From contig OZ242010.1 in the NCBI GenBank assembly GCA_965204745.1, forward strand, positions 5,283,461-5,347,460: a stretch of 64,000 nt of DNA, written 5' to 3'. Position numbers and translations under genes: made by a program. The DNA is from Candidatus Latescibacterota bacterium. GTDB lineage: Bacteria; Latescibacterota; UBA2968. Within the stretch, counting starts at the first letter, position 1, and each line of letters starts with the position of its first letter. The notes below the pieces were generated by a model. That model did not search any database, had not been told where the DNA came from, and saw nothing but the letters and a program-made list of their open reading frames with translations. Below are positions 1-64,000 of this stretch, in pieces.

Positions 1-3000
1 CCAAGCCCATCGAAGAAATGATGGGCACGATTTCCGGGATCGAGTCCATCCGAGCGCGGTCTTATGGCAGTCGGGGGTACGTGTTCATGGAATTTGACTA
101 TGGCACGGACATGGAACTCAAGTCGATTCAAGTGCGCGACCGCATCGATCAGGTTCGCAACTTACTGCCCGAAGACTTGGAGACCATCGAAACGCGCCGA
201 TGGGATTCGTCCGATTGGGAAATTTTGGACTACAACATGACGTGGCTAGGCGACGATCCCTCGGAACTCGCCACCGTGTATAAAACCACCATCTTGCCCC
301 GCTTACAACGCATTCCCGGGGTGGGCAATGTGGAAATGGAAGGCGCGGATGAAAAAATCCTCAGAGTCGATGTGGATCAAAACCGCATGCACGCGCATGG
401 CTTGGACATTCGCACCCTCAACAGAACGATTCGGACGAACAACATCAACATCTCGGGCGGGTACGTCACCGATGGCGGCAAACGCCTCGCGGTGCGCGCG
501 GTCGGCGAATTTGACGAAGTCGATCAAATCCGCGATCTCGACTTGCCCAATGGCCTCGAGATAAAAGACGTGGCGCAGGTGAGTTACGACTATCCGGAAA
601 AGCGGTACTTCGAACGCTTGGACGGGCGAGACGCGGTCTCGATGGAAATTCGCAAAACCTCCACCGCCAATCTGGTCGAAACGTGCAGGCTGGTCAGGGC
701 AGAAATCGAAGCCCTACAAGACGACATCGGGCGCGACAAATTGCGCCTGCATCTGCGCCGCGACCAATCCGAAGCCGTGATCGCGGGCATCGCGGACCTG
801 GGGCAATCGGCTATCTTGGGGGGCATGCTGGCGATTTGCATCATCTTTGTCTTCTTGCGAAACTTCCGCAGCACGCTCATCGTCGGCTCTGCCATTCCCA
901 TTTCCGTCTTGTGCGTTTTCGTGATCATGTATTTGATGCGGCAGGTTTTTGGATCGACCATCACCTTGAACATGATCTCGATGATGGGCCTGATGGTCGC
1001 CATTGGGATGCTGGTCGATCCCGCTGTGGTGGCATTGGAGAATATCTATCGCAGGCGCTTTGACGAAGGCGACGGCGTGCGCGACGCGGCGATAGAGGGC
1101 AGCAGGGAAATCGGCATCCCGGTGCTGGCGGCCGCGCTGACGACGATCTGCGTGTTCGTCCCCCTCATTTTTATCTCTGGCTCGTACAACACCATGTGGA
1201 TGCGCGACTTTGCCATCACCGTTTGCATTTCCGTGGTCGCGGCCATGTGCGTGGCCTTGAGCCTCATTCCGCTGGCGTGTTCGCGGGCCTTTGCCTCTGC
1301 TGGCAACCGCGTGGATCTCGCGTTGAAACTCGGCTTGGGCGCGCTGTTTTGCGCGGGCGCGATCTACCTCATCCACCGGGAGGGCCTCGCGGAATCGGGC
1401 GCGTGGATCGCGGAAAACGCGCTGTGGCTTTTGGGCGGGCTCGCCACCGTGGCCATAAGCGTTTGGCTCGCACTCGGCGCGGCCGTCGCAACGCTGGCCT
1501 TTTTCTATTTTCGCCTGCGGCACCTCGGCCTCAAGGGCGTGTACGCGCGCGTCATCGGCACGACCCTGCACTATCGTTGGACCACGGTTGTGGTCGCCAC
1601 GTTCATCTTGTTCAGCGGCATCTACATCTTCACCAAAATCGAAGTCCAACGCTACCGCTATCAACCCAACCGCATGGTGGGCTATACGGTGGAAATCCCG
1701 CGCACGTACGACATCGACGACGCGCTCGTCCTCTACAAACAAATCGAAGCCATCCTGTTGCCGCACAAGGAAGAACTCGACATCGAAGCCATCAAAACCC
1801 GGTTCAGCACTCGGCGCGGCAATACGATCTATCTGTACCTCAAACCCGCTGAAGAAAGCGCGTACAGCACGGATGAAGTTCAAAAAAAGGTGACCGTGCT
1901 GTTGCCCAAAGACATCCCCGGCGTGCGCTTTAAGTCGGGCTTCAGGCGCAGGGGCAGCAGTGGCACGGGCGTGGGCATCGAAATCAAGGGCAGAAACCAG
2001 GAAGTGCTGGCGATTTTGGCCGAAGACATCCGCCTGCGAATGGACGACATCGCGGGCATCCACACCGTCGAGACCAGCTTGGAAAGCGGCACCGAGGAAA
2101 TTCGCGTGTCCGTGAACCGCACGCGGGCGCAGCAATTTGGCCTGTCGTCCCAACAAATTGCCAGCACGGTCGCCACGGCCTTGGGCGCGCGCGGGAACAG
2201 CAAGTTCAAAACGCCGGATGGGGAAATCGACATCGCCTTGCAACTGCGAGAAGAGGACCGCGCCACGCTGGACCAACTCAAAACCCTGTCTTTTGAAAGC
2301 GACCAAGGCAGCATGATTTCATTTGCCAGCCTCGCGGACTTTGAATTGACCAAAGGCCCGCAGTCTATCGAACGCCAAGATCGCATGTCCACCGTGACCG
2401 TCTTCGCCAATACCGAGGCGTCCGAGGTGCAAAAGGTCGGCTTTGAAATGCGCGACCGCATGGACGCCATCCCCTTGCCCAAGGGGTATAGCTGGCAGAT
2501 GGATCGCCGGTTTCGGTACATGGCGGCTGAAGAGGGGGAAAGTAATTTCACGATGGTTTTTGCCGCGCTGCTCATCTACCTGATCATGGCGTCCCTGTTT
2601 GAATCCTACATCCACCCGTTCACGATCATGTTTTCCATCAGCTTTGCGTTTATCGGCGTGGCGCTGGGGCTTTACATTTTTGGCGTGGTGCTCGACAGCA
2701 ACGCGACTTATGGGTTGCTCATCTTGTTCGGCATTGTGGTCAACAACGGCATTGTGCTCATCGACCACATCAACCGGTATCGCAAGCAGGGCCTGTATCG
2801 CAGAGACGCGATTTTGCGCGGGGGGCAAGATCGCCTGCGCCCCATTTTGATGACCGCCACCACGACCATTTTGGGCCTCGCGCCGCTGGTGATCCCGATG
2901 ATCTACGGCAATGTGGAAGGCAATGCGCGCCGCTGGGGCCCCATCGGCTTGGTGATCATCTCCGGCCTGTCGATTTCCACGGTCCTCACTGTGGTCATCC

Positions 3001-3077
3001 TGCCGACCATCTACTCCCTGATGGACGATCTCTCCGGCTACGCAAAGCGCGTCGTCGCCGTGGCAAAACGGGCATGA
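1..3077 (+). CDS. Efflux RND transporter permease subunit (AcrB/HAE1-like), 5'-partial (continues upstream of window)
   Basis: 1019-aa ORF in the listed frame, open back to position 3. Typical RND TM/periplasmic-loop organisation with many conserved G/P-rich TM segments. C-terminal cytoplasmic tail. Confidence 0.85.
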   Translation, partial: KPIEEMMGTISGIESIRARSYGSRGYVFMEFDYGTDMELKSIQVRDRIDQVRNLLPEDLETIETRRWDSSDWEILDYNMTWLGDDPSELATVYKTTILPRLQRIPGVGNVEMEGADEKILRVDVDQNRMHAHGLDIRTLNRTIRTNNINISGGYVTDGGKRLAVRAVGEFDEVDQIRDLDLPNGLEIKDVAQVSYDYPEKRYFERLDGRDAVSMEIRKTSTANLVETCRLVRAEIEALQDDIGRDKLRLHLRRDQSEAVIAGIADLGQSAILGGMLAICIIFVFLRNFRSTLIVGSAIPISVLCVFVIMYLMRQVFGSTITLNMISMMGLMVAIGMLVDPAVVALENIYRRRFDEGDGVRDAAIEGSREIGIPVLAAALTTICVFVPLIFISGSYNTMWMRDFAITVCISVVAAMCVALSLIPLACSRAFASAGNRVDLALKLGLGALFCAGAIYLIHREGLAESGAWIAENALWLLGGLATVAISVWLALGAAVATLAFFYFRLRHLGLKGVYARVIGTTLHYRWTTVVVATFILFSGIYIFTKIEVQRYRYQPNRMVGYTVEIPRTYDIDDALVLYKQIEAILLPHKEELDIEAIKTRFSTRRGNTIYLYLKPAEESAYSTDEVQKKVTVLLPKDIPGVRFKSGFRRRGSSGTGVGIEIKGRNQEVLAILAEDIRLRMDDIAGIHTVETSLESGTEEIRVSVNRTRAQQFGLSSQQIASTVATALGARGNSKFKTPDGEIDIALQLREEDRATLDQLKTLSFESDQGSMISFASLADFELTKGPQSIERQDRMSTVTVFANTEASEVQKVGFEMRDRMDAIPLPKGYSWQMDRRFRYMAAEEGESNFTMVFAALLIYLIMASLFESYIHPFTIMFSISFAFIGVALGLYIFGVVLDSNATYGLLILFGIVVNNGIVLIDHINRYRKQGLYRRDAILRGGQDRLRPILMTATTTILGLAPLVIPMIYGNVEGNARRWGPIGLVIISGLSISTVLTVVILPTIYSLMDDLSGYAKRVVAVAKRA

Positions 3078-3207
3078 GCACATTCTCGCAACGCAAAACG
3101 CCGTGCAGAAACGACCCTGCACGGCGTTTTTTTCGCGCTTGTAATATCCGAGTCTTTTCCATAAGTTGGGGCGTTCAATGATTAGCTCAATTTTCAGGAG
3201 GGGCGAC

Positions 3208-4092
3208 ATGGTCTTTGGAGAAGGGGATTATCGGTACGAAGAAGTGGATGATTGGGCGAAATTGCCCGAGGGCTGGGTGTTCACGCAGGTGTCGGACGCC
3301 GCGGTGGATTCGCAGGGGCGCATTTACGCATTTACGCGCGGGGTTCACCCGGTGATCGTGTTTGACAAAGCCGGCAATTTCATCACGTCTTGGGGATATG
3401 GCGATTTTGGGATTTCCCCGAACCTGATCAGCCAATCGCACGGCATTTTCATCGACCCAGAAGACAAGGTGTTTTTGACCGATTCTTACCAGCACATCGT
3501 TAGGCGTTATACCCGCTTGGGTGAGTTGGAACGCGAATGGGGCAACCGCGGCGTGCCCTCTCCGGCCTTTCGCCGCGGGGAATACAACATGCCCACCGGC
3601 GTCGCGTTCGCGCCCGATGGCGAGTCGTTTTACGTGTCGGACGGCTACGCCAATATGCTCGTCCACAAGTACTCGCGCGGCGGCGAGCACTTGGCAACGT
3701 GGGGCGAAGCCGGGCATGGCCCCGGGCAATTCTCATTGGTTCACAACATCGGTTGCGATAAGACGGGGCGGGTTTTGGTGTGTGACCGCGAGAACAGTCG
3801 CATTCAGGTTTTCGATCCAGAGGGCAAATTCATCGAGGCCTGGACCGATTTGATGATGCCGGGCGACGTGTGGATCACCGATGACAATGCGATTTACGTG
3901 GCCGAGCAAGGCGGCGGCGGGCGCGTCAGCGTTTGGTCTCCGGACGGCGAATTGATCTGCCGATTTGCAGACCCGAGCGCGGTGCAATCCCCGCACGGCC
4001 TGTGCGTGGATGACGAGGGTAGCATCTACGTCGCCGAAATCGGCACAGAGGGGCAGGGACAGCGGTTGCAGAAATTTGCGAGGGTCAGGTGA
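3208..4092 (+). CDS. NHL-repeat six-bladed beta-propeller protein (PAL-like/SMP-30-like fold)
   Basis: Start chosen at ATG 3208, preceded by AGGAGG with 6-nt spacing. Repeated motifs of the form '...G.IYVAD..N.RIQVFDP.G' are typical of NHL blades. Confidence 0.6.
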   Translation: MVFGEGDYRYEEVDDWAKLPEGWVFTQVSDAAVDSQGRIYAFTRGVHPVIVFDKAGNFITSWGYGDFGISPNLISQSHGIFIDPEDKVFLTDSYQHIVRRYTRLGELEREWGNRGVPSPAFRRGEYNMPTGVAFAPDGESFYVSDGYANMLVHKYSRGGEHLATWGEAGHGPGQFSLVHNIGCDKTGRVLVCDRENSRIQVFDPEGKFIEAWTDLMMPGDVWITDDNAIYVAEQGGGGRVSVWSPDGELICRFADPSAVQSPHGLCVDDEGSIYVAEIGTEGQGQRLQKFARVR

Positions 4093-4130
4093 TACACTCC
4101 CCGTTGCGGGGAAGGGCCATATTAGTTTAA

Positions 4131-4168
4131 GGCGAGAGATCAGATCGATCTCTCGCCTTTTATTTTTG
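4131..4168. terminator. Rho-independent terminator between convergent genes
   Basis: Perfect 11-bp inverted repeat ggcgagagatc/gatctctcgcc with a 5-nt loop. Followed by ttttattttt. Confidence 0.5.
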
Positions 4169-4264
4169 GCTTTCAGCAACAGGAGCCCAGTGCCTCGTCA
4201 GGGTTTTCTTTCCGCAGAAAGTTTGTTTGTCTCGGCAACTCTTGAACGAAAAATTATCGCTGCG

Positions 4265-5632
4265 TCAAATAAACCCAATCGCCCGCCAGTAGCGCAGGGT
4301 TAGGGGAAGCAGTACCGCGAGCGTGAGCGCGGAAATCAGGGACATGACGAGGACAAATTGTCCCATTCGGGCGTAGCGAAATCCGTACGCAATAATAAAG
4401 GGCGCGCTTTGATAGGGGATGAAAACCACGCCCGTGCCGATAGCCAGGCTGAGCGCGACGGGCAGGGGCGATAGGCCGAGTTGCGGGCCGAGGTCGAGCA
4501 AAACCGGAGCGAGCACCCCGCCGACCGCAGCGGTATCCATCAAAAAATCAAAGGGCACAGCCAAGCAGGCCATGAGCGCGAGTTGGGCAGTCGGGGTGTC
4601 GAGGGTTTGGAGATGGGGGATGAACGCGGACGCGAGCGCGCGGTTGAGGCCAGACTGTTCGAGTGCATGACCTATCGCAAAGATCGAGGAAATGAAGATG
4701 AGCAGGGGAAAATTGACTTTTTTGAGGGTGTCAAAAGGCAGAGGGCCCCAGCCGGGCAAATAGCAGAGGAGCACGAGGCCCAGGCCCACATAGACCGGAT
4801 GGATGCCGTGCATCGCGTCCGTCGTCCACATGACCATCCCGGCGATGAGAATGCCGAGCACCTTTTTCTCGGCTCGGGTGATCCGTGCGGGCACATCCGC
4901 GGGCGGGCGACGCGAGAGATCGGGTTGTCGCGCAGGGCGAAACAGCAACGAGATGAGGCCGTAGAGCAAGGCAACGCGCAACAGCCCGATGATGGGAAAG
5001 AGATAATACGCCCACGCGCTCCAATAGACCGAGAGGTCGCGCGATTCGAGCACGCCGAGGATGACCAAATTGGGCACGCTGGCCGTCAGAATGCCCGTGC
5101 CGCTGTAATACGTGGCGCAAGTCAGGGAGAGGACGAGGCCCGCGCTGACCTTTGAACCGGGCACTTCCCCAAGGGTTTTGAGCAGGGCAACGACTATCGG
5201 CATCATGATGAGGACGCGCACGACCCCAGAGGGAATCAGCAATGCCATAGCCACGCCGAGGATGTGCAGGCCCAAGACGAGTTGCCAATACCTATCCACG
5301 CGGTTGAGCACGAATTGAGCCAGTCGCGCGCCCAGCGGGGTTTCCGTGATGCCCAAGCTCAAGGCCATGCCCGCAAAAACGAGCCACACGGCTTTGCCGG
5401 AAAAACCTTGAAACGCGGTTTCAAAGGGCAGAACATCCAAAAGCGGAAAGAGCGCGAGGACGAAAATGGCGGTGTAGGAGATCGGGACGGGTTCAAACGT
5501 CCAGAAGATAACGGTCAGCGCAGTCAACGCGAGGGCCAACCGTGCGGATGGGATGAGGTCGCCGGGCAAGAGGAGGATGAGCAGGAACAGGACAGGCCCG
5601 AGGATGAGGCCGATGGTTTGGGAGTGAGGCAT
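4265..5632 (-). CDS. Anion permease, ArsB/NhaD superfamily (DASS/citrate-transporter-like)
   Basis: 455-aa highly hydrophobic polytopic protein with internal two-fold repeat organisation typical of this superfamily. A heptamer tandem repeat lies immediately upstream of its ATG. Confidence 0.45.
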   Translation of the reverse strand: MPHSQTIGLILGPVLFLLILLLPGDLIPSARLALALTALTVIFWTFEPVPISYTAIFVLALFPLLDVLPFETAFQGFSGKAVWLVFAGMALSLGITETPLGARLAQFVLNRVDRYWQLVLGLHILGVAMALLIPSGVVRVLIMMPIVVALLKTLGEVPGSKVSAGLVLSLTCATYYSGTGILTASVPNLVILGVLESRDLSVYWSAWAYYLFPIIGLLRVALLYGLISLLFRPARQPDLSRRPPADVPARITRAEKKVLGILIAGMVMWTTDAMHGIHPVYVGLGLVLLCYLPGWGPLPFDTLKKVNFPLLIFISSIFAIGHALEQSGLNRALASAFIPHLQTLDTPTAQLALMACLAVPFDFLMDTAAVGGVLAPVLLDLGPQLGLSPLPVALSLAIGTGVVFIPYQSAPFIIAYGFRYARMGQFVLVMSLISALTLAVLLPLTLRYWRAIGFI

Positions 5633-5773
5633 AGTCAGTTGTCAGTTGTCAGTCCCATCAGTCGTAGGGACGGGTTGAGGTGTAGGCCAAGAAAAAAATC
5701 ATATAAGCCGTATTGGAAGTTCCGAGAAGACATATAGGGCTAAAGACGCGCCACATTCGCCCCTGTTTTTTGC

Positions 5774-5801
5774 TTGACTCTTTTGGCAGAAGTCCTATAT
5801 A
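5774..5801 (+). promoter_or_regulatory. Sigma70-type promoter (-35 TTGACT, 16-nt spacer, -10 TATATA) for the sigma-factor gene
   Basis: TTGACT at 5774-5779 and TATATA at 5796-5801, about 30 nt upstream of the proposed GTG start. Confidence 0.35.
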
Positions 5802-5833
5802 TCGCAAAACCCAATGCCTCTCACTCCCCCTTC

Positions 5834-6682
5834 AATGAGGTGATTGCCTTGCCTACGACAATCGTTTCCAAAGATGCCTTGCATCGCTATCTCGAAGACG
5901 TGGCCGCGTCTCAACCGCTCTCTGCACGAGAGGAAGTGCGGCTCTCTGCGCGCATTCGCAAGGGCGACCGCGAAGCGCGTGCAAAACTCATCGAAGCCAA
6001 TCTGCGCTTTGTCATCACTGTGGCGTACGAATATCAAAATCAAGGCGTGCCGATTGTCGATCTCATCAGCGCGGGCAATGTCGGGCTGATCACCGCGGCA
6101 GAGCGTTTTGACGGCAGCCGAGGGTTTAAGTTTATCTCTTACGCTGTCTGGTGGATTCGCCAGTCCATTTTGCAAACCTTGGCAGAACATTCCCGCGTGG
6201 TGCGCCTGCCGCTCAACCGCGTGGATTTGCTCAGGCGCATCGCGCGTTGCGCGACCGGGCAGACGTCGATGCGATCTCTGGAAGAGATCGCCGAAGAATT
6301 GGGCATTCCAGTCGAGCAGGTGACGGAGACCCTCACCAGTGGGCAGCGCGTTTTGTCGTTGGATGCGTCTTTTGGCGGCGAGGATGAAAACAGCCTCCTC
6401 GACCTGATGGCCGATGACTCGCAAGAGTCGCCCGATGCGCTGATCATGCGAAATACCCTCAAAAAGGAAATCACCCGCGCATTGAGCACGCTTGAGGAAC
6501 GCGAGCGCGAGGTTATCTGCCTCTATTTTGGGTTGGAATCCGGCGTGGAAATGACGCTCGAAGAAATCGGCAGGCGATACCGCCTCACGCGCGAACGGGT
6601 GCGGCAGATCAAGGAAAAAGCACTCCGCAAATTGCGCCATCCCACCAGAGGCAGGAAGCTGATGCCTTATACGGAAAAGTGA
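5834..6682 (+). CDS. RNA polymerase sigma factor, sigma-70 family (compact RpoD/RpoS-like, regions 1.2-4)
   Basis: Motifs DALHRYLEDV (region 1.2), LIEANLRFVITVAYEY (2.1-2.2), DLISAGNVGLITAAERFD / FISYAVWWIRQSI (2.3-2.4), RVVRLPLNRV (3), and LTLEEIGRRYRLTRERVRQIKEKALRKLR (region 4.2 HTH). Start GTG 5834 is inferred (GAGG 4 nt upstream). The listed ORF start at 5774 lies inside the promoter. Confidence 0.8.
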   Translation, partial: NEVIALPTTIVSKDALHRYLEDVAASQPLSAREEVRLSARIRKGDREARAKLIEANLRFVITVAYEYQNQGVPIVDLISAGNVGLITAAERFDGSRGFKFISYAVWWIRQSILQTLAEHSRVVRLPLNRVDLLRRIARCATGQTSMRSLEEIAEELGIPVEQVTETLTSGQRVLSLDASFGGEDENSLLDLMADDSQESPDALIMRNTLKKEITRALSTLEEREREVICLYFGLESGVEMTLEEIGRRYRLTRERVRQIKEKALRKLRHPTRGRKLMPYTEK

Positions 6683-6930
6683 AAGGCACGGTGTACCTGC
6701 GATAGCCGTTCAAAGGCAAGAGGCAAGACGGAAGAGGCAAGAGGCAAGACGGGAGAAGGCCACCGCGCTGTTCCTCTCAAGTTGTCAGTTGTCAGTTGTC
6801 AGTCCGCCCCGCCCACCCCCTGTTGTAGGGGCGATGCCCCCGTGCTCGTCCAAAGATACAAGGGGGAATGAGGTCTCCCCTCCCCGAAATGGGAGGGGCA
6901 TAACATTGTGCATTCCAACAACGACGGGCA

Positions 6931-8301
6931 TCATGAATTTGATGCCCGTTTCAATTTGTCCACCCAGGCGCGGAATCGCTCGCCGCGTTCTTCAAAATTC
7001 CGAAATTGGTCGTAACTCGCAGACGCAGGCGATAGCAAGACCACATCCCCGGGTTGTGCCAAGCGGGTCGCGCATGCCATTGCCGCGGCCAAATTTTCGA
7101 CCCGATGGATGGCGGTCACACCCTTTGTCGCGTCTGCGATGGCGTCACCGGTTTCGCCCATCACAATCAGGTGCGCCACTTGTTCTGCTATCGCGGGTCC
7201 CAACTCGTCAAACGCGATGCCCTTATCGTATCCCCCGGCGATGAGCACGATGGGCTTGTCAAATGCCTCGAGTGCTGTTTGCGTGCGGTCCGGGGTTGTG
7301 GCGATTGAATCGTTCACATAGAGAACGCCGTCGATCTCGGCCACCTGTTCCAATCTGTGGGGCACGCCTTCAAACATGTGCAGTGTTTCGGCGATGTCCG
7401 TCTCGGCTACGCCGCATAATAGCGCCGCGCCCGTGGCTGCGAGTGCGTTGGCGAGGTTGTGCTGACCGCGCAAGGACAACTCATTTGCAGAACAGATTGT
7501 TCGCGCCGAGCCCCGGAGCGCGTGTTGGATTTTGCCATCGCGCACAAAGACCTGCCCATCGCCTTCAATGGCAAAGACCACGCGTTGCCCATTGCCCGGC
7601 CAGCGAGACACTTCGGCGTCTTCCCCATTGACGACGGCCCAATCGCCGCGGCTTTGGTGCGCGGTGATCTGCTGTTTGGCCTTGCGATACGCTTTTAATG
7701 ACCCGTGAACGTCGAGGTGATTGGGCGCGAAATTGGTGAGCACGGCAATGTGCGGGCTCCACGGCAACTCGCCCAGTCGGTCGAGTTGAAAGCTCGACAA
7801 CTCCAGCACAACCGGGATGGTGGCATCGCCATGCAGGATGTCCAGCGCGTCCAACAATGACCCGCCGATGTTGCCGCCGATTAGGGCGCGCCCATCCTCG
7901 CGCTTGAGCATGTCGCCCAAGAGCGACGTGGTGGTGGTCTTGCCACTGCTGCCCGTGATGCCGATCACCGGCGCGGGACAGCGTTCGACAAACAGACAGA
8001 TTTCAGACGTGATGGGCACACCTGCGGATTCCGCGACCTGCAAAAACCGCGATGACCGGGGCACTGCGGGATTGGCGACGATCAAATCCGCGTTCCGAAA
8101 ATCCGCCTCCTCGTGCCCGCCCAACACAAATGCCACGGGCAACCCATCCAGCGTGCGCACGGATGCGCCCAGTTCCCTCTCCGACCGCAAATCCGTCACT
8201 GTGACCACGGCGCCTTCGCGCACCAAAAACCGCACGGCCCCCACACCCCCGCCAAACACGCCCAACCCCATCACCAAAACGCGCTGGCCCTTTAAGTTCA
8301 T
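6931..8301 (-). CDS. murD: UDP-N-acetylmuramoylalanine--D-glutamate ligase
   Basis: N-terminus MNLKGQRVLVMGLGVFGGG (Rossmann fold). Mur ligase P-loop GITGSSGKTTTTSL. Conserved central and C-terminal Mur domains. Start at 8301 preferred over 8331. Confidence 0.85.
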   Translation of the reverse strand: MNLKGQRVLVMGLGVFGGGVGAVRFLVREGAVVTVTDLRSERELGASVRTLDGLPVAFVLGGHEEADFRNADLIVANPAVPRSSRFLQVAESAGVPITSEICLFVERCPAPVIGITGSSGKTTTTSLLGDMLKREDGRALIGGNIGGSLLDALDILHGDATIPVVLELSSFQLDRLGELPWSPHIAVLTNFAPNHLDVHGSLKAYRKAKQQITAHQSRGDWAVVNGEDAEVSRWPGNGQRVVFAIEGDGQVFVRDGKIQHALRGSARTICSANELSLRGQHNLANALAATGAALLCGVAETDIAETLHMFEGVPHRLEQVAEIDGVLYVNDSIATTPDRTQTALEAFDKPIVLIAGGYDKGIAFDELGPAIAEQVAHLIVMGETGDAIADATKGVTAIHRVENLAAAMACATRLAQPGDVVLLSPASASYDQFRNFEERGERFRAWVDKLKRASNS

Positions 8302-8366
8302 GGGAATCTCCTCTGATCGAAAAAAAGTCACTAGGTTCTGTTGACATTTAGGAGCAAAGCAACATC

Positions 8367-8700
8367 GGGACCTACCCCCCTAGCCCCCCTTCCTTAGAGG
8401 AAGGGGGGAACGCGGATGGGTTTTGCGAGGGGGACCTACCCCCTAGCCCCGTTACTCGCTACGCTTCGTTGTAGGCTACGCCTGTGCCTGCGAGGAAGGG
8501 GGAATGACGAGAGGTTTTGCGAGGGGATGGTGTGAGGGATTTTTAATCGCTTTATGCCCTCGGTCAATGCCATCAGAGCAACTAGAGATATAAGCCATCA
8601 AAGGGACTTTACTCCCCTTTCCTCGTAGGAAAGGGGCCGGGGGATAGGTCCCCTCGCGCAACGCCATCAGAGCAACCTAAGCCATCAAAGGACCAAACGC
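8367..8700. repeat. Composite GC-rich palindromic intergenic repeat cluster (family C, MITE/REP-like), two partial copies
   Basis: Contains terminal motif GGACCTACCCCC(T)AGCCCC. Perfect hairpins cccccttcc-ttaga-ggaaggggg and ccctttcc-tcgta-ggaaaggg. Submodule gtaggctacgcctgtgcct. Homologous to 10266-10343, 23391-23820 and 28872-29050. Confidence 0.7.
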
Positions 8701-8844
8701 ATTAAATGAGCAAGCAACACATTTGCTAATCTGTGCGTAACATAAAAAATAAAATGTCAACACGACCTAAAAATTAAAATAGTGATAGAAAAATAAAAAA
8801 TCAAATTGGTATAACCTGCTTTTCTCTTTGCCCCACCTGAACGC

Positions 8845-8890
8845 CCCAATCCGCGCAATCTGTTTAATCCGCGATTCAGACGAGGTGTTG
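8845..8890. repeat. Family E repeat (TAATCCGCG-type motif cluster)
   Basis: aatccgcgcaatctgtttaatccgcgattcagac is shared almost exactly with 23925-23975 and, more loosely, with 53941-53990. Confidence 0.6.
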
Positions 8891-9119
8891 CCTCTCCTTT
8901 TATCCCTTGCCAAAGGTCATCTCGGGTATTAAGTTGGTCGATGAACTTTGACATACATCCCATCGCATGCGCGGCGTGCGGTCAATGGCGAGCAACGATC
9001 CCTCGCAGAAAGGAGGCTTATGGACGGAAATCCCAAGCGAGCAGTTGCAGCATCACGCGAGTAGTTGTAGCATCAGGTCTGTTTATTTTTTGTCTCATTC
9101 ACCCCCGGAGGAAATTCCC

Positions 9120-9986
9120 ATGACGTATCGACATCCACTCTTTGCCCTGCTCTTCCTCGTTGTGTGTTTTGCCGGCTATGGCGCAAGCGATGCCGGCCAT
9201 CACAAAATGCACGAAAAAAAAACCGTCACCATCCCCGACGCCAATCTGCGCGCGGTGATCGCGGATTCTTTGAAAAAGGCGAGTGATGAGGCGATCACCA
9301 CGGCTGATATGGCCATGGTGACGCGCCTCGTCGCGCCGAATGCAGGCATTGGCGATTTGACCGGATTAGAGCACGCCACCAATCTGGCACATTTGGACCT
9401 CGGCGACGCGCGCGTGGAGGAAAAGCGCGCCAATAGCAACGACATATCCGACCTGTCGCCCCTGTCTGGCCTCACCAAGTTGAGGGTGCTGGACCTCGAC
9501 CGCGCCACCTCGGTTATGGACCTCGCGCCGCTGGCCGGGCTGATGAACCTGCGAACCCTGCGCCTCAGCAACAACGAGGTAGCCGATCTGTCGCCCTTGT
9601 CTGGCGCGACCAAGTTGAGAATCCTGACGCTTGCCGGAAACAAAAAAATCATGGACATCGAGCCGCTAGCAGGCGCGACCATGTTGCGGAACCTCAATCT
9701 GAACAACACCGGCATCTCGGACCTCGCATCCCTGTCCGGGATGGCGGAACTGGTATCGCTGAATCTCAACAGCACCAAAATTATGGACCTCGCGCCCCTC
9801 TCGGGCTTGGCGAAGCTGAAAACCTTGAATATCAACAACAACAAGGTCGGCGACATCTCGCCCGTGGCGGGCTTGAGCGCACTGAGCACCCTGAACCTCA
9901 GAAACAACCCATTGGACGAAGCGGCGATCAACACGCATGTTCCGGCCCTGAAGAAACGCGGGGTCAAAGTGGGCATCGAAGAATAA
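9120..9986 (+). CDS. Secreted leucine-rich-repeat (LRR) protein, internalin-like 22-residue repeats
   Basis: Signal peptide MTYRHPLFALLFLVVCFAGYGA. At least 9 tandem repeats of the form 'L..L..L.L..N.I.DL.PLSGL'. Confidence 0.7.
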   Translation: MTYRHPLFALLFLVVCFAGYGASDAGHHKMHEKKTVTIPDANLRAVIADSLKKASDEAITTADMAMVTRLVAPNAGIGDLTGLEHATNLAHLDLGDARVEEKRANSNDISDLSPLSGLTKLRVLDLDRATSVMDLAPLAGLMNLRTLRLSNNEVADLSPLSGATKLRILTLAGNKKIMDIEPLAGATMLRNLNLNNTGISDLASLSGMAELVSLNLNSTKIMDLAPLSGLAKLKTLNINNNKVGDISPVAGLSALSTLNLRNNPLDEAAINTHVPALKKRGVKVGIEE

Positions 9987-10082
9987 ATGTCCGCAACATC
10001 TCAACCATGACCAGCGGGGTTCGTGTCTGTCGCACGAACCCCGTTGCGGTTGAGAGGCGAAATCGAACGCCATCACGGAGGG

Positions 10083-10117
10083 AAGTTGTCAGTTGTCAGT
10101 TGTCAGTTGTCAATGCG
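10083..10117. repeat. Family A heptamer tandem repeat (GTTGTCA)n
   Basis: gttgtcagttgtcagttgtcagttgtca. Also at 5633-5655 and 6781-6810, each followed by gtcc. Confidence 0.8.
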
Positions 10118-10361
10118 AATTAAGAGTAGAAAGCGAGTAAGAAGCAAGCCGCAACCCATCATCCAAAGACATGAACGAGTCATCCATTATAGAATCGCCC
10201 TTGAATTTGTCTTAAAACGAACGATGGATGCCCCTCCTCCTGCTCTTCCCCGCAACGGAGAGATGTTATTCCCCCCTTGTATCTTCCTCGTAGGCACAGG
10301 CGTAGCCTACAACGAAGCGTAGCGAGTAACGGGGCCAGGGGGGTAGGTCGTAAAAAGTAAA

Positions 10362-10404
10362 GCCCGAGTTCACTGTGAACCCGGGCTTTTGTTTGTTTGC
10401 ATCT
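10362..10404 (-). terminator. Stem-loop terminator downstream of giant-protein/dockerin operon (bidirectional-looking)
   Basis: agcccgagttcac-tg-tgaacccgggct 13-bp stem. T/A-rich runs on both sides (ttttgtttgtttg on plus, tttacttttta on minus). Confidence 0.4.
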
Positions 10405-10418
10405 TTCGTCGTTCAGCC

Positions 10419-10613
10419 TTAGGTACCAAAGCTATCGGCGGAGATGAAGCAATCGTCGAATCCAATCTCGCCATCGCCATCGCCATCGCACCGGGGGTCA
10501 TATCGCTCCTGGCCGAGTCGCGAGCCGAACTTGCTGGCAAAGGTCAAGAAGTCGGCGAAATTCACATCGCCATCGCCATCTTCATCTGTGGCGGTCAGGG
10601 AACAGGCTTTCAT
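10419..10613 (-). CDS. Small dockerin-domain ORF (64 aa), 4-nt ATGA overlap with stop of giant gene; possibly the displaced C-terminal dockerin of the giant protein
   Basis: Two canonical dockerin Ca-binding segments: TDEDGDGDVNFADFLTFASKFG and DGDGDGEIGFDDCFISADSFG. No signal peptide. ATG at 10613-10611 overlaps the TGA at 10612-10610. Confidence 0.45.
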   Translation of the reverse strand: MKACSLTATDEDGDGDVNFADFLTFASKFGSRLGQERYDPRCDGDGDGEIGFDDCFISADSFGT

Positions 10614-13600
10614 TGGAAGTGGGAGTCGGGATAGAGGCTTCGGATGTAGGGTTCAATGGCTTGAGCGGTCGTGCGCGTAGCATTTTGCTCAATGACGTTC
10701 CCTCTGAGGAGGGCCTCGTTCCGGAAGAAGAGGACGTATCGAATGATCAGGATTATATCCGAGAACAGCCTCACATCGCCATCGCCATCCACATCGAGAA
10801 TGTTCTGATTGACCAACGTGTCGAGGTAGGGTTCAATTTCTTGAGCGGTCGTGCGCGTGGCAGTTGGCTCGATGACGTTCCCTCTGAGGAGGGCCTCTTC
10901 CCGGAAGAAGAGGACATATCGAATGACCAGGATTATATCCGAGAACAATCTCACCCGGCCATCGCCATCCACATCCAAGTTGGCACTCGAGGTTTCGTCA
11001 TCGATAATCGTCCCTGTGCCTTGCGCCGTGCTTATGGTCGCATTGGTCGCACTGCTCAGCGTCACGATCACGGTCTCGTTCTGCTCATCATCCGAGTCGT
11101 CGGTCACAGAAACAGGGATGGTCTGGATGGTATCGCCTACCGTGAAGGTCAGGGTCCCCGCGGTAAGCGCGGTGTAATCCGTCCCCGAAGTCGCGGTGCC
11201 CGTGCCCGCGTCTGCATACCCCACTGTCACTTGTGCCGTGTGCGCCGGGCGTAGGTACACCCGAAAGGTTAGGGTCGCGCCGGTCGCGCCTTCAATCACG
11301 CTTGGCGAACCGATACTCAGCGCAGGCATGCCATCGTCATCGATAATCGTCCCTGTGCCTTGCGCCGTGCTTATGGTCGCATTGGTCGCACTGCTCAGCG
11401 TCACGATCACGGTCTCGTTCGGCTCATCATCCCCGTCGTCGCTCACAGAAACAGCGATAGTCTGGCTGGTCGTGCCCGCCGCGAAGGTCAGGGTTCCTGC
11501 GGTAAGTGTGGAGTAATCCGTCCCCGAAGTCGCGGTGCCCGTGCCCGCGTCTGCATACGCCACCGTCACCTCCTTGCCGCTCACCGCATTCAATCTAACG
11601 GTGAACGTCAGGGCAGTGCCCTCAACCGCACTCGGCGAACTGATCGAGAGCCTCGGTTGCGGGTCATCATCGGTGATCGTTATTGCAGTCGGGAGGACCA
11701 CACTGCCCTGGGCGTTGGCTGATACAACGGACACGGTCACGTCGCGATTAAGTTCGTCTCGGGTGTTGTCCACCGCTGTGATGACCACCGTATCCGACGC
11801 GTTCGCGGTTTGCCCTGCCGCGATGGTGATCGTCGAATCCATCCCCACCGTGTAAGCACCGGTCACAGGGCGCACCGTGATCGTCGTCGCCGTGCTCCAC
11901 GACCGTGTCAGCGTCGCGGTCACGGTACTCATCCCGCCGCTTTCCGAGATCGACGAGGGCGTCAGGGTCAACGTCACTACCGCGGGTTGGAGTTGAAATT
12001 GCACGGTGGTGTCCATGCCGGCATACTTCAAGACCGGATACTGATCCGCCGCGCCAAAGGTCCACGGATCGTCTTTGCCCACTGCGTCGCCCGTGTTGGT
12101 ATCGCTGTCCACATTTAGGTTCCAGTTGTAGTAGGTGTCGCTGTTGGTGGCACCGTAAGTGCTCGGGCTCTGGAGATCGCGGGTGGTCTTGCCCCCGGCA
12201 ATGCCGCTCCGGTCACTGTCCCAGTAGCTATTGGTCACTGTGCCAGATGTGCTACCCACCAACCCGCCTTTCGTGCCGTCACCAGTGACCTGACCTGTCG
12301 CATAACTGGCCGTCACTTCACCGCTACTCTCGAGGCGCCCCACCAACCCGCCTTTCGTGCCGCTCCCAGTAACCGTGACCGCGCCCGTCGCATAGGACGC
12401 GATAATCGTCCCGCCGTTCTGCCACCCCACCAGACCACCGACCCAGAAATTGGCCCCACTCCCTAAGGCCGTCACAGCCGCAACGGAATAGCTAGCACTG
12501 ATGCGGCGGTTGGCACCGGTATGAGAATGCCCCACCAGACCGCCCAAGCCGTAACTGCCAGACCCCCGAACGCGACCGGTGACATAACAACCCGTGATGG
12601 CACCCCCGCGCTGATTGCCGGTGAGTCCTCCCACGGCGAGGTTGCCTCTGACATCCACATTGCGGAGCCCAAGACCGGAAACAGTGCCCGTGATATCCCG
12701 GAACAGCCCAACATCATTCTGACCGCCACGGTTGATATACAGGTTGGAGATCGTCTTGTTATTGCCCTTGAGCGTACCGGTGTAAGTCCCGAGGGGTTGC
12801 CAACCCGCGCTGCCATTCCAGTAGGTGGCGTCTGCTGAGGTGATTTCGTCGTCGCCATTCTCGTCAAAGTTGAGGTTGTTGAGCAGTTCGTAGCCGGTGC
12901 AGGTCCCAGAAGGGCAACCCATCCGGACATTGCTGGTGGTGTCGCGGTTGGGAAAGGCGGCGTTGTAGTTCATGGTATCACTATCGGCGACGATCCCATC
13001 GCCGTTGAGATCCCAGCGGATGGCATGCAGTTGTGCCAGCGTCTTAATGTCGATGAGGCCATCGCCATCCCTGTCGTAATTGATCCCCGGGGGCGTGCCC
13101 ATGACCTCGTCCGAGGGCGTGCTATCGGTCCCACCTGCCAGGGTGGCAAGGACGCGCACTGTGTAGGGCGTCCCTATCGTCAGGTTCTCTATCGTGTAGG
13201 TCGTGGTGCTGCCTCCAGAGACCGTCTCCTGGCGAGAAGAGGTGTTGTAGCTTTGTCCACCGGACTTCCACTGCACCTTGTAGCCCGTCGCGCCGGTTGC
13301 CTCGGTCCAAGCCACAATGAGTTGGCCCGGCCCAGGCGTCACGCGCACATTGGTGGGTTTATTTGTCGCCAAGGTCACCATGACTGCGTCCGAAGGAGCG
13401 CTGTCGGCTACATTGATATTGGTACTCGTGGCGATGACGCGAATCGTGTAAGTCGTCCCTGCGGTCAGCCCAGAAATTTTGTGGATCGTGGTGCTCCCGC
13501 CAGCGATTGTGGCTTGCCCGTGCGTGGCCAACGCCAGATCGGCGGTGGGATAAGTCGCTACCCCGGATTTCCACTGCACCTTATACCCAGTTGCATCGTT

Positions 13601-16600
13601 CACCGCATTCCAAGTCACGGTCAGCGTGTCCACCTTCGCCGCCACCATCACAGCCGGACTGCCCAGCAAGGCGGGAACGCCGGTCTGCTCTGCCGAGGGC
13701 ATGCCATCGGGCGCACCGGTCTTGGTGGCAATGACACGCACTGTGTAGGTCGTCTCGGCGAGCAAGTTGGGGATCTTGTAGCGCGTCCCTGTGACGATCC
13801 CCTGACGTGAGGCGGCGTAGCTCTGCGCGCCGGCTTTCCACTGCACCTTGTACCCCGTCGCATAACTCGCCGCAGTCCAACGCACGTCCAAGGTGTCCGC
13901 TTTTGGCGTTACTGTCACACTTGTCGGAATGCCCGGCGGTTGCAAGTTATACTGCACGGTGGTGTCCATGCCGGCATATTTCAAGACCGGATACTGATTC
14001 GCCGCGCCAAAGGTCCACGGATCGTCGTTGCCGGGTTGTCCGTCGAGGTTGGCGTTCCAGCCGTAGTAGGTGTCGTTGCTGGTGGCACCGTAGGTGGTGG
14101 GGCTTATGAGCGCGCTGGTCGTCAGTCCGGTAACGCCGCTACCGCCGGCGCTGGTTGTGCAACCGTTGCTGCCGCCGGATGTACAGCCGCTGGTTTGGGT
14201 GTCCCAGTAGCTTGCGGTGCCGCCCGTGCCGGAGCCTATCAACCCGCCGATGGTTGTTAGCGTTCCGCTGGAGCGAGTAACCACGCCGGTGGAGTAGGAG
14301 TTCGTTACGGTGCCGCCTTGGCTTGCTCCCAGCAGTCCGCCGACGTGCTCAGGGCCGCTGACGGATGCGGTGGAGTAGCTTGAGGTAATCGCGTTGGGCG
14401 TCCATCCGACCAGTCCGCCGGCGGTCCTAGTCGTCGCCGAAATGTTGCCGGTGGAGTAGCAGGCGACGACTGTGCCGCGCAGGGCGCCGACCAGAGCGCC
14501 GGCATATTCGCCTCCCGCAACACTGGCGTTGGTTATGCCGACGGACTCGATGCGGGAGGCGGTGTCGACGTTGCCGAATAATCCCACTTCAACGACGGAG
14601 GGTCGGTTGATGGTCAGGTTGTCGATAGTGTAGCCGTTGCCCTTGAAATCGCCGGTGTATCTGGCGGCGTCTGTGCCAATGGGTAGCCAGCCGTCGCCGT
14701 TGTTCCAGTAGGTGGCGTCTGCTTGGGTGATTTCGCCATCGCCATTCTCGTCAAAGTCGAGGTTGTTGAGCAGTTCGTAGCCGGTGCAGGTCCCGGAAGG
14801 GCAACCCATCCGGCCGCTACTGGTGGTGACGCGGTTGGGAAAGGCGGCGTTGTAGGTCATGGTATCATTATCGGCGACGACCCCATCGCCGTTGAGATCC
14901 CAGCGGATGGCATGCAGTTGCGCCAGCGTCTTAATGTCGATGAGGCCATCGCCATCGCTGTCGTAATTGATCGCTTGGGGCGTGCCCATGACCTCGTCCG
15001 AGGGCGTGCTATCGGTCCCACCTGCCAGGGTAGCAGTGACGCGCACCGTGTAGGTCGTGCCAAAGGTCAGGTTCTCTATCGTGTGGGTCGTAGTGCTCAT
15101 CCCAGAGACCGTCGTCTGGCGATCAGATGTGTTGTAGCTTTGTACACCGGACTTCCACTGTATCTTGTATCCCGTCGCGCCGGTTGCCTCGGTCCAAGCC
15201 ACAATGAGTTGGCCCGGCCCCGGCGTCACGCGCACATTGGTGGGCTTGGTGGTCGCCGAGGTCACCATGACTTCCTCCGAAGGGGCACTGTTGCCGGCCG
15301 TTGTGGTGTGCGTGGCGATGACGCGAATCGCGTAGGTCGTCCCTGGGGTCAGCCCAGAAATTTTGTGGATCGTGGTGCGCCCGCCAGCGATAGTGGCTTG
15401 CCCATGCGTGGCGGACTCCTCATCGGCGGCGGGATAAGTCTCTGACCCGGATTTCCACTGCACCTTATACCCGGTTGCGAGGGGCACCGCATTCCAGGTC
15501 ACGGTCAACGTGTCCACCTTCGCACTCACCTCCACACCCGTTGGGCTACCCAGCGTGAGAAGGGTGATCACTTCCTCCGAGGGGGCACTGTCGGCTACAT
15601 TGGTACGCGTGGCGATGACGCGAATCGCGTAGGTCGTCCCTGGGGTCAGCCCAGAAATTTTGTGGATCGTGGTGCGCCCGCCAGAGATTGTGGCTTGCCC
15701 GTGCGTGGCGGACTCCTCATCGGCGGCGGAATAAGTCTCTGACCCGGATTTCCACTGCACTTTGTAGCCGGTTGCTCCGTTCGCCGCATTCCAAGTCACG
15801 GTCAGCGTGTCCACCTTCGCATTCACCTCCACACCCGTCGGGCTACCCAGCAGGGGAACGCCGGTCTGCTCTGCCGAGGGCCGGCCATCGCGGACACCGG
15901 TCTTGGTGGCAATGACACGCACTGTGTAAGTCGTCCCGCCGATCAAGTTGGCGATCTTGTAGCGCGTATCCGTGGTGATGGCCTCACGCGAGACGGCGTA
16001 GTTCTGCGCGCCGGCTTTCCACTGCACCTTGTATCCCGTCGCATTACTCGGCGCAGTCCAACGCACGTCCAAGGTGTCCCTTTGCACCGTCACGGTTACA
16101 CTTGTCGGAATGCCCGGCGGTTGCATTGCAAATTGTGCGGTGGTGTCCATGCCGGCATATTTCAACACCGGATACTGATCCGCCGCGCCAAAGGTCCACG
16201 GGTTGTCACTGCCAGGCCTGCCATCGACATCCACATTCCAGTTGGCGTAGATGCCGTTGTAATCCGTTTCTGACCGCAACGCGCTGGTGGTCTGGCTCGT
16301 GCCGCGAGCACTGGATGAGCGACCACTACTTTCCCTATCCCAGTAACTATGGGACACTCCGGATTGTGCAAACCCGATCAATCCGCCTAGTTGGCTGGAG
16401 TCATGTCTGCGCCCAGTGACTGTCCCCGTGGCATAGCTGGTACTAACCGAACTAGGAGAAATGTCCAACCTCCCCACCAAACCGCCGACCCTGAAATTTC
16501 CAGTCACCGGCCCGATAGCGTAGGACGCTATCACCGTAGCCTTTAGTCTGCCCACCAAACCGCCGGCCCCGTCATGAATCCGCCCTCCGGAGACCTCAGC

Positions 16601-17983
16601 ATTGGCATAGCTGGCCGCGATGACGGTATTATTACCGTTTGATTCACCCGCTAAACCGCCCACATCGTGACCAGTACCCTCAACGCGACCCGTGACATAA
16701 CAGCCCAGGATGCGACCACCCACCTGATTACCGACCAACCCACCCACTTGATTTCTGCCTCTTACATTGACACTTTTCAGCCCCAGACCGGAAATGTTGC
16801 CGCTGACACGGCCGAACAGCCCAACATCATCCTGACCACGGTTGATGTGCAGGTTGGAGATGGTCTTGTTATTGCCCTTGAACGTGGTTGAGTAGGTGCC
16901 TCCGATGGGCGACCAGTTGGGGTAGGTGTCGGCAGAGGTGACGCTCCCGCTCCCGTCGGTGTCGAAATTTAGGTTGTTGAGCAGTTCGTAGCCGGTGCAT
17001 GTCCCGGAAGGACAACCCATCCGGACGTTGCTGGTGGTGTCGCGGTTGGGAAAGGCGGCGTTGTAGTTCGTGATATCACTATCGGCGACGATCCCATCGC
17101 CGTTGAGATCCCAGCGGATGGCATGCAGTTGCGCCAGCGTCTCAATGTCGATGAGGCTATCGCCATCGCTGTCGTAATTGAACCCTTGGGGCGTGCCCAT
17201 GACCTCGTCCGAGGGCGTGCTATCCATCCCACCTGCCAGGGTAGCAAGGACGCGCACGGTGTAGGTCGTGCCAAAAGTCAGGTTCTCTATCGTATAGGTC
17301 GTGGTGCTCCCTCCAGAGACCGTCTCCTGGCGAGAAGAGGTGTTGTAGGTCTGTTGTCCGGACTTCCACTGCACCTTGTATCCCGTCGCACCGGTTGCCT
17401 CGGTCCAAGCCACAATGAGTTGGACCGGCCCCGGCGTCACGCGCACATTGGTGGGTTTGGTTGTCGCCGAGGTCACCATGACTTCCTCCGAGGGGGCACT
17501 GTCGGCTAAATTGATATTGGTACTCGTGGCGATGACGCGAATCGTGTAGGTCGTCCCTGCGGTCGGCCCAGAAATTTTGTAGGTCGTGGTGCGCCCGTCA
17601 GAGATTGTGGCTTGCCCGTGCGTGGCGGCCTGAGAATCGGAGGTGGGATAAGTCGTTGCCCCGGATTTCCACTGCACCTTATACCCGGTGGCATCGTCCA
17701 CCACATTCCAAGTCACGGTCAGCGTGTCCACCTTCGCCGCCACCATCACAGCCGGACTGCCCAGCAAGGCGAGAACGCCGGTCTGCTCTGCCGAGGGTGT
17801 GCTATCGGGCGCACCGGTCTTGGTGGCAATGACACGCACTGTGTAGGTCGTCTCGCCGAGCAAGTTGGGGATCTTGTAGCGCGTCCCCGTGACGATCCCC
17901 TGACGCGAGGCGGCGTAGCTCTGATCGCCGGATTTCCACTGCACCTTGTACCCCGTCGCATAACTCGACGCACGCCAACGCAC
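10610..17983 (-). CDS. Giant cell-surface protein, C-terminal portion: 3x[Ca-loop+GLUG+3 FN3] modules, 3 Calx-beta domains, 2 dockerin-like repeats
   Basis: Repeated YDSDGDGLIDIKTLAQLHAIRWDLNGDG (DxDxDG loops). GLUG motifs (VGGLVG/AGGLVG/IGGLIG recurring roughly every 20 aa). FN3 repeats (PPGIPTSVTVT...GYKVQWKSG...TTYTVRVIATKTG). Calx-beta (LSISSPSAVEG...TDYSTLTAGTLTFAAGTTSQTIAVSVSDDGDDEPNETV). C-terminal DVDGDGRVRLFSDIILVIRYVLFF x2. Confidence 0.75.
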   Translation of the reverse strand: MRWRASSYATGYKVQWKSGDQSYAASRQGIVTGTRYKIPNLLGETTYTVRVIATKTGAPDSTPSAEQTGVLALLGSPAVMVAAKVDTLTVTWNVVDDATGYKVQWKSGATTYPTSDSQAATHGQATISDGRTTTYKISGPTAGTTYTIRVIATSTNINLADSAPSEEVMVTSATTKPTNVRVTPGPVQLIVAWTEATGATGYKVQWKSGQQTYNTSSRQETVSGGSTTTYTIENLTFGTTYTVRVLATLAGGMDSTPSDEVMGTPQGFNYDSDGDSLIDIETLAQLHAIRWDLNGDGIVADSDITNYNAAFPNRDTTSNVRMGCPSGTCTGYELLNNLNFDTDGSGSVTSADTYPNWSPIGGTYSTTFKGNNKTISNLHINRGQDDVGLFGRVSGNISGLGLKSVNVRGRNQVGGLVGNQVGGRILGCYVTGRVEGTGHDVGGLAGESNGNNTVIAASYANAEVSGGRIHDGAGGLVGRLKATVIASYAIGPVTGNFRVGGLVGRLDISPSSVSTSYATGTVTGRRHDSSQLGGLIGFAQSGVSHSYWDRESSGRSSSARGTSQTTSALRSETDYNGIYANWNVDVDGRPGSDNPWTFGAADQYPVLKYAGMDTTAQFAMQPPGIPTSVTVTVQRDTLDVRWTAPSNATGYKVQWKAGAQNYAVSREAITTDTRYKIANLIGGTTYTVRVIATKTGVRDGRPSAEQTGVPLLGSPTGVEVNAKVDTLTVTWNAANGATGYKVQWKSGSETYSAADEESATHGQATISGGRTTIHKISGLTPGTTYAIRVIATRTNVADSAPSEEVITLLTLGSPTGVEVSAKVDTLTVTWNAVPLATGYKVQWKSGSETYPAADEESATHGQATIAGGRTTIHKISGLTPGTTYAIRVIATHTTTAGNSAPSEEVMVTSATTKPTNVRVTPGPGQLIVAWTEATGATGYKIQWKSGVQSYNTSDRQTTVSGMSTTTHTIENLTFGTTYTVRVTATLAGGTDSTPSDEVMGTPQAINYDSDGDGLIDIKTLAQLHAIRWDLNGDGVVADNDTMTYNAAFPNRVTTSSGRMGCPSGTCTGYELLNNLDFDENGDGEITQADATYWNNGDGWLPIGTDAARYTGDFKGNGYTIDNLTINRPSVVEVGLFGNVDTASRIESVGITNASVAGGEYAGALVGALRGTVVACYSTGNISATTRTAGGLVGWTPNAITSSYSTASVSGPEHVGGLLGASQGGTVTNSYSTGVVTRSSGTLTTIGGLIGSGTGGTASYWDTQTSGCTSGGSNGCTTSAGGSGVTGLTTSALISPTTYGATSNDTYYGWNANLDGQPGNDDPWTFGAANQYPVLKYAGMDTTVQYNLQPPGIPTSVTVTPKADTLDVRWTAASYATGYKVQWKAGAQSYAASRQGIVTGTRYKIPNLLAETTYTVRVIATKTGAPDGMPSAEQTGVPALLGSPAVMVAAKVDTLTVTWNAVNDATGYKVQWKSGVATYPTADLALATHGQATIAGGSTTIHKISGLTAGTTYTIRVIATSTNINVADSAPSDAVMVTLATNKPTNVRVTPGPGQLIVAWTEATGATGYKVQWKSGGQSYNTSSRQETVSGGSTTTYTIENLTIGTPYTVRVLATLAGGTDSTPSDEVMGTPPGINYDRDGDGLIDIKTLAQLHAIRWDLNGDGIVADSDTMNYNAAFPNRDTTSNVRMGCPSGTCTGYELLNNLNFDENGDDEITSADATYWNGSAGWQPLGTYTGTLKGNNKTISNLYINRGGQNDVGLFRDITGTVSGLGLRNVDVRGNLAVGGLTGNQRGGAITGCYVTGRVRGSGSYGLGGLVGHSHTGANRRISASYSVAAVTALGSGANFWVGGLVGWQNGGTIIASYATGAVTVTGSGTKGGLVGRLESSGEVTASYATGQVTGDGTKGGLVGSTSGTVTNSYWDSDRSGIAGGKTTRDLQSPSTYGATNSDTYYNWNLNVDSDTNTGDAVGKDDPWTFGAADQYPVLKYAGMDTTVQFQLQPAVVTLTLTPSSISESGGMSTVTATLTRSWSTATTITVRPVTGAYTVGMDSTITIAAGQTANASDTVVITAVDNTRDELNRDVTVSVVSANAQGSVVLPTAITITDDDPQPRLSISSPSAVEGTALTFTVRLNAVSGKEVTVAYADAGTGTATSGTDYSTLTAGTLTFAAGTTSQTIAVSVSDDGDDEPNETVIVTLSSATNATISTAQGTGTIIDDDGMPALSIGSPSVIEGATGATLTFRVYLRPAHTAQVTVGYADAGTGTATSGTDYTALTAGTLTFTVGDTIQTIPVSVTDDSDDEQNETVIVTLSSATNATISTAQGTGTIIDDETSSANLDVDGDGRVRLFSDIILVIRYVLFFREEALLRGNVIEPTATRTTAQEIEPYLDTLVNQNILDVDGDGDVRLFSDIILIIRYVLFFRNEALLRGNVIEQNATRTTAQAIEPYIRSLYPDSHFQ

Positions 17984-20900
17984 ATCCTAAGGTGTCCACT
18001 TTTGGCGTTACGGTCACACTTGTCGGAATGCCCGGCGGTTGCAAGTTATACTGCACGGTGGTGTCCATGCCGGCATATTTCAACACGGGATATTGATCTG
18101 TCTTGCCAAAGGTCCACGGCTCGTCGTTGCCGGGTTGTCCGTCGAGGTTGGCGTTCCAAGTGGAGAAGATGAGGGTGTAGCCGGTGGGGGATTGGAGCGC
18201 GCTGGTCGTCTGGCCGGTAACGCCGCTACCGCCGGCGCTGGTTGTGCAACCGTTGCTACCGCCGGATGTACAGCCGCTGGTTTGGGTGTCCCAGTAGCTT
18301 GCGGTGCCGCCCGTGCCGGAGCCTATCAACCCGCCGACGAGTGGAGAACTGCCGGTGCCGATAACCGTGCCGATGGAGTAGGAGTTCGTTACGGTGCCGC
18401 CTTGGCTTGCTCCCAGCAGTCCGCCGACGTGCTCAGGGCCGCTGACGGATGCGGTGGAGTAGCTTGAGGTAATCGCGTTGGGCGTCCATCCGACCAGTCC
18501 GCCGGCGGTCCTAGTCGTCGCCGAAACGCTGCCGGTGGAGTAGCAGGCGACGACTGTGCCGCGCAGGGCACCGACCAGAGCGCCGGCATATTCGCCTCCC
18601 GCAACACTGGCGTTGGTTATGCCGACGGACTCGATGCGGGAGGCGGTGTCGGCATTGCCGAATAATCCCACTTCAACGACGGCGGGTCGGTTGATGGTCA
18701 GGTTGTCGATAGTGTAGCCGTTGCCCTTGAAATCGCCGGTGTATCTGGCGGCGTTTGTGCCGATGGGTAGCCAGCCGTCGCCGTTGTTCCAGTAGGTGGC
18801 GTCTGCTGAAGTGATTTCGCCGTCGCCATTCTCGTCAAAGTCGAGGTTGTTGAGCAGTTCGTAGCCGGTGCAGGTCCCGGAAGGGCAACCCATCCGGACG
18901 TTGCTGGTGATGTCTCGGTTGGGAAAGGCGGCGTTGTAGGCGGTCGTATCGCTGGTTGAGGCACTTGCGTCTATGGCACCATCGCCGTTGAGATCCCAGC
19001 GGATGGCATGCAGTTGCGCCAGCGTCTCAATGTCGATGAGGCCATCGCCATCGCCATCGTAATCGATCCCTTGGGGCGTGCCCATGACCTCGTCCGAAGG
19101 CGTGCTATCGGTCCCACCTGCCAGGGTAGCAGTGACGCGCACCGTGTAGGTCGTGCCAAAAGTCAGGTTCTCTATCGTGTAGGTCGTGGTGCTTCCTCCA
19201 GAGACCGTCTCCTGGCGATCAGATGTGTTGTATGCCTGTTGCCCGGACTTCCACTGTATCTTGTATCCCGTCGCGCCAGTTGCCTCGGTCCAAGCCACAA
19301 GGAGTTGGAAATGCCCCGGCGTCACGCGCACATTGGTGGGCTTGTTTGTCGCCGCAGTTACCATGACTTCCTCCGAAGGGTCACTGTCGGCGATATTGAG
19401 ATTGGTACTCGTGGCGATGACGCGAATCGTGTAAGTCGTCCCTGCGGTCACATTGGAGATTTTGTAGGTCGTGGTGCTCCCGCCTGCGATGGTGGCTTGC
19501 CCGTGCGTGGCGGCGGACGTCAGATCGGAGGTGGGATAAGTCGCTACCCCGGATTTCCACTGCACCCTATACCCGGTTGCGTTGGACACCGCATTCCAAG
19601 TCACGGTCAGCGTGTCCACCTTCGCACTCGCCATCACAGGCGGACTGTCCAGCGTGGACACGATAAAGATGGATTGCTCTGCTGAGGGTGTGCCATCGCG
19701 GGCACCGGTCTTGGTGGCAATGACACGCACTGTGTAGGTCGTCCCAAACGTCAAGTTGGGAATCTTGTGGCGCGTCCCCGTGGTGGTGGCCTCACGCGAG
19801 GCGGTATCGTAGCTCTGCGTGCCGGATTTCCACTGCACCTTGTACCCCGTCGCATAACTCGCCGCAGTCCAACGCACGTCCAAGGTGTCCGCTTTTTGCG
19901 TTACTGTCACACTTGTCGGAATGCCCGGCGGTTGCATTGCAAATTGCGCGGTGGTGTCCATGCCGGCATACTTCAAGACCGGATACTGATCCGTCTTGCC
20001 AAAGGTCCACGGATCATCGCCGCCCGGTTGCCTGTCCAGGTTCAGGTCCCAATTCATTATGTAGATGCCGGTATAACCCGTGGGGCCTTGGAGACCGGCG
20101 GTGGTCTGGGGAGCACCGCGTCCGGTGTCGCTACGTTTAGAGGTGGTACTATCGTAGTAGCTATGGGTAATTGTTGAACTACTGTTGAGACCGACCAGGC
20201 CACCAACCTGTGAAGGAGCACTGACCGGGCCGATGGCATAGCTACCGGTTATCGTGCTGGAATAGAAGTTGGCACCGACCAGGCCACCGGTTCTATAGTT
20301 GCCGCTGACTACGCCGGTGGCATAGCTGGCGCGTATGATGGCCTTCGGGCTACCAAAGTTGCCGTGGAAGCCCACCAGGCCGCCGACGTAAGTAGTGCCG
20401 CTGACTGCGCCGGTAGCATAGCTAGCGGTTATCGTGCCGCGACTCCAGCCCACCAAGCCGCCGATGCTTATATTAGACCCAGTGACGTCCACCTCGGAAC
20501 GACAGGCGGTAATGGTCGAGCTACCGTGCCGCAGCCAGCCCACCAAGCCGCCGCTTCGTGCATACCCGCTGACCTGTCCGGTAACGCGGATGTGCATGAG
20601 ATGGAGCCTGTTGCCTTCGCCAACAAGGACTGCGGTTTCAGAATTGCCGGTCACATTGGCGTTCACCAGGCTCAAATTGCGGATCGTACCGTCCGCGGCA
20701 AAGCCGAACAGCCCGATGTCGTCGGCAGAGCGGTTGATAAACAGGTTGGAGATGGTATAGTCGTTGCCGTGGAAGGTGCCGGTGTATTTCGTCGCACTGT
20801 TGCCGATGGGCGCCCAGCCTGCGCCGCTGTTCCAGTAGGTGGCGTCTGCTACGGTGATTTCGTTGTCGTTGTTCTCGTCGAAGTTGAGGTTGTTGAGCAG

Positions 20901-23060
20901 TTCGTAGCCGGTGCAGGTTCCGGAAGGGCAACCCATCCGGCCGCTACTGGTGGTAACGCGGTTGGGAAAGGCGGCGTTGTAGTTCATGGTATCATTATCG
21001 GCGACGACCCCATCGCCGTTGAGATCCCAGCGGATGGCATGCAGTTGCGCCAGCGTCTTAATGTCGATGAGGCCATCGCCATCGCTGTCGTAATTGATCG
21101 CGTAGGGCGTGCCCATGACCTCGTCCGAGGGCGTGCTATCGGTCCCACCTGCCAGGGTAGCAGTGACGCGCACCGTGTAGGTCGTGCCAAAAGTCAGGTT
21201 CTCTATCGTGTAGGTCGTGGTGCTTCCTCCAGAGACCGTCTCCTGGCGATCAGATGTGTTGTAGCTTTGTCCACCGGACCTCCACTGCACCTTGTATCCC
21301 GTCGCGCCGGTTGCCTCGGTCCAAGCCACAATGAGTTGGGCCGGCCCCGGCGTCACGCGCACATTGGTGGGTCTGGTGGTCGCCAAGGTCACCATGACTG
21401 CGTCCGAGGGGACACTGTCGGCTAAATTGATATTGGTACTCGTGGCGATGACGCGAATCGTGTAGGTCGTCCCTGTGGTCAGCCCAGAAATTTTGTGGAT
21501 CGTGGTGCCCCCGCCAGCGATGGTGGCTTGCCCGTGCGTGGCGGACTGCTCATCGGAGGTGGGATAAGTCGCTACCCCGGATTTCCACTGTACCTTATAC
21601 CCGGTTGCGTTGGACACCACATTCCAAGTCACGGTCAGCGTGTCCACCTTCGCCGCCACCATCACAGCCGGACTGCCCAGCAAGGCGGGAACGCCGGTCT
21701 GCTCTGCCGAGGGTGTGCCATCGGGCGCACCGGTCTTGGTGGCAATGACACGCACTGTGTAGGTCGTCTCGCCGAGCAAGTTGGCGATCTTGTAGCGCGT
21801 CCCTGTGACGGTCTCCTCACGCGAGGCGGCGTAGCTCTGATCGCCGGATTTCCACTGCACCTTGTACCCTGTCGCATAACTCGCCGCAGTCCAACGCACG
21901 TCCAAGGTGTCCGCTTTTGGCGTCACGGTCACACTGGTCGGCCTGCCCGGCGGTTGCAAGTTATACTGCACGGTGGTGTCCATGCCGGCATATTTCAAGA
22001 CCGGATACTGATCCGCCGCGCCAAAGGTCCACGGATCATCGTCGCCGGGTTGTCCGTCGATGTTGGCGTTCCAGGTGGAGAAGATGAGGGTGTAGTCGGT
22101 GGGGGATTGGAGCGCGCTGGTCGTCTGGCCGGTAACGCCGCTACCGCCGGCGCTGGTTGTGCAACCGTTGGTGCCGCCGGATGTACAGCCGCTGGTTTGG
22201 GTGTCCCAGTAGCTTGCGGTGCCGCCCGTGCCGGAGCCTATCAACCCGCCGATGAGTGGAGAACTGCCGGTGCCGATAACCGTGCCGATGGAGTAGGAGT
22301 TCGTTACGGAGCCGCCTTGGCTTGCTCCCAGCAGTCCGCCGACGTGCTCAGGGCCGCTGACAGATGCGGTGGAGTAGCTTGAGGTAATCGCGTTGGGCGT
22401 CCATCCGACCAGTCCACCGGCGACCCTAGTCGTCGCCGAAACGTTGCCGGTGGAGTAGCAGGCGACGACTGTGCCGCGCAGGGCGCCGACCAGAGCGCCG
22501 GCATATCCGCTTCCTGCAACACTGGCGTTGGTTACGCCGACGGACTCGATGCGGGAGGCGGTGTCAGTGGTGCCGAATAATCCCACTCCAGAGACGGCGG
22601 GGCGGTTGATGGTCAGGTTGTCGATAGTGTAGCCGTTGCCCTTGAAATCGCCGGTGTATCTGGCGGCGTCTGTGCCGATGGGGACCCAGCCGTCGCCGTC
22701 GTTCCAGTAGGTGGCGTCTGCTGAGGTGATTTCGCCATCGCTGTTCTCGTCAAAGTTGAGGTTGTTGAGCAGTTCGTAGCCGGTGCAGGTCCCGGAAGGG
22801 CAACCCATCCGGCCGCTACTGGTGGTGACGCGGTTGGGAAAGGCGGCGTTGTAGGCGGTCGTATCGCTGGTCGTGGCACTTGCGTCTATGGCACCATCGC
22901 CGTTGAGATCCCAGCGCATGGCATTGAGCTGGGCGAGGTTGGCTACATCAATGTAGCCGTCGTTGTTCATGTCGTAGTCGGTTTGGGCAAAAGCCGGCCC
23001 CGATGCCACCAGCATGGCCAGCGCGACCAGGGCCAACAAGTGAGCGTAGCGGGGCATCAT
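17984..23060 (-). CDS. Giant cell-surface protein, N-terminal portion (signal peptide + 3 modules); same gene as 10610-17983 interrupted by a 1-nt frameshift near 17988
   Basis: ATG at 23060 preceded by GAGGGGGA SD. Signal peptide MMPRYAHLLALVALAMLVASGPAFA. Module architecture identical to the downstream part. The listed ORF's upstream extension (23061-23717) is read-through of the leader/repeats and is not coding. Confidence 0.7.
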
Positions 23061-23254
23061 TTTGTCCCCCTCTCGAGGGGGGGGGGGGGGGGGTACACTG
23101 TACTGATCATCGTAACAGGCTGTTTTGCAATAAAATAGAACCGCACTCCAAGACGAGGATGGGCGATATGAACGCCACTTTTCGCGGTGGGACAGGCTGG
23201 AAAAACATAGCGCCAAATGAGGTTCAAACAGCGGCTGAAAATGGCGGTGATCAT
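23057..23254 (-). CDS. Leader uORF (65 aa) ending in polyproline encoded by the poly-C tract; stop overlaps giant-gene ATG (ATGA)
   Basis: AAAGGAGG SD 6 nt upstream of ATG 23254. Reads through 17 consecutive C (PPPPP). TGA at 23059-23057 overlaps ATG 23060-23058. Confidence 0.3.
   Translation of the reverse strand: MITAIFSRCLNLIWRYVFPACPTAKSGVHIAHPRLGVRFYFIAKQPVTMISTVYPPPPPLERGTK
23077..23093. repeat. Homopolymeric G17 (C17 on coding strand) tract ~15 nt upstream of giant-gene start codon
   Basis: Directly visible run of 17 G between 23077 and 23093. Confidence 0.9.
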
Positions 23255-23336
23255 CTGAAGCCTCCTTTGCAAAGCTGTCGCACAGACCGGGTGCGACTTT
23301 TTCTTCGCGTTCAAAATCGCAATGGTGAACGGGAAA

Positions 23337-23366
23337 AATATAGGGAATCGCGCTCTTGTTTGTCAA
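23337..23366 (-). promoter_or_regulatory. Sigma70-type promoter for giant gene (TTGACA-18nt-TATATT), implying ~270-nt leader
   Basis: Minus-strand TTGACA (23366-23361), 18-nt spacer, TATATT (23342-23337). Confidence 0.35.
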
Positions 23367-23390
23367 GCGGTAAAATGACGATGGGAATTG

Positions 23391-23820
23391 GGACCTACCC
23401 CCTGGCCCCCTTCCTAAGAGGAAGGGGGAATGGCGAGAGGTTGTGCGAGGGATTGTGTGTAAGGGTTTTTGGATTTTCATGGCGTGATCCATTCGCCCAA
23501 AGCCATCAAAACAGCCCTGGATGCAAACCTTCAAGAAAGCCATGCGCTCCCCCTTTCCTTGTAGGAAAGGGGGCCGGGGGGATAGGTCCTGCGATGAAGG
23601 GGGAATGGCGAAAGGTTTTGCGAGGGATTGCGCGAGGGGGGTTTGGGGTTCTATGGCGTGATCCATTCGCCCAAAGCCATCAAAACAGCCCTGGATGCAA
23701 ACCTTTAAGAAAGCCATGCGCTCCCCCTTTCCGCGTAGGCACAGGCGTAGCCTACAATGAGCGAAGCGAATAACGGGGGCCGGGGGGATAGGGCTATGGC
23801 GACAGGGCGTGCGAAGGACA
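23391..23820. repeat. Family C composite repeat, two tandem full copies with ~75-nt conserved core
   Basis: Core catggcgtgatccattcgcccaaagccatcaaaacagccctggatgcaaacctt(c/t)aagaaagccatgcgctccccctttcc duplicated. Ends gtaggcacaggcgtagcctac...ggggccggggggataggg. Same family as 8367-8700 and 28872-29050. Confidence 0.75.
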
Positions 23821-24090
23821 CAGCGGAGTGGGAACGATGAAGCGGTGGTGGGGCGGTGGGTGGATCTCGCCTCTTACTTCTTGCCTCTTACTTGGGGATA
23901 GGGCTTGCGGTAGGGTGGTGTGGGGTAATCCGCGCAATCTGCGTAATCCGTTTAATCCGCGATTCAGACACGGCGGGGCGGATGGACAAGCACAGGGCAT
24001 CGCCCCTACACACACTGCTCGTTTTTTGTGTTTTTGTGCCTTTGAACTGGCTGTTGCCAGTTGTACCCCGCTCGTGGCTAAACTTCCATC

Positions 24091-25083
24091 TCACCTCTTG
24101 CTGGGCGGATGGGGAAACGGGCGGGGACTGACCACTGCATTTGCCTCTCCCGTCTTGCCTCTCCCGTCTTGCCTCTTCCCTCTCTCCTCTGCCCATGCCC
24201 GCAGGGGAATGTCATCTCCATTTTTTGTGAGCCAGTATTGAGACGAGGGGTGAAACTCGGATTCCGGGCCGAGGGGGTCGCCGCCGGATGCCAGCGCGCC
24301 GAGCAACTGTTGTCGAATGGGCGAACTGCGTTGGATGAGTGCCTCGTCTTGCGCGATGTAATCCGTTGGGCGCAGCCAGCGGTAGTGGTAGCCCACATGC
24401 ATGATCTTCCGGGTTTTCCGCGACAAGTTCGGCCCGACGCAGTGCCAGACCGCTGTGCGCCACAACACGGCAGACCCGGCGCACAACTTGAGTTCCACGG
24501 CCTCTTCGGGGCTGACCACGCGCCCGGCGTCGCGCAGTTCCTCGGGCTTGCGCTTGTGGCTACCCGGCACCAACCACAAGTTGCCGCAGTTGGACTCGGT
24601 CATGTCGTAGAGCACGTAAAAAATCTTGATCTCCATGAACGGCAACCGCCCGTCCAGCGAGGGCGCGAGAAACAGGGTGTCGCTCGCCAAATCCGGATGC
24701 CACGCGACATTGCGATACCCGGCTTCTTGATCCGCGCCCTTGCCCACGCCCACGTCGCCGGGCGTCATGCCTTCGGGATACGGCGGGCGATAATCCAAAT
24801 GCGTGGTTCTGATCTGGATGTTCCACCCAATCGCATCCACCACCAAAGGCAACATGCGCGGGTGGTCGATCAAGTCGAGAAACGCCTCGTGTTGCGACAA
24901 GGCATTCCGCACGGCAAACGGATCACTGGGGCACAAACCCTCGGCCGCCCGAACCCGCTCGGCCACCTCGTCAATCGCCAACAAGAGCCGATCCACCTCG
25001 GCCTGCGCCAAAAAATCCTCGAAAACGACAAATCCCTTTTCCTCAAAATCCCGCGCCTGCTCCTCGGTCATTGCAAGGGCCAT
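24091..25083 (-). CDS. Phytanoyl-CoA dioxygenase (PhyH) family Fe(II)/2-oxoglutarate oxygenase
   Basis: Family-typical N-terminus (MTEEQARDFEEKGFVVFEDFL), WHPD motif and double-stranded beta-helix core. The 3' end of the ORF runs into repeat families B/D, so the C-terminal ~45 aa is repeat-derived. Confidence 0.65.
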   Translation of the reverse strand: MALAMTEEQARDFEEKGFVVFEDFLAQAEVDRLLLAIDEVAERVRAAEGLCPSDPFAVRNALSQHEAFLDLIDHPRMLPLVVDAIGWNIQIRTTHLDYRPPYPEGMTPGDVGVGKGADQEAGYRNVAWHPDLASDTLFLAPSLDGRLPFMEIKIFYVLYDMTESNCGNLWLVPGSHKRKPEELRDAGRVVSPEEAVELKLCAGSAVLWRTAVWHCVGPNLSRKTRKIMHVGYHYRWLRPTDYIAQDEALIQRSSPIRQQLLGALASGGDPLGPESEFHPSSQYWLTKNGDDIPLRAWAEERGKRQDGRGKTGEANAVVSPRPFPHPPSKR

Positions 25084-25111
25084 CGCGTTCCCCCTTCATT
25101 GCGAAAATGGA

Positions 25112-25468
25112 TTATTCATCCGCATCGGGCACCTTGCAGCAATTAGGCAACTGCTGATAGGCTGTGGAATCGGCCTGTTTGTCGTTGGCCGCATACCCCG
25201 ATTGGACGATTGCCTGCTCCAATGCGGGCACATCGGTCACTTTGGCGTCGAATGTCACCGTTGCGGTTTTGGCATTCAGCTCGACGCGCACATCTTGCAC
25301 GCCCTCGACCTGTTTCACCGCTGTTTCCACGGTGTTGACGCACACCGCGCATTGCAGCGTCGGCAACTTCACTTCGGCGGTTGTGGCTTCCGACTTTGCC
25401 GAACAGCCGATATGGGCCGCGGCGCCGATTGCACACGCGATCACCCAGGCAAAAATGCGAACCTTCAT
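25112..25468 (-). CDS. Heavy-metal-associated (HMA) domain lipoprotein (periplasmic metallochaperone-like)
   Basis: Lipoprotein signal ...AAAHIGC. HMA-like ferredoxin fold with metal-binding CAVC motif (LQCAVCVNTVETAVK). Located immediately downstream of the HME-RND pump gene. Confidence 0.55.
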   Translation of the reverse strand: MKVRIFAWVIACAIGAAAHIGCSAKSEATTAEVKLPTLQCAVCVNTVETAVKQVEGVQDVRVELNAKTATVTFDAKVTDVPALEQAIVQSGYAANDKQADSTAYQQLPNCCKVPDADE

Positions 25469-25505
25469 GATACACCTCCAAAAAAATATGGGTTGAGGCG
25501 CGGTC

Positions 25506-28500
25506 TCATTTTTCGCGCCCTTCGTTGAACTGCCTCTCCTTCCACAAGGCGTAAATCGCGGGGATCACCAAAAGCGTCAGGATCGTGGAGGACACCATCC
25601 CGCCGACCATCGGCGCGGCGATGCGTTTCATCGCCTCGGCGCCCGTGCCTGTGGACCACATGATCGGCAACAGGCCGACCATTGTCGAGAACACCGTCAT
25701 CAACTTGGGCCGCACGCGCTCCACCGCGCCTGCGATGATGGCCCGGTTCAAGTCTGCCCGCGTCAGTGTCTCGCGTTCGTACGCCTGATTCAGATAGATC
25801 AGCATCACCACCCCGGTTTCGGCGGCCAGGCCGGCCAGTGCGATGAACCCGACGCCGACGGCAATGCTCATCTCGTAATCCAAAATATACAGCAACCATA
25901 TCCCGCCGACCAGTGCAAAAGGCAGGGATAGCATGACGATCAGGCTCTCGGCCACGGTTTTGAAATTCAGGTACAGCAGAATGAAAATGATCGCAAGGGT
26001 GACGGGTATGACCACCTTCAGCTTTTGCTCGGCGCGTAGCATGTACTCGTACTGCCCGCTCCAGATCACGGTGTAGCCGGGGGGCATTGCCACCTGCTCC
26101 AAGACCGCCTGCCGCGCTTTTTCGACATAAGTGCCCACATCCACGTCTCGGATATCCACGTAGATCCACGCATTGAGGCGGGCGTTCTCGCTCTTGATGC
26201 TCGGCGGGCCTTTCCGAATGCGGAGCGCAGCCAATTCGCCAAGGGGGATTTGCGCGCCCGTGGGCGTGGGGACGAAGACGCGCCGCAGTGCGGGCAAATT
26301 GTCGCGCAATTCCCGGCCGTAGCGCAAATTTATCGGGTAGCGCGCCAAGCCCTCGACAGCATGCGTGATGTTCTGCCCGCCGAGTGCGGTCACGATAATG
26401 TCCTGCACGTCTCCCACTGTGAGCCCGTAACGCGCAACGGCCTGTCGGTCGATTTCAAAATCGAGATAATTGCCGCCGGCAACGCGCTCGGCAAACGCGC
26501 TTTGCGTGCCCGGCAGGCCGCGCATGACCGCCTCGATTTGTTTGCCCAATGCCTGCAACGTGTCGAGGTTGTCGCCCACGACCTTGATGCCCACCGGGGT
26601 TTTGATGCCGGTCGAGAGCATGTCGATGCGCGTCTTGATCGGCATGGTCCACGCATTGGTCAGGCCGGGGAATTGGACCGCGCGGTCCAGTTCTCGAATC
26701 AATTTTTGCGGGGTCATGCCCTCGCGCCATTCGGATTCGGGTTTGAGCATAATGGTGGTTTCGATCATCGACAAAGGCGCGGGGTCCGTTGCGGTTTCTG
26801 CGCGTCCGATTTTGCCGAATACGTGTTCGACTTCCGGAAACGTGCGGATGATTTTGTCGGTCTGTTGCAACAAGGCCCGCGCTTTGGTGATCGACACGCC
26901 GGGCAAGGTCGTGGGCATGTACAGCAGGTCGCCTTCGTACAGGGGGGGCATAAATTCCGAGCCGATTTTTTCGAGTGGAAACAGCGCGTCCAATTTGACC
27001 AGCGCCTTGTGGGTCAGGCTTTGCGGATGGGTTGCAAAACGCGAGACGACGAGATCGCGGAACGGGAACGCGGTCGCGAACAACGCGGCGCAGCCCAAGG
27101 CGACGGTCAGCAGTCGATGGTGCAACACCCAGTCGATCATGGGGCGGTACAGAAAAATCAATCCCCGGTTGATGGGATTTTCCGCTTCGGGGCGGATTTT
27201 GCCGCGCACGAAAAAGGTCATCAGCACGGGCACGACGGTAATCGCCAAGCATGCCGCCGCTACCATCGCATAAGTTTTGGTGTACGCGAGCGGTTTGAAC
27301 AGCCGGCCTTCCTGCGCCTCGAGGGAAAAGACCGGCAAAAACGACAGCGCGATGATCAGCATGGAAAAGAATAGGGAGGGCCCCACTTCTTTGGACGCGG
27401 CGATGACGATGTCCAGGTGCGGCTTTTTCCCGGCGTCGCGCTCGAGGTGCTTGTGAGCGTTTTCGATCATCACGATAGCCGCATCCACCATCGCGCCGAT
27501 AGCTATGGCGATGCCGCCGAGGGACATGATATTCGAGTTGACGCCCTGATGGTGCATGGCGATGAACGCGATCAATATCCCCATCGGCAAGGTGAACACC
27601 GCGACAAACGCGCTGCGAAAATGCAGGAGAAAGACCATGCACACCACGGCCACGACCGCGATCTCTTCTAGCAGCTTTTGTCGCAAGTGATCGACCGCGC
27701 GCAAGATCAGCGCGGAGCGGTCATAATTGGGGATGACGACCACGCCCTTGGGCAGGCCGGGTTTGAGCGTCTCGAGTTTTTGTTTGACCCGCTCGATCAC
27801 TTTGAGGGCGTTTTCCCCGTAGCGCATGACCACGATGCCGCCGACCACTTCGCCCTCGCCATTCCACTCGGCCAAGCCCCGCCTGAGTTCCGGGCCCACT
27901 TGCACGGTCGCAATGTCTTTGACGCGAATGGGCGTGCCCTTGTCATCCACGCCGAGCGCGATGTGCTCGATGTCTGCCACAGAGCGGATGTAGCCCAAGC
28001 CGCGCACCATAAATTCCGTTTCGGCCAGTTCGACGAGCCGCCCGCCCACGTCGTCGTTGCTGCGCTGAATGGCCATCCGCACCTCTTGCAACGGGATGTT
28101 GTACGCCAGCAGGCGATGGGGATCCACCACGACTTGATACTGTTTGACAAATCCCCCGACGGACGCCACTTCCGCGACGCCCTGCACGCTGCTCAATTCG
28201 TAGCGCAAGTACCAGTCTTGGATGGAGCGCAACTCCGACAAATCGCGCGTGCCCGTGGTGTCCAACACCGCGTATTGATAGACCCAACCCACGCCGGTCG
28301 CATCGGGCCCCAGCACGGGCGTGACCCCACGCGGCAATCTGCCGGACGCGGCATTGAGGTATTCCAATACCCGGCTGCGCGCCCAATACATGTCCGTGCC
28401 ATCCTCAAAAATCACATAGACGTAAGACAGGCCAAAAAACGAGTACCCGCGCACGGTCTTGGCATGAGGCACGGACAACATCGCGGTGGTCAGGGGATAG

Positions 28501-28697
28501 GTCACTTGGTCTTCGACCACCTGCGGCGCTTGCCCCGGGTATTCGGTGAACACGATCACCTGCACGTCCGACAAATCGGGAATCGCATCCAGCGGCGTGT
28601 TCACCATAGCATACACGCCCCAGCCGATCACCATCACCGTGGCGATCACCACCAAAAAACGATTCTCCACACTCGCTTGGATGATTTGGTTTAACAT
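25506..28697 (-). CDS. CusA/CzcA-family heavy-metal efflux RND transporter
   Basis: Start [27 protein letters not shown]...[40 protein letters not shown] is the hallmark HME-RND N-terminus. 1063 aa. Upstream extension of the listed ORF is translated repeat DNA. Confidence 0.85.
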   Translation of the reverse strand: [1063 protein letters not shown]

Positions 28698-28702
28698 GGC
28701 AG

Positions 28703-29050
28703 CGGTGAAAGGTGAGAGGTGAAAGGTGAAAGGTGAGAGGGCCGCCCAACAGCCCATCCGCAAGTAAGAGGTGAGACGGGAGAGGTGAGAGGGCCGCCCA
28801 ACAGCCCATCCGCAAGTAAGAGGTGAGACGGGAGAGGTGAGAGGGCCGCCCAACAGCCCATCCGCAAGTAAGGGGGAATGGCGAGAGGTCTTCGGGGTTC
28901 ATGGCGTTATCCATTCGCCCAAAGCCATCAAATCCGCCCTGGATGCAACCCTTTAAGAAAGCCATGCGCTCCCCCTTTCCTCGTAGGCACAGGCGTAGCC
29001 TACAATGAGCGAAGCGAATAACGGGGGCCGGGGGGATAGGGCTATGGCGG
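28703..29050. repeat. Tandem ~52-nt units (family B, x2.5) plus one family C core copy in cusA upstream region
   Basis: Unit gggccgcccaacagcccatccgcaagtaagaggtgagacgggagaggtgaga repeated head-to-tail. Followed by the conserved core ...ccattcgcccaaagccatcaaa...gtaggcacaggcgtagcctac. Confidence 0.75.
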
Positions 29051-29080
29051 TAGGCCGGTTGGGGAACGCGGTTGGGGGTA

Positions 29081-30694
29081 CTATCCTCCGAACAGGCGGG
29101 CGAAAATGATAAAATCCGCGAAATCGACGCGGCCGTCTTGGTTGAGATCAAAGCGGGAATCAAAGTCCGCGTCGCCTTGGCGCAGGCCGAAGTGTTCGGC
29201 GAACAAGCGAAAATCGTCAAAACTCCGTTGTCCATTGCCATCAAAGTCAATGCGCGCGGCATAGCCCACGCTGGGAGATAGGGCGATGTACTCGTCGCCT
29301 TTTCGATAGGGCACGTATTCCATTGCCACGAGGAGCATTTCATCCGTGGTTTTTTCGCCCCACGCCACCGTGCGCGGGGGGGAATTGGGATTGAGCGGAT
29401 TGCCGACGGTATTGTCATACGTGACGACAGCGTGAATTTTCGATCCCGCGACAATTTTCTGAAAATGCGTGAAGGTGTAACTGCCCTGCCAATCAAAATC
29501 CCAGTCTGAAATCCGCACGAGATTGACGCGCTTGCCCTGTGGATCCACCGCGTACACGTCCCATGACCTGCCCAGCAAGTGCATGTGCGGGTAGATGGAC
29601 AACAAGCTGATGTCTTGATCGATAGTGAGGGTACCGCGAAAGGTTTTGACCCTGCGTGCCGGGATGACAAAGCGGCTGTCGATCTCGAGTTTTGCCATCG
29701 GATTGATCGCGCCAAACAAGTCGTCCGCGCTGCCGAGGAGATCGATCAAGTCTTCGACAGTGGGCGACAAATCCCCGAGTGCTTTGAGTTGCTCGATGTC
29801 GCGCCCGCCAAAAAGGCCGAAGAACGCTTTGACGTCATTGAGCGAAAAAGGCACGATAGCGATGAGGCCCACCTCTCTTTCGAGGGGTTCTTTTTTGAAA
29901 AAGATGTTCACGCTGGATCGATCCGACTCTGCAATGGGCCAGGGCGCGTAATGCACTTGGATGAGCAAATCGGCGTCTTTGGGCAAGATCTGTCCAACGC
30001 CCTGGGGAAATGCCACCGGGCGCGCGCCCGGGGTATAGGAGGGCAGGAGGGCGGCAATGGGCGAATCGAACCCGCCAAAAGACGCGTACCCGTATTCCGG
30101 GGTTTCGAGATCTTTTCGGCGCGCCGTGCCCGTGATGTCAACCGCGAGAAGCGCGTGGTGAACGATCTGGCGATTGCCCGGCCGAAATTCAATCGCCGCG
30201 ATAGCCCGATGTTCTGTCAGCCCGGTTGGGAGGACGAAGACCTGATACTGGTCCTCGTTATCCCCGCGGATGGTAAAGGGTTCTGCCATGGTCAAGACGA
30301 GGTCCGGCGTGCCGAGTGCAGACCCCGTGGGAAAGGTCGGCAGCGGTGCTTCGAGGGCGAGGTCGCCTCGCGGAAATCCCGCGTCGACCCAATCGCGGAT
30401 CAGGTCAATTTCGCTTTGCGTCAATGTTTGTTCGCCGATGTGCCGGCCGTAATTGGGATTGGGTTTCCACGGCGGCATTGCCCTGGTCTGCGTGACGTGT
30501 TTGACCATGGTCGCGTACGCCGCAACCTCGCTGTAATTCGTAAAAGGCATCGGCCCAATTTCACCCGTGCGATGGCAAGATGTGCAGTTGTTGTAGATGA
30601 TCGGGGAAATGTGTTCGCCAAACGCGATGGTTTGTGCGTGCGGCGAAGCAAGGGCGCAGGCGAGTGCGAGAATCAACAGGGCGAATACGCGCAT
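29081..30694 (-). CDS. Secreted copper type II ascorbate-dependent monooxygenase-like (PHM/DBH-like) protein with N-terminal CxxCH motif and C-terminal dockerin
   Basis: Signal peptide MRVFALLILALACALA. CTSCH heme-c-type motif followed by ...MPPW. PHM-like His clusters (IVHHALLAV, and YPHMHLLG HxH followed by a later Met). C-terminal dockerin repeats FDGNGQRSFDDFRLFAEHFG and FDLNQDGRVDFADFIIFARLFG. Confidence 0.55.
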   Translation of the reverse strand: MRVFALLILALACALASPHAQTIAFGEHISPIIYNNCTSCHRTGEIGPMPFTNYSEVAAYATMVKHVTQTRAMPPWKPNPNYGRHIGEQTLTQSEIDLIRDWVDAGFPRGDLALEAPLPTFPTGSALGTPDLVLTMAEPFTIRGDNEDQYQVFVLPTGLTEHRAIAAIEFRPGNRQIVHHALLAVDITGTARRKDLETPEYGYASFGGFDSPIAALLPSYTPGARPVAFPQGVGQILPKDADLLIQVHYAPWPIAESDRSSVNIFFKKEPLEREVGLIAIVPFSLNDVKAFFGLFGGRDIEQLKALGDLSPTVEDLIDLLGSADDLFGAINPMAKLEIDSRFVIPARRVKTFRGTLTIDQDISLLSIYPHMHLLGRSWDVYAVDPQGKRVNLVRISDWDFDWQGSYTFTHFQKIVAGSKIHAVVTYDNTVGNPLNPNSPPRTVAWGEKTTDEMLLVAMEYVPYRKGDEYIALSPSVGYAARIDFDGNGQRSFDDFRLFAEHFGLRQGDADFDSRFDLNQDGRVDFADFIIFARLFGG

Positions 30695-30699
30695 GGGGG

Positions 30700-31227
30700 T
30701 TACTCCTGTGCTGTGTTTTGCAAGGGCGTGATGAAGCAGCCAATGGCTTGGGTTTTGCGAAATGTCGAGGGCTTTTTGTTGCGGAGGACATTCAGGACAT
30801 CCGCGAGGTCATGCTCGGTGACGACCCTGCGCCGCTTGCCCACGCGCGCAAAGGTGTTGTCAATGCGGCCCTGGTAGATCGCGGTATTTGACGAATCGAC
30901 AACCACGACCTCGGGCATCACGGTTATCCCAAAGCGCTTCACCCATGTGTGGGCGGAATCCCGGATGCAGGAGAACGGCAGCATGTATTTCTCTTTGAAC
31001 GCGGCGATGGTGGTCGATGTGGAGAGCGCGTTGGGGAACACGCCGATAAATGCGAGTTCTTCAGCCGCGTACTTCGCGTGCAACTTTCTCAGCGTCAGGG
31101 TGTAATGCCGCGAGACCGGACAGGTTTCCCCGAGAAAGACATAGACCTTATGCGGCGCGCAAATCCCCGATCCGACCAAGAGCAAAATCGCACAGGGGAT
31201 GACCAAAATAGCATGACGCCAATTCAT
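30700..31227 (-). CDS. Thioredoxin-fold (redoxin/TlpA/SCO-like) protein with signal peptide, co-operonic with the Cu-monooxygenase-like gene
   Basis: ATG 31227 with GGAGGAG SD. N-terminal hydrophobic signal. Motif VYVFLGETCPVSRH occupies the CxxC/CxxS position. 6-nt gap to the next gene. Confidence 0.4.
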   Translation of the reverse strand: MNWRHAILVIPCAILLLVGSGICAPHKVYVFLGETCPVSRHYTLTLRKLHAKYAAEELAFIGVFPNALSTSTTIAAFKEKYMLPFSCIRDSAHTWVKRFGITVMPEVVVVDSSNTAIYQGRIDNTFARVGKRRRVVTEHDLADVLNVLRNKKPSTFRKTQAIGCFITPLQNTAQE

Positions 31228-31397
31228 CGATCTCCTCCACGAAACAATGGAAAAATTTGCGTTGACAACTACACATTTGTTTATGATAATGCCTTCACAA
31301 TAGCTATTGCAGAGGAAAGCATGGGGCAATCAACGCCTCAGTTCAACCCAAACGCAGAATAACTTCGTTCAAAATTTTTAAGCGAAAAGGACAGGCG

Positions 31398-33143
31398 GTG
31401 GTCATCACAAAACAAAAGGCAATGGGGGTACATTTTACCCCTCCTGAATTGGCCCGGTTTGTAGCGCGGAGAATTATTAACGCATTCTCTTCCAATGCCT
31501 CAAAGCACCTCAGGGTTCTCGATCCCGCTTGTGGAGATGGCGAATTGCTTTTGGCATTTGCCGAAATGCTTCCCGACTCATTTCAAGGCCGATGTACTTT
31601 GGTAGGTATCGAGTCAGACTGTTCATCATTGCATCGCGCGAGCGAACGATTGGCGCACTTGCCTCAAAAAGAAGTCGAACTCCACGAAGACGATTTTCTA
31701 GCGTTCTACGAAAATCAGCAGAAACGCCCCGATTTGTTTCATCTCCCTTCAAACGGTCATTCGCTTGTAAAACCCGCCGATGTCATTATTGCAAATCCCC
31801 CTTATGTAAGGACACAGATACTCGGCGCCGCGAAAGCACGAGAATTATCGAACCTTTTTGGTTTGAAGGGGCGGATCGATCTCTATCAGGCATTTCTGAT
31901 TGCAATGACCGATCATTTGTCTCCGGGGGGAATGATCGGCGTCATTACTTCAAATAGGTTTCTTTTTACCCGAGGTGCAAGTGTTGTGCGAGAATTTTTG
32001 GATCGTCAATACCATATCACTGAAATTTTTGATCTTGGAGATACGAAACTTTTTGACGCTGCGGTACTGCCCGCGGTGTTTATAGGACAGCGCAAATCCG
32101 ACGGTGAATTACCCGACAAAAAGTTACAAAAATTTGTGAAAATTTATGAAAATCTGAACGGCAATGACAATTCCAAACAAAATGTAGAGTACTCTGACTC
32201 CGTGTTCAAAGTTCTCGAAAGCGAAGCCATTGGCACGTATCAAATCCAGAGTAAATGCTTCAATATCTCCCGAGGTCTTCTTTCTATCCCAGCCTCATCC
32301 TCCGAACCGTGGCGCATGGTCACGGCAGGGGAAAGTGCTTGGCTCAAAAGGATAAACGCTCGGGCCTTTTATCGCATTGGAGATATTTTGAAAGTTCGAG
32401 TGGGTATTAAGACCACGGCGGATGAGGTGTTCATCAGAGAAAATTGGGACGCGCTTTCCAAAACGCGAAAGCCAGAAAAAAAACTCCTTCAATACTTGCT
32501 GTCTCATGGCGATGCGGCCCGTTGGCGTTCTCTAACGAGGAAAGAGGCCCTCAAGCAAGTCTTGTACACTCATGAAGAGAAAAATGGCAGACGTCAGGCG
32601 ATTGATTTATCTGAATATCCACGAGCTAAGGCGTATCTCTCTCTGTATCGAAAGCGTTTGGAAGGCAGAAAATACGTTTTGAAAGCGAAGCGCAATTGGT
32701 ACGAGATCTGGGTACCTCAAAATCCCCATCTGTGGAAACGGCCCAAAATCGTTTTTCCCGATATAAGTTTGGTGCCCAAATTTTTCTATGATGCAGATGG
32801 ATATATCGTCGATGGCAACTGCTACTGGATTCCACTGGAAAACGGAACGGATGAAGAGGTGCTTTTTCTGATACAAGGCGTGGCAAATTCAAAACTCATG
32901 ACGCGCTATCACGACCTTTCATTTAACAACAAGCTCTATGCTGGACGGCGGCGATATTTGACTCAATACGTTCAAAAGTATCCCCTTCCCGATCCAACCA
33001 CCCGCGACGCACAGCAGATTGTCGCTCTGGTCAAAGCGTTGGTATTTTCTGTCTCAGATGATAAATCGCGTGATGAAAAAGAACGAGAATTGGAAATTAC
33101 GGTCGCAAGTGCCTTTGGCGTAGAGCCCGTGTCCGAAATTTAG
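31398..33143 (+). CDS. Type II N6-adenine DNA methyltransferase, gamma class (Eco57I/TaqI-like)
   Basis: Motif I VLDPACGDGELL precedes motif IV IIANPPY. C-terminal target-recognition region. Lower GC than surroundings. Confidence 0.8.
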   Translation: MVITKQKAMGVHFTPPELARFVARRIINAFSSNASKHLRVLDPACGDGELLLAFAEMLPDSFQGRCTLVGIESDCSSLHRASERLAHLPQKEVELHEDDFLAFYENQQKRPDLFHLPSNGHSLVKPADVIIANPPYVRTQILGAAKARELSNLFGLKGRIDLYQAFLIAMTDHLSPGGMIGVITSNRFLFTRGASVVREFLDRQYHITEIFDLGDTKLFDAAVLPAVFIGQRKSDGELPDKKLQKFVKIYENLNGNDNSKQNVEYSDSVFKVLESEAIGTYQIQSKCFNISRGLLSIPASSSEPWRMVTAGESAWLKRINARAFYRIGDILKVRVGIKTTADEVFIRENWDALSKTRKPEKKLLQYLLSHGDAARWRSLTRKEALKQVLYTHEEKNGRRQAIDLSEYPRAKAYLSLYRKRLEGRKYVLKAKRNWYEIWVPQNPHLWKRPKIVFPDISLVPKFFYDADGYIVDGNCYWIPLENGTDEEVLFLIQGVANSKLMTRYHDLSFNNKLYAGRRRYLTQYVQKYPLPDPTTRDAQQIVALVKALVFSVSDDKSRDEKERELEITVASAFGVEPVSEI

Positions 33144-34309
33144 GGGTCGTGAACCGCTCGACCTTCATATTGGTCAAAGAAGCTCATCGGAATCGCCCTT
33201 TGGCATTTGTAGTTCGTACTGGAAACATAAGAGAAATGCTCGCCTAATTTTTCCCCAGGACACAACACAACGCCTGTGACGACACCTGTTTTTTCGTCCG
33301 TCAATGCAATCAGATATCGAATATCCGATGTCGTGAACCCCGGACATGCGGGAACATCTTCCTCGACTCGAGGGCTGTACATACCCAAGTCAATGGTGGG
33401 CGAATCTTGCACTTTGACTTCGAGTGCTTGATTGGGCAAATCGGGATAGCTTCCCATGAGTGGTTCATCCGCACGCGGCATATATCCCAGATACTGGGAA
33501 ATGAGCAGTTCGAGAAATTGCCCTCGGTTTTTGGTGGTAGCCCCCTCAATTGTTGCATTTATCAGACGGACCGCTACTTTCTCTCGCAATATTCGCAGTG
33601 CCAGTACTCGCCCCTGTCTGGGCTTGTCACGCATAGAAGCGCGTGGCCTTTCATAAAGTTGCGAAACCATTGTCGCAACTTTAGCGGTATCTGGATAATA
33701 GAGAATGGGGGGCCGCGTCTCCAAAATTTTCCTGCGTGTTTTATCGGTGATAATGAGTTGATGCTTGATTGTGGGCCTGCTAAATTTTCCGAAATGATCG
33801 ACGATATAATCCGATGATAAGAGGAAAATAGAACGCACTTCGAAGGTATGGGGATCGACGCGCACGATAACGAATCTAACATCTCGGTCACGCAAGTTTT
33901 CCCCAAAAGCGTACTCGATTTGGATACTTTCTCCTACGGGATTTCGATTCCATACTTGGAGATTGTACGCCGCGCCCGTTGTAACGATATAGGTGTCGAT
34001 ATATTCTCGCAGAATCCGCGGTACACCTTTCTTTTTTGGAGGGATGATCGTATAGGAAGCCCGATCACATGGCGGCGGCAACGGGTGTTTTTCAAGTGTT
34101 GCCGCGATCAAATTTCGCATATTCGTGCCGTCGGTTCTCGTTTTCCGCGTCAATGGAAATGAGGTTCCGATCAGCACGCTTAAGCACTCAACGAGGATTT
34201 TAGGCGGTGTGAGCGCGTTTTTATTTTTCGGCGGAATCGTTAAGGGGTTATTCAAAGCGAGCCCCATCTTGAAATGGCGAATGGACTTGTGCAATACCGC
34301 GTATCGCAT
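33140..34309 (-). CDS. Putative type II restriction endonuclease (PD-(D/E)xK)
   Basis: Convergent with the methyltransferase, overlapping by 4 nt. ...YPDLPNQALEVKVQ fits PD-x(n)-E-x-K. Low GC. Start uncertain (34309, 34267 or 34120). The N-terminal ~135 codons of the listed ORF overlap the uxaC-like gene and are rejected. Confidence 0.5.
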   Translation of the reverse strand: MRYAVLHKSIRHFKMGLALNNPLTIPPKNKNALTPPKILVECLSVLIGTSFPLTRKTRTDGTNMRNLIAATLEKHPLPPPCDRASYTIIPPKKKGVPRILREYIDTYIVTTGAAYNLQVWNRNPVGESIQIEYAFGENLRDRDVRFVIVRVDPHTFEVRSIFLLSSDYIVDHFGKFSRPTIKHQLIITDKTRRKILETRPPILYYPDTAKVATMVSQLYERPRASMRDKPRQGRVLALRILREKVAVRLINATIEGATTKNRGQFLELLISQYLGYMPRADEPLMGSYPDLPNQALEVKVQDSPTIDLGMYSPRVEEDVPACPGFTTSDIRYLIALTDEKTGVVTGVVLCPGEKLGEHFSYVSSTNYKCQRAIPMSFFDQYEGRAVHDP

Positions 34310-34311
34310 CT

Positions 34312-35553
34312 TCAATCCAGCAATTTGCCCCCGCCGAACATGGTCGAGATGTCGCGTTGGATGTCGGCTTGGGTGAGGGGCCAGCCCGCGGCGCGGAGCG
34401 ATTCGTATTTCTCGACGAAAACCGGGGCGATGACTTGGATGGCATGCGTCCATTTGTAGAGCAACTGGTCGAGGATGCGCGCATCGGAGTGCTGCGGGAC
34501 AAAACTCGTGCCGAGCAGTTCGAGGCGTTCGGCGGTAATTTCGCGGATGATGCTCGGATTGTTCAAAAACCACCAGCAGCCAAAGGGATGCACATTGGGA
34601 AATTTGCGGCCCGTCACGCAGAGTTCGTGCTGGTTCTCGCGCGAGAGCAAGGTGATGAGAAAATCGACCTCCGGCCAATCGCGGGCGATGCGCTCGAGGT
34701 TCGTCATATCCCACTTGCCCAAACTGTCGCCCCCGTCTTTGAGCACGGGGTTGACCTGCCGCGTCACCCCGATCATCATCGCCGATGGGATTTGCAATTC
34801 CCGCGCCGTGGGATACACCACGTTGCCCATCATCAGGGAGATGCTGTCCGCTGAGGGATATGCAAAATCCGGGGGAAGCGAGATCGCCATGTAGCGCGCG
34901 TCCATCTTTGCCACCCAGTCCGCGAGATAGCGGCGCAGTTCCGAAAAGGTCTTGTCGGACAACCCCTCTTCCACGTCATACCCCAAACCGCGCAGTTTGC
35001 CCACCGGCGTCGGCCAGTTCATCAACGCGCTGTCGAGGCGCAAGACCGCCTTGAAGCGCGGGTCAATGGAAACGCCCTGCTGCCACATCGCGCCTTCGGC
35101 GTCGTCGAGCGGATCATTGGTCATGTACACACAGGCGACCCCGGCTTTTTCAAACACCATATCGGTGTATTCTTCGGGCGTCTTGGAGGCGTAAAAGGCG
35201 CGAAACTCGGACAGGTCTGTAGCACGGGGATTCAGCCCCAAGCGGCTCATCACAGTGACCACGCCCAGTTGTGCTTCGGAAATCGGCGAACTGTTGCCCA
35301 CGAAAAGTCGTCGCCAGATCACGTCGGCCTGTTCCGCAGTGGGCATATTGTTAAACGCGGCCACCGAGACGCCTTCGGGCAACATGCGCGAACACTCGGC
35401 TTTGAGATAGTGGTAGGTCAGCAACTCGTCCGGCCCGGCCAGGTACAACGCGCCCATCGACGCGGGGTAGAGATGCGTGTGAATATCGACAATGGCGTGG
35501 TTTTGAAATGCGTTCTCCACGGCTTTTGCGATTGAAAAATTGGACATGTTCAT
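34312..35553 (-). CDS. uxaC: Glucuronate (uronate) isomerase-like amidohydrolase-superfamily protein
   Basis: N-terminal IVDIHTHLYP...HYLKAECSRM and C-terminal FGCWWFLNNP resemble the UxaC signatures (DYHCHL, HYKWRAMR, GSGWWFND) recalled from memory. Start at MNMSNF (35553). Confidence 0.55.
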   Translation of the reverse strand: MNMSNFSIAKAVENAFQNHAIVDIHTHLYPASMGALYLAGPDELLTYHYLKAECSRMLPEGVSVAAFNNMPTAEQADVIWRRLFVGNSSPISEAQLGVVTVMSRLGLNPRATDLSEFRAFYASKTPEEYTDMVFEKAGVACVYMTNDPLDDAEGAMWQQGVSIDPRFKAVLRLDSALMNWPTPVGKLRGLGYDVEEGLSDKTFSELRRYLADWVAKMDARYMAISLPPDFAYPSADSISLMMGNVVYPTARELQIPSAMMIGVTRQVNPVLKDGGDSLGKWDMTNLERIARDWPEVDFLITLLSRENQHELCVTGRKFPNVHPFGCWWFLNNPSIIREITAERLELLGTSFVPQHSDARILDQLLYKWTHAIQVIAPVFVEKYESLRAAGWPLTQADIQRDISTMFGGGKLLD

Positions 35554-35582
35554 TCCCCTTTTCGCGAATGCGATGAATTGGA

Positions 35583-36332
35583 TCAATACCGGTCGATCAG
35601 AAACAGAAATTCGCGCCAGTTTTTGATTTCGACATGCGGATCCGGGCCGTCGAGCGGCGCGTCCAACCGGTTGTACCACACGGCGCCCATGCCGGCATTG
35701 TGCGCGCCGGCAATGTCGTATTGCGGCGTATTGCCTATGTACCACGCATCCGAGGGTTTCACGCCGAGCTTGGCTGCAGCGGTTTCCAAGATGAGGGGAT
35801 GGGGCTTACGCACCCAGTAGTCCGCGCTCGACATGAGAAATTGAAAATAATTCGCGAGCCCCTGTCGCTCGAGTTCCCACCACAACGTGTTGCCACAAAA
35901 CGCGGCATTGCTGACAATGCCCATTGGAATGCGTTTTTCGTTCAATGTTTTGAGGGCATTTTCCACACCCGGTTCGGGCCGCCACGACATGGCCGCACGC
36001 CAAAACACGCGCTCAACTTCCTCGGGCGCACAATCAAAGGCGATGTGCAGAGCTTCGTAAACATGGCGTTGAAAAATGTGCGGATGAAATTCCACCTGCG
36101 CTTTTTCGCGGCGCGGAATGAGGTCGCGGTTCATGCTTTCAATGCGCCTGCCGATGTCTTTGACCGTATGGCCCGATGGGTTGTTGGCGATTTCGAGCGT
36201 GGCTGCAATCCCCGCCTCCGGGTCAAAGCCGAGATGCGTCAAGAGCGTGTCGCCCATGTCGAACAAAACGCCGAGCGGCTTTTGCAAGGTCGACGCCCGT
36301 TGCGCCTTGGGTCGGGGTCGTGTTTCGCGCAT
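35583..36332 (-). CDS. HAD-superfamily hydrolase, subfamily IA
   Basis: Motif I FDMGDTL, motif II GIVSN, K...GNTPQYDIAGAHNAGM (motifs III/IV). Start inferred. The listed ORF has an N-terminal extension towards the IS element. Confidence 0.6.
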   Translation of the reverse strand: MRETRPRPKAQRASTLQKPLGVLFDMGDTLLTHLGFDPEAGIAATLEIANNPSGHTVKDIGRRIESMNRDLIPRREKAQVEFHPHIFQRHVYEALHIAFDCAPEEVERVFWRAAMSWRPEPGVENALKTLNEKRIPMGIVSNAAFCGNTLWWELERQGLANYFQFLMSSADYWVRKPHPLILETAAAKLGVKPSDAWYIGNTPQYDIAGAHNAGMGAVWYNRLDAPLDGPDPHVEIKNWREFLFLIDRY

Positions 36333-36429
36333 TTCCGCCGCGGTGACCGTTTTGTGCTCGGTTCGCTCACCGCTCGCCTCCCGAGTCTGAGAAGCGCGAA
36401 TAGCCTGCGGCCGATTTTGTCGCATCTCT

Positions 36430-37800
36430 TAGCCGCTCCTTCAAATTGTATGAAATCGACTTTATCGCATACTATCGCATGCTACACAAAAGCCAATGAC
36501 CGTTGATTCGATTGCCGCTTCTTTGGGCGTGCGTCCACGCGCTTACAACCTCGTGTCCGTCTTATCGTTCCTCCACGTCCGTTTATCGACTCGGCAGGGC
36601 TTGCCGCGTCGTATTGTGCAAGATTTCTTGCCGCGTTCAAATCGCGGTCAAGAACCAGTCCGCAGGACAAGCAGACATACTCACGCTCTGACAAATCCAT
36701 AGCAACCTTGCGCTGTCCACAGCCAGAGCATGTCTTCGTGCTGGCAAACCACCTGTCGGCTTTCTCAAAGGCCACGCCAGACCATTCGCACTTATACGCC
36801 AACATACGCAAGAAGCCTGCGATGCCGGCGCGGTGGAACGCACGCGACAGGCTTTTGTTGCGGCGCATACCGGCGACATTCAGCGTTTCGACAATCACCT
36901 TGCCAACGGTCGTCGCTTTGACCAAAGCGGAAGTGGCTTTGTGATGAACATCGTTGCGAATGGTTGTGATGCGTCCGTAGATGCGCTGGCGTTGGTCATA
37001 CAAGCGTTGCCTGCGATTACTGCGTTGGTTCTTGCCATGCACATGCTTTGAGCGTGCGATGGCTTTATCTACTCGGCGCAACTTCCGATACTGCGTATCA
37101 ATTGATCCTTTTGGATTGTCTATCGTTGTGCCATCAGAATAGGTTGCCAGCGTCTTGATGCCCATGTCAATGCCGATGGGTTCACCAGACCGCTTATCGG
37201 GCACAGCCTCGCCAGTATCGACAGATAGACAAACAAACCAGCGGTCATGCGTCTTTGTCACCGTGGCTTTGACAATCTCGCCGGGAAAGCGCAGACGCTC
37301 AGCCATCTTGACCCAACCAATTTTGGGGAGATAGACCTTTTTGCCGTCCACCTTGACCGTACCGGGCCCATTATCGGCTTGGTACGCACGCTTACCAGAC
37401 CGCTTGCGGTGTTTTGGAAACCTCGCTGGCGATTTCTTGTCTTGCCACCTCTTGATGGCAAAGTCCAAATCGTGAATGGCGTTCTTTGATGCGTTCTGCG
37501 ACAACTCGACAGACCATTCATACTCGGCATACTTGACCGCATTGAACTCCCGCTTGAGCGTATAGACCGACTTAAACACGCCCATATCCAGGGCGTGTTT
37601 GAACGCATTGAGGGCGTGATTATACGCAACACGAGCATAGCCACAGTGCTTTGACAACCGCGTCGCCTGGGCTTTATTCGGCTTCAGTGCATTTTTGTGC
37701 GTCTTAACCATTGGCCTATCCAATCTTCAACACCAACTGCTTTCGCTCGATAATATACGATTTTATACGATACGATACGATTATAGCGAAATGTTACTTA
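36430..37800 (-). mobile_element. IS200/IS605-family element of IS1341 type (tnpB only, no tnpA)
   Basis: Complete TnpB ORF. Lower GC. Upstream end carries atacgat direct repeats and ...gaaatgttacttacc. No Y1 transposase in the window. Confidence 0.6.
36482..37723 (-). CDS. tnpB: TnpB (OrfB) RNA-guided endonuclease-like transposase accessory protein
   Basis: N-terminal HTH-like region (KAQATRLSKHCGYARVAYNHAL). RuvC-I GIDMGI. Zn finger CSGCGQ...CLSCG. RuvC-III DRDLNAARN. Confidence 0.85.
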   Translation of the reverse strand: MDRPMVKTHKNALKPNKAQATRLSKHCGYARVAYNHALNAFKHALDMGVFKSVYTLKREFNAVKYAEYEWSVELSQNASKNAIHDLDFAIKRWQDKKSPARFPKHRKRSGKRAYQADNGPGTVKVDGKKVYLPKIGWVKMAERLRFPGEIVKATVTKTHDRWFVCLSVDTGEAVPDKRSGEPIGIDMGIKTLATYSDGTTIDNPKGSIDTQYRKLRRVDKAIARSKHVHGKNQRSNRRQRLYDQRQRIYGRITTIRNDVHHKATSALVKATTVGKVIVETLNVAGMRRNKSLSRAFHRAGIAGFLRMLAYKCEWSGVAFEKADRWFASTKTCSGCGQRKVAMDLSEREYVCLSCGLVLDRDLNAARNLAQYDAASPAESINGRGGTIRRTRGCKRVDARPKKRQSNQRSLAFV

Positions 37801-38048
37801 CCCTCTGTCGTTCCTATATCCTCGCCACTCCGCTCTTCCCAAGTATAGGTTGGGAATGGCGATGAAGCAAGCGAGAATATGGCGAGATGTAGGGGCGGCG
37901 CAATTAGCCGTTCTCAAGCCAGTTCATGGATGGGAAACGACGAGCGAGGTAGGGGCAGTGCCCCTGTGCCAAAAAAAAATGATGTGGCTATCAGAAATTA
38001 TCATACCTTTTCGATATGGATGGGAATAATGTGAAAAAGGAGAATAAC

Positions 38049-38876
38049 ATGGTTTCTGATCTCGATATCTATCTGTTCGACTTGCGCGGGTACCTGCTTC
38101 TGGAAGGCGCGCTGACCGATAGTGAAGTTCGGGCATTGAACGGGTGTTTGGACGAAATTCCCGCGCTCGCGCCGGGCGACTGGTATGGGTATATCCACGG
38201 CCATGCGTATGGCGATGTCACATCGGGAATCAACTATCAGCAGATTTACGAGGCGGGCGAGCCGTATGAAAAGCTGATCGACCATCCGTCTTGGTTTGAA
38301 CACGTCAAGTTGTTCATCGGCGGCGAAGGCACCTTTGACTACCATCACGGCCCCGTGTTCATCGACGAATGTTTTGCCAATTTCCGCGGGCCGGGCGAGG
38401 CCATTGGCCTGCATTCGGGTGGGTTTCCGCCCATTCACAGAAATCAGTTTCGCTATCGCGGCGGCCGGTTTATGTGCGGGCAGATCAACGTGCTGATCGC
38501 CCTCACAGACATCGGGCCGGGCGATGGGGGAACGATGCTGATTCCGGGCAGCCACAAATCGAATTTCAAGCATCCGCATTACGACAAACAGCGGATGGGA
38601 GAGAACAGGTCCGTCGATGGCACCCTAGGCGCGATTGAAGTGTTTATGAAGGCGGGCGATACCTTGGTTTTTGTCGATGGGATTTCTCACGGCTCCGCCA
38701 AGCGCGTCAACGAGGGCACGCGGCGCATTGTCGTGTATCGCTACGGCCCTTCGTGGGGAAATTTCCGGCACGGGTACCAGCCCTCACCGGAATTGCTCGA
38801 CCGCCTCACACCCCAACGCCGCCGCATCGTCCAACCCCAGGTCTTGCTCCCACGCGAACCACAAATCAAAAAATAA
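38049..38876 (+). CDS. Phytanoyl-CoA dioxygenase (PhyH) family protein
   Basis: AAGGAG SD 6 nt upstream of ATG 38049. DSBH-type 2OG-oxygenase fold with conserved His/Asp residues. Paralogous to the three other PhyH genes in the window. Confidence 0.55.
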   Translation: MVSDLDIYLFDLRGYLLLEGALTDSEVRALNGCLDEIPALAPGDWYGYIHGHAYGDVTSGINYQQIYEAGEPYEKLIDHPSWFEHVKLFIGGEGTFDYHHGPVFIDECFANFRGPGEAIGLHSGGFPPIHRNQFRYRGGRFMCGQINVLIALTDIGPGDGGTMLIPGSHKSNFKHPHYDKQRMGENRSVDGTLGAIEVFMKAGDTLVFVDGISHGSAKRVNEGTRRIVVYRYGPSWGNFRHGYQPSPELLDRLTPQRRRIVQPQVLLPREPQIKK

Positions 38877-38926
38877 AAAAAGGAAGGCGACCTGCCTTCC
38901 CCCTTTCTTTTGCACAAAAAATGGCA

Positions 38927-39772
38927 TTAGCACGTTGCGCCGAGTTGGTCGCCGCCGTAGATGGCTAGGCGTTCTGCTGTGGTCAGCGCGACAGCACGTT
39001 GAGGGCGGTAGTGGTATTGCAAGGCCCTGCGGCGATAGGGCGAGCGATTGGTCGGGCTACCGTGATGGGTCAAGCCGTGCCAGAACAGGCAACCGCCGGG
39101 ATCGAGCGGCACAGTGACGCTGTTGGGAACAGCCACATCCGCGTCGCATATTTGCCAGTCGCGCCGCTTAAAATGCGGGATCGGGCCATGTTGGTTAGAA
39201 CCGGGAATGATGTGCAAACACCCATTTTCTTCGGTGGCCGCATCTATCGCAATCCACACCCCGACAACCGTGGTGTGAACGGGATAATTGAAATACGCGC
39301 AGTCTTGGTGCCATGGCTTCTCGCGGCCAATGCGCGGGGGTTTGATCAGCCCCATGTCCTGAAAGAGCACGGGCGTGTCGTTCATCATGCGGGCGAGCAC
39401 AGCGAGCACGTCGGGGGCATAAGCGAGGGCAGAGAGGCGGTCGTCGCTATCGACAAATTGCCAGAGTTTCCGCACGGCATCGCGGCGCGCCTCACCCGTG
39501 AGTGTGGAAAAACACCCGCGGTTGTCGGCTTCGACCTGCAAGCCCTTAAAGTCCGGATTGTTGCCATCGATGAGGTGCCACATCGCCCGGCCAGCGGATT
39601 CAATTTGTTGCGGCGCGAACGCCTGCCGAATGGCGAGATACCCCTGTTCGTGAAACCGGGCGATTTGACGGTCGTCAATATCGGCGAGCGTATCGAGATA
39701 CTCGGCCCGTCTGTTCGCGCTGTAGAGCGATGGGTCATGGATCTCGATAGACACGGGAACTGGTTCTGCCAT
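38927..39772 (-). CDS. Phytanoyl-CoA dioxygenase (PhyH) family protein
   Basis: KPWHQDCAYF (WHQD motif). Start at MAEPVP (39772). Upstream extension of the listed ORF is translated family D repeat. Confidence 0.7.
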   Translation of the reverse strand: MAEPVPVSIEIHDPSLYSANRRAEYLDTLADIDDRQIARFHEQGYLAIRQAFAPQQIESAGRAMWHLIDGNNPDFKGLQVEADNRGCFSTLTGEARRDAVRKLWQFVDSDDRLSALAYAPDVLAVLARMMNDTPVLFQDMGLIKPPRIGREKPWHQDCAYFNYPVHTTVVGVWIAIDAATEENGCLHIIPGSNQHGPIPHFKRRDWQICDADVAVPNSVTVPLDPGGCLFWHGLTHHGSPTNRSPYRRRALQYHYRPQRAVALTTAERLAIYGGDQLGATC

Positions 39773-39775
39773 GAG

Positions 39776-39875
39776 ATACTCCTGAAAAGATGGAAGTTTA
39801 GCCACGAGCGAGGTACAACTGGCAACAGCCCGTTCAAAAACACGAGCGGGGTACAACTGGCGACAGTCCGATCAA
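39776..39875. repeat. Family D dispersed repeat (two tandem copies)
   Basis: gatggaagtttagccacgagcg(a/g)ggtacaactggc(a/g)acag(c/t)cc occurs twice here and in reverse orientation at 24035-24100. Confidence 0.6.
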
Positions 39876-40035
39876 ACAAAGATACAAGAAACCTTTACAG
39901 GCTATCGTCGCGGTGGTGAAAGTAGGGGACTATAATTATAGCCCCCTACGCCATTCAATCTGGGGCATGTTGCGGCACGACCAGGATTTTGATGGCGAGA
40001 AATTCTATCGGATCACCGCGCAAACCCCTTGACCT

Positions 40036-40995
40036 TTAAGAGCGTATCTTATTTTTTTCGCTTTCTAATGCGAGGAGCATGACCTCTGTTGTCGTTAGCA
40101 AATCCAGCGCGTTGTGGAACAGAATATCGCGCATTTGCACGGCATTGCCCGAGAGCACAAAGCGGTGGTACGCGTCGGGAATTTCCGCGCCCGGAATATC
40201 GCCGCGCCGGATGCGGTGGCAAAGATGGCGTTCCAAGGTCTGCAACTTGCAGTTGGGCAGTTGCCGGCCCCAAAACCGCCGCGCCACATGCAACATGTCA
40301 ATATGCGCTTGTCGCAGGCAGAAGGGCACGCCCAAGAACGCGCACCGGTCGCGGATATAGGGCAAATCGTAGGACTTGCCATTGAAGCTGACAATCACGC
40401 TGGACGCATCCAACAGGGCGGCGAAGTGCGTCAACAGCGCGGCTTCTTCGGTGTAATCGCGGGCTAGCAGTTGGACGACGCGCAAGTCGCCATTGAACTG
40501 CGCCAAGATGCCGATCAAGAACAAGGGCGTGCCCGCGGTCAATCCCGTGGTTTCGATATCCACGCAAATCACATCGCGGGCATGGGCGTCGATGAGGGGA
40601 TGGAAAGTGTCGTAGCGATCCCACGGCACATTGCCCGCGTGCAACGCGCTGATCGCGCGTGTGTATCGCTCGGCAAATGCCCGGCCGCCGCCGTGCAGAA
40701 TTTCTCGCACGGTTTGGTCGATCCGCAGAAACGCGCCCGCGGGCGTCTGGATCGCTTGGCCCTGCGCCACTTCGCTCAACGAGAGGTGCAACCGCGCATC
40801 GGCCGCGGTCGCCATGACGCGCAAGTCGCGGGCATCGGGCACGGGCGTGCGGAATGAGGTCGCTGCGTTGCCGCGGTTTTTTTGATCGGTTGCAACGGGG
40901 CGGTGCTCGGATTCGGACACTTCGATCTCGTCTTTGTGTTTCAAATCGCGGCGGTTGAGCGCGGCAATGCGTTTTCGCATGTCATCGGAAATCAT
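40036..40995 (-). CDS. RNase H-like 3'-5' exonuclease (YprB/COG3359, PolB-exo-related family)
   Basis: ICVDIETTGL (exo I), SFNGKSYDLPYIRDR (exo II), HNALDLLTT (exo III). Confidence 0.55.
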   Translation of the reverse strand: MISDDMRKRIAALNRRDLKHKDEIEVSESEHRPVATDQKNRGNAATSFRTPVPDARDLRVMATAADARLHLSLSEVAQGQAIQTPAGAFLRIDQTVREILHGGGRAFAERYTRAISALHAGNVPWDRYDTFHPLIDAHARDVICVDIETTGLTAGTPLFLIGILAQFNGDLRVVQLLARDYTEEAALLTHFAALLDASSVIVSFNGKSYDLPYIRDRCAFLGVPFCLRQAHIDMLHVARRFWGRQLPNCKLQTLERHLCHRIRRGDIPGAEIPDAYHRFVLSGNAVQMRDILFHNALDLLTTTEVMLLALESEKNKIRS

Positions 40996-41082
40996 AGGGA
41001 CAATATACTTTCAGAACCGCCCATCCGTCAAGGTGTAGAAACTTCTCGCATGAACGAAATGGGTTTATTAAATTACGGGTCT

Positions 41083-42987
41083 ATGAAACGCATCTATTTT
41101 TGGATTTTCTTTTTTTTGGTAGGGTGTCTCGCGCCCGATCCTGGGCAACGCGAAGCGGGTGAGGCCGTGCAGTCCAATGCGGTGATCCGCGAATCGCGCG
41201 CACCCGAGCAGATCGATCCCACAATTTTGATCGACCGCACCTTTGGCGAAGCCCCCGGCCTCGCTGAAAAAGTCAAAAGCGGCAAACTCCCTCCGGTATC
41301 TGAACGCCTGCCGGAAAATCCCCTCGTGGTCATCCCGATAGACACCATCGGACAATATGGGGGCATCTTGCGCCGCGCACTCACGGGCGACATCATCCAA
41401 ACAGCGGGCGCGAATAAAACCCTGAGCGAAAATCTGATGGGATTTTCCCGGCCCTTGCCGGACAGCATTGTACACAACCTCGCAGAAAGTTTTGAATTTC
41501 GAGACGCGGGTCGAACCGCGATTTTCAAAATCCGCAAGGGCATCAAGTGGTCCGATGGCGCGCCATTTACGGTTGACGACATCTTGTTTTGGTACTACGA
41601 CATGACCTTTGACGACAATGCCCGGCCGCACAACCAGCCGGTTCCCCCTTCGGTGTGGGTGGTGGATGGCAAGCCCATTGACTTGGAGAAGATCGACGAT
41701 CATACCTTGAAAGTCTCGTCGTCCAAACCCCTCGGCCGCGTCTTGCACGCGCTGTGTTCAGATGTGGTTGCACAGCCCAAACACCACTTGTCGCACTTGC
41801 ATCCGCGGTACAATCCGGAAGCGCGTTATGAGGAGTTTCGGGAAAAAGCCACGAATGCCATGCTCATCATGAAACCCGGGATGCCGCGCTTGTCTGCGTG
41901 GGTGCCCGTGGAATGGATTCGCGGGCAACGCATCGTTTATGAGCGCAATCCTTATTATTGGAAGGTGGATACCGCGGGCAATCAACTGCCTTATGTGGAC
42001 CGCCTCGAATTTACGGTCATCCAAGACCCGCAGGTTATTTTGCTCAAATTCGTCAATGGCGAGCTCGACTTGTTTGGGCGGTATTCCCGCATCAACATGT
42101 TTCCCACCCTGCGCGCCGAAGAAACAGAGGGCAAGTTCAAATTGCGAATCACCGGGCCGGACCGAGGGCCGGCGTACTATCTCAACTGGGATACGCCCAA
42201 ACCCGCGCTGCGCGAAGCCTTTCGCAACCGGGATGTGCGCGTCGCCATGTCGCACGCGATCAACCGCGAGGAGATCAACCAGATCGTGTATCACGGCTTG
42301 CTCGATCCCTCGGGATATTCTTTCGCGCCCTCCAACCCGCACTACGCCGAGGCGGCCTATCGCAAATATTCTGCCTTTGACCCGGCCCTATCCCGCGACC
42401 TTTTGGACAGGGCCGAGTACCGCGACACAGATGGCGATGGGTGGCGCGAGCTCCTGGACGGGTCGCGTTTTGAACTCAATATCGACGTGATTCCCGGGGT
42501 CGGCGTGGATGTGTCCGAACTCGTGTCCGAACACTGGCGCGACATTGGCATCAAAGCCAATTTGAATATCGCGTTGCGCGACATCGTATGGCCGCGCCGG
42601 CTCAACGGGGAATTTGACATCCACCACTGGGGACTCGAAGGCCCGGCCGATCCTTTGGGCCGCCTCAACGACTGGGCGATTATGGCGCCCACCGTGCCCT
42701 TTTGGCACCGCAATGCGTCCAAAGAAGGCCCGGCGTGGTTGCGCGAAGCCACGGCCCGCATCAAAAAGGTGTTGACGAGCGTCGATCCCATCGCCGTACA
42801 CCGGGAAATGACAGACGTGCGCGACCTCCACACCGACAATGTACCCGTTATCGTCGTCGGTTCCGCCTATTCCATCTGGGGGGCGAGCACGCGACTGGGC
42901 AATGTCCCGCTTCAAGGCAGCGCCGCAGACGTACATCGCGGCTGGGGCCGCCCCGTGTTCCACGAACAGATTTTTGTGAGGAAGTAG
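41083..42987 (+). CDS. ABC transporter substrate-binding lipoprotein, family 5 (DppA/OppA-like)
   Basis: Lipobox ...FFFLVGC at start 41083. ~630 aa, SBP_bac_5-like. Upstream of the permease and ATPase genes. Confidence 0.75.
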   Translation: MKRIYFWIFFFLVGCLAPDPGQREAGEAVQSNAVIRESRAPEQIDPTILIDRTFGEAPGLAEKVKSGKLPPVSERLPENPLVVIPIDTIGQYGGILRRALTGDIIQTAGANKTLSENLMGFSRPLPDSIVHNLAESFEFRDAGRTAIFKIRKGIKWSDGAPFTVDDILFWYYDMTFDDNARPHNQPVPPSVWVVDGKPIDLEKIDDHTLKVSSSKPLGRVLHALCSDVVAQPKHHLSHLHPRYNPEARYEEFREKATNAMLIMKPGMPRLSAWVPVEWIRGQRIVYERNPYYWKVDTAGNQLPYVDRLEFTVIQDPQVILLKFVNGELDLFGRYSRINMFPTLRAEETEGKFKLRITGPDRGPAYYLNWDTPKPALREAFRNRDVRVAMSHAINREEINQIVYHGLLDPSGYSFAPSNPHYAEAAYRKYSAFDPALSRDLLDRAEYRDTDGDGWRELLDGSRFELNIDVIPGVGVDVSELVSEHWRDIGIKANLNIALRDIVWPRRLNGEFDIHHWGLEGPADPLGRLNDWAIMAPTVPFWHRNASKEGPAWLREATARIKKVLTSVDPIAVHREMTDVRDLHTDNVPVIVVGSAYSIWGASTRLGNVPLQGSAADVHRGWGRPVFHEQIFVRK

Positions 42988-43191
42988 CGAGCGATCAACC
43001 CTCCCCATCCACCCCGGAGATATGTTTCGCCGACCTCTTGGGGATTGTGTGGCCTTCTCACGTCTCACGTCTCGCTTTTAGGGTTGTGTGGCCTCTTGCA
43101 TCTTTGGGCCGCCCCGTGCAGATTTTTGTTAGCGAAAGGCTATCTCCGCAGAGACGGCCTTTCCCGATTCCTTTACATTTGGGAGAATGAT

Positions 43192-44433
43192 ATGGATGAC
43201 CAACAATTGGAACAAGCCTTGCAGAAGGTTGGAAAAGAATGCTTTGTGACCTATCTTGAGAAGTTCGCCGACTTTTCGATAGTCAACAAAGATGTTGCCG
43301 CACAGATTAAGGCGGAGAAAAATTACACGGACAAAGCCTGCCAATATCGCACAAACGATGCCCGCCGCATCATCAGGGCAGGCCAAGCTGTGGATGCCTT
43401 GATCAATATTAGCCAATCAAATGTGCCAAGCCATGTTATGGAAAAAGCTCGCAAAATTGCCGAGCGGGCCAATGCCGAAAATAAGGGCAAGTCGGTCAAT
43501 GGCTCTGATCTGCTACAAATTATCGCGGCCTCAGTCGGTCTCACTTTTACCTACGCGATTGACAACATCCTTAAAGATGGTTGTTTTCTTGATCGGGCCA
43601 AACTGGAAATGGTACTACAGCGGCTCAAGGACAAGAAGAACCTGATTCTACAGGGGCCGCCGGGCACGGGCAAGACTTGGCTGGCTACCAAGTTGGCGTT
43701 TGCTCTGCTTGGGGGCAAAGACAGACGCAGGGTGGAGCGTTTCCAGTTTCATCCCAATCTCTCTTACGGGGACTTCATCCGCGGTTACCGTCCTCAAGGT
43801 GAAAAAGGGCCAACGCTCGTTGACGGTCCGTTTCTCAGGGTGGTTAATAACGCGAAGGAAGAGCCTGATCGCGATTACGCACTCGTCATTGAAGATATAA
43901 ACCGGGGCAACCCGGCCCAGATTTTCGGCGAGATGCTGACCCTGCTGGAAGCCGACAAGCGCGAGTACAGTGACGCACTGACGCTGGCCCATCCTCATAC
44001 TCCTGATGAGCGCGTCTATATTCCGCCTAATGTGTATGTTATTGGCACGATGAATGTCGCGGATCGCTCTTTGGCACTCTTCAATTTGGCTCTCCGACGC
44101 CGATTTGCGTTCGTTGACCTGGAACCCATTTTCGACACCACTTGGCGCGACTGGGTCAACCGGGAGTGTGACATAGATAGCGACTTTCTATCGACCATTG
44201 CAAATCGGCTGACGTCTCTGAATGAGCAAATCGCAGCCGATCACAATCTGGGGCCACAATTCCGAATCGGGCACAGCGTCGTAACCCCTCAACCCAACGC
44301 ATCGATTACTGATCCGATAAAGTGGTTCACAGATGTCGTCGAAACCGAGATAGGCCCCATGCTGGATGAGTACTGGTTCGATAATGCGGATGAGGCTCAA
44401 AAAGCAAAGCGAGCACTGCTGGAAGACCTGTGA
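43192..44433 (+). CDS. McrB-family AAA+ GTPase (5-methylcytosine restriction system subunit B-like)
   Basis: Walker A ILQGPPGTGKTW. McrB signatures GTMNVADRS and ALRRRF. GGGAGA SD 5 nt upstream of ATG. Markedly lower GC than flanks. Confidence 0.8.
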   Translation: MDDQQLEQALQKVGKECFVTYLEKFADFSIVNKDVAAQIKAEKNYTDKACQYRTNDARRIIRAGQAVDALINISQSNVPSHVMEKARKIAERANAENKGKSVNGSDLLQIIAASVGLTFTYAIDNILKDGCFLDRAKLEMVLQRLKDKKNLILQGPPGTGKTWLATKLAFALLGGKDRRRVERFQFHPNLSYGDFIRGYRPQGEKGPTLVDGPFLRVVNNAKEEPDRDYALVIEDINRGNPAQIFGEMLTLLEADKREYSDALTLAHPHTPDERVYIPPNVYVIGTMNVADRSLALFNLALRRRFAFVDLEPIFDTTWRDWVNRECDIDSDFLSTIANRLTSLNEQIAADHNLGPQFRIGHSVVTPQPNASITDPIKWFTDVVETEIGPMLDEYWFDNADEAQKAKRALLEDL

Positions 44434-44525
44434 TGATAGCCCCTAACACTATTGACCGTGCGGACCGCGCTATTGCCGAAGAGGCCATCGGCGCGGTGTT
44501 GGACAACGGAGAACTGATTGCTTGA
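44433..44525 (+). pseudogene. 30-codon ORF overlapping mcrB stop (TGATGA), truncated by family B repeat; possible mcrC remnant
   Basis: ATG at 44433 overlaps the McrB TGA. Reading frame terminates as the ctctcacc repeats begin. Confidence 0.2.
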
Positions 44526-44539
44526 ACGGTTGGGCGTTG

Positions 44540-44618
44540 GGCGGCCCTCTCACCTCTCACCTCTTGCCTCTTGCTTCTTGCCTCTCACCTCTCGCCTCTC
44601 ACCTCTCACCTTTCACCT
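44540..44618. repeat. Family B pyrimidine-rich octamer tandem repeat (ctctcacc/ctcttgcc)n
   Basis: Reverse-complement relative of the ggcaagag/gaggtgaga tracts at 6718-6766 and 28703-28880. Shares gggcggccc...caac. Confidence 0.7.
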
Positions 44619-44619
44619 T

Positions 44620-45618
44620 ATGATCAACTACATCATCCGCCGATTGTTGCACATGATCCCCACGCTGATCCTGATTTCCATGGTCAGCTTCGCGGTGATT
44701 CAAGCGCCGCCGGGCGATATGCTCACGTCTCGCCTCGCGGAATTGGCCGAGCAGGGCGAGTTGGGGTCCGAAAGCGCGATGGCGCAAATTGACGCCCTGC
44801 GCGAACGCTATGGGCTCAACGATCCGATCTACGTGCAATACGCGCGCTGGATCTGGAAAATCGTCAGCAAAGGCGATTTTGGGCAATCGTTCACGTACGA
44901 AATGGACGTGATGGAACTCTTGGCCGAACGCTTGGGACTCACCTTGACCCTGACGCTCTCCACCTTGATCTTTACGTGGATCGTCGCCATACCCATTGGC
45001 ATCTACTCGGCCACGCGGCAATATTCCATTGGGGATTACGGCTTTACCTTTCTCGGGTTCATCGGCCTTGCCACCCCCAACTTTTTGCTGGCACTGGTCA
45101 TTATGTTCATCCAAGTCTCGGTCTTTGAAGCCGAATCGGTCGGGGGGTTGCTCTCGCCCGAATACATCGGCGCGGCGTGGTCGTGGGCAAAATTTGTCGA
45201 TTTGCTCGAGCACATCTGGGTGCCCATTCTCGTCATTGGCACGGGCAGCACGGCGGGCATCATCCGCATTATGCGCGGCAACTTGCTCGACATCCTCGGG
45301 CAACAACACATTCAAACCGGGCGCGCCAAGGGCCTCAAAGAAGGCAAGGTCATCGTCAAGTACGGCGTCCGCATTGCCATCAACCCGTTGGTCAGCCGCC
45401 TCGGCCTCGAGTTGCCCGGCCTGCTCTCGGGCGCGGTTGTGACCGGCATCGTGCTCGGCTTGCCGACGGCCGGCCCCATTTTTTTGACCGCGCTCACGTC
45501 GCAAGACATGTACTTGGCGGGCGCATTCCTGCTCTTGGCCGCCACGTTTTTGCTCGTGGGCAATTTGTTGGCGGATATTCTTTTGGCATGGCTCGATCCG
45601 AGGATTCGCTATGAGTAG
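44620..45618 (+). CDS. ABC transporter permease (DppB/OppB-like)
   Basis: Start MINYIIRRLLHMIPTLILISMVSF is a typical DppB N-terminus. 6 TM. EAA-like loop. Confidence 0.8.
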   Translation: MINYIIRRLLHMIPTLILISMVSFAVIQAPPGDMLTSRLAELAEQGELGSESAMAQIDALRERYGLNDPIYVQYARWIWKIVSKGDFGQSFTYEMDVMELLAERLGLTLTLTLSTLIFTWIVAIPIGIYSATRQYSIGDYGFTFLGFIGLATPNFLLALVIMFIQVSVFEAESVGGLLSPEYIGAAWSWAKFVDLLEHIWVPILVIGTGSTAGIIRIMRGNLLDILGQQHIQTGRAKGLKEGKVIVKYGVRIAINPLVSRLGLELPGLLSGAVVTGIVLGLPTAGPIFLTALTSQDMYLAGAFLLLAATFLLVGNLLADILLAWLDPRIRYE

Positions 45619-46741
45619 CATCGATCAAACGACGCCGGAGGTACAGGCGGAAGAAGCCGCGACCGCGGGCACGTATTCGCAGCGCGAGTTGATCTGGCGG
45701 CGGTTCAAAAAACACCGCGCAGGCGTCGTGGGGGGATACGTGGTGCTCTTTCTGTATGTCTGCGTTTTCATGGGCGAATTTTTGGCGCCGCACGACCCGG
45801 CGCATCGCTACTACAACTACGTTCATTTGCCCGCGCAGCGCGTTCACATCTTTTCCGAGAACGGCATCCACTGGCCCTTTGTCTATGGGATCAAAAAGGC
45901 GTTTGACCGGCAAACCGGCATCAAAACCTATACGGAAGACGCCTCGGCGCGCTACCCGGTGTACCCGTTTGCCCGCGGCGCGGAATACGCATTTTACGGC
46001 CTCTTTCGCACGGATATTCACTTGTTTGGCACGGGCAAGGGCAACCCGCTGTTCCTCTTGGGCACGGACCGGTTTGGGCGCGACATGCTCTCGCGCATCA
46101 TCGTGGGCGGGCGCATCTCCCTCACCATTGGCCTGCTCGCGGTGCTCATCAGCCTCACCCTCGGCTCTGCGCTCGGCGTGATCTCGGGCTATTACGGCGG
46201 CCATGTCGATAACATCATCCAGCGCATCATCGAACTGATCTTTGCGTTTCCATCCATCCCCATTCTCATGGCCCTCAGCGCGATCTTGCCCCCAGAGTGG
46301 CCCTCGCATCTCGTTTTTATGGGCATCGTCACCGTGCTCGCGCTCGTGGGTTGGGGCGGCCTCGCCCGGGAAATCCGCGGCAAGACCCTGTCCATCCGCG
46401 AAGCCGATTTCGTGCTGGCGGCCCGCGTGGCCGGCGCCAAAGACAGGCGCGTCATTTTTCGGCACTTGCTCCCGTCGATGTTTAGCCACATCATCGTCAT
46501 CGCAACCCTGGCGATTCCGGGATTCATCCTCGGCGAAAGCACGTTGAGTTTTCTCGGCTTGGGCATCAAACCGCCCATGACCTCGTGGGGCTTGCTCTTG
46601 GCCGACGCGATGAATATTCACTCCCTCAGCTTGTATCCCTGGCTGCTTTTGCCCGGCGTGTGCATCATCATCGCGGTGCTCGCGTTCAATTTTCTCGGGG
46701 ATGGGTTGCGCGATGCCGCGGATCCGTATTCGAGCAGATAG
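45611..46741 (+). CDS. ABC transporter permease (DppC/OppC-like)
   Basis: 8-nt overlap with upstream permease. N-terminal cytoplasmic extension then 6 TM. Confidence 0.8.
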   Translation: MSSIDQTTPEVQAEEAATAGTYSQRELIWRRFKKHRAGVVGGYVVLFLYVCVFMGEFLAPHDPAHRYYNYVHLPAQRVHIFSENGIHWPFVYGIKKAFDRQTGIKTYTEDASARYPVYPFARGAEYAFYGLFRTDIHLFGTGKGNPLFLLGTDRFGRDMLSRIIVGGRISLTIGLLAVLISLTLGSALGVISGYYGGHVDNIIQRIIELIFAFPSIPILMALSAILPPEWPSHLVFMGIVTVLALVGWGGLAREIRGKTLSIREADFVLAARVAGAKDRRVIFRHLLPSMFSHIIVIATLAIPGFILGESTLSFLGLGIKPPMTSWGLLLADAMNIHSLSLYPWLLLPGVCIIIAVLAFNFLGDGLRDAADPYSSR

Positions 46742-46764
46742 CGCGGATCGTTTGAGGACTTCCC

Positions 46765-47754
46765 ATGACACAACCGCTTTTGGACATCTGCGACCTCAAA
46801 ACCTATTTTTACACGGACGATGGGATCGTGCGCGCAGTCGATGGCGTGTCCCTGTCCATGATGCCGCAACAGACCCTGGGCGTGGTGGGCGAATCCGGGT
46901 GCGGCAAAAGCATCACGGCATTTTCGACCATGCGCCTCATCCCAAGCCCGCCGGGCAAAATCGAAAACGGGCAGATTTTGTTTCGCAAAACCCCAAAAAG
47001 CGATCCCATCGACCTGACCCAACTCAACCCCAAAGGCGCGCAGATGCGCGGGATTCGCGGGAATGACATCGCCATGATCTTTCAAGAACCCATGACCTCG
47101 CTCAGCCCGGTCCACACCGTGGGCAACCAGATCGGCGAAGCCATTATGTTGCACCAAAATGCGGACAAAACCGAGGCTCGGGAACGCGCCATTGACGCGC
47201 TCAACAAGGTGCGCCTGCCGCGTCCGGACCGCCAGGTCGATGCCTATCCCCACGAACTTTCGGGCGGGATGCGCCAACGCGCGATGATCGCCATGGCCCT
47301 GTCGTGCAACCCCAACTTGCTCATCGCGGACGAACCCACCACGGCCTTAGATGTGACGGTGCAGGCCCAAATTTTGGACCTGATGCGCCAACTGCAATCC
47401 GATATCGGCATGGCGATTATGCTCATCACGCACGACTTGGGCGTGGTCGCCAGCATGGCGGATTACGTCGCGGTGATGTATTTGGGCAAGATCGTCGAGT
47501 ATGCCGACACGCGCACCATTTTCAAAAACCCGCGCCATCCCTATACCAAGGGCTTGCTGAACTCCCTTCCCCAAGTGGGGCACAAACGCCGGCTCGTGCC
47601 CATTGAAGGCGCGATTCCAGATCCGTTTGAAATCCCCCAGGGCTGTGCTTTTGCCCCGCGTTGCCCGCACGCCATGCGAAAGTGCCGCGAAGAACCGCAA
47701 CTCCTCGAAATCGCATCGGGCCATCGCGTGAGTTGTTGGTTGGAAAATGATTGA
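46765..47754 (+). CDS. ABC transporter ATP-binding protein (DppD/OppD-like)
   Basis: Walker A GESGCGKS, signature LSGGMRQR, Walker [14 protein letters not shown]-terminal oligopeptide-ABC extension with Cys motif. Confidence 0.85.
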
Positions 47755-48796
47755 TGGACAAAACGCCATGACAAAAACGAACGCGCAACCCCTCCTCGAA
47801 GTGACGCAACTCAAGACCCATTTCCCAATTAAAAAGGGCATTTGGCGGCGCGTGGTGGGCTATGTCAAGGCCGTAGATGGGATCGACCTGACCCTGTACC
47901 GCGGGGAGACCCTCGGTTTGGTGGGCGAATCCGGCTGCGGCAAGACCACGGCGGGGCGGTCGATCATTCGCCTGATCGAGCCTTCGGCTGGGAAGATCGT
48001 TTTCCACCACAACGGCGAGCCGATTGACCTGCGCGGCTTGGGCAAGGAAGATATCCGCAACCTGCGGCGCGAATTGCAATACATCTTCCAAGACCCCTTC
48101 TCGTCGCTCAACCCGCGCATGACGGTTTTCGACCTCGTGGCCGAACCCCTCGTCATCAACCGAGTCGCGTCCGGCGCCGAACTCGAAGACCGCATCGAGC
48201 AGTTGCTCATCCGCGTGGGCTTGCGTCCGGATCACCTGCGCCGCTATCCCCATGCGTTTTCGGGGGGGCAACGCCAGCGCATCGGCATTGCCCGCGCCCT
48301 CGCGCTCAATCCCAAACTCGTCATTGCCGACGAGCCGGTCTCTGCCCTCGACGTGTCCGTACAAGCGCAGGTCATCAACCTCCTCGAAGACCTGCAAGAA
48401 GCCTTTGGCCTGACGTATTTGTTCATCGCGCACGACCTCGGCGTCGTGGAACACATTTCGGATCGCGTGGCGGTGATGTACCTCGGTCAGATCATCGAGA
48501 TCACCACCTCTGAGCGGCTCTATCAAAATCCCCTGCATCCCTATACCGCGGCCCTTTTATCCGCCGTTCCAGTTGCGGACCCGGATGATCGACGCCAGCG
48601 CATCTCTATCGAAGGCGATGTGCCCGATCCCGCGGATGCCCCATCCGGATGCAAATTTCACACGCGCTGCCTGTACGCGCAGGACAAGTGCAAAACAGAA
48701 GCGCCCCAGCTAAGAGAAATCGAACCGGGGCACGAGGTGAGTTGCCACTTCGCGGGCGAACTCACATTCTCCGATCACCACGTCGAACCCGCTTGA
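47747..48796 (+). CDS. ABC transporter ATP-binding protein (DppF/OppF-like)
   Basis: Walker [10 protein letters not shown], signature FSGGQRQR, Walker [13 protein letters not shown]. 8-nt overlap with the upstream gene. Confidence 0.85.
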
Positions 48797-48825
48797 CCTG
48801 GGACCGTGCTTTGGTATTTTGAAAA

Positions 48826-49104
48826 ATGAACTGGACCGTCACAATAGGTACGAGGGCACAAAAACAAATCAGGCGTTTACCCGAACAGATCAAAAAGAAT
48901 CTTGTTGCTCTGATCAGAGAGATTGAAGTGGCAGGTCCAGTTCGTGGGAACTGGCCTAATTATAGCTCTCTCGGAAGAAATCGGCACCATTGTCACATCA
49001 AAAAAGGAAGACCGACTTACGTCTCTGTTTGGGAAGTAAAGGACAAAAACATCAAACTGGTAGAGGTGACTTATGCAGGTACCCATGAAAAAGCACCGTA
49101 CTGA
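48826..49104 (+). CDS. RelE/ParE-superfamily toxin (HigB-like; toxin-first gene order)
   Basis: 92-aa basic protein (RelE/ParE-like by size and charge). Precedes and overlaps an HTH antitoxin gene. Very low GC (~43%). Confidence 0.5.
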   Translation: MNWTVTIGTRAQKQIRRLPEQIKKNLVALIREIEVAGPVRGNWPNYSSLGRNRHHCHIKKGRPTYVSVWEVKDKNIKLVEVTYAGTHEKAPY

Positions 49105-49429
49105 AGCAGACACCATTGAACTGCGCTTTCTCGGTCCGCAAGAAAAACGCAAGCAAGCCATTCGCGTACTCGATTCCATGGGCTTTGTGGATATATCCGA
49201 TTCAGTTCCCTGGCAGGCGTGTTTTTCGTATGCTGACGAACAGTTGCCCAGCATTTCTCTGGCGGGAGCAAGGGAAAAGGAAGGGTTGACACAACGAGAA
49301 CTGTCTCGGTTGACGGGCATTCCGCAACGACGTATTTCAGAAATGGAAAATGGCAAACGGCCCATTCAAAAAGAAACAGCGAAAAAACTGGGGAAAACAC
49401 TCAACATCAGCTATAAAGTCTTTCTGTGA
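49085..49429 (+). CDS. HTH XRE-family antitoxin (HigA-like)
   Basis: C-terminal helix-turn-helix LTQRELSRLTGIPQRRISEMENGKRPI. Overlaps the toxin 3' end by ~20 nt. Confidence 0.6.
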   Translation: MKKHRTEADTIELRFLGPQEKRKQAIRVLDSMGFVDISDSVPWQACFSYADEQLPSISLAGAREKEGLTQRELSRLTGIPQRRISEMENGKRPIQKETAKKLGKTLNISYKVFL

Positions 49430-49492
49430 ACCGACAGATCGCCTAAAAATATCCACTGAAATTTTTTGACGCTCGTCTTTCCGAGGGAAGCG

Positions 49493-50290
49493 ATGTCTTT
49501 GACGCAAGCGCAAATTGACCGCTTTCGCAAGTGGGGGTACGCGGTCGTGCCCGATATGTTCACGCGGCGGGAAGTGCGTGCGATGCGCGGGGAACTCGAC
49601 CGCTTCAAGCGCGAGGGGCTTCTCCGCAATGTGGCGACGGATGGCGATGGGCAAACCCATTCGCAAACGCAGATCAACTTGCAGATTTGCCCCATCACCC
49701 CCAAGAGTGCGTTTTACCGCGCCCTGCACTTTCACCCCAAGGTCATCGCGCTCGTCGAACAACTCATCGGCTCGCCCTTTGTGTTCTACCTCGATCAGAT
49801 CTTTCTCAAACCCGGCAAACAGGGCATTGGCACGGACTGGCATCAGGACAACGCCTATTTCAAAGTCAGGGACCCGGGCAAAGGCGTTGGGATGTGGGTT
49901 GCCCTGCACGATGCGACTATCGCCAACGGCACCTTGCACATCATTCCCGGCAGCCATCGAGAAAACCATGCCCACGACCGCGATCCCAACAGCGACCACC
50001 ACATTCACTGCGCCGTGCCCGAAGAGAGGGCCATCCCCATTGAATTGCCGGCCGGAGGCGCGGTCTTTTTTAATTTTGGCATCGCGCACAGCACCCGCGC
50101 AAATACCACAGCCCGAGAACGCGCGGGCCTTGCCCTGCATTTTTTGAACGCGGACTATATTCCCGAAAACATCAGAGGCACGCGGCGATATACCCACCTC
50201 ACAGGCCCTCTCGCCACGGGTGGGAAGAGGGAATACGGCCGCTGCATTGCCAACACTTGGCGCGATGAAGTGGATCGCGTGCTTGGGTGA
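49493..50290 (+). CDS. Phytanoyl-CoA dioxygenase (PhyH) family protein
   Basis: TDWHQDNAYF motif. N-terminal LTQAQIDRFRKWGYAVV is typical for the family. HxD...H iron ligands. Confidence 0.7.
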   Translation: MSLTQAQIDRFRKWGYAVVPDMFTRREVRAMRGELDRFKREGLLRNVATDGDGQTHSQTQINLQICPITPKSAFYRALHFHPKVIALVEQLIGSPFVFYLDQIFLKPGKQGIGTDWHQDNAYFKVRDPGKGVGMWVALHDATIANGTLHIIPGSHRENHAHDRDPNSDHHIHCAVPEERAIPIELPAGGAVFFNFGIAHSTRANTTARERAGLALHFLNADYIPENIRGTRRYTHLTGPLATGGKREYGRCIANTWRDEVDRVLG

Positions 50291-50594
50291 ATCGTGCGTG
50301 CCCATCCTCTCTACCCCGCCGCTTTGGGCGATGCCCCCGTGTCCGCCCGCCGAAAAAAAATTGAAATTAGCTGTTGACATGTTTCCCCAAATCAGATAGT
50401 TTTTGAGCAGAACATAGAACCTCGTGCTTTGATGCGTTTTGCATCTCTTCCGATCCCGATGGTCTCAGTCGGGAATCCTACGGGTTCGACAATCTGTAAC
50501 GGGATGCGCGGATTGTTTGGTTTTATTCGACAAGCCGATAATCCCGTTCGATTGCCCCACTTGGGATAGGGTGTCGCTTAACAAAGGAGTGGGA

Positions 50595-52394
50595 ATGAGC
50601 GAAGCCAAAGATGGCCGTTCTGGCCTTGTTTTTCCGCTACGCGATTCTTCTTCCGAAGAAATTTTCCTCATTGTGCAGTGCCTTCAGGACGCTGGTTTTT
50701 CCCGCCATGACCGAGCATGGCTGGTGCGCGTTTTTGAACGCCCAGATTGTTTTGGCGATCCCAACGGGGACGCTGTGTTGAAAGAGGCGTTTGCGGCTTC
50801 TTTTGAGCATGTTCTGCCCGGCGTCGTGGAAGAATTGGGCGAACCGGAGCAAACCGAGGAAGACAGGCAGAACCGCTTGGCACTTCTGTTCGGGTTCCTG
50901 CTTGGCTTTGGGCCGATCTACAGCGAGGTGGTTCTACCCGATGACAGGCTCGGAAAATCGGGCGACGCTTGGCATGTTCCCGCGTGGGTTGGCGCGTTCC
51001 AAAAGCACGCGAGGTTTTGTGCGAAAAGTCTGGGTTGGCAAAAACTCAATGCGTTGCGGGACGCGGGTGTTTTTCGATTCTTTGACCTGATTCCATTTCT
51101 CTTTCCCAAAGGCGTGCCATTGGCCCAGGTCGTGGAGTTGGGCTTGTTAAATCCGATTCTGCGACGCGGATGGTCGAGCGATGATTTTCGGGATCCCAGA
51201 GAACTCGAGTTTTGGTTGATCTGGCGATTTCGCACGGATGCCGAATGCCGCGACATGATTGACCTGCACACGTTATTGCGAGCGTTTTCAGAGTTTCCCG
51301 ATGGCGTTTTGGGCGATAAAATACTCGGGCTGTTGAACGCCATCGAATACGCTATGAACCTGGGATCGGCATTGGGCGATAAACGCCTGAATGCGTTGGG
51401 CGACGGATGGCGGGTTGTTGCACGGGAGTTGACGCCGTTTTGGGAACTGTTGAATGGGAAATCGCCAGAGTCGCAGCCGCAACCCTCATCCCTGCTCAAA
51501 GCATGGTGGCGGTTGGCTGTGGCGATTCACTACAAAAGTATGGGTGGGTTGGAATCCGATCTCGCCGATGAACTCAGGAACCAGCTCGTCGAAAGTGCCG
51601 CACGGCACATTGGGATTTTGCGAAAGATAGTGCGAGAAACGCCTGAAAATTTTGCAGGTAGGGATTCGACGGGAATGCCCGTTTCCGATTTTTACGACAA
51701 GGCGTTTGAAGTGCTGTGCATTTTTGCACCCCCGTGGAAATGTCTGAAGTCCTTATTGCTGGCTTTTTCCGAGATGACCGTGCCGGCCATTGCATCTGAT
51801 CTGCGGCCATGGGCAGAAGCGAACAGAGAAGCCCCGCCGCATCCGCATCATCACATCCCGCTGTGGATCGGCATCGCCATGTATCCGCAGAATCTTCGGA
51901 ATGAATTGAAGCGAGACCCGCACTTGCGGCGGTTGCGCGAGGAGTTCGCCAAATTTTGCCTCGACCGGCTCAAAACAAAAAAAATTGACACCGAGGCGAA
52001 AACCGAGGTGTCTGATTACGCAGATGAAGAATTTGTCGAACCGCGTCGCCCGTGGCGACGGTGCTATGTGCAAGCCGTAACCGCATTGCGCGTCAATCCC
52101 GGCGGCCGGGCGCACAGAACCCTGTTCTGGCTTTCTAGGAATGATCCGGATAAAACGGTCCGAGAATTTGCAAAACGAGCGCACGGACAAATTCGGCATC
52201 TCAACCGCAACAAATCGAATTTAGATCGCGGTGCATCACCCCGCCGCCCCCTATTTGAAGCCTTTTGGTGGCTTCGCCAAGCGCATCTGTTGACGCTCGA
52301 CAAACCGATTGATGAGGCGGGCGCGCTGCGAACGCGCAGAACGGAGTTGCACCGCACCCGCGAGAAAGCTGATCGCCTCAATTGGGAAGCATAG
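50595..52394 (+). CDS. Hypothetical protein (~600 aa, predominantly alpha-helical), no recognisable domain; immediately upstream of the pVip cassette
   Basis: AAGGAG SD 6 nt upstream of ATG 50595. Long uninterrupted ORF with coding-like third-position GC. ~52% GC, lower than core genes. Confidence 0.5.
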   Translation: MSEAKDGRSGLVFPLRDSSSEEIFLIVQCLQDAGFSRHDRAWLVRVFERPDCFGDPNGDAVLKEAFAASFEHVLPGVVEELGEPEQTEEDRQNRLALLFGFLLGFGPIYSEVVLPDDRLGKSGDAWHVPAWVGAFQKHARFCAKSLGWQKLNALRDAGVFRFFDLIPFLFPKGVPLAQVVELGLLNPILRRGWSSDDFRDPRELEFWLIWRFRTDAECRDMIDLHTLLRAFSEFPDGVLGDKILGLLNAIEYAMNLGSALGDKRLNALGDGWRVVARELTPFWELLNGKSPESQPQPSSLLKAWWRLAVAIHYKSMGGLESDLADELRNQLVESAARHIGILRKIVRETPENFAGRDSTGMPVSDFYDKAFEVLCIFAPPWKCLKSLLLAFSEMTVPAIASDLRPWAEANREAPPHPHHHIPLWIGIAMYPQNLRNELKRDPHLRRLREEFAKFCLDRLKTKKIDTEAKTEVSDYADEEFVEPRRPWRRCYVQAVTALRVNPGGRAHRTLFWLSRNDPDKTVREFAKRAHGQIRHLNRNKSNLDRGASPRRPLFEAFWWLRQAHLLTLDKPIDEAGALRTRRTELHRTREKADRLNWEA

Positions 52395-52442
52395 TGTCCC
52401 CCTGCGGCGATAGATACCAACGAGAAAGGAGGTGATGAGAAT

Positions 52443-52607
52443 ATGGCGAAAATCAGTGGCAATCGCTCGGGCGGTACCCGCAGTGGCGGTAAAGGTGGTC
52501 GGCAAAGCGGCGGTCAAAGCAAAAGCCGTGGAAGTGGCGGCTGGCCGAGCAAGACCGGCAACCGCTCCGGCACTGGCCGAACCAATGCCCCGCCGAAAAG
52601 CAAATGA
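52443..52607 (+). CDS. Small Gly/Ser/Lys/Arg-rich ORF (54 aa; KGG-like), uncertain
   Basis: MAKISGNRSGGTRSGGKGGRQSGGQSKSRGSGG... lies between the hypothetical gene and pVip. The alternative overlapping frame (52432, MMRIW...) has atypical codon bias. Confidence 0.3.
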   Translation: MAKISGNRSGGTRSGGKGGRQSGGQSKSRGSGGWPSKTGNRSGTGRTNAPPKSK

Positions 52608-52783
52608 ACTGATCGGAAGGTGCTGATAACGCCAGTTCATTCACGCGATCAACACCTTCCGCCAACAACTGGTGCGTCCGCACTTCGTGGCTCAATAGCC
52701 ACCCGTTTGATCTCTTCGAGATCGTGCTATGGCGCATCCTTTCAAGACAATTTTTGAATCGCCTTGTCAAAGGAGAAAGGATC

Positions 52784-53683
52784 ATGAAAATGACCATCAA
52801 TTCCCCCGATCTGTCGCAGAAAATTCCATCGGTCAACTACCATCTCTGGGAGCCGTGCAACATGCGTTGCAAGTTCTGTTTTGCCACATTTCAAGATGTC
52901 AAGCGAGACATGGAACTGCCCAAAGGTCACTTGCCGGAGAATGAGTGTCTCTCGGTCGTGGATCGACTTGCCGAAGCCGGTTTTGAAAAGATCAATTTTG
53001 CCGGCGGAGAACCCACGCTTTGCCCTTGGTTGCCAAACTTGATCAAGCGGGCAAAGAACCATGAGATGGTCACCTCCATCGTTACAAATGGATCGAGAAT
53101 CACCGATCCATGGCTGGACGGGCTGAACGGAAGTTTGGACTGGATCGCGTTGAGCATTGATACCGTTGATCCGGAAAAACTGAAACGCTCGGGTCGCGCA
53201 CTTGGTGGTGGAAAGAAACCCATGACCGAGGAAGAATATCTGGGCATCATCCGCACCGTAAAGCGACGAGGGGTTCGGCTGAAAATCAACACGGTCATCA
53301 CTTCTGAAACGTGGCAAGAGGATTTTACCGACTTCATCAGATCGGCCAAACCGGAGCGATGGAAGTTGCTCCAAGCCCTCCGCGTCGAGGGGCAAAATGA
53401 CGCGCATATCGCCGATTTCGAGATCGCGCCAGAGCAATTCGAGGCGTACGTCCAACGCAATCGCATCGTCGAAAATGACGGTATTATCGTCGTGCCAGAG
53501 AGCAATGAAATGATGACGGAAAGTTATGTCATGATCGACCCAGCGGGCCGCTTTTTTGATAACGCACAAGGTGCCCATACTTATAGCCGCCCTATTTTGG
53601 AGGTTGGCATTGAAGATGCTTTGCAGGATGTATCGGTTGACCGTGAACGTTTTCTCAAAAGAGGAGGGCAGTATGAGTGGTGA
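52784..53683 (+). CDS. Prokaryotic viperin (pVip) radical SAM antiviral nucleotide-modifying enzyme
   Basis: CNMRCKFC (CxxxCxxC). Near-collinear similarity to human viperin RSAD2 recalled from memory: NYH..R.CN..C.FCF, KINFAGGEP, SIVTNGS, KINTVI, RWKLLQAL.VEGQN, VPESNEMMTESYVMID, ILEVGIEDA, and C-terminal FLKRGGQYEW (vs FLKRGGKYIW). Confidence 0.85.
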   Translation: MKMTINSPDLSQKIPSVNYHLWEPCNMRCKFCFATFQDVKRDMELPKGHLPENECLSVVDRLAEAGFEKINFAGGEPTLCPWLPNLIKRAKNHEMVTSIVTNGSRITDPWLDGLNGSLDWIALSIDTVDPEKLKRSGRALGGGKKPMTEEEYLGIIRTVKRRGVRLKINTVITSETWQEDFTDFIRSAKPERWKLLQALRVEGQNDAHIADFEIAPEQFEAYVQRNRIVENDGIIVVPESNEMMTESYVMIDPAGRFFDNAQGAHTYSRPILEVGIEDALQDVSVDRERFLKRGGQYEW

Positions 53684-53883
53684 TACACTCCCGCGCTGAA
53701 GCGAAGCGGGGTGAGGCCGTTAGAAATGAGGAGCGAAACCTCGCTGAGAAAGTTGCCCGACGCGAGGCAGTGCTTCAGGCGTACCGGATGTTTGACCCGA
53801 TTGAGATCGATACCAGTCACCTCGATCCCGATGCCGTACTCGTAGCGGTGCTCGAGGTTCTGCACAAATCCGTATTGTGTTAA
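53677..53883 (+). pseudogene. Cytidylate-kinase-like C-terminal remnant (68 codons) overlapping pVip stop
   Basis: RNEERNLAEKVARRE...DPIEIDTSHLDPDAVLVAVLEVL resembles the Cmk C-terminus (R-D-x-R-D...[20 protein letters not shown]). No P-loop N-terminal part is present. Confidence 0.35.
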
Positions 53884-53894
53884 GCATCTGATAC

Positions 53895-53936
53895 AAAAAA
53901 GTGCCCCGGCGATGTTTTGCCGGGGCACTTTTTTTG
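53895..53936. terminator. Bidirectional Rho-independent terminator (pVip cassette / uvrA)
   Basis: aaaaaa-gtgccccggc-gatgtttt-gccggggcac-ttttttt. Perfect 10-bp GC stem flanked by A6 and T7. Confidence 0.65.
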
Positions 53937-53967
53937 TCACCGTCGAGGGTTTAATCCGCGCCATCCC

Positions 53968-56529
53968 TTAATCCGCGACAATCCGCGATCCAGACTGGAG
54001 AAACCGGCCCGTGTGGGAAGTGGGAACGCGGGTGATCGCTTCGGGGGTGCCCGTGGCGACGATGTGCCCGCCGTTTTCGCCGGCGTCGGGGCCGAGGTCG
54101 ATGATCCAGTCGGCGCGTTTGATCACGTCGAGATTGTGCTCGATGACGAGCGCGGTATTGCCGCGATCCACGAGGCGGTCGAGCACTTCGATGAGCACGC
54201 GGATGTCGTCAAAGTGCAAGCCCGTGGTGGGTTCGTCGAGCAAGTACAGGGTCTTGCCCGTGGCACTGCGCGCCAGTTCAGTGGCGAGTTTCACGCGCTG
54301 TGCCTCGCCGCCGGACAATGAGGTGGCCGCCTGCCCCAAGCGCAAATAGCCCAGGCCCACGGCTGCGAGGGAGTTGAGGTGTCGCTGTGCGGCGGGAATG
54401 TTGCGGAAAAAGGACTGCGCCTGCGCGACGGTCATGTTCAACGCGTCGGCGATGGAACTGCCCTTGTACCGGACCTCGAGGGTTTCCCGGTTGTAGCGCG
54501 TGCCCGCGCAGGTGTCGCAAGTGACGAACACATCGGGCAAGAAGTGCATCTCGATGCGGCGCACCCCATCGCCCTGACAGGCTTCGCACCGCCCGCCCTT
54601 CACATTGAAACTGAACCGGCCCGCGCCATAACCGCGCACTCGGGATTCGGGCAGTTGCGCGTACAGGTCGCGGATGGCGGTGAACGCGCCGGTGTACGTG
54701 GCGGCATTGGATCGCGGGGTGCGCCCAATGGGCGATTGGTCGATGCGGATGACCTTGTCGAGTTGCCCCATGCCCTCTATTGCGCGATGGGGCAGGGGGT
54801 CTGCATTCGCGCGGTGAAAATGCCGGGCGAGCGCGGGATACAGGGTTTGGTCGATGAGCGAACTCTTGCCGGAGCCGGACACGCCGGTGACGCACACAAA
54901 AACGCCCAGTGGAATATCCACCTCCACGTCTTGCAAATTGTGCCCACGGGCGCCCCGAATCGAGAGATGGCCGTGCGGTTGGCGCGCATCCGGAGGCGGG
55001 GGAATGGTCTTGCGCCCCGAGAGATAATCGCCGGTGAGGGATCGTTCATCGGCCATCACGGTTCGCGGCGCACCCTTTGCGATCACCCGGCCCCCGTGTT
55101 CGCCCGCGCCCGGCCCGAGGTCGATGAGATAATCGGCCATTTCCATGGCTTCGCGGTCGTGCTCGACCACGATGACCGAATTGCCCAAATCGCGCAGATT
55201 GCAAAACGCTTTGATGAGTTTGCGATTGTCGCGGGGGTGCAGGCCAATGCTCGGTTCGTCGAGCACGTACAGGACGCCAACGAGGCGCGTGCCGATTTGC
55301 GTTGCCAAGCGGATGCGCTGAAATTCGCCACCGGAAAGCGTGGTTGCCCTGCGGTTGAGCGCGAGATACCCCACGCCCACATCTGCGAGAAAGCCGAGGC
55401 GGCTTTCGATTTCGCGGATCAGGGGCGCGGCGATCTCGGCGGCATTGTCTCGCAAGTCGAGCGTTTGAAAAAACCGCCTGATCCCATCGATGGGCAGGCG
55501 GGCGATATCGGCGATGGTGCTATCGGCAAGGGTGATGGCTAGCGCCTCTGCGCGCAAGCGCGTGCCATGGCACTCGGGGCAGGTTTGATCGCGCACGCGC
55601 GAATCGGAATCGCCCGGGGCCGGATCGCTGCTAGATGGAGGCTTGCTGAATAACTCCCCGTCAGCGCCTGCGTTGGAAACCGTCCCAAGGCCATCGCAGG
55701 TCGGGCAGGCGCCATAAGGGCTGTTGAAGGAAAACAAGCGCGGTTCGATGGCGTGGATTTCAAAATGGCCCTCTGTGCAGGCAAAGCGCGTGGAGAACGT
55801 CCAGTCGCCTTTGCCGACAATGTCGAGTGTGGCCGTGCCGTCGGCCAAATCGAGCGCGGTTTCGAGCGAATCCGCGAGGCGCGAAGCCAGGTTGCCGCGC
55901 ACCACCAAGCGATCCACGACCGCGTCAATGCTGTGCGCGGCGCGTTTGTCCAAGGTGATCGCACGGTCGAGCGGCAGAATCGCGCCATCCACGCGCACGC
56001 GCAGATAGCCCGCTTTTCGCAACTGCACAAAAACGCTTTGCTGCCCGCCTTTTGCATTGCGGACCAGCGGCGCGAGCACCTGAAGGCGTTGGCCTTCGGG
56101 CAAGGCGAGCACGCGATCCACGACTGCCGCGACCGTCTCTCGGACGATGACCTGCCCACAGACCGGACAATGCGGCGTGCCAACTCTGGCAAACAAGAGG
56201 CGCAAGTGGTCATAGACTTCCGTCAACGTGCCCACGGTCGAACGCGGTGTGCGGGGCATGCCGCGCTGTTGAATTGCCACCGCAGGCGAAAGACCTTCGA
56301 TGCTGTCGGCATCGGGCTTGTCCATCAAATCGAGAAATTGCCGCGCGTACGCAGACAGGGATTCGACATAACGGCGTTGCCCTTCGGCGTAGATCGTATC
56401 AAAAGCCAACGACGATTTGCCCGACCCGGAAGGCCCGGTGATCACGACCAGACAGTTGCGCGGAATGTCCAAGTCGATATTTTTGAGGTTGTGCTGCCGC
56501 GCACCGCGAATGGTGATCGTATCGCTCAT
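53968..56529 (-). CDS. uvrA: Excinuclease ABC subunit A (UvrA family), 853 aa
   Basis: N-terminus [66 protein letters not shown]. Two ABC modules with Zn-finger Cys clusters ([25 protein letters not shown]). Confidence 0.85.
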
Positions 56530-56591
56530 ATCTCAAAATAGCCGAACCGCGCAAAAAATCAACCGCGTCGTATCGGCCTTCGGAAATTGCC

Positions 56592-56620
56592 TTGACATCG
56601 CAAAAATTATTTATTAGCAT
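56592..56620 (+). promoter_or_regulatory. Candidate sigma70 promoter (TTGACA-17nt-TAGCAT) in divergent uvrA / M28-FtsX intergenic region
   Basis: TTGACA at 56592-56597. AT-rich spacer. TAGCAT at 56615-56620. Confidence 0.3.
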
Positions 56621-56763
56621 AAAATTCGCTTTGTTTGGATCCGTAAGGAGATATGGACGATAGCCTGCTCGTTCCCCTGCCTCTGGCTGTAAAAGTCCTA
56701 CATCGCGCCTAATTAGACTTGGAAACCGGATCGTCGTTTTCGCCTTTTAACAGGAGCTTTGCA

Positions 56764-59700
56764 ATGCGTAAAGTCGGCACAGGCATTCTTTGGGTCATCA
56801 CGATTTTGATGTTGTCGTCGGTGACTGTGTTCAACCCGGGGCAGGTGACGGATTTTTTCGTCACGCTTTTCAATATCAAACCGAGCATTCCCGAGCTCAA
56901 GCCCATCGAGATTTCGGAACGCGACCGCGAGATTCGGACCGTTGTCGAGTCCATTGCCCAAGAAGACGTGCGCCAAGTCATCGCGGACCTCTCGGCGATG
57001 GGATCGCGGGTGCCGGGCTATGCGGGGCATCGGCAGGCGTTTGAATACGTCAAACGGCAGTTTGAACAAATCGGTCTGGAAAACATCCAAGTCGAAGAAC
57101 ACCTGGTCACGGTGCCCATCGACAAAGGCGCGGCCCTTACCCTGACGGAAACCGGCGAAAAAATCGAGATTTACGGGTTCTGGCCGAACCACGTTCAAAC
57201 GCCTTCCATCCCCGGGGCCGGGGTTTCTGGCCCCCTGATTTACGGAGGCAAGGGGGCGTTTTCAGAACTCAATGGCAAACGGGTTGAAGGCAGCATCGTG
57301 TTGATGGATTTCGATTGCGACCAAGGATATCTCAGCCCGCGCATGCTCGGCGCGCAGGCGATTTTGTTTTACGACAATGGGCGCGTCACCCGAGGGCAAG
57401 CGATAGACAAGTTCTTGCCGGTGCCGGTTGACGTGCCCCGGTTCTGGGTGGAGAAAGCCGACGCGATGCGCCTGCTCGAGATGGCCGAAACCCAATCGCC
57501 AGAAGTGCATTTGACGTCGCGGATGGACTGGGAAGAAGTCCCGGCGTGGAACATCTTTGCCACCTTGCCCGGCTCGGATACGTATATCACCGAGCGCGAA
57601 GAGCGCAAGTGGAAGGATCAGCAAATCGCGTTGAGCGCGTTTTACGACGCGATTTCAGTCGTGCCCGCAATCGCGCCGGGCGCCGAGAACGCCTCGGGCA
57701 TGGCCGCGCTGTTGCACGCGGCGAAAATCCTCAAGCGGCATCCGCCGAAATACTCCGTGACCTTTTTGGCGACTGGCTCGCACTTTCAGGGCTTGGCCGG
57801 CATCAACGATTTCGTGTATCACCACGCGCGCGAAAGCGACCACTTCCGCGACAAAATTCCGGATAGTTTGTCCGCCGAGGGCGCGTATCTCGACGGGGAG
57901 TTCATTCACCGAGACAGCGAGGATTTCGAGGAGCTCATCCCGGACAGTTACAAGATCGACTTTCGGTTGTTCGTGGGCTTGGACTTGTCGAGCGAATCCG
58001 ACCAGTTGGCGAGTTTTTCGCACGGCACGTTTAACAACCCCAACTGGCAGACCGACAATTATCTGAACAATTTGCTCGCGCCTTATGCGGACAAGTTCGA
58101 CAAGTACATGGCCAAGGTTTTTCCCGGAGAGGAAAACCGGCATGTGGATGCCATCGCCCCGCCCAAGCGCACCTGGAAAAATTTCATGCCCATTCGCATG
58201 GGCTTCGACAGCGAGGCGGTCACGTTTGTGGGCAAAGAGGGCATTACCCTGGCCACGCCCTCGACCGTGCGTCGATTTGTCGATACGCCCATCGACCAGG
58301 TGGAGCGCGTCAACATGGACAATTTGACGCGCCAAGTGCAAACCGCGGTTGCGGCGATGATGAAGGCCGGCGAGGATGCCGAGTTTTTCAGGGTGTCCAA
58401 GCTCAAGTTGCAAGACCGCGGGCACAGCTTGTCCGGGCGCGTGTTGTGGTTTGACCGCAATGTGGATTTCGCCTTGCCCCGCGTGCCGGTGCCGGGCGCC
58501 GTGGTCACGTATCGGCAACCGGGCAATGTGCCGAGTTGTGCGGGCGTCCGCACCTTGATCATCGACAAGACCACGCGCGGGCCGATTTACGATGTCGATA
58601 AATTGGCGGGCGGCAGGACCGATGTGGATCCCAACTTGTTTGGCAAAGAGGAGCGCGTCAAAGAAACCGGGGTGTTTTCCTTCGACATTATGCGGAACCG
58701 CTTTACCAATCGCATTTTGTCCTACGACATTGACGAGGAGGGCAGAATCACGTCCGCGCCGGATATGGGGTCCGAAGGCGAGGACAAGTTCCCCTTGCTC
58801 CAGCGGTATGGCTGGTGGGAAAACGAAATGATAACGGTGTTGTTCAAGTGCCGCTCCATCAGCGTTTTTGAAATCATCGACTCGAGTTATTTGTCCGCGC
58901 TCGATTTTATGACCGTGCTCAACGAGAACGACACCACGCCCCTGGAATTTGGCAACACGTACTTGCCCGGGCAAAGCACCAAAGAGGGCGATGTGACGCG
59001 CGCCGCGGTGACATTTGCGCGCATCGATGAAGTCACGGGCGAGGCCGAGCGCCTGAAGGTGTTGATGAGCACGGGCCTGTTTGGGGTGAAGTACTTGCTG
59101 ATCAACGCGCCGCAGGAATTTTTGGACACGCCGATTGACAAGAGCCAAGTGAATCCCACGCTCTTGGAAGAGGCGCGGGGCGAGGGCTACGCGCCCGGGG
59201 TCATTTTCCGACCCTCGTATCAGGCGGCGCGAGATATGTGGGTCATCGACGACGTGCGGATGAAACAACTCGCGCAATTCGGCATTGAGAACAACCGCCT
59301 CACCCTGTTGCACAACAGCGCGCGCGAGGCCCTCCTCGAAGCCCGCCAATACCTGGAAAATTTGGATTACGAAGGCTTTATGGCCGCTTCGCGGCGCGCC
59401 TGGGGCCTCGAGGCACGCGGGTACCCAGAGGTGATGGCAACGGCCAACGACACGGTGCGGGGCATTATTTTTTATTTTATTTTGCTGCTCCCGTTTTCGT
59501 TTTTCTGCGAGCGGTTGTTGATCGGCGCGTCGAGCATTACGGCGCGCTTGAGTTGGTTCGCCGCGTTTTTCATATTTTTCTTCATCGTGTTGCGCTTCGT
59601 CCACCCGGCCTTTCAGCTGAGCAATTCCCCGTACATCATCTTTCTCGCATTTGTGATCATGGCCTTGGGCGGGGTGGCCATGGTCATCGTGGTGTCCAAA

Positions 59701-61617
59701 TTCGGGGACGAAGTTCGCAAGATGAAACAGGCTTCTGCCGGCACGTACGAAGCGGACGTGGGGCGCATCAGCGCGACGTCGGCCGCGGTCGTGCTGGGGA
59801 TTTCCAACCTGCGGAAGCGGCCCATGCGAACCGGGTTGACGGCGATTACCCTCACCTTGTTGACGTTCACAACCCTGTCCTTTACGTCCGTGCAAACGTC
59901 CCTGAAATTTTACAAATTGCCCCGCGACAACGAGCCGTCTTACCAAGGGGCATTGGTGCGCGACCGGTCGTGGCGCGGCATGCAGGAATCCGTGCTCAAC
60001 TACTTGCACAGCGCGTTTGAGGGCCGCGCGGATATCGTGCCGCGGTCGTGGTATTTGTCGCAGGTGCGCGGGGAACGCGCTTACGTGAATTTTTCGCGCG
60101 TGACCGAGGCCACCGCAGATATGGGCCCCAAAGAGATTTACGCGGATTTCGACGTGGGCATCACCACGGGCAAAGACAGCTTTGTCAACGCGCTATTGGG
60201 CCTCACCCCGGACGAAACCAAAATCACCGGCGCGGATCGGTATTTGATGAGCGGGCGGTGGTTCCAGCCCGGGGAGGAGTTCGTCTGCTTGTTGCCCAAT
60301 GACTTGGCGGAACTCGTGGGGATTTTCCCGGAAGACGCGGGCACGGCGAAAATCGAAATGCAGGGGCAGATTTTTACCGTGATCGGCATTCTCGATTCCG
60401 AGGCGTTTAATAAGTTCAAGGATTTGGACGACGAAAAGCTGACCCCGGTCGATACGGTGAAGGAAAAAGACGACTTGGCAGACGCGCAAGACCAAGACCC
60501 GCGCGTGGTCGCCGCCGCGCCTATCGAAACCTTTACGCATCTGGAATCGACGAATGTGCTCGTCGTGCCCTACGAGTACATCCGCGACATCGGGGGCGTG
60601 TTGGCGTCGGTTGCTATCGCCAATTTCAAGGATGACAGCGGGCAGCCCAAATCGGATTTCGTGCCGGATATCGAGGAGTTCATGGCGCGCGTGTCCCTGA
60701 CGATGTTCGTGGGCAAAGGCGAAGGCGTCACGGTGTACAGTTCGATAGGGTCCACATCGCTTTCCGGCTTGGGCAATTTGTTCATTCCCATTTTGATCGC
60801 CGCGCTCATCGTGCTCAATACCATGATGGGCGCCGTGTACGAACGCTTCCGCGAGATCGGGATTTATTCATCGGTGGGCTTGGCGCCCAATCACATCGCC
60901 GCGCTTTTCCTCGCCGAGGCCGGCGTGTTTGCCACCCTCGGCGCGGTGATGGGCTATTTGATCGGACAGGTGCTCGTGCTCGTGTTGTACAACCAGGGCT
61001 TGTTGGGCGGGCTGGAATTGAATTACTCGTCCCTGTCCGCGATTTCCGCCACCCTGATCGTGATGGCAACGGTGTTTCTCTCCGCGCTTTATCCGGCGAA
61101 AAAAGCCGCGGATATGGCCGTGCCCGACGTGACCCGCAAGTGGGAATTTCCAGATCCGGATGGGGACCGCTGGGTGTTCGACTTTCCCTTTACCGTGGGC
61201 GGGGCCGAGGTCTTGGGCATGTATTCCTATCTGACGCGGGTGTTCGAATCTTATGGCGAGGGGTCCGTAGGCGATTTCGTGGCGGACCACGTCAAGTTCT
61301 GGTCCGAGGATCACGCGGGCGAGCCGCAGTACAATATCGACCTGACCGCGTGGTTGGCGCCTTATGATTTGGGCATCAGCCAGGAAGTGCAACTCAAGGC
61401 GATTCCCACGGGGGAACACAATATTTACAAGATCGAGGTGATCATCAATCGCTTGAGTGGCGATGTGGCGTCGTGGAAGCGGATCAATCGCGGATTTTTG
61501 AATGTGCTGCGTAAGCGGTTCCTGGTGTGGCGCACCATTCCGGGGGACATGAAGTTCAATTACGCAGAAGAAGGCCGCCGGATCTTGTCTGGCGAAGTTT
61601 TGGAAGAAGTCGCATAA
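56764..61617 (+). CDS. Fusion protein: N-terminal PA/M28 zinc peptidase ectodomain + MacB/FtsX-type permease (4 TM with large periplasmic domain) + C-terminal cytoplasmic domain
   Basis: AGGAG 8 nt before ATG 56764. M28 signatures (...PGAENASGMAALLHAAKIL, HH pairs). TM cluster. MacB-like TM1 LRKRPMRTGLTAITLTLLTF. FtsX core LNTMMGAVYERFREIGIYSSVGLAPNHIAALFLAEAGVFATLGAV. ~170-aa C-terminal tail. Confidence 0.7.
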   Translation: MRKVGTGILWVITILMLSSVTVFNPGQVTDFFVTLFNIKPSIPELKPIEISERDREIRTVVESIAQEDVRQVIADLSAMGSRVPGYAGHRQAFEYVKRQFEQIGLENIQVEEHLVTVPIDKGAALTLTETGEKIEIYGFWPNHVQTPSIPGAGVSGPLIYGGKGAFSELNGKRVEGSIVLMDFDCDQGYLSPRMLGAQAILFYDNGRVTRGQAIDKFLPVPVDVPRFWVEKADAMRLLEMAETQSPEVHLTSRMDWEEVPAWNIFATLPGSDTYITEREERKWKDQQIALSAFYDAISVVPAIAPGAENASGMAALLHAAKILKRHPPKYSVTFLATGSHFQGLAGINDFVYHHARESDHFRDKIPDSLSAEGAYLDGEFIHRDSEDFEELIPDSYKIDFRLFVGLDLSSESDQLASFSHGTFNNPNWQTDNYLNNLLAPYADKFDKYMAKVFPGEENRHVDAIAPPKRTWKNFMPIRMGFDSEAVTFVGKEGITLATPSTVRRFVDTPIDQVERVNMDNLTRQVQTAVAAMMKAGEDAEFFRVSKLKLQDRGHSLSGRVLWFDRNVDFALPRVPVPGAVVTYRQPGNVPSCAGVRTLIIDKTTRGPIYDVDKLAGGRTDVDPNLFGKEERVKETGVFSFDIMRNRFTNRILSYDIDEEGRITSAPDMGSEGEDKFPLLQRYGWWENEMITVLFKCRSISVFEIIDSSYLSALDFMTVLNENDTTPLEFGNTYLPGQSTKEGDVTRAAVTFARIDEVTGEAERLKVLMSTGLFGVKYLLINAPQEFLDTPIDKSQVNPTLLEEARGEGYAPGVIFRPSYQAARDMWVIDDVRMKQLAQFGIENNRLTLLHNSAREALLEARQYLENLDYEGFMAASRRAWGLEARGYPEVMATANDTVRGIIFYFILLLPFSFFCERLLIGASSITARLSWFAAFFIFFFIVLRFVHPAFQLSNSPYIIFLAFVIMALGGVAMVIVVSKFGDEVRKMKQASAGTYEADVGRISATSAAVVLGISNLRKRPMRTGLTAITLTLLTFTTLSFTSVQTSLKFYKLPRDNEPSYQGALVRDRSWRGMQESVLNYLHSAFEGRADIVPRSWYLSQVRGERAYVNFSRVTEATADMGPKEIYADFDVGITTGKDSFVNALLGLTPDETKITGADRYLMSGRWFQPGEEFVCLLPNDLAELVGIFPEDAGTAKIEMQGQIFTVIGILDSEAFNKFKDLDDEKLTPVDTVKEKDDLADAQDQDPRVVAAAPIETFTHLESTNVLVVPYEYIRDIGGVLASVAIANFKDDSGQPKSDFVPDIEEFMARVSLTMFVGKGEGVTVYSSIGSTSLSGLGNLFIPILIAALIVLNTMMGAVYERFREIGIYSSVGLAPNHIAALFLAEAGVFATLGAVMGYLIGQVLVLVLYNQGLLGGLELNYSSLSAISATLIVMATVFLSALYPAKKAADMAVPDVTRKWEFPDPDGDRWVFDFPFTVGGAEVLGMYSYLTRVFESYGEGSVGDFVADHVKFWSEDHAGEPQYNIDLTAWLAPYDLGISQEVQLKAIPTGEHNIYKIEVIINRLSGDVASWKRINRGFLNVLRKRFLVWRTIPGDMKFNYAEEGRRILSGEVLEEVA

Positions 61618-61651
61618 CGCGCATTCGTGGATTCCTTACCGGGAGGCAATT

Positions 61652-63706
61652 TTGGCAACCGAACCGAGAGATGCGGAAGAAACAAAAGAGGACCTGGCGG
61701 AATACGAACAAATTATGCCAGAGGACGCGCCCTTTGAAGAGGGCTTTGGCTGGAAGACGATTTGGGCGACGGTGTTCGTGGGCTTGGTGATGCTGCCCGG
61801 CGCGATTTATCTGGGCTTGGTGACGGGCCAAAGCATGGCCGGCGCGTCCGAGTGGGTGACGATCATTCTCTTTCTCGAGATTGCCAAACGCTCGTTTGTG
61901 CGCCTCAAAACGCAGGAAATTTTGATCATCTACTGGGTGGCCGCGGGCCTGTTGGGCATCGGCGTGAAACTCGGCTCGGGCGCGCATCTGTACGGCGGGC
62001 CTTTTGGCGGCCTGATCTGGGACCAGTATTTGATTCAATCGCCCGCGGCAATGGGCCTGGATAAATACATTCCCAACTGGGTGACGCCCCCGCTCGATTC
62101 GCCCGTGTATGCGGACCGCACCTTCGTCCATCAGGACTGGGCTTTGCCGGTGTTGATTCTGTTCTTGGTCATGATCATCAACCAGACTGCGCGCTTGTCC
62201 TTTGGGTACGTGATGTTCCGCATTACCAGCGATATCGAGCAACTGCCCTTTCCGCTCGAGCCGGTTCACGCGCGCGGGTGTACTGCACTGGCCGAGACCT
62301 CGTCCAAGACCGAGGGTTGGCGGTGGCGCGTGTTTAGCACGGGGACGTGTATTGGGCTCGTCTGGGGCTTGCTCTACGTGGTCGTGCCCACATTGTCCGG
62401 CATTTTCCTAACCGAGACCGTTCAGGTCTTGCCCATTCCATTTATCGACTTTACGGCCGAGGTCAAGACCATCTTGCCCGCTGCGGTGTTTGGACTGGGA
62501 ACGGATTTGGGGCATGTGTTGCTCGGGTTCGTCCTGCCGTTCTACGTGGTGGTCGGGTCCTTTATCGGCGCGGTGCTCGGCAATTTGGTGATCAATCCCA
62601 TGCTCTATCTCCACACGGATGTGTTGAGCCGCTGGGCGCCTGGCATGACGGCGATTCCCGCGAGCATTTCCAATCGCTTCGACTTCTGGTTGAGCTTTGG
62701 GATCGGCACGTCTATCGTGATCGCGCTCACCGGGTTTTACATGGTGGGCAAAACCCTGCTGGAACAGCGCAAGATGCAACGGGAAACCGGGCATCATTCC
62801 CTAAAAATTAGCCTGGATGATTTGCCAGAAGGGCGCGGGGATATCGCGCTGAAGTGGCCCCTGGTCTTGTGGGTGCTGGCTTCTTTTGCCGCCATTGGCT
62901 TGTGCTATTGGCTCGTGCCCGAATTTCACTGGGGTTGGCTGGTTTTCTTCGCGTTTATTTATACGCCTGTGTCGTCTTATATCGGCGCGCGGATGATCGG
63001 CCTGACGGGCAGCCCTTATGGAGCGAGCATTCCCTATATTCGGGAAGCGGCCATTTTGCTGTCGGGGTACAAGGGCGTGGCCGTGTGGTTCGCCCCCATT
63101 CCCCTGCACGACCACGGGTTGGCCGTGCGGTCATTCAAGCAACTGGAATTGACCAAGACGAAGATCGGCAGTTATGTCAAAATGGTGGCGATCACGTCGG
63201 TTGTGATTTTCCTGTGTAGCTTCATGTTCTACGAGTTTATCTGGCGTTTGGGCCCCATTCCATCTTCGACTTATCCCTACGTGCAACTGTTCTGGCCCTT
63301 TGAAGCCACGATGCAGACGATGTGGCTCAAATCGACTTTGCCCCCCGGCGAAGTGCAGGGCGCCGCTGGTTTGGAACTCCTGCGGGATATCATCAAGCCG
63401 AAATACATCGGCGTCGGGTTGGTTTCGGGCGGGCTTATCTACGTGGCACTGGTCGCCATCAAGGTTCCCGTGCTGGCGTTTTTCGGATTTGTGAATGGCC
63501 TGGCCCAATGGCCGCACTTCGTCATTTTGAACTTTGCCGGCGCCATGCTCGGTCGCTACCATTTTTCCAAGCGGTTCGGCGAGTCCAAATGGAAGGCTTA
63601 CGCGCCGATTTTGTTGGCGGGCTATTCCTGCGGCATGGGCCTGATCGGCATGACTTCGATAGCCGTGGCGCTGATTTCCAAGGCCGTGTCTCAGGTGGTG
63701 TTTTGA
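61652..63706 (+). CDS. Polytopic membrane protein (>=14 TM), putative OPT-family oligopeptide transporter
   Basis: 684 aa, very hydrophobic with regularly spaced TM helices. 35 nt downstream of the M28-FtsX gene (operon). Family assignment is tentative. Confidence 0.4.
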   Translation: MATEPRDAEETKEDLAEYEQIMPEDAPFEEGFGWKTIWATVFVGLVMLPGAIYLGLVTGQSMAGASEWVTIILFLEIAKRSFVRLKTQEILIIYWVAAGLLGIGVKLGSGAHLYGGPFGGLIWDQYLIQSPAAMGLDKYIPNWVTPPLDSPVYADRTFVHQDWALPVLILFLVMIINQTARLSFGYVMFRITSDIEQLPFPLEPVHARGCTALAETSSKTEGWRWRVFSTGTCIGLVWGLLYVVVPTLSGIFLTETVQVLPIPFIDFTAEVKTILPAAVFGLGTDLGHVLLGFVLPFYVVVGSFIGAVLGNLVINPMLYLHTDVLSRWAPGMTAIPASISNRFDFWLSFGIGTSIVIALTGFYMVGKTLLEQRKMQRETGHHSLKISLDDLPEGRGDIALKWPLVLWVLASFAAIGLCYWLVPEFHWGWLVFFAFIYTPVSSYIGARMIGLTGSPYGASIPYIREAAILLSGYKGVAVWFAPIPLHDHGLAVRSFKQLELTKTKIGSYVKMVAITSVVIFLCSFMFYEFIWRLGPIPSSTYPYVQLFWPFEATMQTMWLKSTLPPGEVQGAAGLELLRDIIKPKYIGVGLVSGGLIYVALVAIKVPVLAFFGFVNGLAQWPHFVILNFAGAMLGRYHFSKRFGESKWKAYAPILLAGYSCGMGLIGMTSIAVALISKAVSQVVF

Positions 63707-63787
63707 ACTGGAACTTTTAATCGGGCATGGGTCGTCTAAGGGGTTGCGATGCATGCCCAATTTCACCCTTTTTCAAAGGAGCAACAA

Positions 63788-64000
63788 GATGCAGAGGTTT
63801 CGACTTTTCGGGGTTTTGGCGATGGCGATGCTCATCGCAACCGCCTGCGACGTGTGGGCACAGCCGAGAGGCGATGGCGGTGGTCAAGGCCGGCGCGGCG
63901 GGGTTCAGGTGCAGCGATTTTTGCCCGTGGAACAAGTGCTGAGTTATTTGGCATTTAACGACAATATCGCCCTGACGGACGAACAACTCGCCGAGGTGCG
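63788..64000 (+). CDS. Secreted hypothetical protein, 3'-partial
   Basis: AAGGAG 8 nt upstream of ATG 63788. Signal peptide MQRFRLFGVLAMAMLIATACDVWA. Open to the end of the window. Confidence 0.3.

Follow-up and report, generated by a model that had tools for sequence, protein, structure and literature searches.

What does a bacterium do with a single polypeptide that joins a peptidase-like ectodomain to a MacB-type permease, and is such a polypeptide real? This question is raised by a locus of a Latescibacterota bacterium (assembly GCA_965204745.1, contig OZ242010.1), of which a stretch of 64,000 nt, referred to as the window, was analysed. All coordinates are those of the window and all features given below lie on the + strand. 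The first-pass annotation had described the locus as a covalent fusion of an M28 zinc peptidase and an FtsX/MacB-type permease followed by an OPT-like transporter, and had suggested a peptide-trimming and uptake module or a mechanically regulated peptidase.

Integrity and Architecture of the Giant Protein

The giant gene (56764..61617) encodes a 1,617-aa protein in which a PA/M28-like ectodomain is fused to a MacB-type permease with a cytoplasmic tail, as indicated by a single ORF, an RBS and homologs. Its frame, which runs from a TTG at 56719 or the ATG at 56764 to 61617, has no internal stops, and the RBS (AGGAG, 56752-56756) lies 7 nt 5' of the ATG. A database protein (P0001) is identical to the whole polypeptide and more than 100 full-length homologs were found. 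The protein contains five modules, which are from N- to C-terminus the PA/M28-fold ectodomain, a beta-rich domain with a helical stalk, a block of three TM segments, a type VII permease and a 166-aa cytoplasmic domain, and hydropathy gives a self-consistent topology with eight TM segments. Between the divergently oriented uvrA and giant genes lies a promoter-like site (TTGACA-17-TAGCAT, 56592..56620; consensus scan, 10/12 matches), which is weak evidence only since the region has no more of these sites than shuffling predicts.

It had been considered that a missed stop or a frameshift joined two genes. That separate genes, one for an M28 protein and one for a permease of the FtsX type, were joined through faulty sequencing or assembly or through a missed stop is, however, next to impossible: the frame is continuous, 57 genome loci from independent assemblies share the architecture, and each of the 110 near-full-length family representatives (at least 1,400 aa; down to ~31% identity; from Latescibacterota and at least one Hydrogenedentota) has the five modules. 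Shorter matches form a graded series that is consistent with truncation at contig ends. The giant protein is therefore not a frameshift artefact, and the covalent fusion of an M28-like domain to a MacB-type permease is genuine. This design is uncharacterised and recurs in hundreds of related genes; the family comprises 714 clusters at E ≤ 1e-30. Several paralogous pairs occur per genome, for example P0011 and P0025 on one 5.46-Mb contig.

The M28-Like Ectodomain

The protein starts with a signal-anchor helix, TM0 (residues 4-22, 56773..56829), which has a hydropathy peak of 2.01 and is preceded by MRK. The PA-domain and M28-fold ectodomain with its remodelled metal site comprises residues ~50-535 (56911..58368) and was delimited with Pfam, Foldseek, phmmer and the composition of the site in the family. 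Residues 281-358 match Peptidase_M28 (Pfam; 30.8 bits against a cut-off of 21.3) and phmmer aligns the ectodomain to AAP and YwaD. The AF2 model of the N-terminal half (pLDDT 84.7) matches PA-domain M28 aminopeptidases, the transferrin receptor and GCPII in Foldseek (E 1e-22 to 1e-16; 2ek8, 6hc6, PaAP, TfR1 and GCPII among the matches). The earlier assignment to a PA/M28 aminopeptidase-like domain thus stands for the fold, but not for the canonical catalytic residues.

The ‘DNASG zinc signature’ on which that assignment drew was a misreading, as the putative zinc motif is G-A-E-N-A-S-G and contains E308. The further residues of the site are F293, D295, S339, H340, D407, S483 and E484. Its composition was scored in 44 homologs and 149 representatives. 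The position of the M28 general-base Glu is occupied by Ser in the giant protein and by Gly, Ala or Ser (once Cys or Pro) across all 188 aligned family sequences, and the canonical H-D-EE set is found in no family member. Two of the five M28 metal ligands are lost in the family: in the family alignment the equivalent of H97, the first His ligand, is mostly Tyr or Phe, and that of H256, the last, is mostly Ser, Ala or Gly (the D179 and H256 equivalents were placed by motif alignment, not by residue-level structural superposition). Moreover, an invariant or near-invariant His (H340) takes the place of the Glu ligand and a Glu that of the bridging Asp, and the polar residues D295, H340, D407 and E484 are invariant at the former metal site.

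This remodelling is conserved family-wide. Since the metal site is remodelled, canonical aminopeptidase activity seems unlikely judging from the sequences, and neither canonical peptide-trimming activity nor a canonical peptidase under mechanical control finds support. With the general base and two His ligands lost, the Glu ligand changed to His and the bridging Asp to Glu, the ectodomain most probably binds a ligand or serves as an adaptor, and does not act as a canonical co-catalytic zinc aminopeptidase. The sequence would still allow a mononuclear metal site (E308, H340, E484 or D407) and a hydrolytic activity of a non-canonical kind. TfR1 and nicalin are non-catalytic binding modules. These two proteins, of which nicalin is a weak match to the ectodomain, and GCPII share with the giant protein a type-II-like N-terminal anchor, an M28 core into which a PA domain is inserted, and helices that follow the protease-like domain, but they are eukaryotic, have a single TM segment and lack a permease module. 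GCPII also retains the full catalytic set, which the giant protein does not.

The Permease Module and Its Possible Energy Source

The ectodomain is followed by a beta-rich periplasmic domain (residues ~555-790, 58426..59133), recognized in the secondary structure of the N-half AF2 model and without a Pfam match, and by a stalk of three long helices into the membrane (residues ~817-919, 59212..59520; AF2 helices 792-813, 819-840 and 844-894 in N-half segment numbering), which might serve dimerisation as in TfR. The extra block of three TM segments (residues ~897-978, 59452..59697; hydropathy) brings the chain back to the cytoplasm; it is rich in invariant positions in the family alignment and occurs in all 110 representatives.

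The C-terminal half is a complete type VII (MacB/LolC/FtsX-like) ABC permease module. It begins with a MacB-type amphipathic helix (motif NLRKRPMRTGLT) and TM1 (residues 1000-1045, 59761..59898; AF2 helices 76-94 and 96-116 in C-half model numbering), a region in which N1015, L1016, R1019 and R1022 are invariant in the family alignment. The periplasmic domain between TM1 and TM2 (residues 1046-1332, 59899..60759) is of the MacB Porter/Sabre type, with a high-confidence alpha/beta fold in AF2 that matches 5c59 (the E. coli MacB periplasmic region) and whole MacB/LolC chains in Foldseek, and several homologs are listed with PF12704 (MacB_PCD). The FtsX core consists of TM2, the coupling helix (VYERFREIGIYSSVG), TM3 and TM4 (residues 1333-1451, 60760..61116). 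Residues 1340-1450 match FtsX (PF02687) in Pfam with 51.4 bits against a cut-off of 25.5 (E 1.3e-13), so the doubt whether profile searches would find an FtsX core is settled, and phmmer alignments to MacB (5lil) and YtrF (9o9x) span TM2, the coupling helix and TM3-4. The C-half AF2 model, of moderate confidence (pLDDT 73, pTM 0.46), matches MacB, LolC/E, YtrF and HrtB in Foldseek (E 1e-11 to 1e-7), and the FtsEX/EnvC structure 8w6j is among its matches. The full MacB/FtsX-type permease proposed earlier is confirmed by these results.

MacB, LolC-LolE, YtrF and HrtB have the same amphipathic helix, TM1, large periplasmic alpha/beta domain, TM2-4 and coupling helix between TM2 and TM3. Compared to these, the giant protein adds ~1,000 N-terminal residues (TM0, M28-like ectodomain, beta domain, stalk and three TM segments) and a C-terminal cytoplasmic domain, and it has no fused or adjacent ATPase. 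The C-terminal domain (residues 1452-1617, 61117..61614), previously noticed as an extra tail of ~170 aa, counts 166 aa and is predicted by AF2 to be folded (beta-alpha-beta4-alpha2). It is as conserved as the permease core, with a mean column identity of 67% (alignment A6), and is present in 110/110 representatives; no meaningful Pfam or PDB sequence match, and no known family, was found for it.

No MacB-type ATPase gene adjoins the giant gene in the window, as had been observed before, and the ABC ATPases that come closest there are UvrA and OppD/F, the latter two belonging to a separate Opp-type peptide importer 8-16 kb upstream. Within 10 kb, a LolD/MacB-type ATPase is absent in 61 of 62 loci, and any ABC NBD occurs in two of the 62, only one of which is LolD/MacB-type. 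Type VII permeases usually adjoin their ATPase. This could imply that the ABC ATPase was lost and that the C-terminal domain sits in the NBD's place on the coupling helix, which would make the protein a passive or ligand-gated accessory-receptor subunit or a BceB-like transmembrane sensor. The conservation of the tail, its presence throughout the representatives and its lack of a detectable homolog fit this explanation, which we consider possible but doubtful, since the amphipathic helix and the NBD-contacting coupling-helix motif ER..EIG are invariant in the family. The amphipathic N-terminal helix and the coupling helix contact the NBD in MacB (PMC5985334), and an invariant ER..EIG is what one would expect of a coupling helix that still receives an NBD-type partner. 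In addition, orphan FtsX-type permeases are a named NCBIfam subfamily (ADOP, TIGR03434) and are not assumed to be ATPase-free; the name denotes ‘orphan’ permeases without an adjacent ABC ATPase gene. The giant protein shares the FtsX-type permease with ADOP, but with 19 bits against a cut-off of 622 it is not a member, and ADOP proteins have a tandemly duplicated FtsX unit and lack the M28 ectodomain.

The Downstream Partner and a Proposed Two-Gene Module

The partner gene (61652..63706) has a TTG start and an RBS (GGGAGG) and begins 34 nt past the giant-gene stop. It encodes a polytopic protein of 684 aa with ~14 hydrophobic segments (hydropathy), in line with the earlier description of a protein with at least 14 TM segments encoded directly downstream, and has 1,316 homologs. 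In ~45 of 50 informative loci such a homolog directly follows the giant gene after ~35-250 nt, and the same-strand adjacency (gap of 34-250 nt) is kept across 46-96% identity. The OPT family had been proposed for this protein but finds no support here, as neither it nor any of 31 relatives in its family is matched by OPT profiles of Pfam and NCBIfam with E values up to 10. Instead, hhalign indicates remote kinship to DUF6785/DUF6784 proteins (93%, E 2.5e-7, ~147 columns including an ER-L-x-F-P motif); the Pfam profile of DUF6785 matches neither the protein nor the 31 relatives. Both OPT (PF03169) and DUF6785/DUF6784 proteins are similar to the partner in size and in their many TM segments, and no solved homolog of the partner was found. 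DUF6785-type genes flank a 56%-identity paralog group of the giant gene, and the 684-type and DUF6785-type families are remotely homologous (hhalign). Precomputed tables list PF03169 for nine partner homologs of ~91-92% identity, as faint matches. Some partner homologs are named ‘peptide transporter’ by NCBI.

These results bear on the explanation that the M28 domain is an active aminopeptidase anchored in the membrane, that the MacB-like module switches it on by mechanical means, and that the trimmed peptides are imported by a downstream OPT transporter. The M28 fold with its Pfam match, the four invariant polar residues, which suggest a functional pocket, the tight linkage of both genes, the PF03169 listings and the NCBI name all agree with it, and the upstream Opp-type importer makes peptide use plausible in this organism. 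Still, it seems unlikely: besides the universal loss of the general base, the misread zinc motif and the failure of the OPT profiles, the homologous loci are rich in sugar-related rather than peptide-related genes (GH20, AXE1, GFO/IDH/MocA and UxuA).

We therefore favour, with a probability of about 0.5, a MacB-style mechanotransmission module with a non-catalytic receptor-like ectodomain that cooperates with the neighbouring transporter in a conserved two-gene envelope module. As in MacB, LolCDE and FtsEX, the periplasmic domain would respond to cytoplasmic events, which would reach it via the coupling helix between TM2 and TM3 and the stalk helices. The driver would most likely be a LolD/MacB-type ATPase encoded elsewhere, which the C-terminal domain may modulate or replace. 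What is repositioned by the movement would be the M28-like head, which is part of the same chain, and not a separate protein like EnvC. This head may capture or present a substrate outside the cytoplasm, perhaps the terminus of a peptide or glycopeptide, for the ~14-TM protein, the presumed translocating partner. We infer dimerisation, the energy source, the ligand and the coupling to the partner gene; what suggests a physical interaction of the giant and the 684-aa protein is synteny.

The LytM domain of EnvC is a degenerate, catalytically dead adaptor. FtsEX-EnvC (and FtsX-PcsB/RipC/CwlO) thus resembles the giant protein in coupling an FtsX-type permease to an extracytoplasmic non-catalytic metallopeptidase-fold domain. 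In the giant protein, however, the adaptor has an M28 and not a LytM/M23 fold and is fused covalently instead of bound non-covalently, there is no adjacent gene for an FtsE-type ATPase, and the context is a transporter gene and not cell division. Envelope remodelling as in FtsEX-EnvC or LolCDE, acting on cell-wall, lipoprotein or surface-protein substrates and with the partner synteny being incidental or regulatory, would be in agreement with this precedent and with the structural kinship to LolC/E, FtsX and YtrF. Moreover, a 684-type homolog of 60% identity is encoded at L063-L065 with no giant gene beside it; the partner can thus work on its own. Nevertheless, we consider this explanation very improbable, as the closely spaced same-strand adjacency is kept over a wide range of identities and recurs in the paralog group with its DUF6785-type partners, and several paralogous pairs per genome fit substrate-specific uptake better than housekeeping envelope roles.

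Gene Layout and Architecture of the Giant Protein

The giant gene is on the + strand and runs uninterrupted from a TTG at 56719 or an ATG at 56764 to the stop at 61617. The ATG is preceded at 7 nt by AGGAG, its position is shared by the homologs (alignment consensus MxK...), and the 1,617-aa product starting there is 100% identical to database protein P0001. Upstream lies uvrA on the opposite strand (53968-56529). The divergent gap between the two genes holds a promoter-like hexamer pair that matches the consensus (56592-56620), and in the scanned region such matches were not enriched over shuffled sequence. The partner gene (61652-63706, + strand) encodes 684 aa and has a TTG start 5 nt past GGGAGG and 34 nt past the stop of the giant gene.

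The first-pass annotation described three parts, namely an M28-like ectodomain, a MacB/FtsX-type permease and a cytoplasmic tail. This is correct given the Pfam and phmmer matches, the hydropathy profile and the AlphaFold2/Foldseek results, but it omitted two further periplasmic elements and an extra block of three transmembrane (TM) segments. The FtsX core was recovered above the profile cut-off (PF02687, residues 1340-1450, 51.4 bits versus 25.5, E 1.3e-13), and phmmer against PDB sequences aligned residues 1323-1455 with MacB (5lil, E 1.5e-8), YtrF, LolC and LolF. Hydropathy analysis gave eight TM segments (4-22, ~899-919, 925-945, 955-978, 1023-1045, 1333-1355, 1378-1408 and 1424-1446), of which the last four make up the four-TM unit of a type VII permease (TM1 1023-1045; TM2-4 1333-1446). 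The implied topology is self-consistent: the N-terminus is inside, residues 23-897 are outside and three TMs lead back to the cytoplasm; TM1 is then followed by a periplasmic domain (1046-1332), TM2, the coupling helix, TM3, TM4 and a cytoplasmic tail of 166 aa.

The protein was modelled with AlphaFold2 in two halves from a 44-sequence alignment. The N-half model (residues 26-930; pLDDT 84.7, pTM 0.83) had its best Foldseek matches in the PDB to PA-domain M28 aminopeptidases (2ek8, BSAP 6hc6, PaAP), transferrin receptor 1 and GCPII/GCPIII, with E-values of 1e-22 to 1e-16. Past the M28 core it contains a beta-rich domain (~555-790) and three long helices (~817-919) that run into the membrane. 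The C-half model (925-1617; pLDDT 73) matched MacB, the pneumococcal Spr0694-type permease, LolC/LolE, YtrF, HrtB, BceB and YbbP, as well as the isolated periplasmic region of MacB (5c59, E 8.8e-4, TMt 0.51). Between TM1 and TM2 an alpha/beta domain was confidently predicted, with Porter and Sabre taken as one unit. Helices were predicted at 1000-1018 (amphipathic) and 1362-1370 (coupling). The cytoplasmic amphipathic helix before TM1 bears the typical NLRKRPMRTGLT motif and has N1015, L1016, R1019 and R1022 as family-invariant residues. In phmmer the coupling-helix sequence VYERFREIGIYSSVG aligns with VTERTKEIGVRMAIG of MacB; it is invariant across the family alignment, in which E1360, R1361, E1364, I1365 and G1372 are the invariant residues. 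The tail was predicted as a compact beta-alpha-beta4-alpha2 domain. It had no relative in Pfam when 12 members were scanned, nor in a PDB profile search, which picked up nothing but short repeats of designed Kelch proteins, all of them spurious.

A Remodelled M28 Site

Pfam placed Peptidase_M28 (PF04389) at residues 281-358 with 30.8 bits versus a cut-off of 21.3 (E 3e-7), covering profile positions 11-83 of 193 only, and residues 287-381 aligned with the aminopeptidases YwaD and AAP when phmmer was run against PDB sequences. The zinc signature DNASG, noted at first pass, is not there: the actual sequence is G-A-E-N-A-S-G. Catalytic positions were mapped by aligning the window protein with AAP (1amp numbering) and YwaD in phmmer. 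The metal ligand H97 of AAP corresponds to F293, the bridging ligand D117 to E308, the general base E151 to S339 and the metal ligand E152 to H340. The two remaining metal ligands were mapped by motif position, D179 to D407 (LFVGLDLSS versus SALQLDMTN) and H256 to S483 (GFDSEAVTF versus the usual SDHxxF); this mapping is anchored by the downstream alignment FVDTPIDQVE / WYHTPEDSIE and not by structural superposition. The window protein thus does not match the canonical five M28 ligands (His, Asp, Glu, Asp, His).

The same composition is found in the homologs. Among 44 aligned sequences, position 293 is Y in 23, F in 14 and H in 7, position 308 is E in 43 and D in one, and position 339 is G in 23, A in 18 and S in 3; H340, D407 and E484 occur in all 44, and position 483 is S in 37 and N, A, H or C in the rest. 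Family-wide, position 293 is Y or F (H in ~10%), 308 is E (D in ~15%), 340 is H, 407 is D and 483 is S, A or G. The general-base position in 149 representatives of 50% identity clusters is occupied by G (80), A (56), S (6), C (1) or P (1), with five gapped. A general-base Glu is therefore absent from all 44 homologs and from all 144 aligned representatives, and none of the 149 has the H-D-EE set. Canonical M28 catalysis is ruled out by this site composition, and the classical mechanism with co-catalytic zinc is therefore unavailable to the head. Since D295, H340, D407 and E484 are invariant, the remodelled site is ancient and under selection. By analogy with other ectodomains of this fold it is most likely a repurposed pocket that binds a ligand or a metal; transferrin receptor, to which the head is structurally akin, and nicalin are non-catalytic M28-fold ectodomains. 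A non-canonical mononuclear hydrolase would be a possible alternative for such a set of residues.

Distribution of the Fusion

A protein search against 5.8 billion proteins returned 492 matches to the giant protein, more than 100 of them full-length (1,480-1,760 aa) with 48-81% identity. The full-length homologs are mostly labelled Latescibacteria or Latescibacterota, with a few Gemmatimonadetes or Planctomycetes MAG labels, and the databases give homologs no names beyond 'M28 family peptidase', 'FtsX-like permease family protein' and 'hypothetical'. A genome scan found 57 loci, nearly all in Latescibacterota MAGs, of which the closest (L006, OZ251458.1) shows 96% identity. An exhaustive phmmer search of 1.84 billion representatives with the N-half gave 1,890 matches, including 714 (50% identity clusters) at E<=1e-30, so that the family comprises at least 714 clusters at this threshold. 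Most matches are 1,450-1,800 aa long and a few of 2,400-3,050 aa carry extra N-terminal Ig-like domains; P0243 (2,930 aa), P0247 (3,053 aa) and P0356 (2,451 aa) have ~1,200 additional residues N-terminal to the M28-like domain, which in P0243 include Big_5 Ig-like domains. One member with 32% identity is annotated as Candidatus Hydrogenedentota.

The possibility that two separate genes were joined by a frameshift or mis-assembly is ruled out by the continuous reading frame, the 57 independent genome loci and the long representatives: HMMs for five modules (N-half, 3-TM block, periplasmic domain, FtsX core and tail) each match 110/110 representatives that are 1,400 aa or longer. Shorter matches form a graded length series, as is typical of truncated metagenomic genes. 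The chance that the fusion is an artefact is negligible, and it occurs mostly in Latescibacterota. A literature search found no paper that mentions an FtsX-M28 fusion. At least one 5.46-Mb contig bears two giant paralogs (P0011 and P0025), which suggests that a genome can have several modules of differing specificity.

The Downstream Partner

The expected neighbour with at least 14 TMs is indeed present close downstream, as the 684-aa protein has ~14 hydrophobic segments and follows after a 34-nt gap; 1,316 homologs were found. Its tentative assignment to the OPT family was not supported by the profile searches. The window protein has no Pfam or NCBIfam match at E<=1, OPT (PF03169 / TIGR00728) included, and the OPT profiles match 0/31 partner-family members at E<=10. 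No solved relative turned up in a PDB profile search, nor a plasmid-borne one with tblastn. These null results speak against OPT membership. OPT proteins are oligopeptide transporters with ~12-16 TMs, and the 684-aa protein has the ~14 hydrophobic segments given above; support for OPT is limited to faint precomputed PF03169 matches in some ~91-92% identical homologs and the NCBI name 'peptide transporter'. An active peptidase that trims peptides for an OPT-type importer, as originally envisaged, would agree with these labels and with the M28 profile match; given the lost general base and the profile scans, we consider it improbable.

Paralogous giant proteins with 56% identity are flanked by ~655-aa DUF6785+DUF6784 proteins in place of the 684-type, and these neighbours match PF20581/PF20580 at E 1e-99. 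The 684-aa protein of the window has no match to either profile in Pfam. Compared pairwise with DUF6785 proteins in BLAST, it gave no significant match, and profile-profile comparison alone detects a link: hhalign of the two partner-family alignments (A4 versus A5) gave 93.4% probability and E 2.5e-7 over 147 of ~670 columns, including an ER-L-P-F-P motif. Judged by this alignment, the 684-aa protein is a remote relative of the DUF6785/DUF6784 proteins and not a member. No paper that mentions DUF6785 was found in the literature search.

In ~45 of 50 loci with enough flank, the giant gene is immediately followed on its own strand by a gene for a partner homolog, which in L005 sits two genes upstream instead; both partner types occur together in some loci (L003, L004, L043 and L049). 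The 684-type protein also occurs without a giant neighbour, beside DUF4159, UxuA and AP_endonuc_2 genes, and is probably an autonomous transporter that is assisted by the giant protein. A role of the giant protein in envelope remodelling, unrelated to the neighbouring gene, would fit its permease half and the solitary partner genes, and seems highly improbable in view of the recurrent pairing. Regions of three homologous loci (L002 1-24713, L005 16643-24620 and L063 8001-16199) repeatedly hold DUF4159, DUF4350-like and FG-GAP/UnbV_ASPIC genes, as well as GFO/IDH/MocA, UxuA and FGE-sulfatase genes. The neighbourhoods hint at use of glycans or sugar acids and not of peptides.

Energy Source and Proposed Mechanism

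Type VII ABC systems (MacB, LolCDE, FtsEX, BceAB) are the model for cytoplasmic ATP hydrolysis that performs extracytoplasmic work, and all members characterised to our knowledge come with an ATPase of their own and with an extracytoplasmic client that is separate from them. The giant family differs from them in its fused, catalytically remodelled client-like domain, its appended cytoplasmic domain and the absence of a nearby ATPase gene. No ABC ATPase is fused to the giant protein, and the window encodes no MacB/LolD-type ATPase, the ABC ATPases identified being UvrA and OppD/F. The reported lack of an adjacent cognate ATPase was thus borne out in the window and extends to its homologs: a search of 62 loci, with flanks reaching up to 10 kb, using a Walker A/signature/Walker B regular expression (validated on OppD/F of the window) and tblastn with the OppD/F nucleotide-binding domains (NBDs), found NBD genes in only two. 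One is of the UgpC/MalK type and sits beside a MalG permease, and is unrelated to the giant protein. The other (L043, 12599-13348) is the sole LolD/MacB-type ATPase gene near a pair in the 62 loci. It lies 4.4 kb downstream, on a contig that stops at 13662, just past this gene.

An ATPase encoded in trans would parallel the case of ADOP, duplicated FtsX permeases that carry 'orphan' in their name; the NCBIfam match of the giant protein is far below the ADOP cut-off. In MacB the NBD makes contact with two elements, an amphipathic helix that precedes TM1 and the major coupling helix, which links TM2 to TM3 (PMC5985334). Because both elements are invariant in the giant family, an ATPase encoded in trans is favoured from the conservation pattern. 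The tail is universally conserved and has no Pfam or PDB relative, so that the mechanism could also be ATPase-independent or regulated by the tail. A receptor or sensor that works without an ATPase would agree with the sparse NBD genes and is harder to reconcile with the invariant NBD-contacting helices; we regard it as a real possibility on the unlikely side.

We propose, with a probability of roughly 0.5, that the giant protein is a MacB-style mechanotransmission module with a built-in extracytoplasmic client. This client would be the non-catalytic M28-fold head, which would capture a substrate for the adjoining DUF6785-superfamily transporter or present it to this transporter. An analogue is found in EnvC, which sits on FtsEX and has a dead LytM domain. 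A bolder reading is that Latescibacterota, Hydrogenedentota and allied uncultured bacteria have a type of envelope machine that has so far gone unrecognised. In it, an ATPase-free type VII permease with a novel cytoplasmic domain at the NBD docking site would couple a dead-M28 receptor-like head to a DUF6785-superfamily transporter. The result would be a new system for capturing and importing substrates, present in each genome as several paralogs of different specificity; this reading is speculative and rather unlikely. If the ATPase is encoded elsewhere and the head only binds, the family would be an interesting but incremental architectural variant.

Each domain type is already known and the proteins are labelled by automated annotation. 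We found nowhere a description of the invariable set of five modules, of a site remodelled throughout the family, of the cytoplasmic domain, of the lack of an ATPase gene next door or of the pairing with DUF6785-type proteins. This large family would lend itself to studying what drives mechanotransmission modules, the recruitment of pseudo-enzymes as adaptors and the role of the wholly uncharacterised DUF6785-type membrane proteins, and it may bear on nutrient acquisition by uncultured polymer-degrading Latescibacterota.

Other Features of the Window

Two ORFs without a Pfam match precede uvrA, one of 347 aa (49337-50380, - strand) and one of 651 aa (50439-52394, + strand); the latter, considered as a further partner, is unrelated to the 684 family. 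A low-GC island (31398-34714, GC 0.466 versus ~0.57-0.60 around it) encodes an Eco57I/TaqI-like N6 DNA methylase (31398-33143, + strand) and a 524-aa protein without a Pfam match (33140-34714, - strand); this putative restriction-modification element was probably gained by horizontal transfer. It is followed by a 413-aa TnpB / IS605 OrfB-type protein with a Cas12f1-like TNB domain (36482-37723, - strand). A complete Opp/Dpp-type ABC importer (40882-48796) comprises SBP_bac_5, two permeases and the OppD/F ATPases, with a gene for an AAA_5 (dynein-related/MoxR-like) ATPase (43045-44433) between the binding-protein and permease genes. Two adjacent large ORFs of 2,457 and 1,971 aa (10610-23717, - strand) contain fibronectin type III, GLUG, Calx-beta and T9SS-associated galactose-binding-like domains and probably encode huge surface or adhesin-type proteins. 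Lastly, two RND transporters of the AcrB/AcrD/AcrF family are encoded at 18-3077 (+ strand) and 25506-28853 (- strand).
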